From assembly GCA_002269645.1 (NCBI GenBank), contig NIVC01000436.1:372001-436000 (forward strand): DNA of 64,000 nt, given 5' to 3'. Position 1 is the stretch's first letter, and each line of letters begins with the position of its first letter. Below the pieces are notes generated by a model that saw only the letters and a list, made by a program, of their open reading frames with translations, was not told where the DNA came from and searched no databases. Shown piece by piece: positions 1 through 64,000 of this stretch. The DNA is from Macrostomum lignano (taxonomy: Eukaryota). A program made the position numbers and the translations under genes.

Positions 1-99
1 GAATCTTAAAACTTGATCCCTGATTCTGGGGGACTCAGCGCTCCCTAAATCTTGATACTTTAGATCCTTGAATATTGAGAAATAACAGAGATTTTTAAT

Positions 100-762
100 C
101 TAACCTGCGCCACGATTAGCAAATGCTTTAGTATAGGGATTAACGCTCATTCCGCCAACATTAACCCCAACACTGCCAGAGGATTGCACAGCGTTGGACC
201 CCGTCATAACAACGGCATCAGTTTGCAACTGTCGATCGCATTTAAGCATTTTTCTACGTGCCAATTCGCCTTCAAGATGCCGACTGACTGCGCGCAATCG
301 TTTGATTTTTGATTTATGTATTTGAGCAAGGCGCTCGGCCTCCTCGGCGCCACGAAGTGGCCGCGCCAGAGCGCGAAGCTCGGCAATTAAGCCTACGTGC
401 TCCGGCTGAAGAAGCGGATGGGCCACAGAGCCGGCGCTAGAGCCATCAACACCGATAGCAGCTGCAACTGCTTCACCATTGCATTGGACAGAATCTTTGT
501 TGCTGTGCTTGTCATTGCTACTATTATTACTACTAGTAGTAGTGTGCATAGTATCATGTCTTGAAACGCTATCAATGTGATTAGTTGTTTTTTTATTAAA
601 ATCATTATCACTATTTAGAACTGTTTGTTGCAGTGTCGCTGTTGCTAGTGAAGATGTCGATGTTGATGGCAATGCCATGGACACTGAGCTAGTGGTATGG
701 CCACCAACTTCAGCTGCTGGGTCAGGGTGCTGCAATTTTAAACCAAAATTCATAGTTTTCAC
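100..762 (-). CDS. Uncharacterised ORF: Ser/Thr/Asn low-complexity N-half and predicted coiled-coil C-half. Probably an exon or a relic of a longer coding region.
   Basis: 220-codon open frame. The C-half (LIAELRALARPLRGAEEAERLAQIHKSKIKRLRAVSRHLEGELARRK) looks like an amphipathic helix with GC-rich codons. The track start is GTG; the first ATG is at 753. No family recognised. Confidence 0.45.
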   Translation of the reverse strand: MKTMNFGLKLQHPDPAAEVGGHTTSSVSMALPSTSTSSLATATLQQTVLNSDNDFNKKTTNHIDSVSRHDTMHTTTSSNNSSNDKHSNKDSVQCNGEAVAAAIGVDGSSAGSVAHPLLQPEHVGLIAELRALARPLRGAEEAERLAQIHKSKIKRLRAVSRHLEGELARRKMLKCDRQLQTDAVVMTGSNAVQSSGSVGVNVGGMSVNPYTKAFANRGAG

Positions 763-2716
763 AATTTCCTTCTCCTTTTTTATTCATTTGGTTTTTTGGA
801 TTTTCCTTTCCCTTGTTGTCTATTTTTCATATTTTTATTAATTTTACTCATTTTCTATTATCATGCTTTTGTCCTATACATCCAAAATAACTTTTGATAC
901 TTGGTTATGATTAGTTTTTTCAACATATCTAATTTGGCTAGCTAGAATAGCTAGGTATTATGTATTCATTTATATTTGACATTGTTATTTTGAAATCATT
1001 TGGACATAGGCGTTTAAGTACTTATTAGTTAGTATAAAATTCTTATAATCATTAATCAATCACACCTATACATACATTAGTAAATTGGTATATACATAGA
1101 TACTACTTGGTCTAGCAAATATCTAGATAATAGCTTGGTACTTTAATATAAATCTAGTATATATCTAATCTAGTGACTAAAAACAATATGCACATAGGGT
1201 AACTAAAGTACAAGGTAATATGCTAGCATTTTTTATTACTACTAAACTAGATGCTTTAGAATTCTTTTCTTATTAGGTTTTTGCCAATAATAGATTCTTG
1301 CTATATAGATAAATAGTTTGATAACTGCCATAAAGATAAATGCCTTAGGCCTAATATACTTCATTAATGCTAATAATAATAATGACCAAGTTTGTCCTCT
1401 TATTATTACCTATAAAATTTGGCACTTGGGGCTTTATAGCTAGTTGAAATGGCTTTTAGAATTGGCCTTATGGTCAATATGCTCAAAAATAAAATATTTG
1501 TACTTACTATTTTAATTAATATCTTGAATGACTTAGCCTACTACAATACAAATATCAATTTATTATATTTTGCTAGCCATTAGTAGCAAATTAATAGGTC
1601 ATGATCTAGGCTAAAGGCTATTATATATATATAACATAGCATTCCTAGTTTATATTGGCCATGCAACCTAGTTTTAACAAAAATATAGCAAGTGGCTCAC
1701 TTTATTAACTAATAGATTAATTTAATGATCTATATTTGCCAAAACTCCAAAACTCTATCTAATTTGAATTATAAGACCATTTAATTTATTCTGGAAATTT
1801 ATTTTAAGGTCTAATCCTAGCTACCATAGGTATTCATAGATATAGTTTAGACATGAGATATCAATTTTATTATATCCTATTCTATATGATCCATTATAAT
1901 TAGGGACCTAGGTGAGGTTCCTATCCCATAACGTTATAATATATATGCAAAAGACAAATTTCAATGAAAGTAGATTTTTTGCAAATTAAAAACTTTGATA
2001 TAAAATAAAAATTTTAGTTTAAAATAGTTTTGTAATTATTTTTGTGAATAATAATATCAAGTTATATTATTTTAATATTATTAATAATTGCAAATACTTT
2101 TTTAATCTGCCAACATTCAATAATAATATTTATGCTCAATTTGTGATTTTCTTTAAACTCAAAATTTATATTTACCTTTGTTTCAATCATGTGTTTTAAA
2201 ATTAATATTGACTATATTCCAACATAGTATAAATAGATACAACCTAGCAGCCTAGCTAATAAGCTAATTAAACTTTTCTTTTCTTTTATAATTTTCTATA
2301 CTAAAAAACTTAGATAGAATAAGAATGCTAATAGTTAGGCCCTATCTAAGCAAATTAAGCTTAATCTAAATATACTAAATCTTCTATACTATAACTATAT
2401 CAATATATGGTAGTTTTAGATATATAGTATAGGCTCTACTTGCACTCATTTTGTTGTTTTCTATGACTATTTGTCCTTTTGCACTCATTTTTTTCTATTT
2501 TTGTTTTAAAAATTTTCACCTGGTACTCATTGACTCATTTTGTCTCTACCCTTACTTGTGCCTAAGCCACCCTCACTCATTTGCTCTCTTGCTGCCTTGC
2601 ATCAGTTTTCTACCCTTCCATGCATGCTAATTATCTCTGCCATGGCATTCTAGCTAGGCACTGTGCATTGGGTTGCACTTTGCTTTCTTTCTCTTTTTTC
2701 TTAATTGTCTGTTGGC

Positions 2717-3118
2717 TAGAGGTCGGATAGGATCCTAATCCCAATCCCAAAATCTCGGGATCCCAAGGAAAATTGAATTCCTGTAGGACCAGAATCCCAA
2801 CCCAAAAAAACTTGAGATTTGGGAATAGGTCTTTTGATTAATAATTTATAGAATTAGTGATTACTTGAAGGTATTTTGCTTTAACTTATACTCGTTACAT
2901 TATTTACTTTTTTGGTTACAAAACTTCATATCAATTTTGTTGTGTTTTACGTCTTGATCTTGACAATATTTTCTCAATTTTGTTTAACTTTATATGGACA
3001 ATACACTAAAAGACCTGATCCCAATTCCCAAATCCCAATCCTAATCCCGAGAAAAAAATTATTCCCGATCCCAATCCTGCCCCGGCTGCCTGAAGATTTC
3101 AATCCCGTCCGACCTCTA
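2717..3118. mobile_element. Non-autonomous hAT-type MITE (402 bp)
   Basis: Perfect 11-bp TIRs TAGAGGTCGGA (2717-2727) and TCCGACCTCTA (3108-3118). Perfect 8-bp TSD CTGTTGGC (2709-2716 and 3119-3126). Subterminal ATCCCAATCC repeats. An 8-bp TSD is diagnostic of the hAT superfamily. Confidence 0.85.
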
Positions 3119-4470
3119 CTGTTGGCTTAGAGTTGCTACTACTTTTTATATCAATATTTACTAGGCCAAGCCTATATAAGAGTTGCAAGCTAGGCCCCTA
3201 ATTGCTTTACCATTAGAACTGTTTTGGACTAAATGCTAAAATAAACTATTTTAGCAGACAAACTTTATTTTAGTAGACAAACTATTGCCTCTAAATAACA
3301 ACTAAAATAAACAAGAGTAGACAAATACAGTCATTGTAGATATAGACCTATAGCAAAAAGCAAATCATTTATGACTATGTCAATAGCAAAGCGTCTCAAG
3401 TTTGGTGGCAACAAGGCCAAATAGATATTTTTATTGTGTAAGAGTCTAGTCAAATATATAAGGAGGCCAACTAGGTAGGGGCCTAGCTAGTAAGCTAGTC
3501 CTAGTTGATACCAATATACCAATAAAGCTTGAATGTGTGCATGTGCATAGGTCCTACTAGAGTACTGTGGTGTCGATATATTAAGGCCCTAGGGCCTAGG
3601 CCCCTAACTATATTAGTCTGACTCAGACTGTCTGAGTAGGCCTATTATGTCTAAATGTACTTAGATACATTTAAGTATCTAAGCATTAAACAAGATACGT
3701 TTTTTTATTATTTAGGGTAAGGTCACCATCACATTCACGCTTTGGATTATTGGTTACATACGCAGGTTAATATTATAATGAAACGTGTAACCATGTCCAA
3801 TTGCCCATCGCGTAGTGTAGTTTATTGTTACTAATGATTGAAAAGCATAGCAGTCTGACTTAGCTAGGGGTAAGGGCCTATGAGGATTAAGACCGCGAAA
3901 AGTAGGCCCAAATGACGATGTAGTAAAGTAAATCCACATACTACAACTAAAATTTCTAACCAGAAAAAGAGAAATAGCAAAAACCTAGAAGTAATAGGTT
4001 TGTTCGTTCGCTAAACTATTAATTTGCTTTCTTTTAGATTATTTTGACAACCAAAGCGTCTTTTGAAACTCAATAAAACTTTTAATTAACTTCAACAGGG
4101 TTGTAACTAATTAACAACTTATCTACCATTTTACTTTTACCTAGAAAAAACAGAACAAAGGAAGTCTGTACAGCTCAGAGTCGAAGACCTTGGAGACTAG
4201 ATCTTTGTTGCACATAATTACGAGGTTTTTGAAGTACAACAAAATTAAAGTGTTTTTTGTAAATTAAAAAATAAGCGCTGTTAATTATGCCTTAAATTAT
4301 ATAAAACGTATTATTCCAGTAATTTTTTTTAATGAAAGCTTAATTCTTAAATCACAAACCAGCATCTCTATGCTACTATTGAAACTCGATTAATTTCAAC
4401 TGAAACAAGTAAATGTCCATTTTTCATTTATCGAGTACACGCATTTTATGATTGGATCCGGCGTTAAACC

Positions 4471-7400
4471 ATGGCGACAGAAAACAAAGCTTCCGACAAG
4501 GAAGAACTGATTGATTTAAACGAGAGATTTCACTTTTACGTTCGTCGTGTACGCCAGCTTCGTGATGAATCCGATTTGGAAACATTTTACAAGTCTATTG
4601 CCACTCTTGAAGATGAAGTAAAAGAGGTTCGCAAGTCCTACGAATCAGAAATCTCCAAACTAAAGTAAGAATTTAGTTTGGGTCACTATTATTTAACCTG
4701 TTTAGGTCACTAAAGCAAATAGTAGTAGTTTAGTTGTCACATTGGTATCAAATAGTTCTTACTTCATTCCATCAAGCGAAGTTTTTTTTACTTTAGCGAG
4801 ATTCATTCATCGTCTTTCATCGAGTTATGATATTTTGCACGCGTGCGCGTGGTAAGTTAGTATAAGTAGTATCTAACAGTAGTGGATTTAAGATGGAATT
4901 AAAGGGATTTAGATGGATTTAGAGCTCCCTTTGAGTTAGCTTTTATATTTTTTAAGTTGGGTATTTTATATTTATATGAATAAAAAATCAAAAGCAAAGA
5001 TAACCTTAGTAATTTTGGATCAGGAGGTAATTATACATGTATGGTATCAAAATTTGAGATGTTTATGGTAATAATTACAGTACTGAGTACTTAAAAGAAA
5101 GAAAATACATGTGTACCACTCGAAATCTTTTTTTAGTAAAAAATATTGCGGAAAATACTAGAAATTTTAATCGCAATAATAATAATAAGTTTTGAAAGTA
5201 TTCAACCGAACTTCAAAATCTGTATCTCTAAGCTATGAACCGCTGTCAATTTTTTCTTTCATACATACAGTAGCTATATTTACGCATATGATTATTTTGC
5301 CTGGAACTAAACAAAAAGTTTGCTACTCAAATTCTTAATAGCAGAAAAATAATTTAGTAACAAAATCTGAAACCAAAAATGTTTCAGGTATGCCATCGAG
5401 ATCCTCAATCGAGAGAAGTCAGAGATGGAGAAAGACATTATTGCTCGCAAGAACATGGAAGCACATCTAAATGATCGGTAAATGTTGGTTTTATGTTCAT
5501 TGTTTGGAGCGAATTAGGTCTGTAACTTATACGTAGCTATCTTCCAACCAATAAACCCGTGATTTTAGCTTGAACGTGGAGGTGGACAAGACTCAGCGCT
5601 ACGTGACAGAGATCAGCCAGTTGAAAAATGAAATCGTCGACAAAGACTATCAAATTCGCGAGCTGAATATGAATCTTAACCAGGCCCAATACGACAACAG
5701 CGGGATGAAGAAAGACTTGGAAACAAAGACTAGACTGGCTGAGGACTTGAAGCGACAGTGAGTCGACTATTTTGAAATTTATTTTCAGTCGAAAGGAAAT
5801 ATAATTGCAAACATTACAATGTCTAAATTTTGTAGACTTGATCTAAGCAAAAGCGAGTACAAAGACACCACCAATCGTCTGCAGATTGTGGAAGAGAAAC
5901 TTTCTTTTCAGGAATCATTCACAGAAGAAGTGAGTAAAGCATGTTGACAAATAAATTTAAGCTTCAAATGATGTTGAGAAAGTTGAACTTAACCTACAGT
6001 ATGCTAATAGACTATGACTTCTCCCGTAATCATTAGAAGGCATGGAACTAAGCTTTGTGAGTATCTGGGTAAAGTTCAATATTTATAAAGTCGTGACTAT
6101 AATGACCAGGAGAGGGTAGAGTCCGAGCTCCGCCATGACCAGGAGAGGGTAGAGTCCGAGCTCCGCCATGACTAGGAGACTGTAGAGTCCGAGCTCCGCC
6201 ATGACCAGGAGAGGGTAGAGCTCCGCCATGACTAGGAGACTGTAGAGTCCGAGCTCCGCCATGACCAGGAGAGGGTAGAGCTCCGCCATGACTAGGAGAC
6301 TGTAGAGTCCGAGCTCCGCCATGACCAGGAGAGGGTAGAGTCCGAGCTCCGCCATGAACAGGAGAGAGGGTAGAGTCCGAGCTCCGCCATGACCAGGAGA
6401 GGGTAGAGCTCCGCCATGACTAGGAGACTGTAGAGTCCGAGCTCCGCCATGACCAGGAGAGGGTAGAGTCCGAGCTCCGCCATGAACAGGAGAGAGGGTA
6501 GAGTCCGAGCTCCGCCATGACCAGGAGAGAGGGTAGAGCCCGAGCTCCGCCATGACCAGGAGAGAGGGTAGAGTCCGAGCTCCGCCATGACCAGGAGAGA
6601 GGGTAGAGTCCGAGCTCCGCCATGACCAGGAGAGAGGGTAGAGCCCGAGCTCCGCCATGACCAGGAGAGAGGGTAGAGTCCGAGCTCCGCCATCAAAGGC
6701 ATCCTTTAACAGTGACAAACTATAAATCACTAACGTATAACGACACCAATTGCAGCGCATGGGCGAGCTCAAGCGTCGAATCGAGACCTACCTGATGCAG
6801 ATTGCTGAGCTAGAAAACAAATGCGAACTGTCCGAAGCTCGAGAGGCCGCCTTCCCCGACCAGCTTCGCCAAGTGAAAGAGACGGCGGACGCCGATTTGC
6901 GCAAGTTTCAACGCGACACTGAGGAGTTCTACAAGGGCAGCATCCAGACGCTGCAGGAGCAGCTCGAGGAGGAGATTGGCGAGAACAAAAAACTGCAGGG
7001 CGAAGTTGAACGACTCAACGATAAGATTGTTGAGTACAGGAATCAGGTGAGAAATGCATTTGCAAGCATAGATGATTATTGGACCCCTTTGCGATTGGCT
7101 ATGCTAAAGCTCAGTTCATGTGGCACACATTTCCATTTGGACATTTTAATCACTAGCTCATCAATCGCAGGTTACGGAGCTGAAGTCTCAAATCACCATG
7201 CTGGAGCAGCAGAAGCGCGTTCTCAGCCAATCATTGGAGTCTGAACGTCACCAGAACACGTACGCAATCAGCGGACTCGAGCGCAAGCTCAAGGAGGTCC
7301 AACAGGAACTGCAGGCCAAGGTGACCGAGATGAACCAGAAACAGGACGTGAGCGCCTCGCTCCGGGCAGAGCTGGACGCGATGCGCGCTCTGATTGAGGA

Positions 7401-10400
7401 GGAGGAGACCCGGCTGGGAATCCGGATCAGGCCGGCTGCGCCCATCAACTATCCCGGAAGCGGTGGCAACGGCGGAGGCACTCAGCAGCAGCAGCAGTTG
7501 ACAACAGTTACAACTGTAGTTGAAGCTACCAGTACGTCGAAGACTGCCGAGACAACAACAGCCGTTGTTGCCTCAACTCAGGTGGCAGGTAAAACTGAAC
7601 AAACTAAAACCAAAACTTCGAACGCGGAGGCAACAAGCTCCTCAGAGGTGCAACACGACATTGCTGAGCAGAAGCGGCCGCAGTTGAAGCAGCGCGACTC
7701 GGACTGGCAGAAGATGAGGTTCCTCGCCGAGGAGACTCAGAAAGCTATGGCCAACAGCGGCGGCGGCGGCGGCTCGTCTGGCAGCTCGCAGGCCGGAGAG
7801 GAGGGCATGCAACTGGACCTGAACGAAGCGACTGCAGCGTCGGCCGACGAGGCGGTGTCGCCTAACGATGGCTACGACGAGCCGAAAACTCCGCGTGACA
7901 AAGTGGTCGGACCCGTGCTGGGCGGCAGTAGCAAGGGACCGGGCGTATCCAATGCCGTTGGACCTCTGGTTGGTGCTGGGGCGTCTGGCGACAAAGAAGC
8001 GACACCACCTAGGAGCGGGTCGAGTAAGTGCACTCTGTTTGCCTTACTCTGTTTAAACACCAATCTTATCTATCTCGCTTCGGATTGGCTTATCGTAGCA
8101 TCCTGACAGCTTCAGATGATCGTAAACGTGCTTTGACCTCTTCACCATGCACATGCATTTTCCTAATGATATCTTGCATTAATTAGTTCAATGAAACAAT
8201 GCCCCTTTCTAATTAGGAGGGAGTTCATTTTGCGATACGAATCATTTTGGAAAACTTCTCATAAACAGGCAAACGTCGCTCTGCACGCAACGAAGGCGAG
8301 GGTCGCGACTACTTCGAGGAGTTGTTCGAAGACATCGACGATCGGATGGAGGAGGCAGGCGCAATGCAGCCGCAGCCTCAGGATACGTCGGTCATGCAGT
8401 CCAGGTGAGTCAAGACTTTTAATTAAGGTTACCTAGCGAAATAAGAGACGAGATCCTGAGATGAAATAGAGTGAGGCGAAGTAACTGATAGCTAAGTATA
8501 TGATCAGGTGATTATTTAAAAAAAGTTAATATGCAACATGCATGACATAAAGCCGAAACCGCTGTGTTTACAACTGCCTCTAACACCCCGTCTACGAATA
8601 TAGGAACTGAAATTGAACTGGAGCATGTAAAAATTCGGTTTCTCAAATGTGTTTTCAATTCACGATTGTTCACTAAAGTTGGATCAACTAATGTTGTTCA
8701 TTTTCTGTTTTATTCAATAAGCTGCACAATTGCAGCTGCAGTACATCTCTAAAAGAAGCATTGAAAACTTTTTGCAGCGCCATCGGCGACATCAAGATTC
8801 TGGAGGTGAATCCGGAGGGAAAATTTGTTCGAGTTCTCAACTCCAATGAGAAAACGGTGAGAGATTGTAACATGTACTTAATGGACAACGTGGGGAACTC
8901 CTTCATTTGAGGAGAAATTCCCGGAACTGAATTCTGCATGCTCCCAGAGTTGAAAATCGAATTCATTCGGTCCCGTTCATTGGAGCTGGAATCCACTTTC
9001 TGTCCAGCCATTTACCAAACCGTTTAGCCTCTTTGTCCATCATCTTTTGCTGGCAGCTGTTATTTTGTCTCACATCCTACAGCAAGGGTCAACAAACTTT
9101 TTACCTCAAGGGCCGGATGAAGAAGTCAGCTCATGGCTATGGGCCAGTTGAGAGAAAAAAGGAGGGGAATAGAAGAGATAAGAAACAAAACAAGATGAGA
9201 AAACAGGGGAGAGACGAGAGAAGGAAGAGAAGAGAGAGGGGACAGGGGGAGAGGGAAGAGAGGAGAGGGAGATAGAGGGGAAAGAGGGGAGAGAGGAGAG
9301 AGGGAAATCTGGGAGAGAAGAGAGAAGGAGGAGAGAGGAGAGAGAGGGGAGAAGAGAGAGGGAGATAGAGGGAAGAGAGGAGAGGGAGATGGGAGATAGA
9401 AGGGAGAGAGGAGAGAAGAGAAGGGGAGAAGAGAGAGGGGAAGAGAGGAGAGAGGAGATAGAGGAGAGAGGGGAGAGAGGAGATAGAGGAGAGAGGCGAG
9501 AGAAGCTCTCTCTAGAGAGGGGAGTGGGGAGAGGGGTGAGGGGAGAGAGGGATAAGAGAGTGGGCAGTGGTGGGGAGCGGGGAGAGGAGATAGGAGAGAG
9601 AAGAGAAAAGACAAACATTAAGCGGGCCGGATTGCTATTGTGAAGTTTCAATGGACCTGAGGGCCGGATAGAGAAGCTTCGCGGGCCGCATGTGGACCGC
9701 GGACCGGAGTTGTCCGACCCCTGTGACCTACAGCAAGTCCTCTGGTAATGAGTTCAATCCCAATTCTGTATACCCTTACATCACCACTTCAACTACCAGG
9801 AGGCCGAGTTCGGCAACTTCGCGGTGCAGCAAAACATCGGCGGCCATCCGATCGCCGTGTTCCGCTTCCCGCCGCACACGAAAATCAAGCCGAACAGCAC
9901 GGCGACAATCTGGGCCGGCTGCAATCCGCCAACCGAAGCGTTGCACCAGCCGCCTACAGATTTCTATTGGCGAGAATATGACCGGTTCAATACGGGGCCG
10001 GAGTGCACTACGGTTGTGTGCGAGCCAAGCGGACGGGTGAGACTCTTGTTTCTCTGTGACCCTTCTGATTTCTTTTAAAACGGTTACTTTCAGCATGCCT
10101 ACATGCAACTATAATTTGTGCTTCAACCTCAAAGGCGGTTGTAGCCTAGAAAGGGGGTTGAAGCCAAGTGGTTACAACGTCAGACTCACGACTGAAACGT
10201 CGGGGGTTCGATTTTCGACCTACTCTGAAAAATTTGTGTCCTTAAGCAAGACACCTAACTCTGCATTGCTTCAGTTCACCCAGCTGTAAAATGGATGCCA
10301 GCATTAGCTGGGGTAATTGAAGATGTGTGCCCCCCCCTCGCTAAGTCCTTGGACTGAACAGCCGTACGCAGCCTTCAGATGCGCCGCGCAATAGCTGCGG

Positions 10401-13400
10401 CTGAGCTGTCAGTTGCTGGAACAAAAATTATATTATTTTTCAACCTCAAAACACTGACTTCACACCTTTAGAAAGATTGGGGGCAAGGGATCGAGGGGGT
10501 CCTTGTGGTAGCGCGTCTGATTATTTTACGCCGAAGTACCCTTTGACTCAGGCACGCAAGCACGATTTGGCATAAAAAAACCTTTATTATCAACTGCACC
10601 AGCTTCAGAAAAGTATGCGATTTGGACTTTGGACACGATCGTACGTCTCTCACTGAAACATGCGTCCCCGATTTTCCTCATATTACAGTCCATAGCCTGG
10701 ACCACGCCGTACCACCGCTACTCAAAGGACGCCTTTCTTATTGTCACGCCGACAGCCTCGCAGAAAACGTCGGCTAGAGACCCATCTGAGGACTTTGACG
10801 GCCTTGAGGGCGAGCCAAAACTGCCGCAGCATCGAACCCTGCCGCGAGAGGAGCCTGCAACCTTGAGGCGGTGAGTTTAGTGCTTTTGGAAACAAAATTT
10901 ATGACATTTAAAGACGACCTCATTTGGGACCTCATGTGCATGGGGCCTCTACTAAAATTGATAGAAATAAAAAATGATACACCATGTGAAGTTTAAAGGT
11001 GCAGAATTGCTGTCTCAAAACGTAATTTACTGACCTATATTCATAGTTTAATTGTACCCTACTTGCTCCCGCCTCAAAACACAGCGAGAAGACTATGCCC
11101 TGCTACGTGTCGTCGCGTCATCCACACGCCCAGCCAACCTGCAACAGCGTGCATCCGCGATGTGACTCGCCTCGCACCGGCCTGTGGGGCAACGATAATA
11201 GCTCAGTAAATAGGCAGTCGCGCTCGCAAATGACTCGAGTACCAGATCGAGTTCCTGGTGAGCGTATTTTTGGTTTTCATGACTCGTACATGTACTTCTT
11301 GCATTTTATATTGTATTGAATCACTGAATCAGTTACTTACGATGGGTTGATGTGGCGAGGGATCGTTTTTACAAGTTCGAAACTTCGTCGAACAGTCTTA
11401 TGGTAATTGTTACCTTCACTAGAGCAAAACTTCACAAGCTCGAAATTTCACTATAAACGAATTCTTTAAGATTGCGTGTATACTAGCGAAAGTTGCTCGC
11501 AGGGCTTTTTAATGATGTGAAGTCTCGACTCGAGCATATGAAACGCGACGCCCACGTTTTGGGTGACAAATTAAAAATGATCGATTTAAAAGTCTTCATT
11601 GATATTTTTTGTTTAGCTTATTGGCTTACATTTGACTAAAGAGGTAGAAAATATATTGGCTGTTTCTCCTATCCCTTGTGGAGAGTCTATAGCTATGGAG
11701 TTAATATTTTAAACTGCAGTTGCTAACCTGAAGACTTTAATTCTGCGTTTCTGCCTTTGCTTGAAGAGATCAACTAAAAATGGTATTGATAAAAATTATT
11801 TAACAGAGCGATTGTTGAATGCAATCTTATACCAGGTGAGCCGTACACTGGCAGCAGCAACCAGGTGATGGGCTTGGCCCGTGTCATGCACTATCAAGCC
11901 AGCCTTCGCAAAAGTGCCACTATTGGCAACAGAGCTGTAAGTGCATATTGTCTTTTTTTCAATTACTGATCGTCTTGAACTGAATGCAGTTACTACTACT
12001 GTAGATAGATCTATATAGGCCGAATTCGACGCTTAATTACTTACTGAAACATTAACAAACTAATCCATCAGCCCGTTTTGTTGGGTCAATCGTATCGTAT
12101 TACATGCGGACTTTTACCTTTTAACACCTATTAGCACTTTTATAATTGGGTGATTGGGTGTCCCAGAAGTAGTGCCACTTTTATGCGTGTAAAGGTGGTA
12201 CGTTACACCTTTCTTCTGTGCAAGCGTAGAATTACTGTATCGTGTATATATTTATATTTATATCTATATTTATATGGTCAAGGGTGCGCAAGCAAATGCC
12301 TAGAGCAGGAAGAATACATGCGAAAATCGGATTTTCTGTGCTTGAAAGCTAAAAAAGCTGCTTAGTCGGCCAATGCAAAAAGTAATTAACACTCACGTTC
12401 CTATACTAGTGGGGAAAGAAAATGGTGACACTTAAACTTTCATGACACCCCTCGTACAAATGTTAATATTTTATTAATTTACTTTAGCCAGTATAGTTAT
12501 TTACGACTCGTAGAGAGGCCTTCAATATTTTATAAGTTTTACTTCTACATGTACATGCAAAATTGTGTGTAATTATGTTCGTTCGCACACACGCACATTT
12601 GGGAGCCAGATGCATGATTGCCCTAATTTATATGTACATGCATGTACAAATCACGACGAAACGATCCAGGTTAGGTAATGGTTGGGAATTATTGCATTAT
12701 GCATGTTTGCGGTAATGTAATAATAAGCATATATTACTACAGTGTTTCTTAGGTACTGATATGTACAACAGGTGTGATTTTATTTAGCCCAACTTAAAGT
12801 CAATCATGCAATTAAATAAGTGAGCAATTTAATAAATTGATAGTAGATATAGTTTCTTGAAAATCGACAGTTAATTATTATTTCAAATTTTTTAAGCAAA
12901 AGCCTAAATCTTTTCAATAATATTTTCTTTAAAAAAATTACTTGTAGACTACAATTCCGCAAAAACGTTTATTATACCTTTAACACCACAACGACAAATT
13001 TATAACCATTAACATTTATGTAATGAAGTACTGGTGTCTTGCTGCTTCCCAATCAGTTGCGAGAGCTGCCTACCTTGAGCTCCTCTGGGAAGTCTCCAGG
13101 TTGATCTAGTAGCGTCGGTAGTGCTGCCACCAGCTTCGCAGAGTCGCAGCCTTCGGTGAGGTGCTGAGCTCGTAGAAGCAAATAATTAAGACGAGAGAAA
13201 GAGACTCGCACTCCGTGCAGATTTAGCAGTTCTCGCGCAGAGGTGCCCACCGTCAGCAGTCCCTGCCGGGCTGGTGCGGGGTGAGAGCGAAAGTGCTAGC
13301 TTCGGGCGATCTGAGCTGGCCTGCTAGCTGATAGCAGGAACAATCAGAGCCAGAGGCAGTCACGCGCAAAGTCGGGAGTCTTGGAGTTCAACTTAAGCGC

Positions 13401-16400
13401 AAACTTGGCACACAAACTTAGAGGCTTGAACTGAGAAAATCTCGGGCTCGAAAACAGGAGAGAAAGCCGGTTAACGGAAGGAAAGAAAGGCTTGTCTGAG
13501 CCAAGCCAGGAGAGGGGCTGCATTTATAGGGAGGATCGATTGCACCATAGCACGAAAGGCCCCCGCTGAGAGTCATAAGTGACTCTGTTGCTATTTTTAG
13601 CAACAAACAAGCGGGCCCTGCCTCAGAGGAGGCAAGGGGGGTCCGGGCGCACGTGATCTCCCATAAACACGAGCCCAGCGTACAATGATGAAATCATTGC
13701 ACTTTGGACTAAAGAAGGAAGAGGGCCTTGTCATGTGACTGACTCACATGACAAGGGGAAAAGGCCCACAAGTGAAGGCACTCGTGACCGTGGGACCGGA
13801 AAACAGGAAGGCACTCCAAATTTGGAGATGCCTGACAGAGAACGAAACAGAGGCAGGCCAGACCAAGCTGTCTGGGCACTGCAAAAAGGGAAAGCGAGAC
13901 AAAAGGGGCAAACGAGGACAAACAGACAGACAGACAAACGGGCAGAGGACAGGCCAGGGACAGGCGGGAGGGACAGGCAACTGCCCAGCGGCAGACAGAA
14001 ACCAGGGGAGAAGGCGAGGGCAACAGCTGACTAGTGCGGCGCCTAACTAAACTAGCGACTCACTACACTCTCCCCGTTCAAATAAAGAGGCGGAGTGAAG
14101 CGGCGCGCGCTTTATTTAAAACAAAGTAAACGTGAATTTACTGACAAAAGAAAACACACAAAATTTCAAATGCGCTCGTGAAATTGCGCGACTGGCCAGG
14201 TCGTAAAGATAGTGGCCTGATACCGCGGGGGCGCCAACCCGCTAATAGCCTGCGCCTAACTATTCCTCGTGCTCCAGCCCGCAAAATTAGTGCTCGAATT
14301 TGGTGTGGGGGCGCCGGCCCACCCTAGAAATGGCGCCTAAATATTGCGCGGGCGATACCTGAATACACAAGCCAACCGGCTTAAAATTCCTGCATAAGGG
14401 CGCTTAACTAGCGCGGCAAACGGGGCAGCTTCATTGTCAACAGGGCGTACATCAGCGTACGGCCGCCAATCAGTCAAAATAGCACAGACGCGGAGTCATC
14501 AAGAGCATCGGCAGGTCTTCTTCCCCGCCGCCCATGAATCGGGCAACGCGGACGGCCGCCAGGTGGAGAGCGTACGGCCGGTTCGGCCGCTCCAGGTCGG
14601 GGCCGGCCAGGCCGACCGCCTCCGCGAATAACCGGCTCCTCTCCTCGGCCGTGGTTTGACGGAGCTCCGCCCAGATCGGGCCACCGAGGTCAACGATTTC
14701 TCCGCCTTGCCGAGCCGCTCTGACGAGTACAGCGCTTATCAGGTTGGCGCCGGCAGCGATGACGGTAGCTCGGTATTCCGGTATTGGCGACTCCGTTTGA
14801 GTGCCGGTATCGAGCGTTTCCGCCGGACGTTCGGGCGATGGTGGCGGGGCCCTGGACAGGGTGCGGCGCAGCGACGCGGCCAGGTCGGTCCAAACAGCTG
14901 AGGAGCATGCGGCCGCTCCCTGAGTGTCATCGGTCCAAGACATCGGAGACGGGGCCGCGTCGGGATGCCTGGCGTCGTCGAGATCCCCTCCGCGTTCATC
15001 TGTTCCGCCGGGCCTGCCGTGGTGCTCCGACCCGACTCGCTCACGGGCCGCCGGCCGAGCCCCGTCGATGTCTGGAAGGGAATTGCGGACTTGGAGGCGG
15101 ATGTCCGCCAAGCCCCGCATCACCTGCTGTTCCAGCTGCACGTAAGCCAAAGCGGCCGCGATCCGGTCGACCATGAGTGTCCGCGCAGTCGCGTCTGGCG
15201 ATGGCGAGTCGCGCGTGAGGTCGATGACTTCGGGCGAGTGTCGTTGACCCCGAGCGGGGTGTTGAGCTGCATGGCTCTCCAGAACGGGCGAAGGGCTTCG
15301 CCTGGGTGCCGATGTTCGGAGTGGCCTCCCATTCCGCCTCTGGGGCTCGGGGGACGGCGTGCGACGGTGATGGCGCCGATCAACCTGGCGCGTCGGCCTC
15401 GCCGAGCCGTTGCCTTCAGCCCTGAGTCTCCGGTTAATTGTCTCCAGCGGGCGCCGCGGGATCCCCATGGTCTCTGGCGAGACCGGGGTACCAGGTCGGC
15501 GCCGGCTACGGCTAGGCCGCCCTTGCTCCGCATCGGACGAGGAGCTTGAGCTCACGTGGAGCGGACGCTTGTGCATTTCTGCGCTGCAAGGTTTTAATTT
15601 GTGCACACGCATGCGGGCGGTGCGACTAACGTACGTTTTGGCCCTAGGATCGCTAATCAGAAGCCTCTCGGCGGCCTCCGATCCCTAACTGGCCTACCTA
15701 CCACTACTGGTATAGGAGACGCTTCCACCGGAGTGGTGCAAGAAGGTGGCGCAGGAGACTGCGCCGCAGAAAAAGGTTCGGGAAGGGGGGACGCGTGGGC
15801 AGGTGAAAAAGAAGCAGCAGGTGCAGACGCATTCAAACCAGGCACACCATCATGGCGATCACCATACGGCAGTGGCTCACGCCGAAATGCACTTGCCTGG
15901 TTCGCTGGTGTCGTGACCGGTCCACCTCCTGGCTGCACATCCGGGATCGCCAACGGCCGGAAGCGCCACCGGAAGGCCGGCCATGCGTCATCATCATCAT
16001 CGTCCTCGTCGGATCGTCCTCCGGATCGGTGTCAGGGTCGCGGGTCCTGCACCGTCCGGGCATCAGTCGACCTGCGGCGTTTCTTGGCCTGGTCGACTTC
16101 TGGATCCGAAGTCAGCTGGTAGTCGGCATCAGGGACGAGTAGCAGATTCCGGCGATGGACTACTAGCTCGTCGCGCCTGGCCCGCGGGTTTGGCACTCTA
16201 CGGCGAATCTTGTAGACGACCTCGCCCTTGGGTTCGACTACCTCGTACAGCGCTTTGCGAGGTCGATGGAACTTCGCCGCTTCATCCGGTTCGAGCACCG
16301 GGTTGTTGAGGAAAACCAGGTCACCAGGTTGGAGCTTCTTGGCAGCGGGCAGGTTCGAATAGTGCTCGTCGCGCAGTTGCTGATGCAGATGCAGGCGTTC

Positions 16401-19400
16401 TTTGGCTAGCTCAGTCGCTTCGTCCAAACGGCGCTGGAAGTCCTTGACATAGTCAGGCAGATTGGCATACTCCGGCAGCTTCTTGATCGCGTTGTCGATT
16501 GGTAGTCGAAAGTCTCGACCAAACACCAGGTAGTGAGGCGTGAAACCTGTCACCGGGTGTACACTAGAGCGGAGCGCCATCAAGCAGGCTGGGAGGAAGG
16601 TGTCCCAGTCGTTATGGTTGCGCTCGAGGAGGCAGGTGAGGACACTCTTCAGCTGCTTGTTGAGGTTCTCGACTTGCCCATTAGAAGCTGGGTTGTACGG
16701 TGTTGTCGTCGTATGCCGGATGCCAAACAGGTCGCAGAACTTCTTGAAAGCTGAGCCAGTGAAATTGGTTCCTTGATCAGTGTGTATCCAGCATGGTACA
16801 CCAAAGTCAGGGATCAAGCGCTCCTGCAGGATCTTGATGACCGTCTTGGCTTTCTGGTTCCTCATCGGATAGGCGAACGGGTACTTCGACGTCGCGTCGC
16901 ATAGCGTCAAGATGTAGCGGTTCCCGCTCTTGCTCTTCTGGGCGATAGGGCCTACTACATCGCAATGTACTCTTCCCAGGACTTCGCACACAGGGAAGCT
17001 CTGTACAGGTACTCGGTCTCGTCTTCGGGATTTACTTTCAAGACAGGCGCGGCACTTACTGATAAAGTTCTCGGTGACACGGGCTAGTCCGGGCCTCCAG
17101 AATCGTTCACGTAGCCGCTTCAACGTCTTCGTCTGGCCGAGGTGTCCACACAGTGGCGAACTGTGGAGCTCCTGGAGCACCTGGGCATCTAGAGCTTCGG
17201 GCAGGACAACCTTCGGGGCTGCTGGCCATCAGTCAGATCGATCATCAGCAGGCCGTTGTCCTCTCGCAGATTATCATAATATCCGAGCAGATTCCGCTGC
17301 TCCTTCGTCAGTCGCAACCGGGCGTCGAACTCAGGCTTCAGGGCTTTGTTCTCGACCAAGTTGAGCACGTAGCTGATTGCTCGGTCGGCGCGCTGCGCGT
17401 CGACAAACTGTTGCCGCGTCATCGGCATCCTCATAAAATCAGTGAGCACGGCGCGGCATGGCTGAGGGTTCCGGATTTCCTCAGTCTCCGCTTCTGTGGC
17501 TCGCAGTTGATCACGCGACTCCGTCTTGTCGGCGTCAGGATTAGGTCGCTCCGAGGGACTTTGTCTCACAACGTCGGCGTACGATCGCTGATCTCGTTTC
17601 GAAGTTCTCATCGTCGCTCTCTTGACAGGAATTTCCGCAGCTGGAGCAGTGCACTTGCCTCCACTGCACAGCCCAGGCGACTCTTGGCTGTAGGGCGAGA
17701 CGCAACACGTGAAGCACGCCTCGTCGCAGGCAGCCGTAGCCGTCGGCTCGATCATCGTCGTCATTGGGTGAGTCTTCTCCAGCACTGGGCGGTGTCGCAA
17801 AGGGGGACTCGACTTTCCGCACAGGCGATGAGCAGCTGTCTGTCGGCTCGGGGGACAGAGCGTTGACCTTGCAGCCGTCGCGAGAGTCTGGCCTCTGTCA
17901 ACACGGCGAGAACTCTCAGCGCAAAACTCCGGGGAGTTGAACTTACATTGCTGGTCTGGATTCGCGTTGTGGGCTGTCATCAGAAGGGCTGCTTGTTCAG
18001 TGGCCTCTGAGTCGTGGTCCATGGGCGTCTCCAGATTCCGAGACCCGCAGTCTTGGACATCATCAAGGAGGTCTACGTCAGCAGTGGCCTCCGAGGTTTT
18101 GTCCGGGCGAATCTCCAAGTAACGGCAGTCGGCGTGGGCGTCGCTGCGGAGGGCTGAGGTGTCAGTGGCCTCCGGGTTGGTGTCCAAACCGGTCTCCAGG
18201 CGTTGACTGCAGCGATGGTCGTCGTGCTGAAGGACTGCTGGCGCAGTGGCCTCCAGGTCTTCGGCCAGGGCAGTTTCGGCCTCCTTGTTGCGAGTGTGGA
18301 CCTTCTTCGTGCGGGCTGCTCTCGCAGTGGCCTCACGTGTGGTGTCCAATTCCGGCTCCAGGCTGGTGTCATCACCGGGTCGGGCTGCAGAACCGGGGTG
18401 CTCCAGCAGTCGGCCATGTTCGAAGTCAACCGGTGGTGTCTCCGGGCGTCTTGACAGGGCGTCAGCGTTGGCGTGGTCCTTGCCTTTGCGATGGTGAAGC
18501 TGGAAGCGGAACTCGCTTAATCGCTCAATCCAACGGCCCAAGATGCCTGTGACCTGCGTCTGGTTCAGCAGCCACAGCAAGGCCCGATGGTCAGAACGAA
18601 CTTCAAACTTTTGCCGATTAAATAATGACGGAAATGTCGCATCGCGTCCACGATTGCAAGCAGCTCTTTCTTCGTGACCGTGTAGCGCTTCTCAGGATCA
18701 CGAAGCTTCCGGCTAAAGAATGCAATTGGGCGCTCGACGCCGTCGGATTGCCGTTGTCCAAGACAAGCGCCTATGCGAATGTCTGAGGCATCCGTGTCTA
18801 GGACAAACTTCACATTAGGATCTGAGTTAAACTCAGGCAGAGCGAGAACTTCAGTCGAACACAACTTCTTCTTCAACGTGTCGAACGCTACCTGGTGCTC
18901 ATCAGTCCAATGCTGCCGCAGGCTGCCGATGTCCTTTCGAGTCAGGGCATGTAGCGGCGCAGCAAATCCAGCGTAGCCGTTGACAAACTTGTGGTAGTAA
19001 TTGGCGAGGCCTAGGAATTGTCTCAGTTGAGTAACGGACTGTGGCACGGGCCAATCACGGATCTGCGCAATCTTGTCCTCACAGGTCTTCAGGCCGTCGG
19101 GAGTCACGACGTGGCCTAGATAATGCAGCTCCTTGAGGAACAAATGGCACTTCTTCGGCTTGACCTTGAGGTTGGCTGCGATAATCCGCTGGAGTACAGT
19201 CCGCAGGTTGTCCAGCTGCTCCTCGAAGGTCACAGAGTGCACCACGATGTCATCCATGTAGCCAAGCGCAGTCTTTGGCGTCAGGCCGTCCAGGAGCTTA
19301 TTGATGCAACGCTGAAAGCTGCCTGGACTATCGTGGAGACCCATCGGTAGAACATTGAAACAGAATTGTCCGCGGTCAATCACAGAGAACGCCGTCAGGT

Positions 19401-22400
19401 GCTGATCGCAGTCGCGCAGCGGGATCTGCCAGAATCCTTGAGCGAGATCCAAGCTAGAGTACCACTGGGCACCACGCAGCTTCGCGAAGGTCTCCTGAAT
19501 GTGCGGCAGCGGGTACGGGTGGTACACACACTTGTCGTTGAGAGCTCTGAAGTCATGCACCAGCCTGATGTTGCCGTCCTTCTTGGGCACTATCAGCATT
19601 GGCGAGTTGTAGCTAGAATAAGCCGGGCGAATGATGTGCTTCGCCAGCATCTCGTCTAGCAGGGCGTCTAGCTTGTCCTTCAGATGAGGCGGGATCCTGC
19701 GCGGTGGTAGCGCAACTGGTGTCCGATCCTTCAGGATGATCTCGTGGGTCACCAGGTGTGTCAGGCCAGCGTCTAGCAGATGCTTCGAGAAGGCTGCTTG
19801 ACACTCAACTAGTAGATCTCGCACTCTCTGTCGTTGATCTTCGGACAGCTCGCTGTTGATCTCGACTTCCTCTAGCCAAGCTGTGCTGGACTCTTCAGGG
19901 CTCCTTGGCAAATGTCGCACTTCAGGTTCCGGCGTCTCTTCCAGGTACATCAGGTCGGCAGTTCTAAGTGGTGTCGCAACACCAACGCGGATGCCCGACT
20001 GCAGGAACACCTCACAGTCAGCAGTGTTGACGACCTCGATGTAGCCTCGACCTTCAGGCATAGTCATCAGAGCTGGAGCTGCTTCCAGAGTGTTGCAGCT
20101 GGGGTGCAGTCTCGACTTCACCAGCTCGACGATTGATGGCGATCCTCGGTTCTCGGGGTGGCCGACATCCAACTGGACGGCCAACAGCGCTGAACTTCTC
20201 GGCGGCAGAGTGCACTTCTCGGAGGTGTACACCCGGCATGATTGAAGCTCACGGCGCGAATAGCGAACGGGAATGCACGCGCCATTGTTGAACTTTAACA
20301 TTCCTTGAGCAAAGTCCAAGTTCTGGCAGTGTTCACGCATGAAATTAATACCAAGCAAATTTTCACAATCGGTGACCGTGACCAGGAATTCGGTGTCCGC
20401 GACGACATCACCGAACTCCACCGGGATGATCACCTTACACGCAAGGGGTAGCTGCGTACCGTCGTACATGGTCACGCAATCCGGGATAGCATGCGATATG
20501 ATACAACGAGGCATCCGACGTCTAACATTGGCCCAGGTCGACGCTCCAAGAAAGTTTTTCCGACTGCCGCTGTCTAGTAGGAAAGGGACTTCTCGGCCCG
20601 CCAATCGGCCGGTGACGTACGGATCAGCCTCACGCGCATGGATTTTTTATCATCGGAGGTGTCCACGAAACCTCCGCTCAGCCTCACTTACTGATGAGCG
20701 ACTGTCGGACTGGGCATTGGCGCCTGCGCAGCCGACATCCTCTTCTTCTGGTGAGCGTTCGGAGTCTGCCAAGTAGCCGGGGCTTGGGCTCTGCGGAGGG
20801 CGTTGCCGTGGGCGCTCTCCGTCTCGCCGTTTCCCTGGTTCTGGCGTAACGGGCACTGTGCATTGCGATGACCAGGCTGACCGCAGCCATAGCAGATCAT
20901 GGCTTTCGAAGGCGGACTCGTCTTCTGCTGCTGGTCACGCTGCACCAGGTTGTCTAGCAGTCGCTGCTGTTTCTCTAGCAGATCAGTCAGAGCTAGGAGA
21001 GCTTGAGCGGTGGCGTCGGGCGTCGGGTCACCGTCGCGCTCCCCGTTCAGCATGCGAACCGGGGGTTGAGCAGAGCGCTGCGCCAGTTCCTTGGCGCCTT
21101 CCAGACGATGGAGTTCTCGAATAGCGGCCAGCAGATTGTTCGGGCGGACCCAATAGAGCCGCTCGCGCAGATCTGGTGTCGTCCTGATGCCAGCTAGGAA
21201 CTGATCAGCCAGCTCCCGCTCTCGATCCTCAGGGTGCATTCGAGGGTACGCTCGCTCTCCCAAGGTGCGCAGGGCATCAGCGTACTCTTCTGCTGACTCA
21301 TTCTTGCCTTGCTGACGGCGCCTCAGCAGCTCTCGATATTCATCCGCGCCACCGTGGCGGGCGAATCTCTCGATCAGTCGCTGCCTGACCTCCTCGTAGC
21401 CAGCATAGCGTGGGAGGTGCATACTGAGCAGAGCCGGGTAAGCGGTTGCCAGATCTAGACTCGCAACGAGGTGCTGCTTCATCTCGATCGGGTCTTCGAT
21501 ACGCTCCATCTCGCAGCGCTGCTCGAACGCGGCGAGCCAGACGTGGATGTCCTGGCTGGGCGTGTACTTTACAATCTTAACAGATTTGCTTACCGGCCGC
21601 TCCATCTGCTGCTGCAGAGCTGCCATCATCGTTCTCACATCCTGGGGCCTGATGTTCTGGCCGAGGTCGTCCAAACCTGGCAGAAGCTCGTCTGGCGGGT
21701 CTTCGGACACTTCGCTTCTCGCACTTCGCCGCGGCATCTGCTGACCAAGGTCGTTGACCGCTGCTGCTGCGGCAGCCGATGCTGCTGCAGGTCTCGAACT
21801 GCTGATGTGCTGATCCAGCCGGCTGCTGCACCGGCTCTCTTCTCTCTCGTTAAACATTTCAAATTAGTAGAATAGCCGAATTCTTACTCGAAAGAGCGGT
21901 TGTCTTGGGTGTAGTAGTAGTCGAATCTTGACTTGTCGGATCCCAGATAGTCGTGTCGTTGACTCGTCGAATCCCAGATAGTCGTGTCGTTGACTCGTCG
22001 AATCCCAGATAGTCGTGTCGTTGACTCGTCGAATCCCACCGCTGAGTCACCAGTGAAGTACTGGTGTCTTGCTGCTTCCCAATCAGTTGCGAGAGCTGCC
22101 TACCTTGAGCTCCTCTGGGAAGTCTCCAGGTTGATCTAGTAGCGTCGGTAGTGCTGCCACCAGCTTCGCAGAGTCGCAGCCTTCGGTGAGGTGCTGAGCT
22201 CGTAGAAGCAAATAATTAAGACGAGAGAAAGAGACTCGCACTCCGTGCAGATTTAGCAGTTCTCGCGCAGAGGTGCCCACCGTCAGCAGTCCCTGCCGGG
22301 CTGGTGCGGGGTGAGAGCGAAAGTGCTAGCTTCGGGCGATCTGAGCTGGCCTGCTAGCTGATAGCAGGAACAATCAGAGCCAGAGGCAGTCACGCGCAAA

Positions 22401-24838
22401 GTCGGGAGTCTTGGAGTTCAACTTAAGCGCAAACTTGGCACACAAACTTAGAGGCTTGAACTGAGAAAATCTCGGGCTCGAAAACAGGAGAGAAAGCCGG
22501 TTAACGGAAGGAAAGAAAGGCTTGTCTGAGCCAAGCCAGGAGAGGGGCTGCATTTATAGGGAGGATCGATTGCACCATAGCACGAAAGGCCCCCGCTGAG
22601 AGTCATAAGTGACTCTGTTGCTATTTTTAGCAACAAACAAGCGGGCCCTGCCTCAGAGGAGGCAAGGGGGGGTCCGGGCGCACGTGATCTCCCCATAAAC
22701 ACGAGCCCAGCGTACAATGATGAAATCATTGCACTTTGGACTAAAGAAGGAAGAGGGCCTTGTCATGTGACTGACTCACATGACAAGGGGAAAAGGCCCA
22801 CAAGTGAAGGCACTCGTGACCGTGGGACCGGAAAACAGGAAGGCACTCCAAATTTGGAGATGCCTGACAGAGAACGAAACAGAGGCAGGCCAGACCAAGC
22901 TGTCTGGGCACTGCAAAAAGGGAAAGCGAGACAAAAGGGGCAAACGAGGACAAACAGACAGACAGACAAACGGGCAGAGGACAGGCCAGGGACAGGCGGG
23001 AGGGACAGGCAACTGCCCAGCGGCAGACAGAAACCAGGGGAGAAGGCGAGGGCAACAGCTGACTAGTGCGGCGCCTAACTAAACTAGCGACTCACTACAG
23101 TAAAGACGTATTATATGTAGTTGCGTTGACGTGCTGAGTATACCTGCCTAATGTAACGTTTTACATCGTCAGAAACTTTAACAAACAACTGCAAGGGTGC
23201 ATTAGCTTTTTATATGTAATATCCTTTAACCATATCATAATTTATTTTTTGCCATTGCAGCTACCTCTAGTCAGCAGTGCTTTCAATACACAATACTCAA
23301 GCAGTATGCCGCATTTTAAGTACGTAATTTACACATTTTATCACGATCAGTAGATGTCTTTGTCTAATGATTATAAGTTTAAATGTCTACATACACATAT
23401 AATTAAATCAACATGCACCTAGTTCAATTGCATTTGTTTTATCATGCCCTGTATATACTAAAATTATTATTGCATCAGCACAGAGAATATCCCAGTTGTA
23501 AATTATAACTAATTTGTGATTGCACTTCTTGATGCATTACTTTGGCCTAATTGTCTATCTTTACTGGCGCGTACTCGCATGCAGCGGCAGAGCAAGCTAT
23601 TAATGCAGATGCAGGAGCAATGATTAATGTTGCCTGCTATATAAACCTTTATCTTAAAACATTTCACGATAATTAATTTGCTTTGAAATATGTCTCAATA
23701 AGAAATGAATTGTACTTTTTATGGCAGAACTGTAATTTTCAAGTCTGGAAAAATCAGGAATAAAAATATCCGGTTTTTATTCTGCATAGGAAATGTAATA
23801 ATTTTGTTATTATTTGGTAAAATGCAACCGTGAGGCAACCCGGGGGCCAACAGATAAATCTAAATAATAGATACACCGTAGGGCGTAGGCCTTAACTATG
23901 CTTTATATTTTTGCTTTCATTATCGCTAATGAGTCGTCATGCTATGCATATTTGCTTTTCAACCTATCCTCTTATACCTCTGTCAATTAAAATTGCACGC
24001 AAGGATTTACTTAAGTACTTGAAAAATGGTAATAAAATGGTGTTAATTAAGACCCTGTCTGTCTCCACATTGCATATAATAAACGTCGTATTCGGTATTC
24101 GAATCAGTATTCGTAGTAGTTTATTTATATCGGCAAAAATTCAATAATATCGCAAAAGGATAATGTCTGACCTTGGCTTCATTTTCATTACAGCTCAGTG
24201 GCTCCACCTAAAATTGTCCATGTTATGATATTTGTCTTCTCAGTGGACGCACCTTTTGCCAAGACAGCAGTACGAGCGTATAGAGATGAAACGAAATAAA
24301 TTAGGATGTAGATGGTCATTGTATCTAAGCCGCGATAGCTCAGTAGGGAGAGCGTTAGACTGAAGATCTAAAGGTCCCTGGTTCGATCCCGGGTCGCGGC
24401 AATTTTTTGTCAGTCGCGACTTGTCTGTCAACTATTTATTTTTCTCTGATGTTTTTTTAATTTGTAAAAAAATTAATTTATAAAAATTTCAACGAACTAA
24501 CTAAAGTTCACCTTTAACGCAACAGTCCATCACTTTCCGATATGTGTCGAAAGTATGTCTTTTCCTGCGATTTTTTTTACTGAAAAATATTCGAGTTACG
24601 ACTTTTACGAGTAAAACTTTTTAAGTTCAAATTTGCACACTAGCAACCAAATTCGGCATTTTCAACCAAATTTTAGCCTGACGTAATTCTTCGCTCGGAT
24701 CTGGAGCGGCCAAGCCCGTTTTCAAAGCCACACAGCCGGTTCGACGATGGAATGAAGCAGGTTCAGAGCATGTACAATTCTGAGCATTTACCGCCAATGC
24801 CCCGGCCGCCAGCAGCTGTAAAAGCCGAAGGAAACTGA
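4471..24838 (+). CDS. Intermediate-filament protein with a long (lamin/protostome-type) rod and an LMNTD1-like lamin-tail domain; about 947 aa, 14 exons
   Basis: Exons joined in phase by GT-AG: 4471-4664, 5388-5477, 5569-5757, 5836-5929, 6756-7046, 7171-8023, 8269-8404, 8778-8856, 9800-10036, 10689-10870, 11085-11257, 11836-11936, 23261-23323 (less certain; skippable in frame), 24677-24838. Coil-1A motif KEELIDLNERFHFYVRRVRQL and rod-end motif LRAELDAMRALIEEEETRL. LTD motifs IGDIKILEVNPEGKFVRVLN, QQNIGGHPIAVFRFPP, TGPECTTVVCEPSGRSIAWTT. C-terminal PPMPRPP. Confidence 0.85.
6102..6693. repeat. Intronic minisatellite, 25-33 bp unit (GAGAGGGTAGAGTCCGAGCTCCGCCATGACCAG)
   Basis: About 19 tandem variant copies in IF intron 4. 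Explains the repetitive minus-strand ORFs at 6083-6772. Confidence 0.95.
9083..9723. mobile_element. Probable hAT-type MITE with an expanded GA-rich interior
   Basis: Degenerate TIRs CAAGGGTCAACAAAC and GTTGTCCGACCCCTG, with subterminal GGGCCGGAT/GCGGGCCGCA motifs. A direct repeat CCTACAG lies at both ends, but the TSD is imperfect. Interior 9160-9610 is (GA)-rich low complexity. Confidence 0.5.
10134..10438 (+). mobile_element. tRNA-derived CORE-like SINE, full length
   Basis: 12-bp TSD TTCAACCTCAAA (10122-10133 and 10439-10450). A-box-like TAGCCTAG/AAGCCAAGTGG and B-box-like GGTTCGATTT. Central GTGTCCTTAAGCAAGACACCTAAC...CAGCTGTAAAATGG resembles the MIR/CORE domain. A second copy lies at 57870-58140. 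Confidence 0.8.
13024..14067 (-). repeat. 3' LTR (1044 bp)
   Basis: Direct repeat of 22054-23099. Preceded on the minus strand by the PPT. Confidence 0.97.
14068..14079 (-). promoter_or_regulatory. Polypurine tract (GAACGGGGAGAG)
   Basis: Purine-rich on the minus strand and directly abutting the TGTAG start of the 3' LTR. Confidence 0.8.
14470..15612 (-). CDS. Retrotransposon extra ORF (380 aa) of unknown function; possibly the distal part of an extended Pol
   Basis: ATG-started, intact 380-codon frame between integrase and the 3' UTR. Disordered Pro/Arg/Ser-rich N-half and helical C-terminal ~110 aa. No obvious signal peptide or TM segment, so not env-like. Confidence 0.65.
   Translation of the reverse strand: MRVHKLKPCSAEMHKRPLHVSSSSSSDAEQGRPSRSRRRPGTPVSPETMGIPRRPLETINRRLRAEGNGSARPTRQVDRRHHRRTPSPEPQRRNGRPLRTSAPRRSPSPVLESHAAQHPARGQRHSPEVIDLTRDSPSPDATARTLMVDRIAAALAYVQLEQQVMRGLADIRLQVRNSLPDIDGARPAARERVGSEHHGRPGGTDERGGDLDDARHPDAAPSPMSWTDDTQGAAACSSAVWTDLAASLRRTLSRAPPPSPERPAETLDTGTQTESPIPEYRATVIAAGANLISAVLVRAARQGGEIVDLGGPIWAELRQTTAEERSRLFAEAVGLAGPDLERPNRPYALHLAAVRVARFMGGGEEDLPMLLMTPRLCYFD
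16032..17200 (-). CDS. pol: Pol segment: integrase (HHCC zinc finger, DDE core, GPY/F-like tail)
   Basis: LHSSPLCGHLG...ISKCRAC (HHCC); VHCDVVGP, IHTDQGTNF and SNGQVENLN (D,D35E). Joined to the upstream segment by a 1-nt frameshift near 17212. Confidence 0.95.
17189..18612 (-). CDS. pol: Pol segment: end of RNase H, long spacer, integrase N-terminal region
   Basis: DHRALLWL...GILGRWIERLSEFRFQLHHRKGKDHANADALSR is the canonical Ty3 RNase H end. Frameshifted from the RT-RH segment at 18609-18612. Confidence 0.9.
18565..20640 (-). CDS. pol: Pol segment: aspartic protease, reverse transcriptase, RNase H
   Basis: PYVTGRLAGREVPFLLDSGS (protease DSG); RLVHDFRALN, LDLAQGFWQIPL, LPMGLHDSP and YMDDIVV (RT); LDTDASDIRIGACL and YTVTKKELLAIV (RNase H). 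Confidence 0.97.
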   Translation of the reverse strand, partial: HAREADPYVTGRLAGREVPFLLDSGSRKNFLGASTWANVRRRMPRCIISHAIPDCVTMYDGTQLPLACKVIIPVEFGDVVADTEFLVTVTDCENLLGINFMREHCQNLDFAQGMLKFNNGACIPVRYSRRELQSCRVYTSEKCTLPPRSSALLAVQLDVGHPENRGSPSIVELVKSRLHPSCNTLEAAPALMTMPEGRGYIEVVNTADCEVFLQSGIRVGVATPLRTADLMYLEETPEPEVRHLPRSPEESSTAWLEEVEINSELSEDQRQRVRDLLVECQAAFSKHLLDAGLTHLVTHEIILKDRTPVALPPRRIPPHLKDKLDALLDEMLAKHIIRPAYSSYNSPMLIVPKKDGNIRLVHDFRALNDKCVYHPYPLPHIQETFAKLRGAQWYSSLDLAQGFWQIPLRDCDQHLTAFSVIDRGQFCFNVLPMGLHDSPGSFQRCINKLLDGLTPKTALGYMDDIVVHSVTFEEQLDNLRTVLQRIIAANLKVKPKKCHLFLKELHYLGHVVTPDGLKTCEDKIAQIRDWPVPQSVTQLRQFLGLANYYHKFVNGYAGFAAPLHALTRKDIGSLRQHWTDEHQVAFDTLKKKLCSTEVLALPEFNSDPNVKFVLDTDASDIRIGACLGQRQSDGVERPIAFFSRKLRDPEKRYTVTKKELLAIVDAMRHFRHYLIGKSLKFVLTIGPCCGC
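20688..21857 (-). CDS. gag: Gag (389 aa) with CCHC zinc knuckle
   Basis: Intact ATG-TAA ORF 197 bp inside the 5' LTR. CYGCGQPGHRNAQC is a CX2CX4HX4C knuckle. Confidence 0.93.
   Translation of the reverse strand: MFNEREESRCSSRLDQHISSSRPAAASAAAAAAVNDLGQQMPRRSARSEVSEDPPDELLPGLDDLGQNIRPQDVRTMMAALQQQMERPVSKSVKIVKYTPSQDIHVWLAAFEQRCEMERIEDPIEMKQHLVASLDLATAYPALLSMHLPRYAGYEEVRQRLIERFARHGGADEYRELLRRRQQGKNESAEEYADALRTLGERAYPRMHPEDRERELADQFLAGIRTTPDLRERLYWVRPNNLLAAIRELHRLEGAKELAQRSAQPPVRMLNGERDGDPTPDATAQALLALTDLLEKQQRLLDNLVQRDQQQKTSPPSKAMICYGCGQPGHRNAQCPLRQNQGNGETESAHGNALRRAQAPATWQTPNAHQKKRMSAAQAPMPSPTVAHQ
20795..20835 (-). promoter_or_regulatory. Predicted -1 ribosomal frameshift signal (G GGA AAC plus downstream hairpin)
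   Basis: X XXY YYZ heptamer in the gag frame at 20835-20829, just after the zinc knuckle. 8-nt spacer, then GGAG-A-GCG...CGC-C-CTCC stem (20820-20795). Pol lies in the -1 frame. Confidence 0.7.
21930..22038. repeat. 31-bp tandem repeat in the retroelement leader (GACTCGTCGAATCCCAGATAGTCGTGTCGTT, about 3.5 copies)
   Basis: Seen directly. The last half-copy overlaps the distal PBS. Confidence 0.9.
22029..22052 (-). promoter_or_regulatory. Primer-binding site complementary to tRNA-Leu 3' end (interrupted)
   Basis: TGGTG-ACT-CAGCGGTGGGATTCGA starts 1 nt after the 5' LTR. The conserved metazoan tRNA-Leu(AAG/UAG) 3' end TCGAATCCCACCGCTGCCACCA would give TGGTG-G-CAGCGGTGGGATTCGA. Confidence 0.8.
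22054..23099 (-). repeat. 5' LTR (1046 bp)
   Basis: By eye it differs from the 3' LTR only by two 1-nt homopolymer length changes (G6/G7 and C3/C4). Matched ORF translations in the track are identical where they do not cross these sites. Confidence 0.97.
22552..22559 (-). promoter_or_regulatory. TATA box of the LTR promoter (CTATAAAT)
   Basis: Consensus TATA in element orientation, mid-LTR. The same motif is at 13522-13529. Confidence 0.55.
24329..24401 (+). tRNA. trnF-GAA: tRNA-Phe (anticodon GAA)
   Basis: 73-nt cloverleaf GCCGCGATAGCTCAGTAGGGAGAGCGTTAGACTGAAGATCTAAAGGTCCCTGGTTCGATCCCGGGTCGCGGCA with paired acceptor stem, A and B boxes, and anticodon loop CTGAAGA. Confidence 0.98.
24403..24408 (+). 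terminator. RNA Pol III terminator (T6)
   Basis: Run of six T immediately after the tRNA-Phe gene. Confidence 0.8.
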
Positions 24839-25480
24839 GTTGCAAAAGCGACCAAATGGTTTACAGCTATGTTCTTTGAATTTCAAAAAAAGTAGCACGA
24901 ATTTATATTTTTAAGCCGTCTTGCTGCCAGCTTTAAGTTTTACGCCGAGTTTTTTTATTTTTTATATTGTTTTCATCTACTTATAGTAGAAAAGTAATAA
25001 TAGTTGCTTTGAAATTATTCTAACCATGTGCGCACGCCAGTAGCTCGTGATTAAAGCTTTAAAAAGAACACCGTCTCCTTTTAATGCTTTTTCCAATTCT
25101 CTTACCTTAAATGATTGCCTAACTACTTAAGGATGATATATCTATATTTTGCTACTATTTTAACATTTTCAATCGGATTAACACTTAACAAATATAAGAA
25201 AAATCTGACAAGTTTTTTGCGAATCCCATGACCGAATTTGAAACTTTCAATACCGAATTCATCGTCAATATACCCATTTGCTTCTACCTTTTGCCTTTTT
25301 AAGCTGTATCGTTTTTGCAGTATGTACAGTACAAATAAAAATACAGTTACAAATTATTAAATAAATTCAGATTAAACCGTAATGTTGCTGACGTTCCAAA
25401 GTTTAGGACAAATTTTCAGTATTCGATGTACTTTTGTTTGTTAATAAATTCTAGTGCCGTAGAACATCGTGACAGTATTT

Positions 25481-25690
25481 GGCGCCGCCCTGACACTAAC
25501 TGAGAATTGGCGCCACTCTGACATAAATTAGCGCCACCCTGACCCTATTGGCGCCACTCTGACACTATTAGCGCCATGCACCCTTGACCCTATTGGCGCC
25601 ACTCTGACACTATTAGCGCCATGCACCCTTGACCCTATTGGCGCCACTCTGACACTATTAGCGCCACCCTGGCGCATTATGGCGCAACTT
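25481..25690. repeat. Minisatellite, ~21-bp GGCGCCACTCTGACACTATTA-type units
   Basis: Tandem degenerate copies seen directly. Confidence 0.85.
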
Positions 25691-25789
25691 CTGACTCTAT
25701 TATAGCGCTTCTAGTTGACACTACCGGTTGCCCCAGACACTACTAGGCACTACAAAATATCTATCTATTGGCACCCCAACACAGTAGAT

Positions 25790-26070
25790 ATTGGCGCCTC
25801 CACACCGTAGATATTGGCGCCTCCACACAGTAGATATTGGCGCCTCCACCCCGTAGATATTGGCGCCCTCACACAGTAGATATTGGCGCCCTCACACCGT
25901 AGATATTGGCGCCTCCGCACCGTAGATATTGGCGTCCTCACACCGTAGATATTGGCGCCCTCACACCGTAGATATTGGCGCCCTCACACCGTAGATATTG
26001 GCGCCCTCACACCGTAGACATTGGCGCCTCCACACCGTAGATATTGGCGCCTCCACACCGTAGATATTGT
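25790..26070. repeat. 23-bp minisatellite (ACACCGTAGATATTGGCGCCCTC, about 12 copies)
   Basis: Tandem copies seen directly. Confidence 0.95.
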
Positions 26071-26543
26071 CGATGTTTGCGCTCGCAAATTTATGCGGGT
26101 TTTACCTTTTAAAAACCCTTTCAAATTGCTAAGCGTAGTTTTAATGACAAAAGCATTTTCTTAATTTATTTTATTTTAATAAAGCAGCTGAATTCTCGCT
26201 TTAAAAGAGAATTTTCAAAGCCAAGCAAAATCCTTGTTGACTCCGCTTTTGTAGGAAGCAACAAAATCAATATTCAGGCTCAGAGCTTCTGAGATTTCAA
26301 TCGAACAAGAGAAAGAAACACGCAAAAACTGGGCGTGACAATTTTCTGAAAGCCCTGATCCACTTCTAATCTTCTTCCAGCCTTCGATATTTAATGATTG
26401 CAGAATTGCAGACTGCATGCTCAGCGTAAGAGTACACTGTAATTTCAGTACCTTGTCCATCTTATTTGCGCTTTGTTAGATGAAATCTTCTCACAGACTC
26501 GCATAACCACATTGGGAGTGAGTTTGCTAGCAATGAAGTGATC

Positions 26544-28500
26544 GTCTAGTAGCTTTGGAGTGAGTCTAGTAGCTTTGGAGGGAGTCTATAGTAGCTTTGG
26601 AGTGAGTCTATAGTAGCTTTGGAGTGAGTCTAGTAGTTTTGGAGTGAGTCTATAGTAGCTTTGGAGTGAGTCTAGTAGTTTTGGAGTGAGTCTAGTAGTT
26701 TTGGAGGGAGTCTATAGTAGCTTTGAAGTGAGTCTAGTAGTTTTGGAGGGAGTCTATAGTAGCTTTGGAGTGAGTCTATAGTAGCTTTGGAGTGAGTCTA
26801 GTAGCTTTGGAGTGAGTCTAGCAGTAGCTTTGGAGTGAGTCTAGTAGTTTTGGAGTGAGTCTAGTAGCTTTGGAGTGAGTCTATAGTAGTTTTGGAGGGA
26901 GTCTATAGTAGCTTTGGAGTGAGTCTAGTAGCTTTGGAGTGAGTCTAGTAGCTTTGGAGTGAGTCTATAGTAGCTTTGGAGTGAGTCTAGTAGCTTTGGA
27001 GTGAGTCTAGTAGCTTTGGAGTGAGTCTATAGTAGCTTTGGAGTGAGTCTAGTAGCTTTGGAGTGAGTCTATAGTAGCTTTGGAGTGAGTCTAGTAGCTT
27101 TGGAGTGAGTCTAGTAGCTTTGGAGGGAGTCTATAGTAGCTTTGGAGTGAGTCTAGTAGCTTTGGAGTGAGTCTATAGTAGCTTTGGAGTGAGTCTAGTA
27201 GCTTTGGAGTGAGTCTATAGTAGCTTTGGAGTGAGTCTAGTAGCTTTGGAGTGAGTCTAGCAGTAGCTTTGGAGTGAGTCTAGTAGTTTTGGAGGGAGTC
27301 TATAGTAGCTTTGGAGTGAGTCTATAGTAGCTTTGGAGTGAGTCTAGTAGTTTTGGAGGGAGTCTATAGTAGCTTTGGAGTGAGTCTATAGTAGCTTTGG
27401 AGTGAGTCTATAGTAGCTTTGGAGTGAGTCTAGTAGCTTTGGAGTGAGTCTAGCAGTAGCTTTGGAGTGAGTCTAGTAGTTTTGGAGGGAGTCTATAGTA
27501 GCTTTGGAGTGAGTCTATAGTAGCTTTGGAGTGAGTCTAGTAGTTTTGGAGGGAGTCTATAGTAGCTTTGGAGTGAGTCTATAGTAGCTTTGGAGTGAGT
27601 CTAGTAGCTTTGGAGTGAGTCTAGTAGTTTTGGAGGGAGTCTATAGTAGCTTTGGAGTGAGTCTATAGTAGCTTTGGAGTGAGTCTATGGTAGCTTTGGA
27701 GTGAGTCCTTAGTAGCTTTGGAGTGAGTCTAGCAGCTTTGGAGTGAGTCTATAGTAGCTTTGGAGTGAGTCTAGTAGCTTTGGAGTGAGTCTAGCAGTAG
27801 CTTTGGAGTGAGTCTAGTAGTTTTGGAGGGAGTCTATAGTAGCTTTGGAGTGAGTCTATAGTAGCTTTGGAGTGAGTCTATGGTAGCTTTGGAGGGAGTC
27901 TATAGTAGCTTTGGAGTGAGTCTATAGTAGCTTTGGAGTGAGTCTAGTAGCTTTGGAGTGAGTCTAGCAGTAGCTTTGGAGTGAGTCTAGTAGTTTTGGA
28001 GGGAGTCTATAGTAGCTTTGGAGTGAGTCTATAGTAGCTTTGGAGTGAGTCTATGGTAGCTTTGGAGGGAGTCTATAGTAGCTTTGGAGTGAGTCTATAG
28101 TAGCTTTGGAGTGAGTCTATAGTAGCTTTGGAGTGAGTCTATGGTAGCTTTGGAGTGAGTCCTTAGTAGCTTTGGAGTGAGTATAGCAGCTTTGGAGTGA
28201 GTCTATAGTAGCTTTGGAGTGAGTCTAGTAGCTTTGGAGTGAGTCTATAGTAGCTTTGGAGTGAGTCTAGTAGCTTTGGAGTGAGTCTATAGTAGCTTTG
28301 GAGTGAGTCTAGTAGCTTTGGAGTGAGTCTAGTAGCTTTGGAGTGAGTCTATAGTAGCTTTGGAGTGAGTCTATAGTAGCTTTGGAGTGAGTCTAGTAGC
28401 TTTGGAGTGAGTCTAGTAGCTTTTGAGTGAGTCTAGTAGCTTTGGAGTGAGTCTAGTAGCTTTTGAGTGAGTCTAGTAGCTTCAGAGTGAGTCTAGTAAC
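26544..28500 (+). repeat. 20/23-bp satellite (CTAGTAGCTTTGGAGTGAGT), about 90 copies
   Basis: About 2-kb tandem array that decays at its right edge. Confidence 0.97.
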
Positions 28501-29033
28501 TTCGGAGTAACTATTTTAGTAGCTTCGGAGAAACTTTTGTACTAGCGTTTCTTAGCCTGCGTTGTCCTACTTGCGTATTGGAGGAACTTCAAAACAACAA
28601 TGACTCAATACAAAAAGTAGTGCAAACTGCAACGAAAGATTGGAAGAGAAGAAACCGTCTATCGACTCACAAAATCACGCCACCAATATCGGAAGAATCC
28701 AAGAAAGTTCAGCTGCCGTTTAATCAGTCCCAGTCAAGCACCGGGTGGCGTGACCCGCCCGTCACTCGGGCAGGTCAATGTTTAACTCGACTAAACCCCA
28801 ACTGGAGAGTGGCCTGACCCGATACCGCATAATTCTCTTAGAAATGCACGTTTTCGGCTATGGAAACAAGGCAGCTGTTGGAGTCCCACGGCACCGGACA
28901 CCTACTTGTGTTATTCGGTTGCGAAGGCTATAAATTGGCGAAGGATTGGCGGGATTCTGATTCTGTACACTGCAATTACTTTCAACACCTTCAAGTGTTC
29001 TATAGCGACAGATCCTACCCATTGACTTCTAGA

Positions 29034-31582
29034 ATGCAGCTGCTTCTTGTCACCCTTGCTCTGGTGGCCGCCGGTGCCTCTGCTGAGCAGCTTCAGTGGA
29101 AAGACTGCGGTGAGTGTGTACCGACTGCATTGAGACCCATTGCAGTGCTGCTAGCCTCACTCAAAGGCTACTTGACTCACTCCAAGGCTACTAGACTCAC
29201 TCCAAGGCTACTAGACTCACTCCAAGGCTACTTGACTCACTCCAAGGCTACTAGACTCACTCCAAGGCTACTTGACTCACTCCAAGGCTACTAGACTCAA
29301 CCCAAGGCTGCTTGACTCACTCCAAGGCTACTAGACTAACTCCAAGGCTATTAGAGTCACTTTAAAGCTAATAAAGTCACTCCAAAGCTAATAGAGTCAT
29401 TCTGAAGCTAATAGAGTCGCTCCAAAGCTAATAGAGTCACTCCAAAAAGCTAATAGAGTCACTCCAAAGCTAATAGAGTCACTCCGAAGCTAAAAGAGTC
29501 ACTCCGAAGCTAATAGAGTCACTCCAATGCCAATAGAGCCACTCCAAAGCTAATAGAGTCACTGCAAAGCTAATAGAGTCACTCCAAAGCTAATAGAGTC
29601 ACTCCAAAGCTAATAGAGTTACTCTAAAGCTAATAGAGTCACTCCAAAGCTAATATAGTCACTCCGAAGCTAATAAAGTCGCTCCAAAGCTAATAGAGTC
29701 ACTCCGAAGCTAATAGAGTCACTCCGAAGCTAATAGAGTCACTCCAAAGCTAATAGAGTCACTCCAAAGCTAATAGAGTCACTCCGAAGCTAAAAGAGTC
29801 ACTCCGAAGCTAATAGAGTCACTCCAATGCCAATAGAGCCACTCCAAAGCTAATAGAGTCACTGCAAAGCTAATAGAGTCACTCCAAAGCTAATAGAGTC
29901 ACTCCAAAGCTAATAGAGTTACTCTAAAGCTAATAGAGTCACTCCAAAGCTAATATAGTCACTCCGAAGCTAATAAAGTCGCTCCAAAGCTAATAGAGTC
30001 ACTCCGAAGCTAATAGAGTCACTCCGAAGCTAATAGAGTCACTCCGAAGCTAATATAGTCACTCCGAAGCTAATAGAGTCACTGCGAAGCTAATAGAGTC
30101 ACTCCGAAGCTAATAGAGTCACTCCGAAGCTAATAGAGTCACTCCAAAGCTGGATCTCTTCAAGTCTATTAGAAGCACTACCACTGCATAAAAATGACTC
30201 CAACTCATTCCAGGCTCCTCCAGCGACATCGTGAAGATCACTGACTTCGGCATGCGCCCCTACCCGCCGATCGCTCAGAAGGGCTTCAACTTCCAGCTGT
30301 TCGTCAAGGGTCGCGTCAACAGGGACTTCGGCGAGGCCAAGATGAACCTGAAGCTGTCCCGCAAGGTCCTGGGCTTCTGGGTCCCGATCCCCTGCCTTGC
30401 TGGCTACGGTAGCTGCACCTACGACAACGGCTGCCAGCTGATGGACACCCTCCTCCGCGAGGCCTCCATCCCGGAGATCCCCGACGAGTGCCCTGGCATC
30501 CGCGCCCAGAATGTCGACATGGCCAACAGCATCACCCTGCCCGAGATTCCCGGCCCTCTGGCTTGGCTCGTGTCGGTAAGAGGAAATCTCCGCTCCAATG
30601 CTTGTAGTATAACTCTAATGTCTGCAGTATAACTCCAATGTCTGCAGTATAACTCCAATGTCTGCAGTATAACTCCAATGTCTGCAGTATAACTCCAATG
30701 TCTGTAGTATAACTCCAATGTCTGTAGTATAACTCCAATGTCTGCAGTATAACTCCAATGTCTGTAGTATAACTCCAATGTCTGCAGTATAACTCCAATG
30801 TCTGCAGTATAACTCCAATGTCTGCAGTATAACTCCAATGTCTGTAGTATAACTCCAATGTCTGTAGTATAACTCCAATGTCTGCAGTATAACTCCAATG
30901 TCTGCAGTATAACTCCAATGTCTGCAGTATAACTCCAATGTCTGCAGTATAACTCCAATGTCTGCAGTATAACTCCAATGTCTGTAGTATAACTCCAATG
31001 TCTGTAGTATAACTCCAATGTCTGTAGTATAACTCCAATGTCTGTAGAATAACTTTAAATTACAACGGCTCTAAATCGTCTTCTAAACAATCTAAAGCCA
31101 CTAGACTCACTCCAAAGCTACTTGACTCACTCCAAAGCTACTAGACTCACTCCAAAGCTACTTGACTCACTCCAAAGCTACTAGACTCACTCCAAAGCTA
31201 CTAGACTCACTCCAAAGCTACTAGACTCACTCCAAAGCTACTAGACTCACTACAAAGCTACTAGACTCACTCCAAAGCTACTAGACTCACCCCAAAGCTA
31301 CTAGACTCACTCCAGAGCTACTAGACTCACCCCAAAGCTACTAGACTCACTACAAAGCTACTAGACTCACTCCAAAGCTACTAGACTCACCCCAAAGCTA
31401 CTAGACTCACTCCAGAGCTACTAGACTCTGCCCGACTCACTCACTTAGCTGCCAGACTGCTACACAGAATAAAATGCCAATCAATTTCGCAGGGCACTTA
31501 CCGCGCCCGCGGCGAGGTGATCGAGAACGGCAGCAATGCCCGCGTGATCTGCATGGAGCTTGAGGGTCGCATTGAAGATTAA
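29034..31582 (+). CDS. GM2A: GM2-activator-like secreted lipid-binding protein (ML domain), 175 aa, 3 exons
   Basis: Exons 29034-29109, 30214-30575 and 31493-31582 are in phase. Signal peptide MQLLLVTLALVAAGASA; QWKDCG; FWVPIPCLAGYGSCTYDNGC; PGPLAWLVSGTYR...C. These match GM2A family motifs. The symbol denotes family, not strict orthology. Confidence 0.9.
29155..30150 (-). repeat. 20-bp satellite, reverse-complement variants of the 26544-28500 unit (GM2A intron 1)
   Basis: Units ACTCACTCCAAGGCTACTAG, then GAGTCACTCCAAAGCTAATA. Contains a 300-bp higher-order duplication. Confidence 0.95.
30601..31050. repeat. 20-bp minisatellite (TCTGCAGTATAACTCCAATG, about 22 copies), GM2A intron 2
   Basis: Tandem copies. 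Explains the ORFs at 30419-31038. Confidence 0.97.
31101..31427 (-). repeat. 20-bp satellite, exact reverse complement of the 26544-28500 unit (GM2A intron 2)
   Basis: CTAGACTCACTCCAAAGCTA, about 16 copies. Confidence 0.95.
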
Positions 31583-32686
31583 ATCGGTTTTAAGCGACTT
31601 GATCGTTTCGAGGTGATCGAGGTGGGTTGGACATGTCAATCGTAGTGGAGGCACATCTGATGGGAATAAACATTTTATCAATCAAAGAGGCTTAAATTTT
31701 GTACTGCCTTAAGTGTTTGTCGCAAGTAAATTGGAAGCTAAATAAACTTGACATGCTAACATCAACAAAGTGATTCTACAATACATTTTAAACTACTCAT
31801 AAATTTTGTTGTATTTATTTGTTAAACTCAATTTATTTAAAACTCTAATTCCTAATTAGAATATAGGTAGCGTACCCCGGTGATGCATTCTGTTCGCAAG
31901 CATGGACAACACTTGTAAATACACCTTTTCACCTTCAATTTTTATCAAAGTCCAGTTTTAAAAAAACTAGCAGAAATTCAACTCAGACAATTCAGACTGG
32001 GGACAATTTTGTCTATGGCTAAACCGTTCTTCGGTGGCAGAATGTTTAGAACTGGGTTTTGTTTTTATTGATTTTCCATAAGCGTTAATCGCTACTGATT
32101 AAGCTTAAGTAAGAAAGAAGCAGCAGACTGAAAACTGTAGCTTCTAGAACTGCTCCTTCAACTTCTGATGAGGCCCAAGAATATAAAATCCAAAGTGCTA
32201 CCATAGACACGTGACTCATGGCTTAGACATCAGTGTGCTGTAGTATAATATAAGTTAGACCAATAATTTCCTTGATAGCTTCCAATTGGTTGCTAAGCTC
32301 TGCTTCGTGCCTTGGAATATAGCAAGTCACATGACTTCTAAGACGGGGCGCTTCTCTGGTATTGGTTAAGGCTTCATTCAACTAAATGAAGTGCGGATTT
32401 AACACAATTTTTCCGCTGTAACCCTTTATACGAGGTAGACTCAAGTTGACTAGCTTCAAAAAATTCCTTTTTTCCAATCTTTATTTACGTTCAAACTGTA
32501 ATTAATTTAAATTCCGCTTCAATGATGGATAAAATCTGGGCTGACTTTCATTACATTTGCCACGCCCGCATGGTTGGCAAAAATTGAAAATTTCAACGCT
32601 TATTTTCATCCGTTTTTTATAACTTCATCAGCTAAATTAGTACTTAGTACTTTTAGCTTATCGAAGATCAGTTCGTGGGTGACATT

Positions 32687-33900
32687 GTCAGTGAGCCGTC
32701 TTGTTAGTTGATAATCTTGTCAGCGAGTCATCTTGTCAGTTGATGATCTTGTCAGTGAGTGTCATCTTGGCAGTTGATGATCTCGTCAGTGAGTCATCTT
32801 GTCAGTGAGTCATCTTGTCAGTGAGTCATCTTGTCAGTTGATGATCTTGTCAGTGAGTCATCTTGTCAGTTGATGATCTTGTCAGTGAGTCATCTTGTCA
32901 GTTGATGATCTTGTCAGTGAGTGTCATCTTGGCAGTTGATGATCTCGTCAGTGAGTCATCTTGGCAGTTGATGATCTCGTCAGTGAGTCATCTTGTCAGT
33001 TGATGATCTCGTCAGTTGATGATCTCGTCAGTGAGTCATCTTGTCAGTGAGTCATCTTGTCAGTTGATGATTTTGTCAGTGAGTCATCTTGTCAGTTGAT
33101 GATCTTGTCAGTGAGTCATCTTGTCAGTTGATGATCTCGTCAGTGAGTCATCTTGTCAGTGAGTCATCTTGTCAGTTGATGATCTTGTCAGTGAGTCATC
33201 TTGTCAGTTGATGATCTTGTCAGTGAGTCATCTTGTCAGTTGATGATCTTGTCAGTGAGTGTCATCTTGTTAGTTGATGATCTCGTCAGTGAGTCATCTT
33301 GTCAGTGAGTCATCTTGTCAGTTGATGATCTTGTCAGCGAGCCGTCTTTTCAGTTGATGATCTTGTCAGTGAGTGTCATCTTGTTAGTTGATGATCTCGT
33401 CAGTGAGTCATCTTGGTAGTTGATAATCTTGTCAGTGAGTTATCTTGTCAGTTGATGATCTTGTCAGCGAGCCGTCTTGTTAGTTGATAATCTTGTCAGT
33501 GAGTGTCATCTTGGCAGTTGATGATCTCGTCAGTGAGTCATTTTGTCAGTGAGTCATCTTGTCAGTGAGTCATCTTGTCAGTGAGTCATCTTGTCAGTTG
33601 ATGATCTTGTCAGCGAGCCGTCTTGTTAGTTGATAATCTTGTCAGTGAGTCATCTTGGCAGTTGATGATCTTGTCAGTGAGTCATTTTGTCAGTGAGTCA
33701 TCTTGTCAGTGAGTCATCTTGTCAGTGAGTCATCTCGTCAGTGAGTCATCTTGTCAGTGAGTCATCTTGTCAGTGAGTTATCTTGTCAGTGAGTCATCTT
33801 GTCAGTGAGTCATCTTGTCAGAGGGTCATCTTGTCAGTGAGTCAGTGAGTGACTCGTCATATAGCTCGCTTACATGGCGGGTGAGTCAGTGAGTCATCTG
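32687..33900. repeat. 16-bp two-variant satellite (GTCAGTGAGTCATCTT / GTCAGTTGATGATCTT)
   Basis: About 70 tandem units seen directly. Confidence 0.97.
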
Positions 33901-35110
33901 GTTGCAGATCCACTCATTAGGGTGGTTAGATAATCGCTATATGAACCAAGTAATAGCGCAAAAAGCGGCAAAAAAGCTTACGCAAAGGAACTGAGCAAGG
34001 ATATAGTCTAATAGAAAAGTAGCCACATATATAGACGCTCCCATAATCTTGTTGTTGCTCTCAATTCTGACAGATTGTCAATCAGCCGCGGCGGCGGCGA
34101 GCAAGGAAAGAAAAGTTTTCACTTCTTCTCTTCATCTTCTTATTTTCCTCGAGTGCTCCCAGGAAGAAAAAATTAGAATAGCTGGAGGAACGGCGGGCAT
34201 CGGAGCTCTCTGATTTGGCTTGTCCGAGTCGATTTTTCTGCTGCCAGGGAGGAAGAGGGGGGAGAGAACAGAGCGATCGACTTGGTTCAAATTGGCTTCG
34301 AAGCCCCATAGGAGCTTACGCGCCAAAAGGCCTTTTCTCTAGCTAATGGACTAGTTTTTCCCTTAGCTCTACTGTTACAATACATTTCAAGTACTTCTCT
34401 TGTTGCTGGGGGGGGGGGAAGGAAGCTCCTCGCCCGAAGCGTCGAAGCGGCCCTCAAGGGTAAAACAAGAGCGAATTTTCTGCTTGTGATTTAATTCCTA
34501 CGTCACGACATGGTCAAGCCTGTCTCGAGTCAGTACAGCAGATCGACTGACGGACTGACTCATCTCGCACCTATTTTTAAATATTTTCTTTGTCAAAGCC
34601 TCTGTTTACCTACGAGTATCTGTTTTTGATACTTGATTAATTTGATAGGTAATATTGAGATGTTTGAGATGTAAATTCGTTTCTGAGAAAATCAAGGGCT
34701 GACTTTATATTGAACTTACGCCATATGTTAGTTAAAGCGATAAAGTTTTTTAGGGAATACAATTTGACGTTTTGATTCATTCTTTGATTCCTATCTCGGT
34801 GGTGTATATTTTTCTGGAAAAAGCATGCAGCCTTCAAAGATTTTCTAAGAAATAATCCGTCCTGTGCATCTACTTAAAAGTCGTCCTTGCAGGACACGAC
34901 GCGTCAACAGCCAATGGCGATTCGCGGTTAAAGCCCACCAACCAGGGCTGAAATCTCCGCTAGCCTGCTTGCCTCTAACGAACTCTGTATAAAGAAGCGA
35001 CGACTGCAGAAGCTGCAGAGCGTGGCGCTAATAAATTTACGCATAAGCAACTGGCAATCTTGAATCTTCTCTATCTTATTAAGTTTTGATAAGCGGCACG
35101 GCGGCACATC

Positions 35111-36912
35111 ATGTCTGGTTTATCTGGCATAGGCCTACTAATCTACAACGCAGCCCTAGGATCAGTGTTCGCTGTTGGTCTCCTTGGCAACTGCCTAGTG
35201 ATCGGGGTGATCTTACGCCAACGCTCCGGTACTCGATCGCCAACGAGTATCTACCTGGCTAATTTAGCTCTGGCCGATGCTCTGCACCTGTTGTCGATAC
35301 CGCCTCTGATTCATACGTCCATCGCGAACTACTGGGCTTGGTCAGAGCTGGCCTGCAAGGTGTATTACCTACTGTTCTACATGAACTCCACCATGTCAGT
35401 TTATATCATCACTGCTATGAGCTTCGATCGCTATAAAGCAGTCGTGTCGCCATTCACTTCGGCCGGCTTGCGTAACAAACGATTTGCCAGCATCATTCTC
35501 GTCGCCCTGTGGATCATTGGAGCCCTGGTGATCAGCCCCGTCTGCTTGTATGCTCATATTGATGAGCTGTACAACGCCACGCACTGCACGCATTCACAGG
35601 TAAGAATTGGACACAGCTAAAGGGACACAGGCGCGTCGAATGGTACAATATAATTAATACGACTCTGTGAGGTATTCAACCAAACATATTTGATCAAGAA
35701 CCTTTCGAATGAAGCAGTAAACGTGATCAGTAAACTCAGTAACGCCAGAAACACACAGTCAGTAACGCCAGTAACACACAATGAGTAACGCCAGTAACAC
35801 ACAGTCAGTAACGCCAGTAACACACAGTCAGTAACGCCAGTAACACACAGTCCGTAACGCCAGTAACACACAGTCCGTAACGCCAGTAACACACAGTCAG
35901 TAACGCCAGTAACACACAGCCAGTAAAGTGTTCAGTTTCGTAACATAGTCACTAATGTGTGAAGTAACCATGAGCATAAATGTCTTTGTGTCAACCACTT
36001 TGACACAAAATTGACAAAAATACAACAGTTTGAACACATTTATAGAAAACAAAACTCGTCTCTAATGCTCCATTCTACCAGTGTTTTCACAGCTGTCTCA
36101 CAATTTCTCTCGCACAGATGCCACCGATGGAGGACGCCAACGAGACGGAGCCGGTGCCAGACGATCTGTCCGACATGATGCGCAGCTTTTTCACGCATCC
36201 AGCCTACTTCATTCGCTACATTTTTGTCACCGGCTGCGTGCTGCCCGGCCTAATGCTGATCTGCTTCTACTCGCTGATTGTGCACAAGCTCTACATGATG
36301 AAGCTCGCCAGGAACTCCAGCGGTCAGGCCCGACAGAGATTCGAGAAGGTCACCTTGCTTGTTGGAGCCGTTGTCGCTTTCTACGTTGTCTGTTGCCTGC
36401 CTCACTGGGTGCACGTGAACGTGAGCCTGAGCGTGAGCGGCCACTCCTACTGGCTGGTGGTCAGCTCCCACATCACCGCCCTGCTCGGCTACGTCAGCAG
36501 CGCCGGAAATCCCGTGCTCTACGCCTTTTTAAACGACCCGTTTCGAGCGTCACTACGTGAGTTTCTCGGCATCAACGGGCCGGCCGGCGCTGGTGGCGCT
36601 GGCGGAGCGCTGGGCGCTGCCGGCGCTGGCGGCGCTGCTGGCGGAGCTGCCGGTGCAGCGGCTGTAGCCGGCGGCGCAGCCGGAGCGGCAGACGGGCTGA
36701 TTTCGGGCACCGGCGGGGCTGCCGACGCGGAGGCCGTCGCCACCACCCGGCAGCTGTTGAGTGGCAGCGTCGGAACCGGCGGCATCTTCGGCGGTGGAGC
36801 TGTCGTTGTTGGCGGCGGTGGCGGCGAGGGATCTCCAACGATGGGCCTGACGACCTACAATGTCACCTCTATGGAGAGTCAAGAGCACGGACAGGAACAG
36901 TCGGCTGTGTAA
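35111..36912 (+). CDS. Class A (rhodopsin-like) peptide GPCR, somatostatin/allatostatin-C/opioid-receptor-like; 427 aa, 2 exons
   Basis: Exons 35111-35599 and 36118-36912. GN in TM1, NLALAD in TM2, DRY, LW in TM4, P in TM5, LP in TM6, NPVLY in TM7. Gly/Ala-rich tail. An additional upstream exon is possible. Confidence 0.92.
35737..35925. repeat. 23-bp minisatellite (CAGTAACGCCAGTAACACACAGT) in the GPCR intron
   Basis: About 8 tandem copies. Confidence 0.92.
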
Positions 36913-38493
36913 ATTTGAGAGCTAGCCAGTAACCATCAGCAAACCATAAGCAGGTTTTCGTCGATAAGCCACGAAGTTAGCCTTCTGTTTTCTGCCCGCG
37001 AAGACTACGAGCGGGGTGGACCTACATGTAGGTAGTTTGCTTAGTCACAGCGTAGGTTTTTTAAATCTTCGAATGCACCTATAAACTTATGTATATTTAA
37101 GCGTTTGTGATGAGATTGTATAAACTTGAAAACAAGCGGAATTTCGCCATAAGTATGGCTCCAGTACTCAGTCTGTCAGGCCTAATGAGGAGAAAAACAA
37201 TCTATGTCAAAATTTACTTAGTTTTATTAGTTATCAGAGTGTGAGTTTACTGTTGCTTGCAACTACATTTGTGTTTCTTCTCTGCTTCGTAACTTATCCA
37301 ACAGAGATCCCTTGAGCTCGTATTCGGCAAGCGCAATTCCCTTTTTTATTTCTCTTACGAGTAAACTTGGAATTTATTTTTTGACTGTACTGCCCCCAAT
37401 TTTTGTTTATTTTCGTATTGTTTCCCGTGTCCTATGTCCTGGTAATCCCGTGTCCTAGCTCTAATTACCAGTTTATTTACCTGAAACCCTGTCCAAAAAC
37501 GAGCTTATGTCGAACTTTAGTGACACTCTGTGTGTATTTATCATAACCCAAAAGTTTAAATTGATTTCAATGACGATATCGTAGTCTGTAAAGTTTGTCC
37601 TCGTGTTGTGCAATTTCTAATTTTAACGAATTACTTTTTTTGTTATAATCAGTTTGCATAACTGTCTCTATTATTGTAATATCTCTGTTGTTTCGTATTA
37701 CTTTGTTTTACTAAGTCATTCAAATTTGTGTTACTAAAATGTTGCAAAATATATTGTTGTTAAGACTCGAAGACTCGTTACCTTTGGGTATTTCCTTTAC
37801 TAAACACCTATCAGGCAAATTCGTCAATGTAGAGTTTACCGCTGTTTCAATGTTTGCTTCGTTAAGCTACAGCTTTAAAAGAAGGAGGTTTCGATGAACA
37901 CATGGACGTTATCTTCACAGTACCTACGGTAGATTTTCTACGAAACTTTCTACTGTCAAATCCCCGCTGCTCCTGCCTTAACGCTGCTTACCCACTCTTT
38001 GGGAGCGAAGTCAAAACAAGTCGTGGCATCGTGGCAAAAAGGCACAGTTAAAAGCCTCTGGATACCCGGAAAGATTTGCAGGCAGGCGCAAACGTCTGCA
38101 AGATTTAACAGGACTGGCACACTTTGCCCAGCGACAAGAAAGCCTAAAAGTGCAAGATTTGCCGTTCTGCAATGGGAAGGACAGAATTTACGCTCGTAGC
38201 CTTGACGTCGCCTGGTTGGACAAGACTTCCGAATGCTTCATTTAGTTGGCTCTCCGAATTCCGACCGCTAAAGTAGCGTGACGCTGCACTTGGATATCGT
38301 GTAAAAGTTACTGCAAAATGAAGTGACGAGATAGGAAGTTTTTTTTAATTTTTCTCACTCAATAGAAGATATCAATCAAATTTAGCCTGAACACGTTGTG
38401 CCTAGTTTTATTCATAAATTTGTTTGGACAAGTTCAAAAAACAAAGACGCACTGACGATACGATAAATACCCGTTCGTTACCGGCCTTTAGAT

Positions 38494-38690
38494 CGTTTCT
38501 AAGAAAATCTAGTCTAGCGTCCTTATACTTCAGCTGTCCAGCTCGTTTCTAAGAAAACCCAGTCTAGCGTCCTTTTACTTAAGCTGTCCAGCTCGTTTCT
38601 AAGAAAACCCAGTCTAGCGTCCTTTTACTTAAGCTGTCCGGCTCGTTTCTAAGAAAACCCAGTCTAGCGTCCTTTTACTTCAGCTGTCCA
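38494..38690. repeat. 50-bp tandem repeat, 4 copies (CGTTTCTAAGAAAACCCAGTCTAGCGTCCTTTTACTTAAGCTGTCCAGCT)
   Basis: Copies start at 38494, 38544, 38594 and 38644. Confidence 0.92.
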
Positions 38691-39334
38691 TGTCTCGTAA
38701 ACACTCGCGAGCACTCTCAAACAAGGCCTCAAACCCCGGATGATGCAATTTGCCCTAGTTCCTGCCCCAGACTCGTCAGAGTGAAACCTATAAAAAGATA
38801 TTTATCTAGTCTAGGCGCCAAGATTTCGACGCTAGATAATAAGCGAGAGAGGACTTTTGTTCGATGGCGATCCCCACGGGAGCCGACGGACAATCTGGTC
38901 GCCCTCGGCTCCGATCCTCGGCTCGCACTACCAAATTCCCCAAAGAGGGGGGGTATGGGGCAGGCCCGAACAGATCAAGTCTTCCCAATTCTAACCTTCA
39001 GGAAGAAGGAATGAGACCGCTGGAGCTCATGCAGAGAGAGGGAAATATGAGAGAAGAATTCGAATAGTTACGAATGAAAATTTTCGCCCTTGAGCGGCCA
39101 GTTATAGAGATGCTAGGCTGAGATTGAGATTGGGATTATATAGAATAGTTCGCATCGGATCCCAGCCCTGTCCGTTTAGGGAAGTTTCTGTAGGAAACCA
39201 AGGCTCTGTTTAATCAAAAGTCAAGCTCATAACACTTATTTTCTGATCTTCTAGGTGTAATTTAGTTCTCTTTCTAGTTGCGCAAACAATTTATATTTTT
39301 AGTTGGCAACAAATTTAGTTAAATTAGGCAACTA

Positions 39335-40085
39335 TCAATTCCACCCTACCCAACTCCACCCTACCCAAATCCACCCTACCCAACTCCACCCTACCCAAAT
39401 CCACCCTACCCAACTCCACCCTACCCAACATTACCCTACCCAAATCCACCCTACCCAATTCCACCCTACTCAAATCTACCCTACTCAACTCTACCCTACC
39501 CAACTCTACCCTACCCAAATCCACCCTACCCAACTCCACCCTACCCAAATCCACCCTACCCAACTCTACCCTACCCAACTCCACCCTACCCAAATCCACC
39601 CTACCCAACTCCACCCTACCCAAATCCACCCTACCCAACTCTACCCTACCCAACTCCACCCTACCCAAATCCACCCTACCCAACTCTACCCTACCCAAAT
39701 CCACCCTACCCAAATCCACCCTACCCAACTCTACCCTACCCAAATCCACCCTACCCAACTCCACCCTACCCAACTCCACCCTACCCAACTCCACCCGACC
39801 CAATCCACAATACCCAACCCACCCTACCCAACTCCACCCTTCCCAATCCACAATACCCAACCCACCCTACCTACTCTATCCTACACAACTCCACCCTACC
39901 CAACTCTACCCTACCCAACTCTACCCTACCCAACTTTACCCTACCCAACTCCACCGTACCCAATCCACAATACCCAACCCACCCTACCCAACTCCACCCT
40001 ACCCAACTTTACCATACGCAACTCCACCCTACCCAACTTTACCCTACGCAACTCCACCCTACCCAACTTTACGCTGCGCAACTCC
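39335..40085. repeat. 15-bp minisatellite (CCACCCTACCCAACT/AAT)
   Basis: About 50 copies. Explains the HPTQ and GRVEL ORFs. Confidence 0.95.
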
Positions 40086-40639
40086 AGCCCTTACCTAAAA
40101 ATCAAAATTGCTTCAATACAGCATTTATCCCAAAATAATCCCTCTTATTCTAGAAATAATAAATCCCAGGCTTTAGGTACAGTTCTGCGCAATTCACTCA
40201 GACATCGTGAATTCTCTCTCCGATCCAACTCCCTCATCCATTTTACTTTCCATCTCTCCCGCAAACTACTCTCTCCTTCCTTAGTCCAGTCTTTAATTTG
40301 TACTTTTTTGCTGGGATATTTTCCTGCCAGAGACTGACCGTCCAGCAATCGGATATTCAACGTTGGGGTCAATTTAGCCAATGCACAGCACAGGCAAGAG
40401 GGTAATTAGTTCAGTGTACGCATTTAGGAGGAAAAGAGCCATCAAGAGTCCAAGGACAGCGGCCGAACACAGTTTATAAGCAATAGAAGGTATCTTTCGT
40501 TCTTATTTATCCCAGCTACATATCCTACAGCTAATCTTTTAGAGTAAAGCTGATTTTGTAAAATATTTTGACAACGCATTGTTTGTTGGCTATATGCATT
40601 GGGATTATCATTATTCTTGTGCTGCATCAAACCTGAACG

Positions 40640-41130
40640 TGAGTCAGTCTCCCAGTCACTATCCCAGTCACTCTTCCAGTGACTCTGCCAGCTACTCTTC
40701 CAGTCACTCTCCCAGTGACTCTTCCAGTGACTCTGCCACCTACTCTGCCAGTCACTCTTCCAGTCACTCTCCCAGTCACACTTCCAGTCACTCTCCCAGT
40801 CACTCTTCCAGTCACTCTTCCAGTCACTCTTCCAGTGACTCTGCCAGCTACTCTCCCAGTCACTATCCCAGTCACTCTCCCAGTCACTCTTCCAGTGACT
40901 CTGCCAGCTACTCTCCCAGTCACTATCCCAGTCACTCTCCCAGTCACTCTTCCAGTGACTCTGCCAGCTACTCTCCCAGTCACTATCCCAGTCACTCTCA
41001 CAGTCACTCTTCCAGTGACTCTGCCAGCTACTCTCCCAGTCACTATCCCAGTCACTCTCCCAGTCACTCTCCCAGTCACTCTCTCAGTCAGTCTCTCAGT
41101 CAGTCTCCCAGTCACTCTCCCAGTCACTCA
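40640..41130. repeat. 12-bp minisatellite (CAGTCACTCTCC) with a 60-bp higher-order period
   Basis: Lines 40861, 40921, 40981 are near identical. Confidence 0.95.
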
Positions 41131-41607
41131 GCCCCTTACTGTTTGCCATCTTGGCTCACCAGAGAATTGACTGCTTCAATATAATTCCCATCACCTCTCT
41201 CTAATCATCCGCCTGCAGTTCTCCCTTCCCTCCCAGAGGGCAAATCAGCAAAAAGGGGATTAGCAGGCCATCCTCCCCGAATATGTTGTCAGCTTCCTCA
41301 TTTCCGCTTGTGCCCACCATCCATCTCATATTTTTCATCTCCCAGACCTGACCGCGATGACGATGACGGGCAAGGCAATGCATTATTAAATTATAAATGA
41401 CAGATTAAAGTAGCGGTCGCCATAGCATGGGGTTTCAGATTTGGTGGGGGGGTTCTGTCGGGATAGGGGAGGATAACGAAATCCTGAGCAAGGAAGTTTG
41501 CGGGGTTAGGTGGGCAGAGTTATTGCTGTAATATAAAGTAAATACTTGCGAAAAAAACAACAGGATTTTTTTATCGATTTCATTGCTATATTTGATACCA
41601 ATTTAAA

Positions 41608-42362
41608 CACACTCCGTCCCACACTCCAATCAACCTGTGTCTCACACTCCAATCACCCTGTGTCCCACACTCCAATCACCCTGTGTCCCACACTCCAATC
41701 ACCCTGTGTACCACACTCTAATGGCCCTGTGTACCACACTCCAATCACCCTGTGTCCCACACTCCAATCACCCTGTGTACCACACTCTAATCGCCCTGTG
41801 TACCACACTCTAATCGCCCTGTGTCCCACACTCTAATCGCCCTGTGTCCCACACTCTAATCGCCCTGTGTGCCACACTCTAATCGCCCTGTGTCCCACAC
41901 TCTAATCGCCCTGTGTCCCACACTCTAATCACCCTGTGTCCCACACTCCAATCACCCTGTGTCCCACACTCGAATCACCCTGTGTCCCACACTCGAATCA
42001 CCCTGTGTCCCACACTCTAATCGCCCTGTGTCCCACACTCCAATCACCCTGTGTCCCACACTCCAATCACCCTGTGTCCCACACTCCAATCACCCTGTGT
42101 CCCACACTCTAATCGCCCTGTGTCCCACACTCTAATCGCCCTGTGTCCCACACTCTAATCGCCCTGTGTCCCACACTCTAATCGCCCTGTGTCCCACACT
42201 CCAATCACCCTGTGTCCCACACTCCAATCACCCTGTGTCCCACACTCCAATCACCCTGTGTCCCACACTCCAATCACCCTGTGTCCCACACTCCAATCAC
42301 CCTGTGTACCACACTCCAATCACCCTGTGTCCCACACTCCAATCACCCTGTGTCCCACACCC
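41608..42362. repeat. 23-bp minisatellite (CCACACTCCAATCACCCTGTGTC)
   Basis: About 33 copies. Confidence 0.95.
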
Positions 42363-43055
42363 CACACTCAGTGAGAACTGACCTCCTATCATTCACTGTC
42401 TACTCTCTCTTTTATCTTTGTTTCTCTTTGGTCTTTCACCCCCAAAAATATTTTCGTCAGTTGTTGACCAGCAGCGGTAGATCGACGAGGCGCGCTCATA
42501 ATTAAAAGCGATCCCGAAAAGTCTATACGAAAGGAAATGTGCTGGGCCCTGTAATTTTATTAGCCAGCTATGTCGGTTTTCTGTGCATGATAATTGCTGT
42601 AATTATAGATAACAAAGTAGGCTCAGATGAGCGCCATGCAATATGTATCCGATGCTTTGATTTTTATCTAGATTGGAAATTTTCGGCTTCTTAGATTTTT
42701 AGGATGCATCGGGAGTATAAGACGATATTCGAGCATAGCAGCTCGAGTTCGGTTATCACCTACCGGGGAAATTTAATTGATTTCGAGTTGGCGCCGTCGC
42801 TATTCGAATTTCAACAAAAATTCTTCTTCAACTGAGAGAGAAATTGGAAGTGATCGTTGCTTTGAGGGCCAACGGCCGGCCGCAACGGTCGAGGTCACCT
42901 TGCGTGACGACTAATTTTCTTGGAAACTTGATCGCCTCTCAACTGAGATTTGATCTGCAGCCACTGCGCGTCTCTGCTGGTCTCCGCAGCATTCGGGTTG
43001 TTGGTTCAACTCCTCTGCCTTGCCTCCCTACCTGTGTTACAGCTGTGTCTGTCTA

Positions 43056-45503
<2,448 letters not shown>

Positions 45504-45888
45504 GTATCAAATGCTCCTGAAATTAAATAACTCATTTTTTCTGCATAGAAATCAAAGAAAAAATGCTGAAACAATGGGGGTTCCGGCCAGCCCAGGCCGC
45601 AGCTGGTGGCAAGCGAGTTAATCCAAACCCTATCAGGGTGAAATGACCCTTGTACGAATGCATTATAAATCACTGCTTGCACTATACTAATTTTTTTGTA
45701 TCGGCTGATTGTGAAAATGTGGCGCGACTTTTTATTAGAATAAATCTATAAATTAGCCGGGCTATTCGTGTCTAATTCCCACACTTGGTTGAGGCTTTTT
45801 AATTCGAAATCCATTCTCTGATAGTGGCGACGTAGTTTTGCTTAATTTCCCAGACAAATTAATTTCCGGATTAGGCGCTAAAAGAAAC

Positions 45889-48186
45889 ATGTCTTTTAAA
45901 ACGGTTTCGGTGCTCTTTGTTGTCGCCCTACTGTCTGTGACTTTCAGCTGCGGACTGGGTGATGACGTCATCACGGTGGCCGAGTAAGTTCCTAGTCTGT
46001 CTGGAGCGGTCTTATACAGGGACAGGAGTTTAGTTCGAAAGTACATGTACGGGATGTCATGTTTGAAATTGATGAATAAGATTTGAAAAAAACAGGAACA
46101 GAAGAGAGAAGAAAGGAAAAAGGAGCGAGGAGAGATGAGAGAGAAGAGAGAAGAGAGGAGAGAGGAGAGAGGAGAGAAAAGAGAGGAGAGAATAGAGAGG
46201 AGAGAGGAGACAGAAGAGATGGAGTAGGAGAGAGGAGAGAGGAGAGAGGAGAGAGAAGAGAGGAAAGAAAAGAGAGTATAGAGGAGAGAGGAGAGAGGAG
46301 AGAGGAGAGAGGAGAGAGGAGAGAAGAGAGAGGAGAGAGGAGAGAGGAGAGAGGAGAGAGGAGAGAGGAGAGAGGAGAGAAGAGAGAGGAGAGAGAGAGA
46401 GAGGAGTGAGAAGAGATGAGAGAGAGGAGAGAGAGAGAGAGAGAAGAGAGAGGAGCGATCAAAGAGGAGAGAGAGAGAGAGGAGAGAGGAGCGATCAGAG
46501 AGGAGAGAGGAGAGAGAAGAGAGGAAAGAAAAGAGAGGAGAGAGGAGAGAGAGGAGTGAGAAGAGATGAGAGAGAGGAGAGAGAGAGAGAGGAGAGAGGG
46601 GCGATCAGAGAGGAGAGAGAGAGAGGAGAGAGGAGCGATCAGAGAGGAGAGAGGAGAGAGAAGAGAGAGGAGCGATCAAAGAGGAGAGAGAGAGAGAGAG
46701 GAGAGAGGAGCGATCAGAGAGGAGAGAGGAGAGAGAAGAGAGGAAAGAAAAGAGAGGAGAGAAAAGGGAGGAGTGAGAAGAGATGAGAGAGAGGAGCGAT
46801 TAGAGAGGAGAGAGGAGAGAGAAGAGAGAAGAGAGATAAAACAGAGGAGAGAAAAAGAGGAGAGAGAGTGGAGCAGAGTAGAGTGTCAGGTTCACAAGAC
46901 GTTAACTCAATACAAGTATTATTGGCTGAACATTTGATCATGGCCCGATGAACCTGCAGCTGCAAGACTTTGTAGATAGGCTCAGTCCAGAGCGGCAGCG
47001 AGTGCCTCAAAGAGCAGAGTTTTCAGCTCGAATCCATGCAAAATTTGCTTTAGCATCTCGGGTTGCCCTCGCGTGGGCCAGATAACTTACCAGCCTCCTG
47101 AGGTATCGCTCGGAGCCCGTGTCCCAGAGCTTGTTTGGGCACCTCAGTGTATTTGCCCACCAATTGAACGGGCAGAGCCTGTAGTGCACTGCTGGATTGA
47201 TAAAGTTCAAGATTCCTACTTTGCCGATATAAACTTTAGAGACCAATATATGTATTGCACTCTTTTGGCCCATTCACGCACTCCATGTGCGTCTTTTGTG
47301 CACTCCATGTCCCTTCATGTCTCTCCCTCTCTTACGCACTCCATATCTCACCTCTACGCACTCCATGCCCCTCCTTTACGCACTCCATGCCCCTCTTTTA
47401 CGCACTCCATGTGCGTCTTTTGTGCACTCCATGTCCCTCCTCTACGCACTCCAGGTCCCTCCTTAACACACGCTATCACACCATATCTCACCATGGCCCC
47501 CCTCACAAATCCCTGCTGTCGCCCGCGTCCATTCCTTGATCAGATACAAGGAAACGCTGCAGCAACTGGAACAGTTCAACATCATCACGGAGACGCTGGA
47601 GAAGATCCGCGACTTGCTAGACCAAGCCGCCCAGGTTGGCCGGGAAAAACTGATGGAGGTGCTGCAGTCTGAAGCCCTGAAAACTCTGCTGAACTTCCTG
47701 CCGTCTTACCTTCGCGACTGGCTGGATGGCTACATCAAGGATCTGCTGGAGAACCTTAACGACCCCATTGCCTGTGAGTGCCGATTAGGAATACTTACTT
47801 CTATAGGTTCAACATCGGCTTACACGGGGTTTCTGCTATTTAAAATCTCGTTCACGTGGTTTGTTAGTCCCCCGAAACACCATATGGGGTGTCTGTCATC
47901 CACTACACCATATGGGGTGTCTGGCATCCACTACATCATATGGGGTGTGTGGCATCCACGTCTGTGGCATCCACTACACCACGTAGGGTGTCTGTCATCC
48001 AACATCTCCTTTACGTAGGGTATCTGCAAAGCTGCATGTTTAAGCTTTGAAAAAAGCAAGACTTCTAAAAACCGGGACTTAACGGCACCCATCTCTCCTC
48101 TTGTTTCAGTCACCAACTTGCAGCAAGCCATGCAGTCCGCCGCCAAGGTCTACACTGAGATGTCCTACAAAATGAAGAGATTTTAA
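45889..48186 (+). CDS. Small secreted, predicted all-alpha-helical protein of unknown family; 133 aa, 3 exons
   Basis: Exons 45889-45983 (GA|gtaagt), 47544-47773 (T|gtgagt) and 48110-48186 (TAA) join in phase. Signal peptide MSFKTVSVLFVVALLSVTFSCGLG. Strong host-type codon bias in exons 2-3. Confidence 0.8.
46100..46870. repeat. GA-rich low-complexity / GGAGAGA microsatellite (intron)
   Basis: Nearly pure purine tract with GAGGAGCGATCA subrepeats. Confidence 0.95.
47270..47460. repeat. Degenerate CACTCCATG-containing minisatellite
   Basis: About 9 imperfect copies just upstream of exon 47544. Confidence 0.8.
47881..48010. repeat. ~28-bp tandem repeat (CATATGGGGTGTCTGTCATCCACTACAC)
   Basis: About 4 degenerate copies in an intron. 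Confidence 0.8.
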
Positions 48187-49301
48187 GTTGACCTAAATCT
48201 TTATGTAAAAAGAGAATACAATGCTCAAGACCTATTGCTCGTATTGAAAAAATATATAAACAGCTGAATATTTTGGCAGACCTATAATCTTTTCCACTGT
48301 TGCAGTTTCAAGGTTCATGAAGTATCTAGCCAGCATTGAAGTGCATAGTAGGATCAGGGATTTACTGGTTAATTCCCTGCACCAACAATGTCCGCTCTAT
48401 GCAGAGTGAACCCGCTGTTTACAGAGATAATGTATATTATAGGATCTGCAACTAAGTCTCTGCTTGGCCACGATATTAAAAAACTTTGACTTAAAACATG
48501 GCAGGCGTGGATACAGATAAGACCTTAAGACGCAACCAGAAAAAGAGAGGCGAGACGGCGGGAGCAAGAAATTAATAACTCTGCCAAGAAATTGATTCCT
48601 CGCCTTCAATGTTAAACTTCCTACCCGAGTCCTGCGAGTTTTAATTACTCTTAGTCTCGATTTTCGACGCAGCTAAAGGCCTTATCGAAGTTGGCGCCTT
48701 CGTTCAATTCATTTTTAGGTTGAATGAAATCTTTTCTTATTGAGCTACAGTTCTTGCAGCCACCAGTTACAGTTTAGTAGTACATTTGACTTCTCACGGC
48801 AAAGAAGTAGGAACAGTATTGAGAGATGGACGTACTGGTACTGCAGAGCGATTTAGGAGCAATAGACCTCACTATATACTACTATTGTCAGTAGAGTTGG
48901 ATAGGACTTCAAGAGAGTATTTTAACAAATTTTGCTCGGCACTGCCTCCGAAATAGTCTCAAGTCAATTAGACAGGTTCTCAGCAATAGCGCGCCTTCAA
49001 AACTGCCTCATCACCTCTGCAGCCTGTTGTGCGAACGCGTGCGAGCAAGGGGTCTCCCCTCTTCGTCATGGTCGATAAAAAATTCAAGGCTAAGGACAGT
49101 GCTTCGAAAGATGAAGGAAGTTGAAAATAAATTGTACCAGATCAAAGACAAGTGAAATATCGGTTCTCCCGAATTTTCATCTCAGTGTAGCGAGTTTAAA
49201 AAGCTACTTAAGACTGAGAAAGTGTTTTATCTTAATAGCTATTAGTTTTGAACTTACAAATTCACCGACAGCAATTTCGAATTTGTCAAGTGTTACTAAG
49301 C

Positions 49302-50803
49302 ATGCTCAGTTTTAGTCTCAAATCGGAGTTTACTTGCTTGCTACTGCTGTCAGCTCTGACTAATTTGACATGGAGCTTCCCCGGTGCCGCAAATGAGGCT
49401 CGACTGGGTCCTAAAACTGGTAAGCAGTTCTGGAAATTATTTAAAAAAGCAACATAACAAATACCAGCTACATCACTTACTGGTTTTAAAATTCTTTCTT
49501 GGTGCCTTTCCCTCTCCTAGAAGCTTCTAGACCGTTGCGTCTGCGCTCGTACTACATACTAGATGCCGCTGGATTCTGGATAACGCTGTGTTTAGAAAAC
49601 TCTGGATGACGGTGTCTTTGGAATACTCCGGATGACCGTGTCTTTAGAATACTCCGGATGACCGTGTCTTTAGAATACTCCGGATGACCGTGTCTTTAGA
49701 ATACTCCGGATGACCGTGTCTTTAGAATACTCCGGATGACGGTGTCTTTAGAACACTCTGGATGACGGTGTCTTTAGAACACTCTGGATGACGGTATGCT
49801 TAGAACACTCTGGATAACGCTGTGTTCAGAAAACTCTGGATGACGGTGTCTTTAGACGCTCTGGATGACCGTGTCTTTGGAATACTCCGGATGACGGTGT
49901 CTTTAGACGCTCCGGATGACCGTGTCTTTAGAATACTCCGGATGACCGTGTCTTTAGAATACTCCGGATGACCGTGTCTTTAGAATACTCCGGATGACCG
50001 TGTCTTTAGAACACTCTGGATGACGGTGTCATTAGAACACTCCGGATGACCGTGTCTTTAGAACACTCCGGATGACCGTGTCTTTAGAATACTCCGGATG
50101 ACGGTATGCTTAGAACACTTTGGATAACGGTGTGTTTAGAACACTCTGGATGACAGTGTCTTTAGAACACTCTGGATGACGGTGTCTTTTTGAACACTCT
50201 GGATGACGGTGTCTTTAGAACACTCCGGATGACCGTGTCTTTAGAATACTCCGGATGACCGTGTCTTTAGAACACTCTGGATGACGGTAAGCTTAGAACA
50301 CTTTGGATAACGGTGTGTTTAGAACACTCTGGATGACAGTGTCTTTAGAACACTCTGGATGACGGTGTCGTTTGAACACTCTGGATGACGGTGTGCCTAG
50401 AACACTCTGGATGACGGTGTCTTTAAAACACTCTGGATGACGATGTTTTTACTACCCTTTGTCTCACTCAGGTCTTCGTTCCTTCTATCATCTCAGCTTG
50501 CAGTCAACTTCTAATCAAACAGTTGCTGAAATTTTTAGACAACAAACCAATCGTTGGTTTAACGCTGCATATCCTCGATCTGAACGAAGATCAACCGGAG
50601 GGAACCCGGATGAAACGCGTGATAGATTTGACCGAACCGGCGACTTACCACTGCGGCAAGTGTCCAACTTGTCTGTGCTATTACAGGCGCTGGCGATGAT
50701 GGACAGACGGCAGCGATTGAACTTCTGGACATTGCTGACTAAACGAACTCTTTTGAAACTGATTAACATCCTTGCTGAAGGAAAAGAAAAAATGACACCT
50801 TGA
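49302..50803 (+). CDS. Candidate neuropeptide/hormone precursor (CRF/DH44-like segment); 149 aa, 2 exons
   Basis: Exon 49302-49419 (ATG, signal-like FTCLLLLSALTNLTWS, G|gtaagc) joins exon 50472-50803 (ctcactcag|, TGA) in phase 1. Basic cleavage sites RR, KR and C-terminal GK. Confidence 0.6.
49577..50445. repeat. 26-bp minisatellite (CCGGATGACCGTGTCTTTAGAATACT, about 33 copies)
   Basis: Fills the intron of the candidate precursor gene. Confidence 0.96.
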
Positions 50804-51902
50804 TAAGAATCGAACCTTCGATAAAAATCACGATCTTTTTTGGAATTTTTACTTTCAGTAGCTATTGCATACATTAGAAAGATCGCAACAGTATATTATA
50901 AATAGTGTATATTACAACAGCATCTTATAAATGCTATTGCATTTATTTGCACTATCATTATAGATCGCAACAGTAACTACATGTGAAATGACCTCATGGA
51001 CAACTGCCATGGACAAAATCGGTCGAGAAGAATCTGCGCTAGAAAAATCCAATTTCCCGACCCCCCCCCCCCAATCACATTTCTAAGAAAGCAAAAAGTA
51101 TAGCGGCCTACTTCTTGAGTGACCTACAACTGAACTTTCGGATTTTAACTTCGAGGATACTTCGAGCCTGACTCTTTGCAGTGCAAAATATGAGGAACAC
51201 TTTTCTCCGTTTGCTTGTGAATGGAATTGATACACACATCAATCAATGTCTGACAGATCCACGTAGTTTGTCTTGCTCCCCTCCCCGTCACTCTGCGAGG
51301 GACAGGAATTAATTCGGGTGAGAATAATTTGAGCAAGATAAGGTAGAGGTAGCCTACGACGAGTTTACCGCGCATGCATGAAAACATTAATCAACTGCAA
51401 TCAAAATCCATATGGTTGTTTCCCATTGCGCTGTTGTGCAGCATAGGCGCAATTTAGAAAATGTGAAAATTCTTACACTTAAAGACAAATTAGTGTTTGT
51501 TTTGTGAATCCGTTGTACCCAAACATTCGCTGCGCATGTGTATTAACTTACAGTTGGACAGCAATTGTTTCCTGTTTTTATAGACTTACACGCTGAAATT
51601 GACACTAAGCTGCACTATATAGTTACATACACGTATATTAAGACAGAAAATTGTTGACAGAACTCGCATAGCTAGACAGATAAACTATAAACTGTTTTAC
51701 GAGTACCACGGGGGAATCGCGAATAACAGATAAGCGTTTGCGATGATTGACACAGTCCTGAGGCGTATCCAGAGGAAGGCCAGGGGTGTAAGTAAAAAAA
51801 TGTATAGCGCTTCTCGGGAAACTAATGACAGAAGCTTAAGTTTTGCCTCCACTTAAATGTGGAATGGTATCTGCCGGTCTTAGAGATGGAAGTACGGGCA
51901 TT

Positions 51903-52487
51903 CACCAAGAGACAGGGGCGCCCACCAACAGATAGGGGCGCCCAGCAAGAGACAGGGGCAGCCACCAACAGACAGGGGCGCCCACCAACAGATAGGGGCG
52001 CCCACCAACAGACAGGGGCGCCCACCAAGAGACAGGGGCGCCCAGCAAGAGACAGGGGCGCCCACCAACAGATAGGGGCGCCCACCAACAGACAGGGGCG
52101 CCCACCAATAGATAGGGGCAGCCACCAACAGACAGGGGCGCCCAGCAAGAGACAGGGGCGCCCACCAATAGATAGGGGCGCCCAGCAAGAGACAGGGGCA
52201 GCCACCAACAGACAGGGGCGCCCACCAACAGATAGGGGCGCCCACCAACAGACAGGGGCGCCCACCAAGAGACAGGGGCGCCCAGCAAGAGACAGGGGCG
52301 CCCACCAACAGATAGGGGCGCCCACCAAGAGACAGGGGCAGCCACCAACAGACAGGGGCGCCCACCAACAGATAGGGGCGCCCACCAAGAGACAGGGGCG
52401 CCCAGCAAGAGACAGGGGCGCCCAACAAGAGACAGGGGCGCCCACCAAGAGGCAGGGGCGCCCACCAACAGATAGGGGCACCCACCA
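51903..52487. repeat. 20-bp minisatellite (GACAGGGGCGCCCACCAACA, about 29 copies)
   Basis: Explains the ORFs at 51822-52593. Confidence 0.97.
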
Positions 52488-53289
52488 GAAAGAGAAAAAA
52501 AATTATTGTTTGCATCACCAGAGAAACACATCGAAGAATTCTCCTAAAGGGGAATTCCGTTTAACGTCAATTCTTAAAAGGAGAATTCATTAAGAAGAAA
52601 TTCATTTTATCTCTAAGGGGAATTCCATCCTTCGGTAGGGAATTCTATCAAATGAAATTTTCTTTATTTTGGAATGCTTTCCAATATAATGGAAACTTTT
52701 CCTTAATAAAAATCAACTTAATGGAGAATTCTATCCAGGAGAATGTCCTTCAAGCGGATAATTAAAACTACAAAAAATCAAGTTAGCTAGTTTTGCGCCT
52801 GCATTAAAGAGCCTCGCATAGCTAGTATATTTATTTAGCCAATGAATACAAATTGTCAGGGCCAAAGTTCTTATACTTAAAAGGTCTGCAGCCGCCCAAA
52901 TGACCGCGTGGGCTGGGCTCAGGGGCAGATGGGAGGAGTCCAGTTACTCTGCACGTCGCAGCTCCAACGCCCTAACAACTGGTCGTGGACGTACAGAAAA
53001 ATTTCCTGACCCATGGAGAATAAACATGCTATAGAGTGGACTGGAGGGGGGCAAGACGGAGAGACAAGTCCTGCACCAACCCTGCCTCCGCCTGCACCGC
53101 CCATACAAACTCTCCAATAGAAAATAAAGAAAATATAGAGAGAGGGGAAGGCGGAGTTGCGTAGGAAATCCCAAACCACAAGCCTTTATATAATAGAAGT
53201 TAGGCATTATTAGTTAGAGAACTTCAGAGACTCCAACTTCCATACCAATACCTAAATCAATTAGTTCAAGACTGCATGATTGCAACGGC

Positions 53290-53339
53290 ATGGGAAAGTT
53301 CGATTCCTTGTTGAGACGGGTGACCCATCGTAGTCAACC

Positions 53340-53370
<31 letters not shown>

Positions 53371-56300
53371 CAACAGCAACAACGACAGCAGAAATCGTCG
53401 AGAGCCTCCAGCCGAAGGAGGCAGCATAGTGGACGAAGAGGCAACCCAGGAAGTTCCCGAAGGCTTGCCCCAGCTGATGGCGGTGAATCCGGCACCGGAA
53501 TGATGGCGAGACTGCGGTAAGCGTAGCAACTACCTTCTCAACATGGCCGCACCTAGCTATAGCTAATTTCTCACCCATAAGCAGCTTTTTGTTGAATAAT
53601 TCACAGACTTTGGGCACCAAATTCTTTAGGGCTTGTATTGAGCTGTCAATTATAATAGATTGCTTCCTGCGCTGGAGAAAAAGTGCAAGTTTCTTTTCTG
53701 CACTAGAAAACAACATTATACTGAGGTTTCTTAAATAATAACTCAATTTTCCTATAGACCTTCCAAAACTGAAGCGAAACCAAATTATCGACAGCGCTAA
53801 TCAAGCCTGCAACCAGACATAAGCCTTAGCGAACCAGTTACAACTGCGTGAAAAAGCACTTGTTTTCGATTCTTTATTAGGAATCCTATTCGAAATTTGT
53901 GCTACTAAAGAATCTGTAAAAATCGTTCAAAGTAAAGAGAAAGTTTGTTGCTACAAATAAATAAATATAGGCTTCTATAAATAGAAGGTAATAAAAGGTA
54001 ATAAAAGTCCAGAAGGTAATAAAACGTTTGTAAATTCAATGCTAGGGGGGCCGTAGCCCAGCGGTGGCGCAGCTGCTCTGGTGTGCCAGCGACCCAGACT
54101 CGATTCGAAGTGCAGTCACATTAATTTGGGGCTGAATTGGAATCTCGGCTTGGCTCTGCTCGTGCAATTAACGGCCTTGAGAGCCAACCCCCCAAGGCGC
54201 AGTGAAGTGTACATGCCTAACGATAAATAAAGTTAGGGCCGCTGTGCACTCCTGTGTGAGTGTGTGCCTGCGTACGTATCCGCGCGCTTGTATGCCTGCT
54301 CAGGGGAGTCGGCGGAATGGGCAGTAATGCCTCTCGCCGGTTGTGTGCCTATGTCGCTTAAAGTGCGCCAGGGTGCACACAACCCCCTGCCTCTAATAAA
54401 AAAAAATTCAATGCTAGACTGAAGTAAGAGCGTACTGGTATTGACATCTCGCAAATACACTTTAAGGCATCGAATAAGGGTCTTTAATAGCATCTACTGT
54501 AGCTTTGATACCTCTTTCAAACAATAGAACTCATCTACACATCAGCAATGTTTCCCAACTTCAGCCGGCCAAGCCAGCTGGGATTTGTGGCCGATCATTC
54601 AGCAACGCCGTCGAAGTCGCTGATGCAATCGCTGCTGACTCTGTACGGCATGGTCATACTGATGCTAGGCGTCGTGATCCCAATCAGCGACGCTCTGGCG
54701 AAGCCGGCGCAACATGCCGACTACAGGCAGGTGAGGAGCCTACTAATCAAGAATGCGCTCTTATTTCTATGCAAATTTATTTCATTTCTTGTCTTACGTA
54801 GACAGGCTTAAAAATTATTTTAGTCTGAAGTTTTGTCTAAAATTAATTAAGATTACAGCGTGTCATAAAGCCCTAGATTTATTATTTCAACAGAGAATTA
54901 TTCGTTATCACTTGGGTGCTACCTCTCGGTTCGCTGAGCTCTTTTTCGGTAAGCATATTTTCGGTATTTTCCAGAAAAAAACTTCCCCTATGGAAATGAA
55001 GCATTTGGTCGTAGCGGATAAAATGTTCTTCAGTGCAGTGATTGACCCTGCGTGGCCTGGATTGACCCGTACAGCCAATGTGCTGCAGCAAATCCATGCT
55101 CTAGTACGGGTATTGGGCATGACGTACTGTCTGTGAATAACCATTCTTTAAATGTTTACAAGTACTATAGGAGTCTAGCTGTTTTAGGCTCTTATCTGAG
55201 CAAGGAAAAAGACGTGTGACTTTAGACTCAAGGGGTTTGCTTTCCTGCAACAAGGAGCAAGCATGCACGGGGATACTTGGATAACACCTTGCGTGTTGTC
55301 AGATAAGCCATGCGAGTAGTGGATTAGAGTAATGCAATTTAAGACAAAACTGCTACTCAATTCAGTTTGCTCCTTTTTATTTTCTTTAAATTGGTGCCTG
55401 AAATCGGATAGTTCATATTTACTATAGATAAGTTTGTGATTGCTATACTGTCGGACAAAATGTTTTAACAAAAATGCTCTAGTCTGGCCTGATATACAGC
55501 GACATTTTTCATGGTTCTGAATATCCATCCACCTATACTAAATCTCTAAGATCTGTTTGTCTGTTTGTCTGTCTGTCCATCTGAAACGCTCTAGTAAATT
55601 ATCTACGACTTCAAAATTATTTGCAGCAATTTCTAAGATATTTTTATCATTAGACTCGTAAAACAGTCCTTACTAATGTACTTAAATCACGACCCATGAA
55701 CTCTTTCACATAGAGAACAAATAAAGTAAAAGCCAACCTATTAGTAAGTAACATGTAGCTCAGAACTCAATAAATATCCCAGTACCACCGACCCATTTTG
55801 TTCAGATGTTCTACATCTTTATGCACGGAATCGGAGCAGTGTCCATCATGTACCTGGACGCTCTGATCGCGTTTCACAAAAGCGACCCAAACTGCAGTGC
55901 CAGCCGGTCAGCAGTCAGCGGTCAGCCGCTGGCCACTGTGCCGGAGATTCGCTTCGAGGAAGCCTCTACCACACCGCCGGATTCGCCGAATGACGCAGCG
56001 AATGGCGCTTCGCAGCTAGAATTACTCACTACGGCTAACAACGTACCGATGGGAGATAGGGGAGCAGTTTTCGAGAACGAAGACAAGGACAACGATGATG
56101 AGGAAGAGGAAGAGAAGGATGAAGCAAAAGCAGCGGACGATCGTCAAATCAGCAGGACGTTGGCGGAACCCGCTGAGATCGCGGAATCAGTAGCGGCCAC
56201 GGAGGCTGCCGAGACGCGTCTGTATCTGAAGCCGCTGCCATTCTGCTCTGGCGGCAGCAATTCAGCTTCGGCAAACTCGATGGACTCGATGACCGGGACA

Positions 56301-59222
56301 GCGACTGGTGCAACCACCACTTACGGAGGAGGCGGCAATCGGGCTCAGACGTCTTGTCGAGTCTTTTTCGACAGGGTCAGACGTCGCTTGAAAGTAGCGA
56401 AGTTAGCTATTCAGAGTAAAATAGGTTTGTTAGGGACTGCTTCTGGAATTTAAAAATCTCATGGGTTCTACTTATAACCAGTAGAGTTTTGTATCTTGTC
56501 ATCCGTATGATCTACGGATAATTAATTTGCAGATAAAATCAAGAAAAAGCGAAACGGTAGACGAATTACATGGTCGGCAGCTGGAGTGAACATCTATCTG
56601 AGGCTGGGCTCCGTTAGTGAGTATGGGATAAAAATAAATACCTGTTCATCATGCACAAGATTTAAATTCTTCAAGATATCAACAAAATCTAAACACGAAC
56701 CGAACCGGCAGTATTTGGCTTCGGTGTGATGGTCCACGACGGCTTCAAAATAGTCGACGTGCTGGAGAAACCCGACAGCGCACACTGCGCGGGACCCTGG
56801 TTCCTGCCTAAGCAAGTCATCCACTTGATCTTCATCGTGTGCCAGACCTACTACCTGTTTAAACATCATAGGGTACGTAGGCATGGTGGATGCTGCTCGC
56901 TGCAATCTACGAGCTAGATGAATCATCTGTTGACCATTTCCTGTAAAAAATCAGGTGACCATCAATACCCAGAAGCCATTGGTTCGATTCATACTGGTCC
57001 ACCTGATGGTGACTAACCTGTGCATCTGGGGCAAAACGGTAATCTACGAGATTAAGCTGAGCATTATGCATTTAGCGAACACGACTGAGCACCACAGCAA
57101 TGGGACCGGGGCAAAGCAAACACACTCCAGGACTCTGAGCACTTATTTGAACGCTACGTCGACAGGGCACTATCAGAATGGTTCAATAGGTAAAACAAAA
57201 AAATCAATTCTTATGTTCTAACCGTTTATGAATTTTGATAATCGCATCTCTTCCGCTTAACGCGCAGTTCATCCAGCCGCTCACTACTTATCTAAGTGCG
57301 ACGGGCTTCAACTGCCAGAAGAGGACAGCCCGTCGCATAAGCTCGGTCCGTACCTGTACCCATGCGCAGTCGAATACGGCCTCATCTGCGCCGCGATCTG
57401 CTTCAAACTGTTCGCTCGAGTTGGCGATGTCGAAGTCGTTCCCTACGGTAGGAAAGAGTCGCCCCAAGGACCTCGGGCCACCACGTGTCACAAATCGCAC
57501 AAGGGCCTGTTCCTAGGCCTCTTCATCATGATTTGCGTCCTGGTGCCGACTATTAGTCTGATATTTCTGCAACGGGAAAACGAGCCTGGCAGGCACAGGG
57601 ATCAGCACGCGCTAGCAGTGATTGCTGTCGAATGTCTCGTACTCGTCTGTACATCCGGAATGGCCGTGCTAGGAACTGTAAAAGCAGTCCGAAAATTGAA
57701 GCTCTACAAGCTCCATGGCAGCGAAGCTTTTGATGTCAACTTGCTGTTTGTTGGACTGGCTGGTAAGATATGTCACAGTACTTTTAGATCCAGTTAATCC
57801 TTTTAATCCTTCTAGTTAATCCAGTTAATACGCATACGACAGCGATGTGAAGATTCAAGAGATTTAACGGATTCACGACTGAAACATCGGGGGTTCTACA
57901 TACTTCGACCTACTCGGAACAATTTTTGGTCCTTGAGAAAGACACTTAACTCTGCATTGCTTCAGTTCACCCAGCTGTAAAATGGGTGCCAGCATTAGCT
58001 GGGGTAATTGAGGGTGTGGCGACCCCCCACTCCTTGGACTGAACAGCCGTACGCAGCCTTCAGATGCGCCACGCAATAGCTGTGGCTGAGCTGTCAGTAG
58101 CACATCTGGCCTAATTGGAGCACTTGTAATCAAATATTATTGTTATTATTATTATTATCTGACTGATGACTTTTGGACAAAATGTATCGATTAAAAAATA
58201 GCATGTCAAAGCTGCTGAACTTTGCTTTCAAAAATATCAGATGCCATAGCCTATCATCGTAACTCAATCAGGAATCATCTGCTACAACCTGTTCGTCACC
58301 ATCTCTGTCGGGGCATGCCTTCTCGACCCAGCGGCGGCCACTGTCGGCCCGACAGTGTCGATGACGCGGGAGCTTGGCTCCGGTATTGAGCACTGCCAGT
58401 GGGGCAGCCAGTTTCAATTCAATATTGCTCGACTTACCGGCTTGAAATCGTTTCTTGAAGTGACGCAATCGGTCGCGCAGACTCTGTTCATAATGCAGGT
58501 AAATACTTTACTCAAAGTTGATATATTTTACTCATGGTCCACTTCATAGCGAAAAGAGTTAAGAAGCACTGTCAATAGGTAGAAAGTTTTCCGTATTTTC
58601 CAGAATCAACTGCAAATACTGCACATTCAGAAATTGCAAATCACTATTAAAATAATCTGTTCTGTCCCAGGTTGATTCCTTCATTTCATTCACGAGGCTG
58701 TTTGGTAGTTTCACAAGTTAAAGTTTTTTTTCAAAACTATACAGGACACCGACGAATTTTTTTTGAAACGGGTCGTTTTGGCGGATTTTTTCTATGCCAA
58801 AACCTTATTTAACGATAACCAAGACAGCTCATCCTAAGGAATCCATTTTCAGGCGTTTAGCTGGTCTTCAATAATACTCCATACATTTACGTTCAAAGTC
58901 GGCTCCACCACCGGCTATTCACTAATTTTAGGCCATCCAACGCAAAGTGACTCTACAGTTAGCTGAAGGTCTGAGCAAGCCGGGCCGGGGAACCACCATA
59001 GCCCTGCTTATCGCCAACTTGGCCATGTGGGTCGCGTCCGTGTTTGAGTCGCAGCGAGACATTGCGGATCAACTTCTGCTTAACTATTTCGGCTCAATGC
59101 CGTGGAACATTATCAAATACATATTTCTGCCGCTAATTATATTCTATAGATTTCATTCTACAGTTTGCTTGTCGGAGATCTGGATACAGAGCTACAAATT
59201 GCCCAAGACGTCGCATCGCTAG
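53290..59222 (+). CDS. OTOP: Otopetrin-family proton channel; about 834 aa, 9 exons
   Basis: Exons 53290-53516, 54565-54730, 55806-56424, 56533-56616, 56712-56872, 56955-57189, 57268-57762, 58272-58498 and 58932-59222 are in phase. Family motifs IYLRLGSVIFGFG, QTYYLF, RFILVHLMVTNLCIW, YLYPCAVEY, CHKSHKGLFLG, QTLFI, KPGR...ANLAMW, LPLIIFYRFHSTVCLSEIW. Confidence 0.95.
54046..54403 (+). mobile_element. Second tRNA-derived SINE family, full length with A-tail
   Basis: 14-bp TSD AAATTCAATGCTAG (54032-54045 and 54404-54417). tRNA-like head GGGGGCCGTAGCCCAGCGGT (A box) with a degenerate B box GACTCGATTCG. Ends in AATAAAAAAA. Lies in otopetrin intron 1. Confidence 0.82.
57870..58140 (+). mobile_element. 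5'-truncated copy of the CORE-like SINE at 10134-10438
   Basis: Near-continuous similarity from CACGACTGAAAC to GCTGAGCTGTCAGT. (TAT)n tail. In otopetrin intron 7. Confidence 0.85.
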
Positions 59223-60081
59223 CTGCTGGTTTCTGCTAACATTATAGCCACCAATTTATTTCGTATTGTGCTTTTAATTTCATCTCGATGCATTGCAACT
59301 ACATGTACGGGTATATCTGATTGTAGAGTTCAACAAGTCGAAGACTTTTTGGCTTGTGTTTTTTAATTTATACGTAACTGCAAACCCCAATGGACAATCA
59401 GAAAAGGAATGCAAGTTTATACTACTAGCCTTTGTAATTATATACGAATACTGTTTTAAACCATCGTGCTATTATGTATTTTACTTATTAATGAAATTAA
59501 AGCTGTTGAAAAACCTGGATGATAATTACATTAGGTCAATTAAGTCAATAAGCTTAAACTCGACAATTTAAAATTGACTCGAAAATGAGATTCGTTGATT
59601 TAAGGATTGCGCGTCTACTACTGCATGTCCATACGAGTGTATCATTGAAAAACATACTTGAAACTTGTATTGCATTCCCTATCAAGCACCATTAATGCAA
59701 AAGTACAAAGTTTTTTGTTGGCAAAAATGATTATGCATTTTGGTTCCTGTAATACGCTCGTAGTTGCTCTTAATCAATAAAGATGCAAATAATTAGAATT
59801 TTATGCCTGAAAGATTTTATTCATGTTTCTTCCTATCTCAATGACTTTTTAACTTTCTTGTTTTGAACTCCAGCGGGTGCAGAAATTGTAGGATACTCTT
59901 CAACGTAAGAGCTACGGAGCACTTGCAACGTTAGATTGTAACTTTTAACTCTTGAATTTATCAATTTACTAAACATCGACTGATTCTGAACTTAAGTGAA
60001 GCCGAATCAGATACAAAAGAATCTATTAAACTTGAAAATTGTCGCCAAAAAAAGATAGTGAATAGCTTAGTGGCATTATTT

Positions 60082-63000
60082 TCACAACACTTCGCAGTTG
60101 CAGCAGCAGCTTTGCGGATAGTTCTCGCAGTACACGGCCCTGTTGTTCACTCCGTAGACGAAGAATTGAAATGGTTTCCTACGCCAAACAACGTCGCATT
60201 GGAACACGGGCACGCCACGGATCGAGTGACTCTGCAACAGGATGCGACCGGACTGACCCATGATTTGGTGATCGCGGATATAGCAGGAGGACATCATGTT
60301 TACATCTAGATCTGGGAAGGACTGAATAGGTCTTAGCTGCGGCTGAGTGTCCTCAAACAGGACCTGCTCAACAGAAGGGGTTGATTATTCATCGGTAAAT
60401 ATGCCAACCAAATGCAATGATACACAAAATCACGCAAGCTTTGAAAAAAATACAATTACAGCTCTTAAATTTGATATCCCACAAAAAGAGCTCAAAGGGT
60501 TACAAACAAGTCGTCCCAAGACTTCTCGTCCGGGTCACTTTGTCTGATTGGTACTACTTCTAGGTCGTTTCGTTCAAGAGCCAAGAAACTACGAGCGTAT
60601 ACCCAAAAGGTAGATACAATACAGTCAATACTTCGTCCGATTTCGTTGTTTCTCATTTGTCTCGGGCGAAACACCCGTCAATCTAAGAGTTTTTTATAGA
60701 AATTTAGACTTTTGTTTACTGTAATGTAATGCACCCATAACGTGAAACCCCCAGTCATACATCAAAACTCCACTTGCGGTCCTATATTTAAGCTTTAAAG
60801 TTGAGCGATTTGTATTGAATTATGCGTTGATGCACTGACGAAATAAATTTCTTACGCAAACGAACTGACTTGGGAGAAAAGTCAGGACGAGATGTCCTGT
60901 TCCCTGAACAAACAAGACTATTATCCAACTTACGGTGCCCTCGACGTCGCAAATCAGATGATCGGGTAGAGGCGTTCGCTCAATGATGAACTCCTTCGCG
61001 TGGGTCTCAAATTTAGTTGTCAATCGAACGAAGTACTTCACTTGGCCCGCAGCTTTGCAGGTGGCGCAGGGTACGTTGCCGCGGCCGGAACAAATCTTGC
61101 AAAGGATCGCGTTCGAGCCGCTGCAGCCGATGCACTTTTGATTTGAGTCTCTGAAGCCCACATTGGTGTCACTGCAATGAGAGCATCTGACCTGACCCCA
61201 ACCCATGCATTTGCAGCACTTGATAATTGCCGTGCCATTGCAGCCGTGACAGATTTTAACAGACGCCGTGTGCGGTACTTCCGTCTCGACGATGGTATCT
61301 TGAAACATGTTCGGCTGCGGGACCTATGCAAAGTCACAAAGACGTTTTTAAAAAACCTTAAGGAGCAAATAGTAAACATTTTGTCCAGGAATGGGAATGG
61401 GGACAATACAATACGTCATTTGATCTATTTTATTACGCATTACGTTTTCGTGCTTAGTTTTTCAGTGCACTTGTCGCATACATGAGTGGTGAATTTAGTG
61501 AGCTCGTTCAACATTGTAAAGCTGCACTTGCTATTCGGTTTACAAGAATTTGTCCCCCAGGGTTCCAGGATTCGGATTCTGAAGCTCCCAGAATTCTAGA
61601 CTATGAAGGTGCATCATTAGACACGGAAATTAGGAAATAGACACTAGATGCTGCATCTTTCTTGCTATTGTTTACATTGGCTCATCTTTCGAAAGGTCTT
61701 CGATTCTGCTCCATGATATGCGCGTAAAATGGGGCCGCAGTCCTGAGGGGAGCCAAAACATGTATTTGGTATCTGCCTGGTCGGCGCCCCCATCTTTGTC
61801 TCTTATGCTGGTGATGCCACGTCCAAGAGGTGGAGAAATTTGAGGATACCTAAAATCAGCGTAGGTTCAATGAAACGACACCTTTCGCATTACAGTGTGC
61901 ATCTTCAGGTTTATTTGAACTAACGAGTAGATCGCGAGCGAATAAATATGATATTTATGTTAATTTAATCAATAAATTATGTACATCTACACAATCGAAA
62001 GACAAGATCTAGGGACGGGCGCTTTGCGTTGAAGCCAACTGCTCTGAATGTGCCGCCAGTGCCCCTTTTAAGAACATACTTGTTAGTTCAAAAAACCTGA
62101 ACATGCGTATTTTGTAGTGCGAAACGCGTCGTACGACTTGCCAAGACGACTAACCTTACCGGGAAATTTGAGCCCTTGTCATTCGTTGAGCTTGTTGACC
62201 TTTCTATTTTTTTGAGAAGCAAAATTATTTAGGGCGATTTAAGAGGCCATGCATTCCCCTCTGTCTACGCCACTGCCATGTAACTCTTTTTAAGCCACAA
62301 CAAAGGTATGTAAGGAGCAGTTGGACACTGGTTAAAAACACTCTAGATTGAAGACTGTTCACTCTAAGTAAAGAATCTGACCTGAATTCGCCATGGATAT
62401 GGAGCCTGCCCGTTCATTGATCCATCAATAACCTGGCCTCGGTACGGCTCAAATGCCCAATTAGTCGATCGCTTCTCAATAAACGTTTTCAACTGGTAGT
62501 GAACTGCTGTGGTTTGAAGTAAATTTCTAAATTCCATTTTAAGCGCAGCGTTGGTGCCCCAGCAGCACATTGACTTGGCTTGCTGGTACAGCAGGTCCCG
62601 GGCTTCTTCTTCAGTAAGCTTGGCGCTTGGCGCGATAGTCTGCGGGGAAGCGACCGGGCTCGAGCTTCGAGGGCGCGGTGGCGGCGGTATGGAGGTCACG
62701 TTCGGCAGCAGGATCTTATCGTAGCCTGAAAGGATTTTTTGTGCAATTCTCTTTTTGTCCCAAAGCAACGAATGCTTTCCCGATAAAACTAAAATCACAA
62801 CAGAATAACACATTCCAATTGTGTTGCCAAAGTGCCCCTGGGTTTGATTCCCCTGCGAATATTTGGACTTCCAAATTCCATTTTGTACTTGGCCCTGAGT
62901 GAGAGGCTTGACTTCATCTGACTTAGCCGCAAGGCTGTCCCAGAGGGGACACAGCGGGAAGGCCATTCCGCTAATCCCTGAACGGTCGACACGTTGCTAT

Positions 63001-63827
63001 GAACGAAGGGTTGGCGCAGTGGGAATGTGTTTAAAAAGGCTAGGAATGGTGGGCACTGTCTGGCGATGTGATGATATTCACTGCGGATGTACATTCTGTG
63101 TGTGTTGCTTCGTCAGTGGGCAAGGTTCAGGGAAATAGGTATTCTTAATTACTTCGAGTAGTCTCATAAGCTAGTTGTATCAGTCGACTGCTGACTGTTA
63201 CGGACAAGGTTAATAAGTTCCGTTTCCTGGAACATCCAATCGACCAATTTGCTAACCCGCAATCTTCTCCATTTTTGCCAGCGGCACCGCTGCTGGAGCC
63301 TCCTCAGCTTCCCGCTGTTGCTGCGTCTTGCCGTTGTCTTTGGGGATCTGGCCGACAGCCCCAACTAACCGGTGACCAAAGCTTGGCGAGGCCAGTAGAG
63401 CTCCCGGTCTAGCAGGTTGTTGCTGGGGAGACCTTCCGGTCGGCGTGGGACTGAATGAAGTTTGCAGAACGGCTCCCTGCTGCTGAGATGACGCTCGTCC
63501 AACTGGATTTCCAGTGGGCTCAGCTCGTCCCAGACTCGCACTGGTTAATGTTGAGCCCGATGTAGTTCCGGAGAGTCTTTGTTGCCCTGCTGCCCGCTGC
63601 TGCGAGCCTGCGATTGTAGTTTGGCTGAGGCCGACGGGACTTTGTTGGTCCGATTTCGATGAATCTGAGGTGACTGCATCTCCAAAAACTTGTTGCTGAG
63701 ATAAGCCTTGCTGCTGCGGTGTATCTCTGTTCCCCATGGTCGACCGCACATTGATCTGCTGGCTCTGGTCATCGCTTTTGAGAGCTGGAGGAAGGCCCTG
63801 TGGCCCTCGTTTATTCCCGTGGTTCAT
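60082..63827 (-). CDS. SSUH2: SSUH2 homologue (DnaJ-type CxxCxGxG zinc-finger repeats); 528 aa, 4 exons
   Basis: Exons 63257-63827, 62382-62725, 60934-61323 and 60082-60363 are in phase. Motifs TEEEARDLL..., CCWG, LKTFIEKRSTNWAFEPY, VPHTASVKICHGCNG, repeated CxxC, FFVYG...VYCENYP. Ends CCCNCEVL (CaaX). Confidence 0.93.
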
Positions 63828-64000
63828 GCTGCATCGATTGAGGCTTGAATTCCCTTACATTTTGCATCACAAAGTCAGATCTTGTTTGTTTTAATTTCCC
63901 GAATATACCGAATCATTTTCTTTTTTACTTCCTATATGTGGCAGAAGAATCTATGGCACAAAATCATCACTTAGAGCAATAGGATCCGGCATTCTAAAAA

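What the first reader, a model, noticed from the sequence alone, without database searches (positions are those of the whole stretch)
480..3720. Sharp CpG-void, TpA/CTAG-rich domain resembling RIP-like C-to-T hypermutation
Manual count gives only 2 CpG in 781-2716 and 3 in 3119-3720, while the rest of the window, including AT-rich introns, has abundant CpG. Normal CpG density returns abruptly near 3745. CTAG/TAG/CTA are strikingly frequent even in moderately GC-rich stretches (GGCCCTAGGGCCTAGGCCCCTA at ~3585). CCGG-to-CTAG needs transitions on both strands. Plain CpG methyl-deamination stops after the first hit, so a TpA excess points to CpA being hit too, as in fungal RIP. A localised mutational or methylation domain of this kind in an animal genome would be notable. 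Alternatives are an old methylated TE relic or a methylated gene body.
Basis: partly seen in the sequence, partly recalled or inferred. Interest (0 to 1): 0.7.

Follow-up and report, generated by a model that had tools for sequence, protein, structure and literature searches.

The report
CpG-free intergenic spacer in a flatworm
A 3-kb stretch between two genes of the flatworm Macrostomum has lost nearly all its CG sites and, in places, its CAG/CTG sites and keeps losing them, which is what a small germ-line-methylated patch would look like in an animal whose methylation map is still unknown.

Summary
Window 781-2716 has 2 CpG (34 expected) and 3119-3720 has 3 (18 expected), while neighbouring AT-rich non-coding DNA has CpG o/e about 1. 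The window is from Macrostomum, a flatworm. The domain is the spacer between two divergent genes: an unnamed ORF (100-762, minus strand) and a lamin-like gene (ATG at 4471).

A second, diverged copy of the locus in M. lignano (L001) is also CpG-void, with the same borders. In the aligned part of the domain, no CG and no CAG/CTG is shared between the copies. In the flanks these sites are conserved like any other. The loss is therefore local, context-specific and continuing.

It is not fungal-type RIP. There is no general CpA effect, the standard RIP substrate index is 1.19, and equally duplicated flanks are untouched.

Part of the CTAG/TpA/GpC excess has a separate cause: lineage-specific micro-insertions that turn TA into TA-GGCC-TA, found almost only inside the domain.

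Best reading (about 0.5): a small patch that is chronically methylated in the germ line at CG and partly at CAG, and decays by deamination. M. lignano retains DNMT1 and DNMT3. No methylation data were available, and there was no outgroup to polarise the changes.

The parts
100..762 (-). ORF of 220 aa with no Pfam family. It is the flanking gene on the left, homologous to M. lignano BOX15_Mlig007330g2. Its 5' part (about 455-762) is already CpG-poor.
   Evidence: 94% identity to P0001; no Pfam match. CpG is 3 against 10.7 expected in 480-780. L001 thins at the matching place.
781..2440 (.). Core of the domain: 25% GC, void of CG and of CAG/CTG.
   Evidence: CG 2 against 25.0 expected; CWG 4 against 18.9. 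The C share at YpG is 0.027 and at YAG 0.032, against 0.30 at other Y positions. It aligns to L001 9965-7796 at 88% and then 80% identity.
2441..2716 (.). T/C-rich sub-block that is CpG-void but has normal CAG/CTG.
   Evidence: CG 0 against 9.5 expected; CWG 6 against 5.8.
2717..3118 (.). hAT-like MITE inserted into the domain later. Its CpG is not depleted.
   Evidence: Perfect 11-bp terminal inverted repeat TAGAGGTCGGA. Perfect 8-bp target duplication CTGTTGGC at 2709-2716 and 3119-3126. CG 9 against 12.3 expected.
3119..3737 (.). Right part of the domain: CpG-void, dense in TA-G(n)C(m)-TA motifs, with only mild CAG/CTG loss. It is the fastest-diverging part.
   Evidence: CG 3 against 18.3 expected; CWG 9 against 11.9. 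Only 65-73% identity in short colinear anchors to L001. First flanking CpG is at 3738.
1346..1353 (.). TAGGCCTA, a micro-insertion specific to the window copy. L001 has a plain TA at this site.
   Evidence: Clean 6-bp indel: GCCT[TAGGCC]TAAT against GCCTTAAT.
3476..3644 (.). Cluster of TA-G(2-4)C(2-4)-TA motifs, starting at 3476, 3590, 3597 and 3637. Further single sites lie at 2336 and 3191.
   Evidence: Seven of the window's 9 such motifs lie in 781-3760.
4471..8106 (+). Lamin-like intermediate-filament gene, the flanking gene on the right. Start codon at 4471, several exons. The gene runs on beyond 8106.
   Evidence: ORFs. The homologous gene called in L001 carries PF00038 Filament and PF00932 LTD. 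Its upstream region and introns have normal CpG.

Best explanation
The domain is the roughly 3-kb spacer between two divergently oriented Macrostomum genes. I propose that it has long been cytosine-methylated in the germ line, in a genome that is otherwise almost unmethylated.

**Mechanism (inferred).** Methylated cytosines deaminate to thymine. This happens at CG throughout the domain, in both copies. It also happens at CAG, with the paired CTG hit less often, in patches: strongly in the window copy (781-2440) and in L001 7795-7041. CG and CAG/CTG are therefore removed about as fast as mutation creates them. TG/CA, TAG/CTA and TTG/CAA accumulate, with CTAG as the end product of CCGG, CCAG and CTGG.

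**A second process** adds to the TpA, CTAG, GGCC and GpC excess. Short insertions convert TA into TA-G(2-4)C(2-4)-TA. The simplest reading is that these are excision footprints of a cut-and-paste transposon that duplicates TA. They could also be end-processing at TA breaks.

**Shown:**
- the composition of the domain;
- its borders;
- that a diverged copy shares the state;
- the context-specific turnover of CG and CAG/CTG;
- the insertional origin of TAGGCCTA.

**Inferred:**
- that the changes run from C to T;
- that methylation is the cause;
- that it acts in the germ line;
- that the micro-insertions are footprints.
For: 1. **A diverged copy shares the state.** L001 is a second copy of the locus in M. 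lignano. Outside one inserted element it has only 4 CpG in about 3.1 kb of spacer. Its borders map within about 60-100 bp of the window's.
2. **The loss is continuing.**
   - A context-free simulation expects 13.2 +/- 3.5 new CpG in the aligned left block since the copies split. One is seen.
   - There are 0 C/T differences at 91 YpG sites, against 7-10% in other contexts.
   - The fast-diverging right half is still void in both copies.
3. **The effect is domain-specific.**
   - Conservation between copies in the domain: CG 0/4, CAG 0/8 and CTG 0/14, against 57% for other trinucleotides.
   - In the flanks CG is conserved 66%, and CAG and CTG 50% each, against 60-70% for other words.
   - CWG cytosines differ at 12 of 12 sites, against 66 of 277 for CHH (Fisher 8e-8). 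In the flanks the figures are 4/32 against 38/254.
4. **Size of the effect.** The share of C at YpG is 0.04 against 0.35 elsewhere. That corresponds to a C-to-T rate about 14 times higher at CG. From my own knowledge, this is the range seen for methylated CpG in vertebrates.
5. **Asymmetry between the copies over all 5.5 kb aligned.** L keeps C where W has T at CG 22 times against 5 the other way (p 0.0015), and at CAG 16 against 4 (p 0.012). There is no asymmetry at CTG (4 v 5) or CHH (90 v 79). CAG is hit four times as often as the paired CTG. From my own knowledge, this matches a CAG-preferring de novo methyltransferase.
6. **The enzymes exist.** M. lignano is reported to retain DNMT1 and DNMT3 and to have low overall 5mC. 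The genomic pattern is said to be unknown (PMC11292947, PMC9246332, PMC10658182).
7. **The L001 insert.** The 563-bp insert found only in L001 has CpG 6 against 19 expected. This fits decay after insertion.
8. **The micro-insertions.**
   - There are two clean 6-bp indels turning TA into TAGGCCTA, one in each lineage, and four more at 2175 and at the right border.
   - They make up 6 of 26 indels in the domain and 0 of 20 in the flanks.
   - TA..TA flanks 44-60% of GG/CC clusters inside the domain, against 0-0.8% outside.
Against: - **No methylation data.** No reads could be consulted.
- **No outgroup.** The direction of change (C to T) is inferred from context specificity, not observed.
- **TpG/CpA is not in excess.** In the domain o/e is 0.97-1.00, against 1.05 in controls. 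Simple CpG decay should raise it.
- **The window's MITE is not depleted** (CpG 9 against 12.3 expected). So either it is young or the process does not act on it.
- **CAG/CTG loss is patchy and differs between copies.** L001 9965-8899 has 13 against 14.2 expected.
- **The simulation assumes a reversible mutation spectrum.** A strong GC-to-AT bias would lower the expected CpG gain, by my own rough estimate to about 8-9; this lower figure was not simulated.
- **Precedent is lacking.** From my own knowledge, a sharply bounded, intergenic, 3-kb methylated island is not the usual invertebrate pattern, which is gene bodies.
- **The footprint reading lacks a source.** No element with matching termini is present in the 84 kb examined.
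- **Possible artefact.** The window-specific CG-to-TG and CAG-to-TAG excess could in principle be a base-calling artefact at modified bases.
Confidence: 0.5

Rival explanations
1. Selection on composition. The spacer is a regulatory or structural element, for example a shared promoter or enhancer, a matrix-attachment region, or a cluster of sites for a factor that binds the palindrome TAGGCCTA. It must stay free of CG and CAG/CTG, and it gains binding sites.
For: The position between two divergent genes and the borders are conserved in both copies. The palindromic 8-mer is enriched several hundred-fold: 11 in the L001 spacer against about 0.03 expected by my own estimate from base composition (not computed by a tool), and none elsewhere in L001.
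Against: - The domain diverges at least as fast as introns and flanks: 88%, then 80%, then 65-73% identity, against 87-90%.
- CTAG is conserved no better than other 4-mers (18/29, against 49%).
- GGCC is conserved worse (2/10).
- The motif arises by 6-bp insertion, not by point changes.
- Purging every CG across 3 kb of otherwise free-drifting sequence by selection is implausible.
Confidence: 0.12
2. Inherited composition. The domain is a relic of an old transposon or of foreign DNA that was already poor in CG and rich in CTAG when it arrived. Nothing special acts on it now.
For: The borders are sharp. There is no coding capacity left. Transposons have landed in it in both copies.
Against: - This does not explain why almost no CpG has arisen in 12-35% of divergence.
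- It does not explain why no CAG/CTG is shared between copies while they are conserved normally in the flanks.
- There are no protein-domain remnants and no second copy in 84 kb.
Confidence: 0.1
3. RIP-like repeat-induced point mutation. A deaminase-type process recognises duplicated DNA and mutates C to T, mainly at CpA, before meiosis.
For: - TAG/CTA is in excess.
- CCAG/CTGG against CTAG differences are seen between the copies.
- Segment 3119-3720 on its own passes the usual RIP indices (TpA/ApT 1.59; substrate index 0.93).
- A second copy of the locus exists.
Against: - There is no general CpA preference.
- The substrate index for the whole domain is 1.19, and the flank 3745-4470 also has a positive composite index.
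- The flanks, introns and coding sequence are duplicated just as much and keep CpG o/e about 1.
- CG is the main target.
- The state is chronic and shared, not a burst.
- From my own knowledge, no RIP machinery is known in animals.
Confidence: 0.06
4. Assembly or base-calling artefact at modified bases.
For: The window copy shows an excess of T where L001 has C at CG (22 v 5) and at CAG (16 v 4), across the whole aligned locus. Systematic miscalls at modified cytosines could produce this.
Against: The CpG-void state is present in two different sequences, one from the public M. lignano assembly GCA_002269645.1. Flanking CpG is called normally in both copies. An artefact of this kind would itself imply that modified cytosines are present.
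Confidence: 0.04

Closest known systems
Methylation-driven CpG decay in mosaic animal methylomes (CpG-poor methylated compartments beside CpG-normal unmethylated DNA)
   Same: CpG o/e is 0.06-0.10 next to DNA with o/e about 1. The implied excess C-to-T rate at CG is about 14-fold. The state is stable over evolutionary time. DNMT1 and DNMT3 are reported in the species.
   Different: The domain is intergenic rather than a gene body, only about 3 kb long, and sharply bounded. There is no TpG/CpA excess. CAG/CTG is lost as well. Methylation itself was not measured.
Non-CG (CAG-preferring) methylation by DNMT3-type enzymes, and CG+CHG methylation of plant heterochromatin
   Same: Loss affects CG plus CAG/CTG but not other CH contexts. 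TAG/CTA and TTG/CAA are enriched as the expected products.
   Different: The CAG cytosine is hit about four times as often as the CTG cytosine (16 v 4). That fits an asymmetric de novo enzyme rather than symmetric plant CMT3-type maintenance. From my own knowledge, chromomethylases are not known in animals. The effect is patchy and differs between the two copies.
Fungal RIP and RIP-like hypermutation (Neurospora CpA; TCG in some basidiomycetes)
   Same: Local, context-dependent transitions of the C-to-T type raise TpA and lower GC. A duplicated locus is involved.
   Different: The context is CG and CAG, not CpA. The standard indices are not met for the domain as a whole. Duplicated flanks are spared. 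The state is chronic rather than burst-like. The organism is an animal.
Excision footprints of TA-duplicating cut-and-paste transposons (Tc1/mariner/pogo type)
   Same: TA on both sides of a few constant nucleotides. The indels are clean, specific to one lineage, and sit at former TA sites. The length of the central remnant varies.
   Different: No element with GG...CC termini was found. The density is very high (about 1 per 100 bp in L001 6370-7460). The motifs are confined to this domain.

Membership tests
Fungal-type RIP | C-to-T mutation with CpA preference: TpA/ApT high and (CpA+TpG)/(ApC+GpT) below about 1.03 | tested here: not met
   For the domain the indices are 1.16 and 1.19. Differences per C are 0.17 at YAA, 0.43 at YAT and 0.43 at YTT. 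Only YAG stands out.
Fungal-type RIP | Acts on duplicated DNA as such | tested here: not met
   The flanks, introns and coding sequence are duplicated along with the domain but keep CpG o/e about 1 and normal conservation of CG and CAG.
Fungal-type RIP | RID/DIM-2-type machinery present | not testable with these tools
   No access to the proteome of the genome.
Germ-line methylated, CpG-decaying domain | Strong local CpG deficit with unmethylated-looking neighbours | tested here: met
   CpG is 5 against 52 expected in the domain, and 19/18.5 and 21/21.4 in the flanks.
Germ-line methylated, CpG-decaying domain | Excess turnover at CG relative to other cytosines in comparisons of related copies | tested here: met
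   No CG is conserved (0/4). There are 0 of 91 YpG differences. 13.2 new CpG are expected and 1 is seen. In the flanks CG is conserved 66% against 70% for other dinucleotides. Direction is not polarised.
Germ-line methylated, CpG-decaying domain | Excess of the decay products TpG/CpA | tested here: not met
   o/e is 0.97-1.00 in the domain against 1.05 in controls.
Germ-line methylated, CpG-decaying domain | 5-methylcytosine actually present in germ cells | not testable with these tools
   No read or methylation data. The literature reports only low global 5mC and the presence of DNMT1 and DNMT3 (PMC11292947, PMC9246332).
CHG/CAG non-CG methylation signature | Depletion of CAG/CTG with enrichment of TAG/CTA and TTG/CAA | tested here: met
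   CAG/CTG o/e is 0.51 (W) and 0.80 (L) against 1.26. CTA/TAG is 2.04 and 1.83 against 0.82. The first-order o/e of CAA/TTG is 1.38 and 1.21 against 0.97. The window core has 4 CWG against 18.9 expected. The effect is patchy.
CHG/CAG non-CG methylation signature | Symmetric hit on both strands (plant CMT3 type) | tested here: not met
   Sites lost in the window copy: CAG 16 against CTG 4.
TA-duplicating transposon excision footprint | TA-x-TA structure arising as an insertion at a former single TA | tested here: met
   W 1346: GCCT[TAGGCC]TAAT against GCCTTAAT. At about W 951, L001 has AGCTAGGCCTAGGT against AGCTAGGT.
TA-duplicating transposon excision footprint | The central nucleotides match the termini of an identifiable element | tested here: not met
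   No TA|GG...CC|TA pair with terminal inverted repeats above chance level in the window or L001. Only 84 kb were searched.
hAT-type MITE (window 2717-3118) | 8-bp target duplication and terminal inverted repeats beginning YARNG | tested here: met
   CTGTTGGC is present on both sides. The 11-bp perfect terminal inverted repeat is TAGAGGTCGGA.

The most novel reading that the evidence does not exclude
A free-living flatworm confines cytosine methylation, or another cytosine-directed mutator, to small intergenic islands. There it acts on CG and on CAG. This would be an animal counterpart of the CG+CHG heterochromatin marking of plants and fungi. The same islands are hot spots for a TA-specific break-and-rejoin or transposon process that writes TA-GGCC-TA palindromes. 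The locus would then be a sequence-level signpost to where the still unmapped Macrostomum methylome lies.
Probability: 0.2. Interest if true: 0.8.

Novelty: new variant of a known kind. Interest (0 to 1): 0.55.

Why it matters

This locus gives a concrete, testable prediction. It names coordinates, borders and sequence contexts (CG, CAG) where germ-line methylation should be found. It also gives a simple compositional signature for scanning the whole genome.

If confirmed, methylation in this animal would be targeted to discrete intergenic islands rather than gene bodies, and would include a non-CG context. That bears on how methylation targeting evolved in Spiralia.

The TA-GGCC-TA micro-insertions are a separate and cheap-to-test puzzle about DNA breakage, repair or transposition in the same islands.

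Tried and rejected
**Searches for more copies, which failed.**
- Two protein searches with the lamin-like gene, meant to fetch further copies or an outgroup, returned nothing.
- Five exact-product look-ups with window ORFs found nothing.
- Only one related locus (L001) was therefore available, and substitutions could not be polarised.

**Searches for what the domain might encode or derive from.**
- Six-frame translation of the core against Pfam gave no family.
- Rfam on 1-6000 gave nothing above chance.
- Searching the domain against the rest of the window and L001 gave no other copy.

**Other tests that led nowhere.**
- Scan for a transposon with TA|GG...CC|TA termini: only chance-level pairs.
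- The two LTRs of the resident retroelement as a mutation-spectrum control: 0 mismatches, so uninformative.
- The CpG-free 22-mer satellite as a second example of the process: rejected, because a sister array carries a homogenised CpG variant in 16 of 50 units, so CpG is tolerated there.
- Full-text search for TAGGCCTA: only primers and oligonucleotides.
- Wasik et al. 2015, the only cited source of M. lignano bisulfite data, is not in the held library.

**Readings considered and dropped.**
- Gene-body methylation: the domain lies between two start codons and has no ORF.
- Organelle insert or viral insert: no coding remnants.
- Transcription-strand asymmetry: C/T and G/A differences are 35 and 35.


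Full report
**What is there**

Window 781-2716 holds 2 CpG where base composition predicts 33.9. Window 3119-3720 holds 3 where 18.3 are predicted. The 402 bases between them (2717-3118) are a later insertion: a hAT-like MITE with a perfect 8-bp target duplication (CTGTTGGC), an 11-bp perfect terminal inverted repeat, and near-normal CpG.

Neighbouring non-coding DNA of similar AT content has CpG o/e about 1. The flank 3745-4470 has 19 against 18.5 expected, the intron 4669-5570 has 21 against 21.4, and 6.9 kb elsewhere has 236 against 231.

The other features also hold. CTAG occurs 31 times against 6.6 expected and GGCC 13 against 1.1. TpA o/e is 1.15 against 0.89 in controls, and GpC o/e is 1.87. 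The only other CpG-void stretches in the window are plain tandem arrays.

**Where it is**

The minus-strand ORF at 100-762 is 94% identical to a hypothetical protein of Macrostomum lignano. So the window is from this free-living flatworm or a very close relative.

The gene that starts at 4471 on the plus strand is a lamin-like intermediate-filament gene. Its counterpart in the related locus carries the Filament and LTD domains.

The domain is therefore the spacer between two divergently oriented genes. It is not an intron or a gene body. It has no ORF of note, no Pfam remnant in any frame, no Rfam match and no second copy in the 84 kb I could read.

**A second copy shares the state**

The only related locus I could fetch is L001, from M. 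lignano assembly GCA_002269645.1. It is colinear with window 1-8773. Identity by block is as follows.

| Block | Identity |
|---|---|
| Left ORF | 95% |
| Left part of the domain | 88% |
| Middle of the domain | 80% |
| Right part of the domain | 65-73%, short anchors only |
| Right flank | 87% |
| Lamin introns | 90% |
| 3' part of the lamin gene | 97.8% |

Outside one inserted element, the L001 spacer has 4 CpG in about 3.1 kb. Its borders map within about 60-100 bp of the window's. The void is thus older than the divergence of the copies, or is maintained in both. It is not a private event of one sequence or one assembly.

**The loss is continuing and is specific to the domain**

- A context-free simulation, using the divergence and spectrum seen in the aligned left block, expects 13.2 +/- 3.5 newly created CpG in the two lineages. 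One is present.
- At pyrimidines followed by a conserved G there are 0 C/T differences in 91 sites, against 7-10% in the other three contexts.
- Between the copies no CG (0/4), CAG (0/8) or CTG (0/14) is conserved inside the domain, while other trinucleotides are conserved 57% of the time. In the flanks CG is conserved 66% and CAG and CTG 50% each, like everything else.
- Counted per cytosine, all 12 CWG cytosine sites differ, against 66 of 277 for other non-CG cytosines (Fisher 8e-8). In the flanks the figures are 4/32 against 38/254.
- The share of C at YpG positions is 0.04, against 0.35 elsewhere. That corresponds to a C-to-T rate at CG about 14 times higher.

The simulation assumes a reversible spectrum. 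A strong GC-to-AT bias would, by my own rough estimate (not simulated), lower its expectation to about 8-9. That still leaves the deficit clear.

**The second context is CAG/CTG, not CpA**

After the CG-containing words, CAG/CTG is the most depleted trinucleotide: o/e 0.51 in the window and 0.80 in L001, against 1.26 in controls. CTA/TAG is among the most enriched, at 2.04 and 1.83 against 0.82. CAA/TTG is enriched as well.

The effect is patchy.

| Segment | CWG observed / expected |
|---|---|
| Window core 781-2440 | 4 / 18.9 |
| Window 2441-2716 | 6 / 5.8 |
| Window 3119-3720 | 9 / 11.9 |
| L001 counterpart of the core's left part (9965-8899) | 13 / 14.2 |
| L001 7795-7041 | 4 / 13.2 |

Other CpA contexts behave like CpT contexts.

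Over all 5.5 kb aligned, L001 keeps C where the window has T far more often than the reverse at CG (22 v 5, p 0.0015) and at CAG (16 v 4, p 0.012). This is not so at CTG (4 v 5) or other cytosines (90 v 79). Because the asymmetry is context-specific, loss in the window lineage is much more likely than gain in the other lineage. Without an outgroup this is still an inference.

Many of these differences are CTAG against CTGG or CCAG.

**A separate insertional process**

The palindrome TAGGCCTA occurs 11 times in L001, all of them in the spacer. My own estimate from base composition (not computed by a tool) is that about 0.03 would be expected there.

The wider pattern TA-G(2-4)C(2-4)-TA occurs 15 times in L001, all in the spacer. 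In the window 7 of 9 occurrences lie in the domain. Inside the domain 44-60% of all GG/CC clusters are flanked by TA on both sides, against 0-0.8% outside.

The flanks of the motif are unrelated from site to site. In the aligned parts the motif appears as a clean indel specific to one lineage, at a former single TA.
- The window has GCCT[TAGGCC]TAAT where L001 has GCCTTAAT.
- L001 has AGCTAGGCCTAGGT where the window has AGCTAGGT.
- Four more events lie at 2175 and at the right border.

Six of 26 indels in the domain are of this kind, and none of 20 in the flanks are.

Duplication of TA around a few constant bases is what excision of a TA-targeting cut-and-paste transposon leaves behind; that is established knowledge of Tc1/mariner-type elements. 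However, I found no element with matching ends, so this reading stays tentative. These insertions explain much of the GGCC and GpC excess and part of the CTAG and TpA excess. All the cytosines in them sit in CHH contexts, so they are immune to the CG/CAG loss.

**Mechanism**

The best-supported reading is that the spacer is a small island that is methylated in the germ line, at CG everywhere and at CAG in patches, and decays by deamination of 5-methylcytosine.

M. lignano is reported to retain DNMT1 and DNMT3 and to have low global 5mC. The genomic pattern is described as unknown (PMC11292947, PMC9246332, PMC10658182). I could not read the primary bisulfite paper.

Points against this reading:
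- TpG/CpA is not in excess.
- The window's MITE is not depleted.
- A sharply bounded intergenic island is not the usual invertebrate pattern.
- Methylation itself is unmeasured.

I put this explanation at about 0.5.

**Why not RIP**

The standard indices for the domain are TpA/ApT 1.16 and (CpA+TpG)/(ApC+GpT) 1.19. Only 3119-3720 passes on its own, and an ordinary flank also has a positive composite index. The extra context is CAG only. The equally duplicated flanks are spared. The state is chronic and shared.

The family assignment is not.

**Other rivals**

- Selection on composition or on TAGGCCTA as a binding site is unlikely. The domain drifts at least as fast as introns, CTAG is no better conserved than other 4-mers, and GGCC is conserved worse.
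- Inherited composition of an old relic does not explain the continued exclusion of CG and CAG/CTG.
- An assembly artefact cannot explain a state seen in two sequences whose flanks are called normally. It could contribute to the window-specific CG and CAG asymmetry.

**Verdict**

This is a real and unusual local compositional domain with two superimposed processes. It is most likely a new variant of methylation-driven cytosine decay, in an animal whose methylome is unmapped. The evidence is from one locus in two copies. It is compositional and comparative only, and it is directly testable.

Noticed in passing
window 13024-23099: LTR retrotransposon of the Ty3/gypsy type on the minus strand, with reverse transcriptase, RNase H and integrase ORFs. 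Its two 1.04-kb LTRs (13024-14067 and 22054-23099) differ by 0 mismatches and 2 gaps, so the insertion is very recent. CpG o/e inside it is about 1. Only pieces were examined; the element was not printed or assembled.
   Followed up: partly
window 2717-3118: hAT-like MITE with a perfect 8-bp target duplication (CTGTTGGC) and an 11-bp perfect terminal inverted repeat (TAGAGGTCGGA). It is full of GATCCCAATCC-like internal repeats. Joining the flanks gives the empty site.
   Followed up: yes
window 25500-52500: An unusually dense run of unrelated minisatellites with periods of 12-45 bp. The same ~20-22-bp unit (TAGTAGCTTTGGAGTGAGTCTA) lies in one orientation at 26547-28495 and in the opposite orientation at 29147-30151 and 31094-31428. 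There is also a 2.5-kb (TCTA)n at 43048-45508.
   Followed up: partly
window 6689-8773 vs L001 2066-1: The 3' part of the lamin-like gene, including non-coding sequence, is 97.8% identical between the two copies. The rest of the locus is 65-90% identical. This suggests gene conversion or recombination between the copies.
   Followed up: no
window 6102-6693; L001 about 2230-3960: A 33-35-bp minisatellite lies inside the lamin-like gene region. It is about 0.6 kb in the window and about 1.7 kb in L001.
   Followed up: no
window 1-5569 (all blocks aligned to L001): Outside the domain too, the window copy has T where L001 has C preferentially at CG and CAG. In the ORF 100-762 the counts are CG 8 v 1 and CWG 5 v 1. 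In the flank and introns CG is 11 v 4. Either weaker methylation-type decay spreads over the whole locus in the window lineage, or these are base-calling errors at modified cytosines.
   Followed up: partly
L001 8336-8898: A 563-bp insertion is present only in L001, flanked by ATAGTT on both sides. Its CpG is already reduced (6 against 19 expected) but CAG/CTG is not (17 against 12).
   Followed up: partly
window 3583-3605, 3191-3200; L001 6376-6445: Several of the TA-G(n)C(m)-TA inserts happen to spell whole TTAGGG or CCCTAA hexamers, which is the telomere repeat unit of flatworms according to my own knowledge. This may be coincidence, since TA followed by GGG gives the unit. It could also hint that G-runs were added to broken TA ends.
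   Followed up: no
window 36118-36912: ORF with a partial rhodopsin-family 7TM receptor domain (PF00001, E 1e-10). It is probably one exon of a GPCR gene.
   Followed up: no
L001 about 18900-20160: A tandem array in which almost every TA is part of a CTAG (14-21 CTAG per 250 bp). CpG is below expectation there (3-8 against about 16-18 expected per 250 bp).
   Followed up: no
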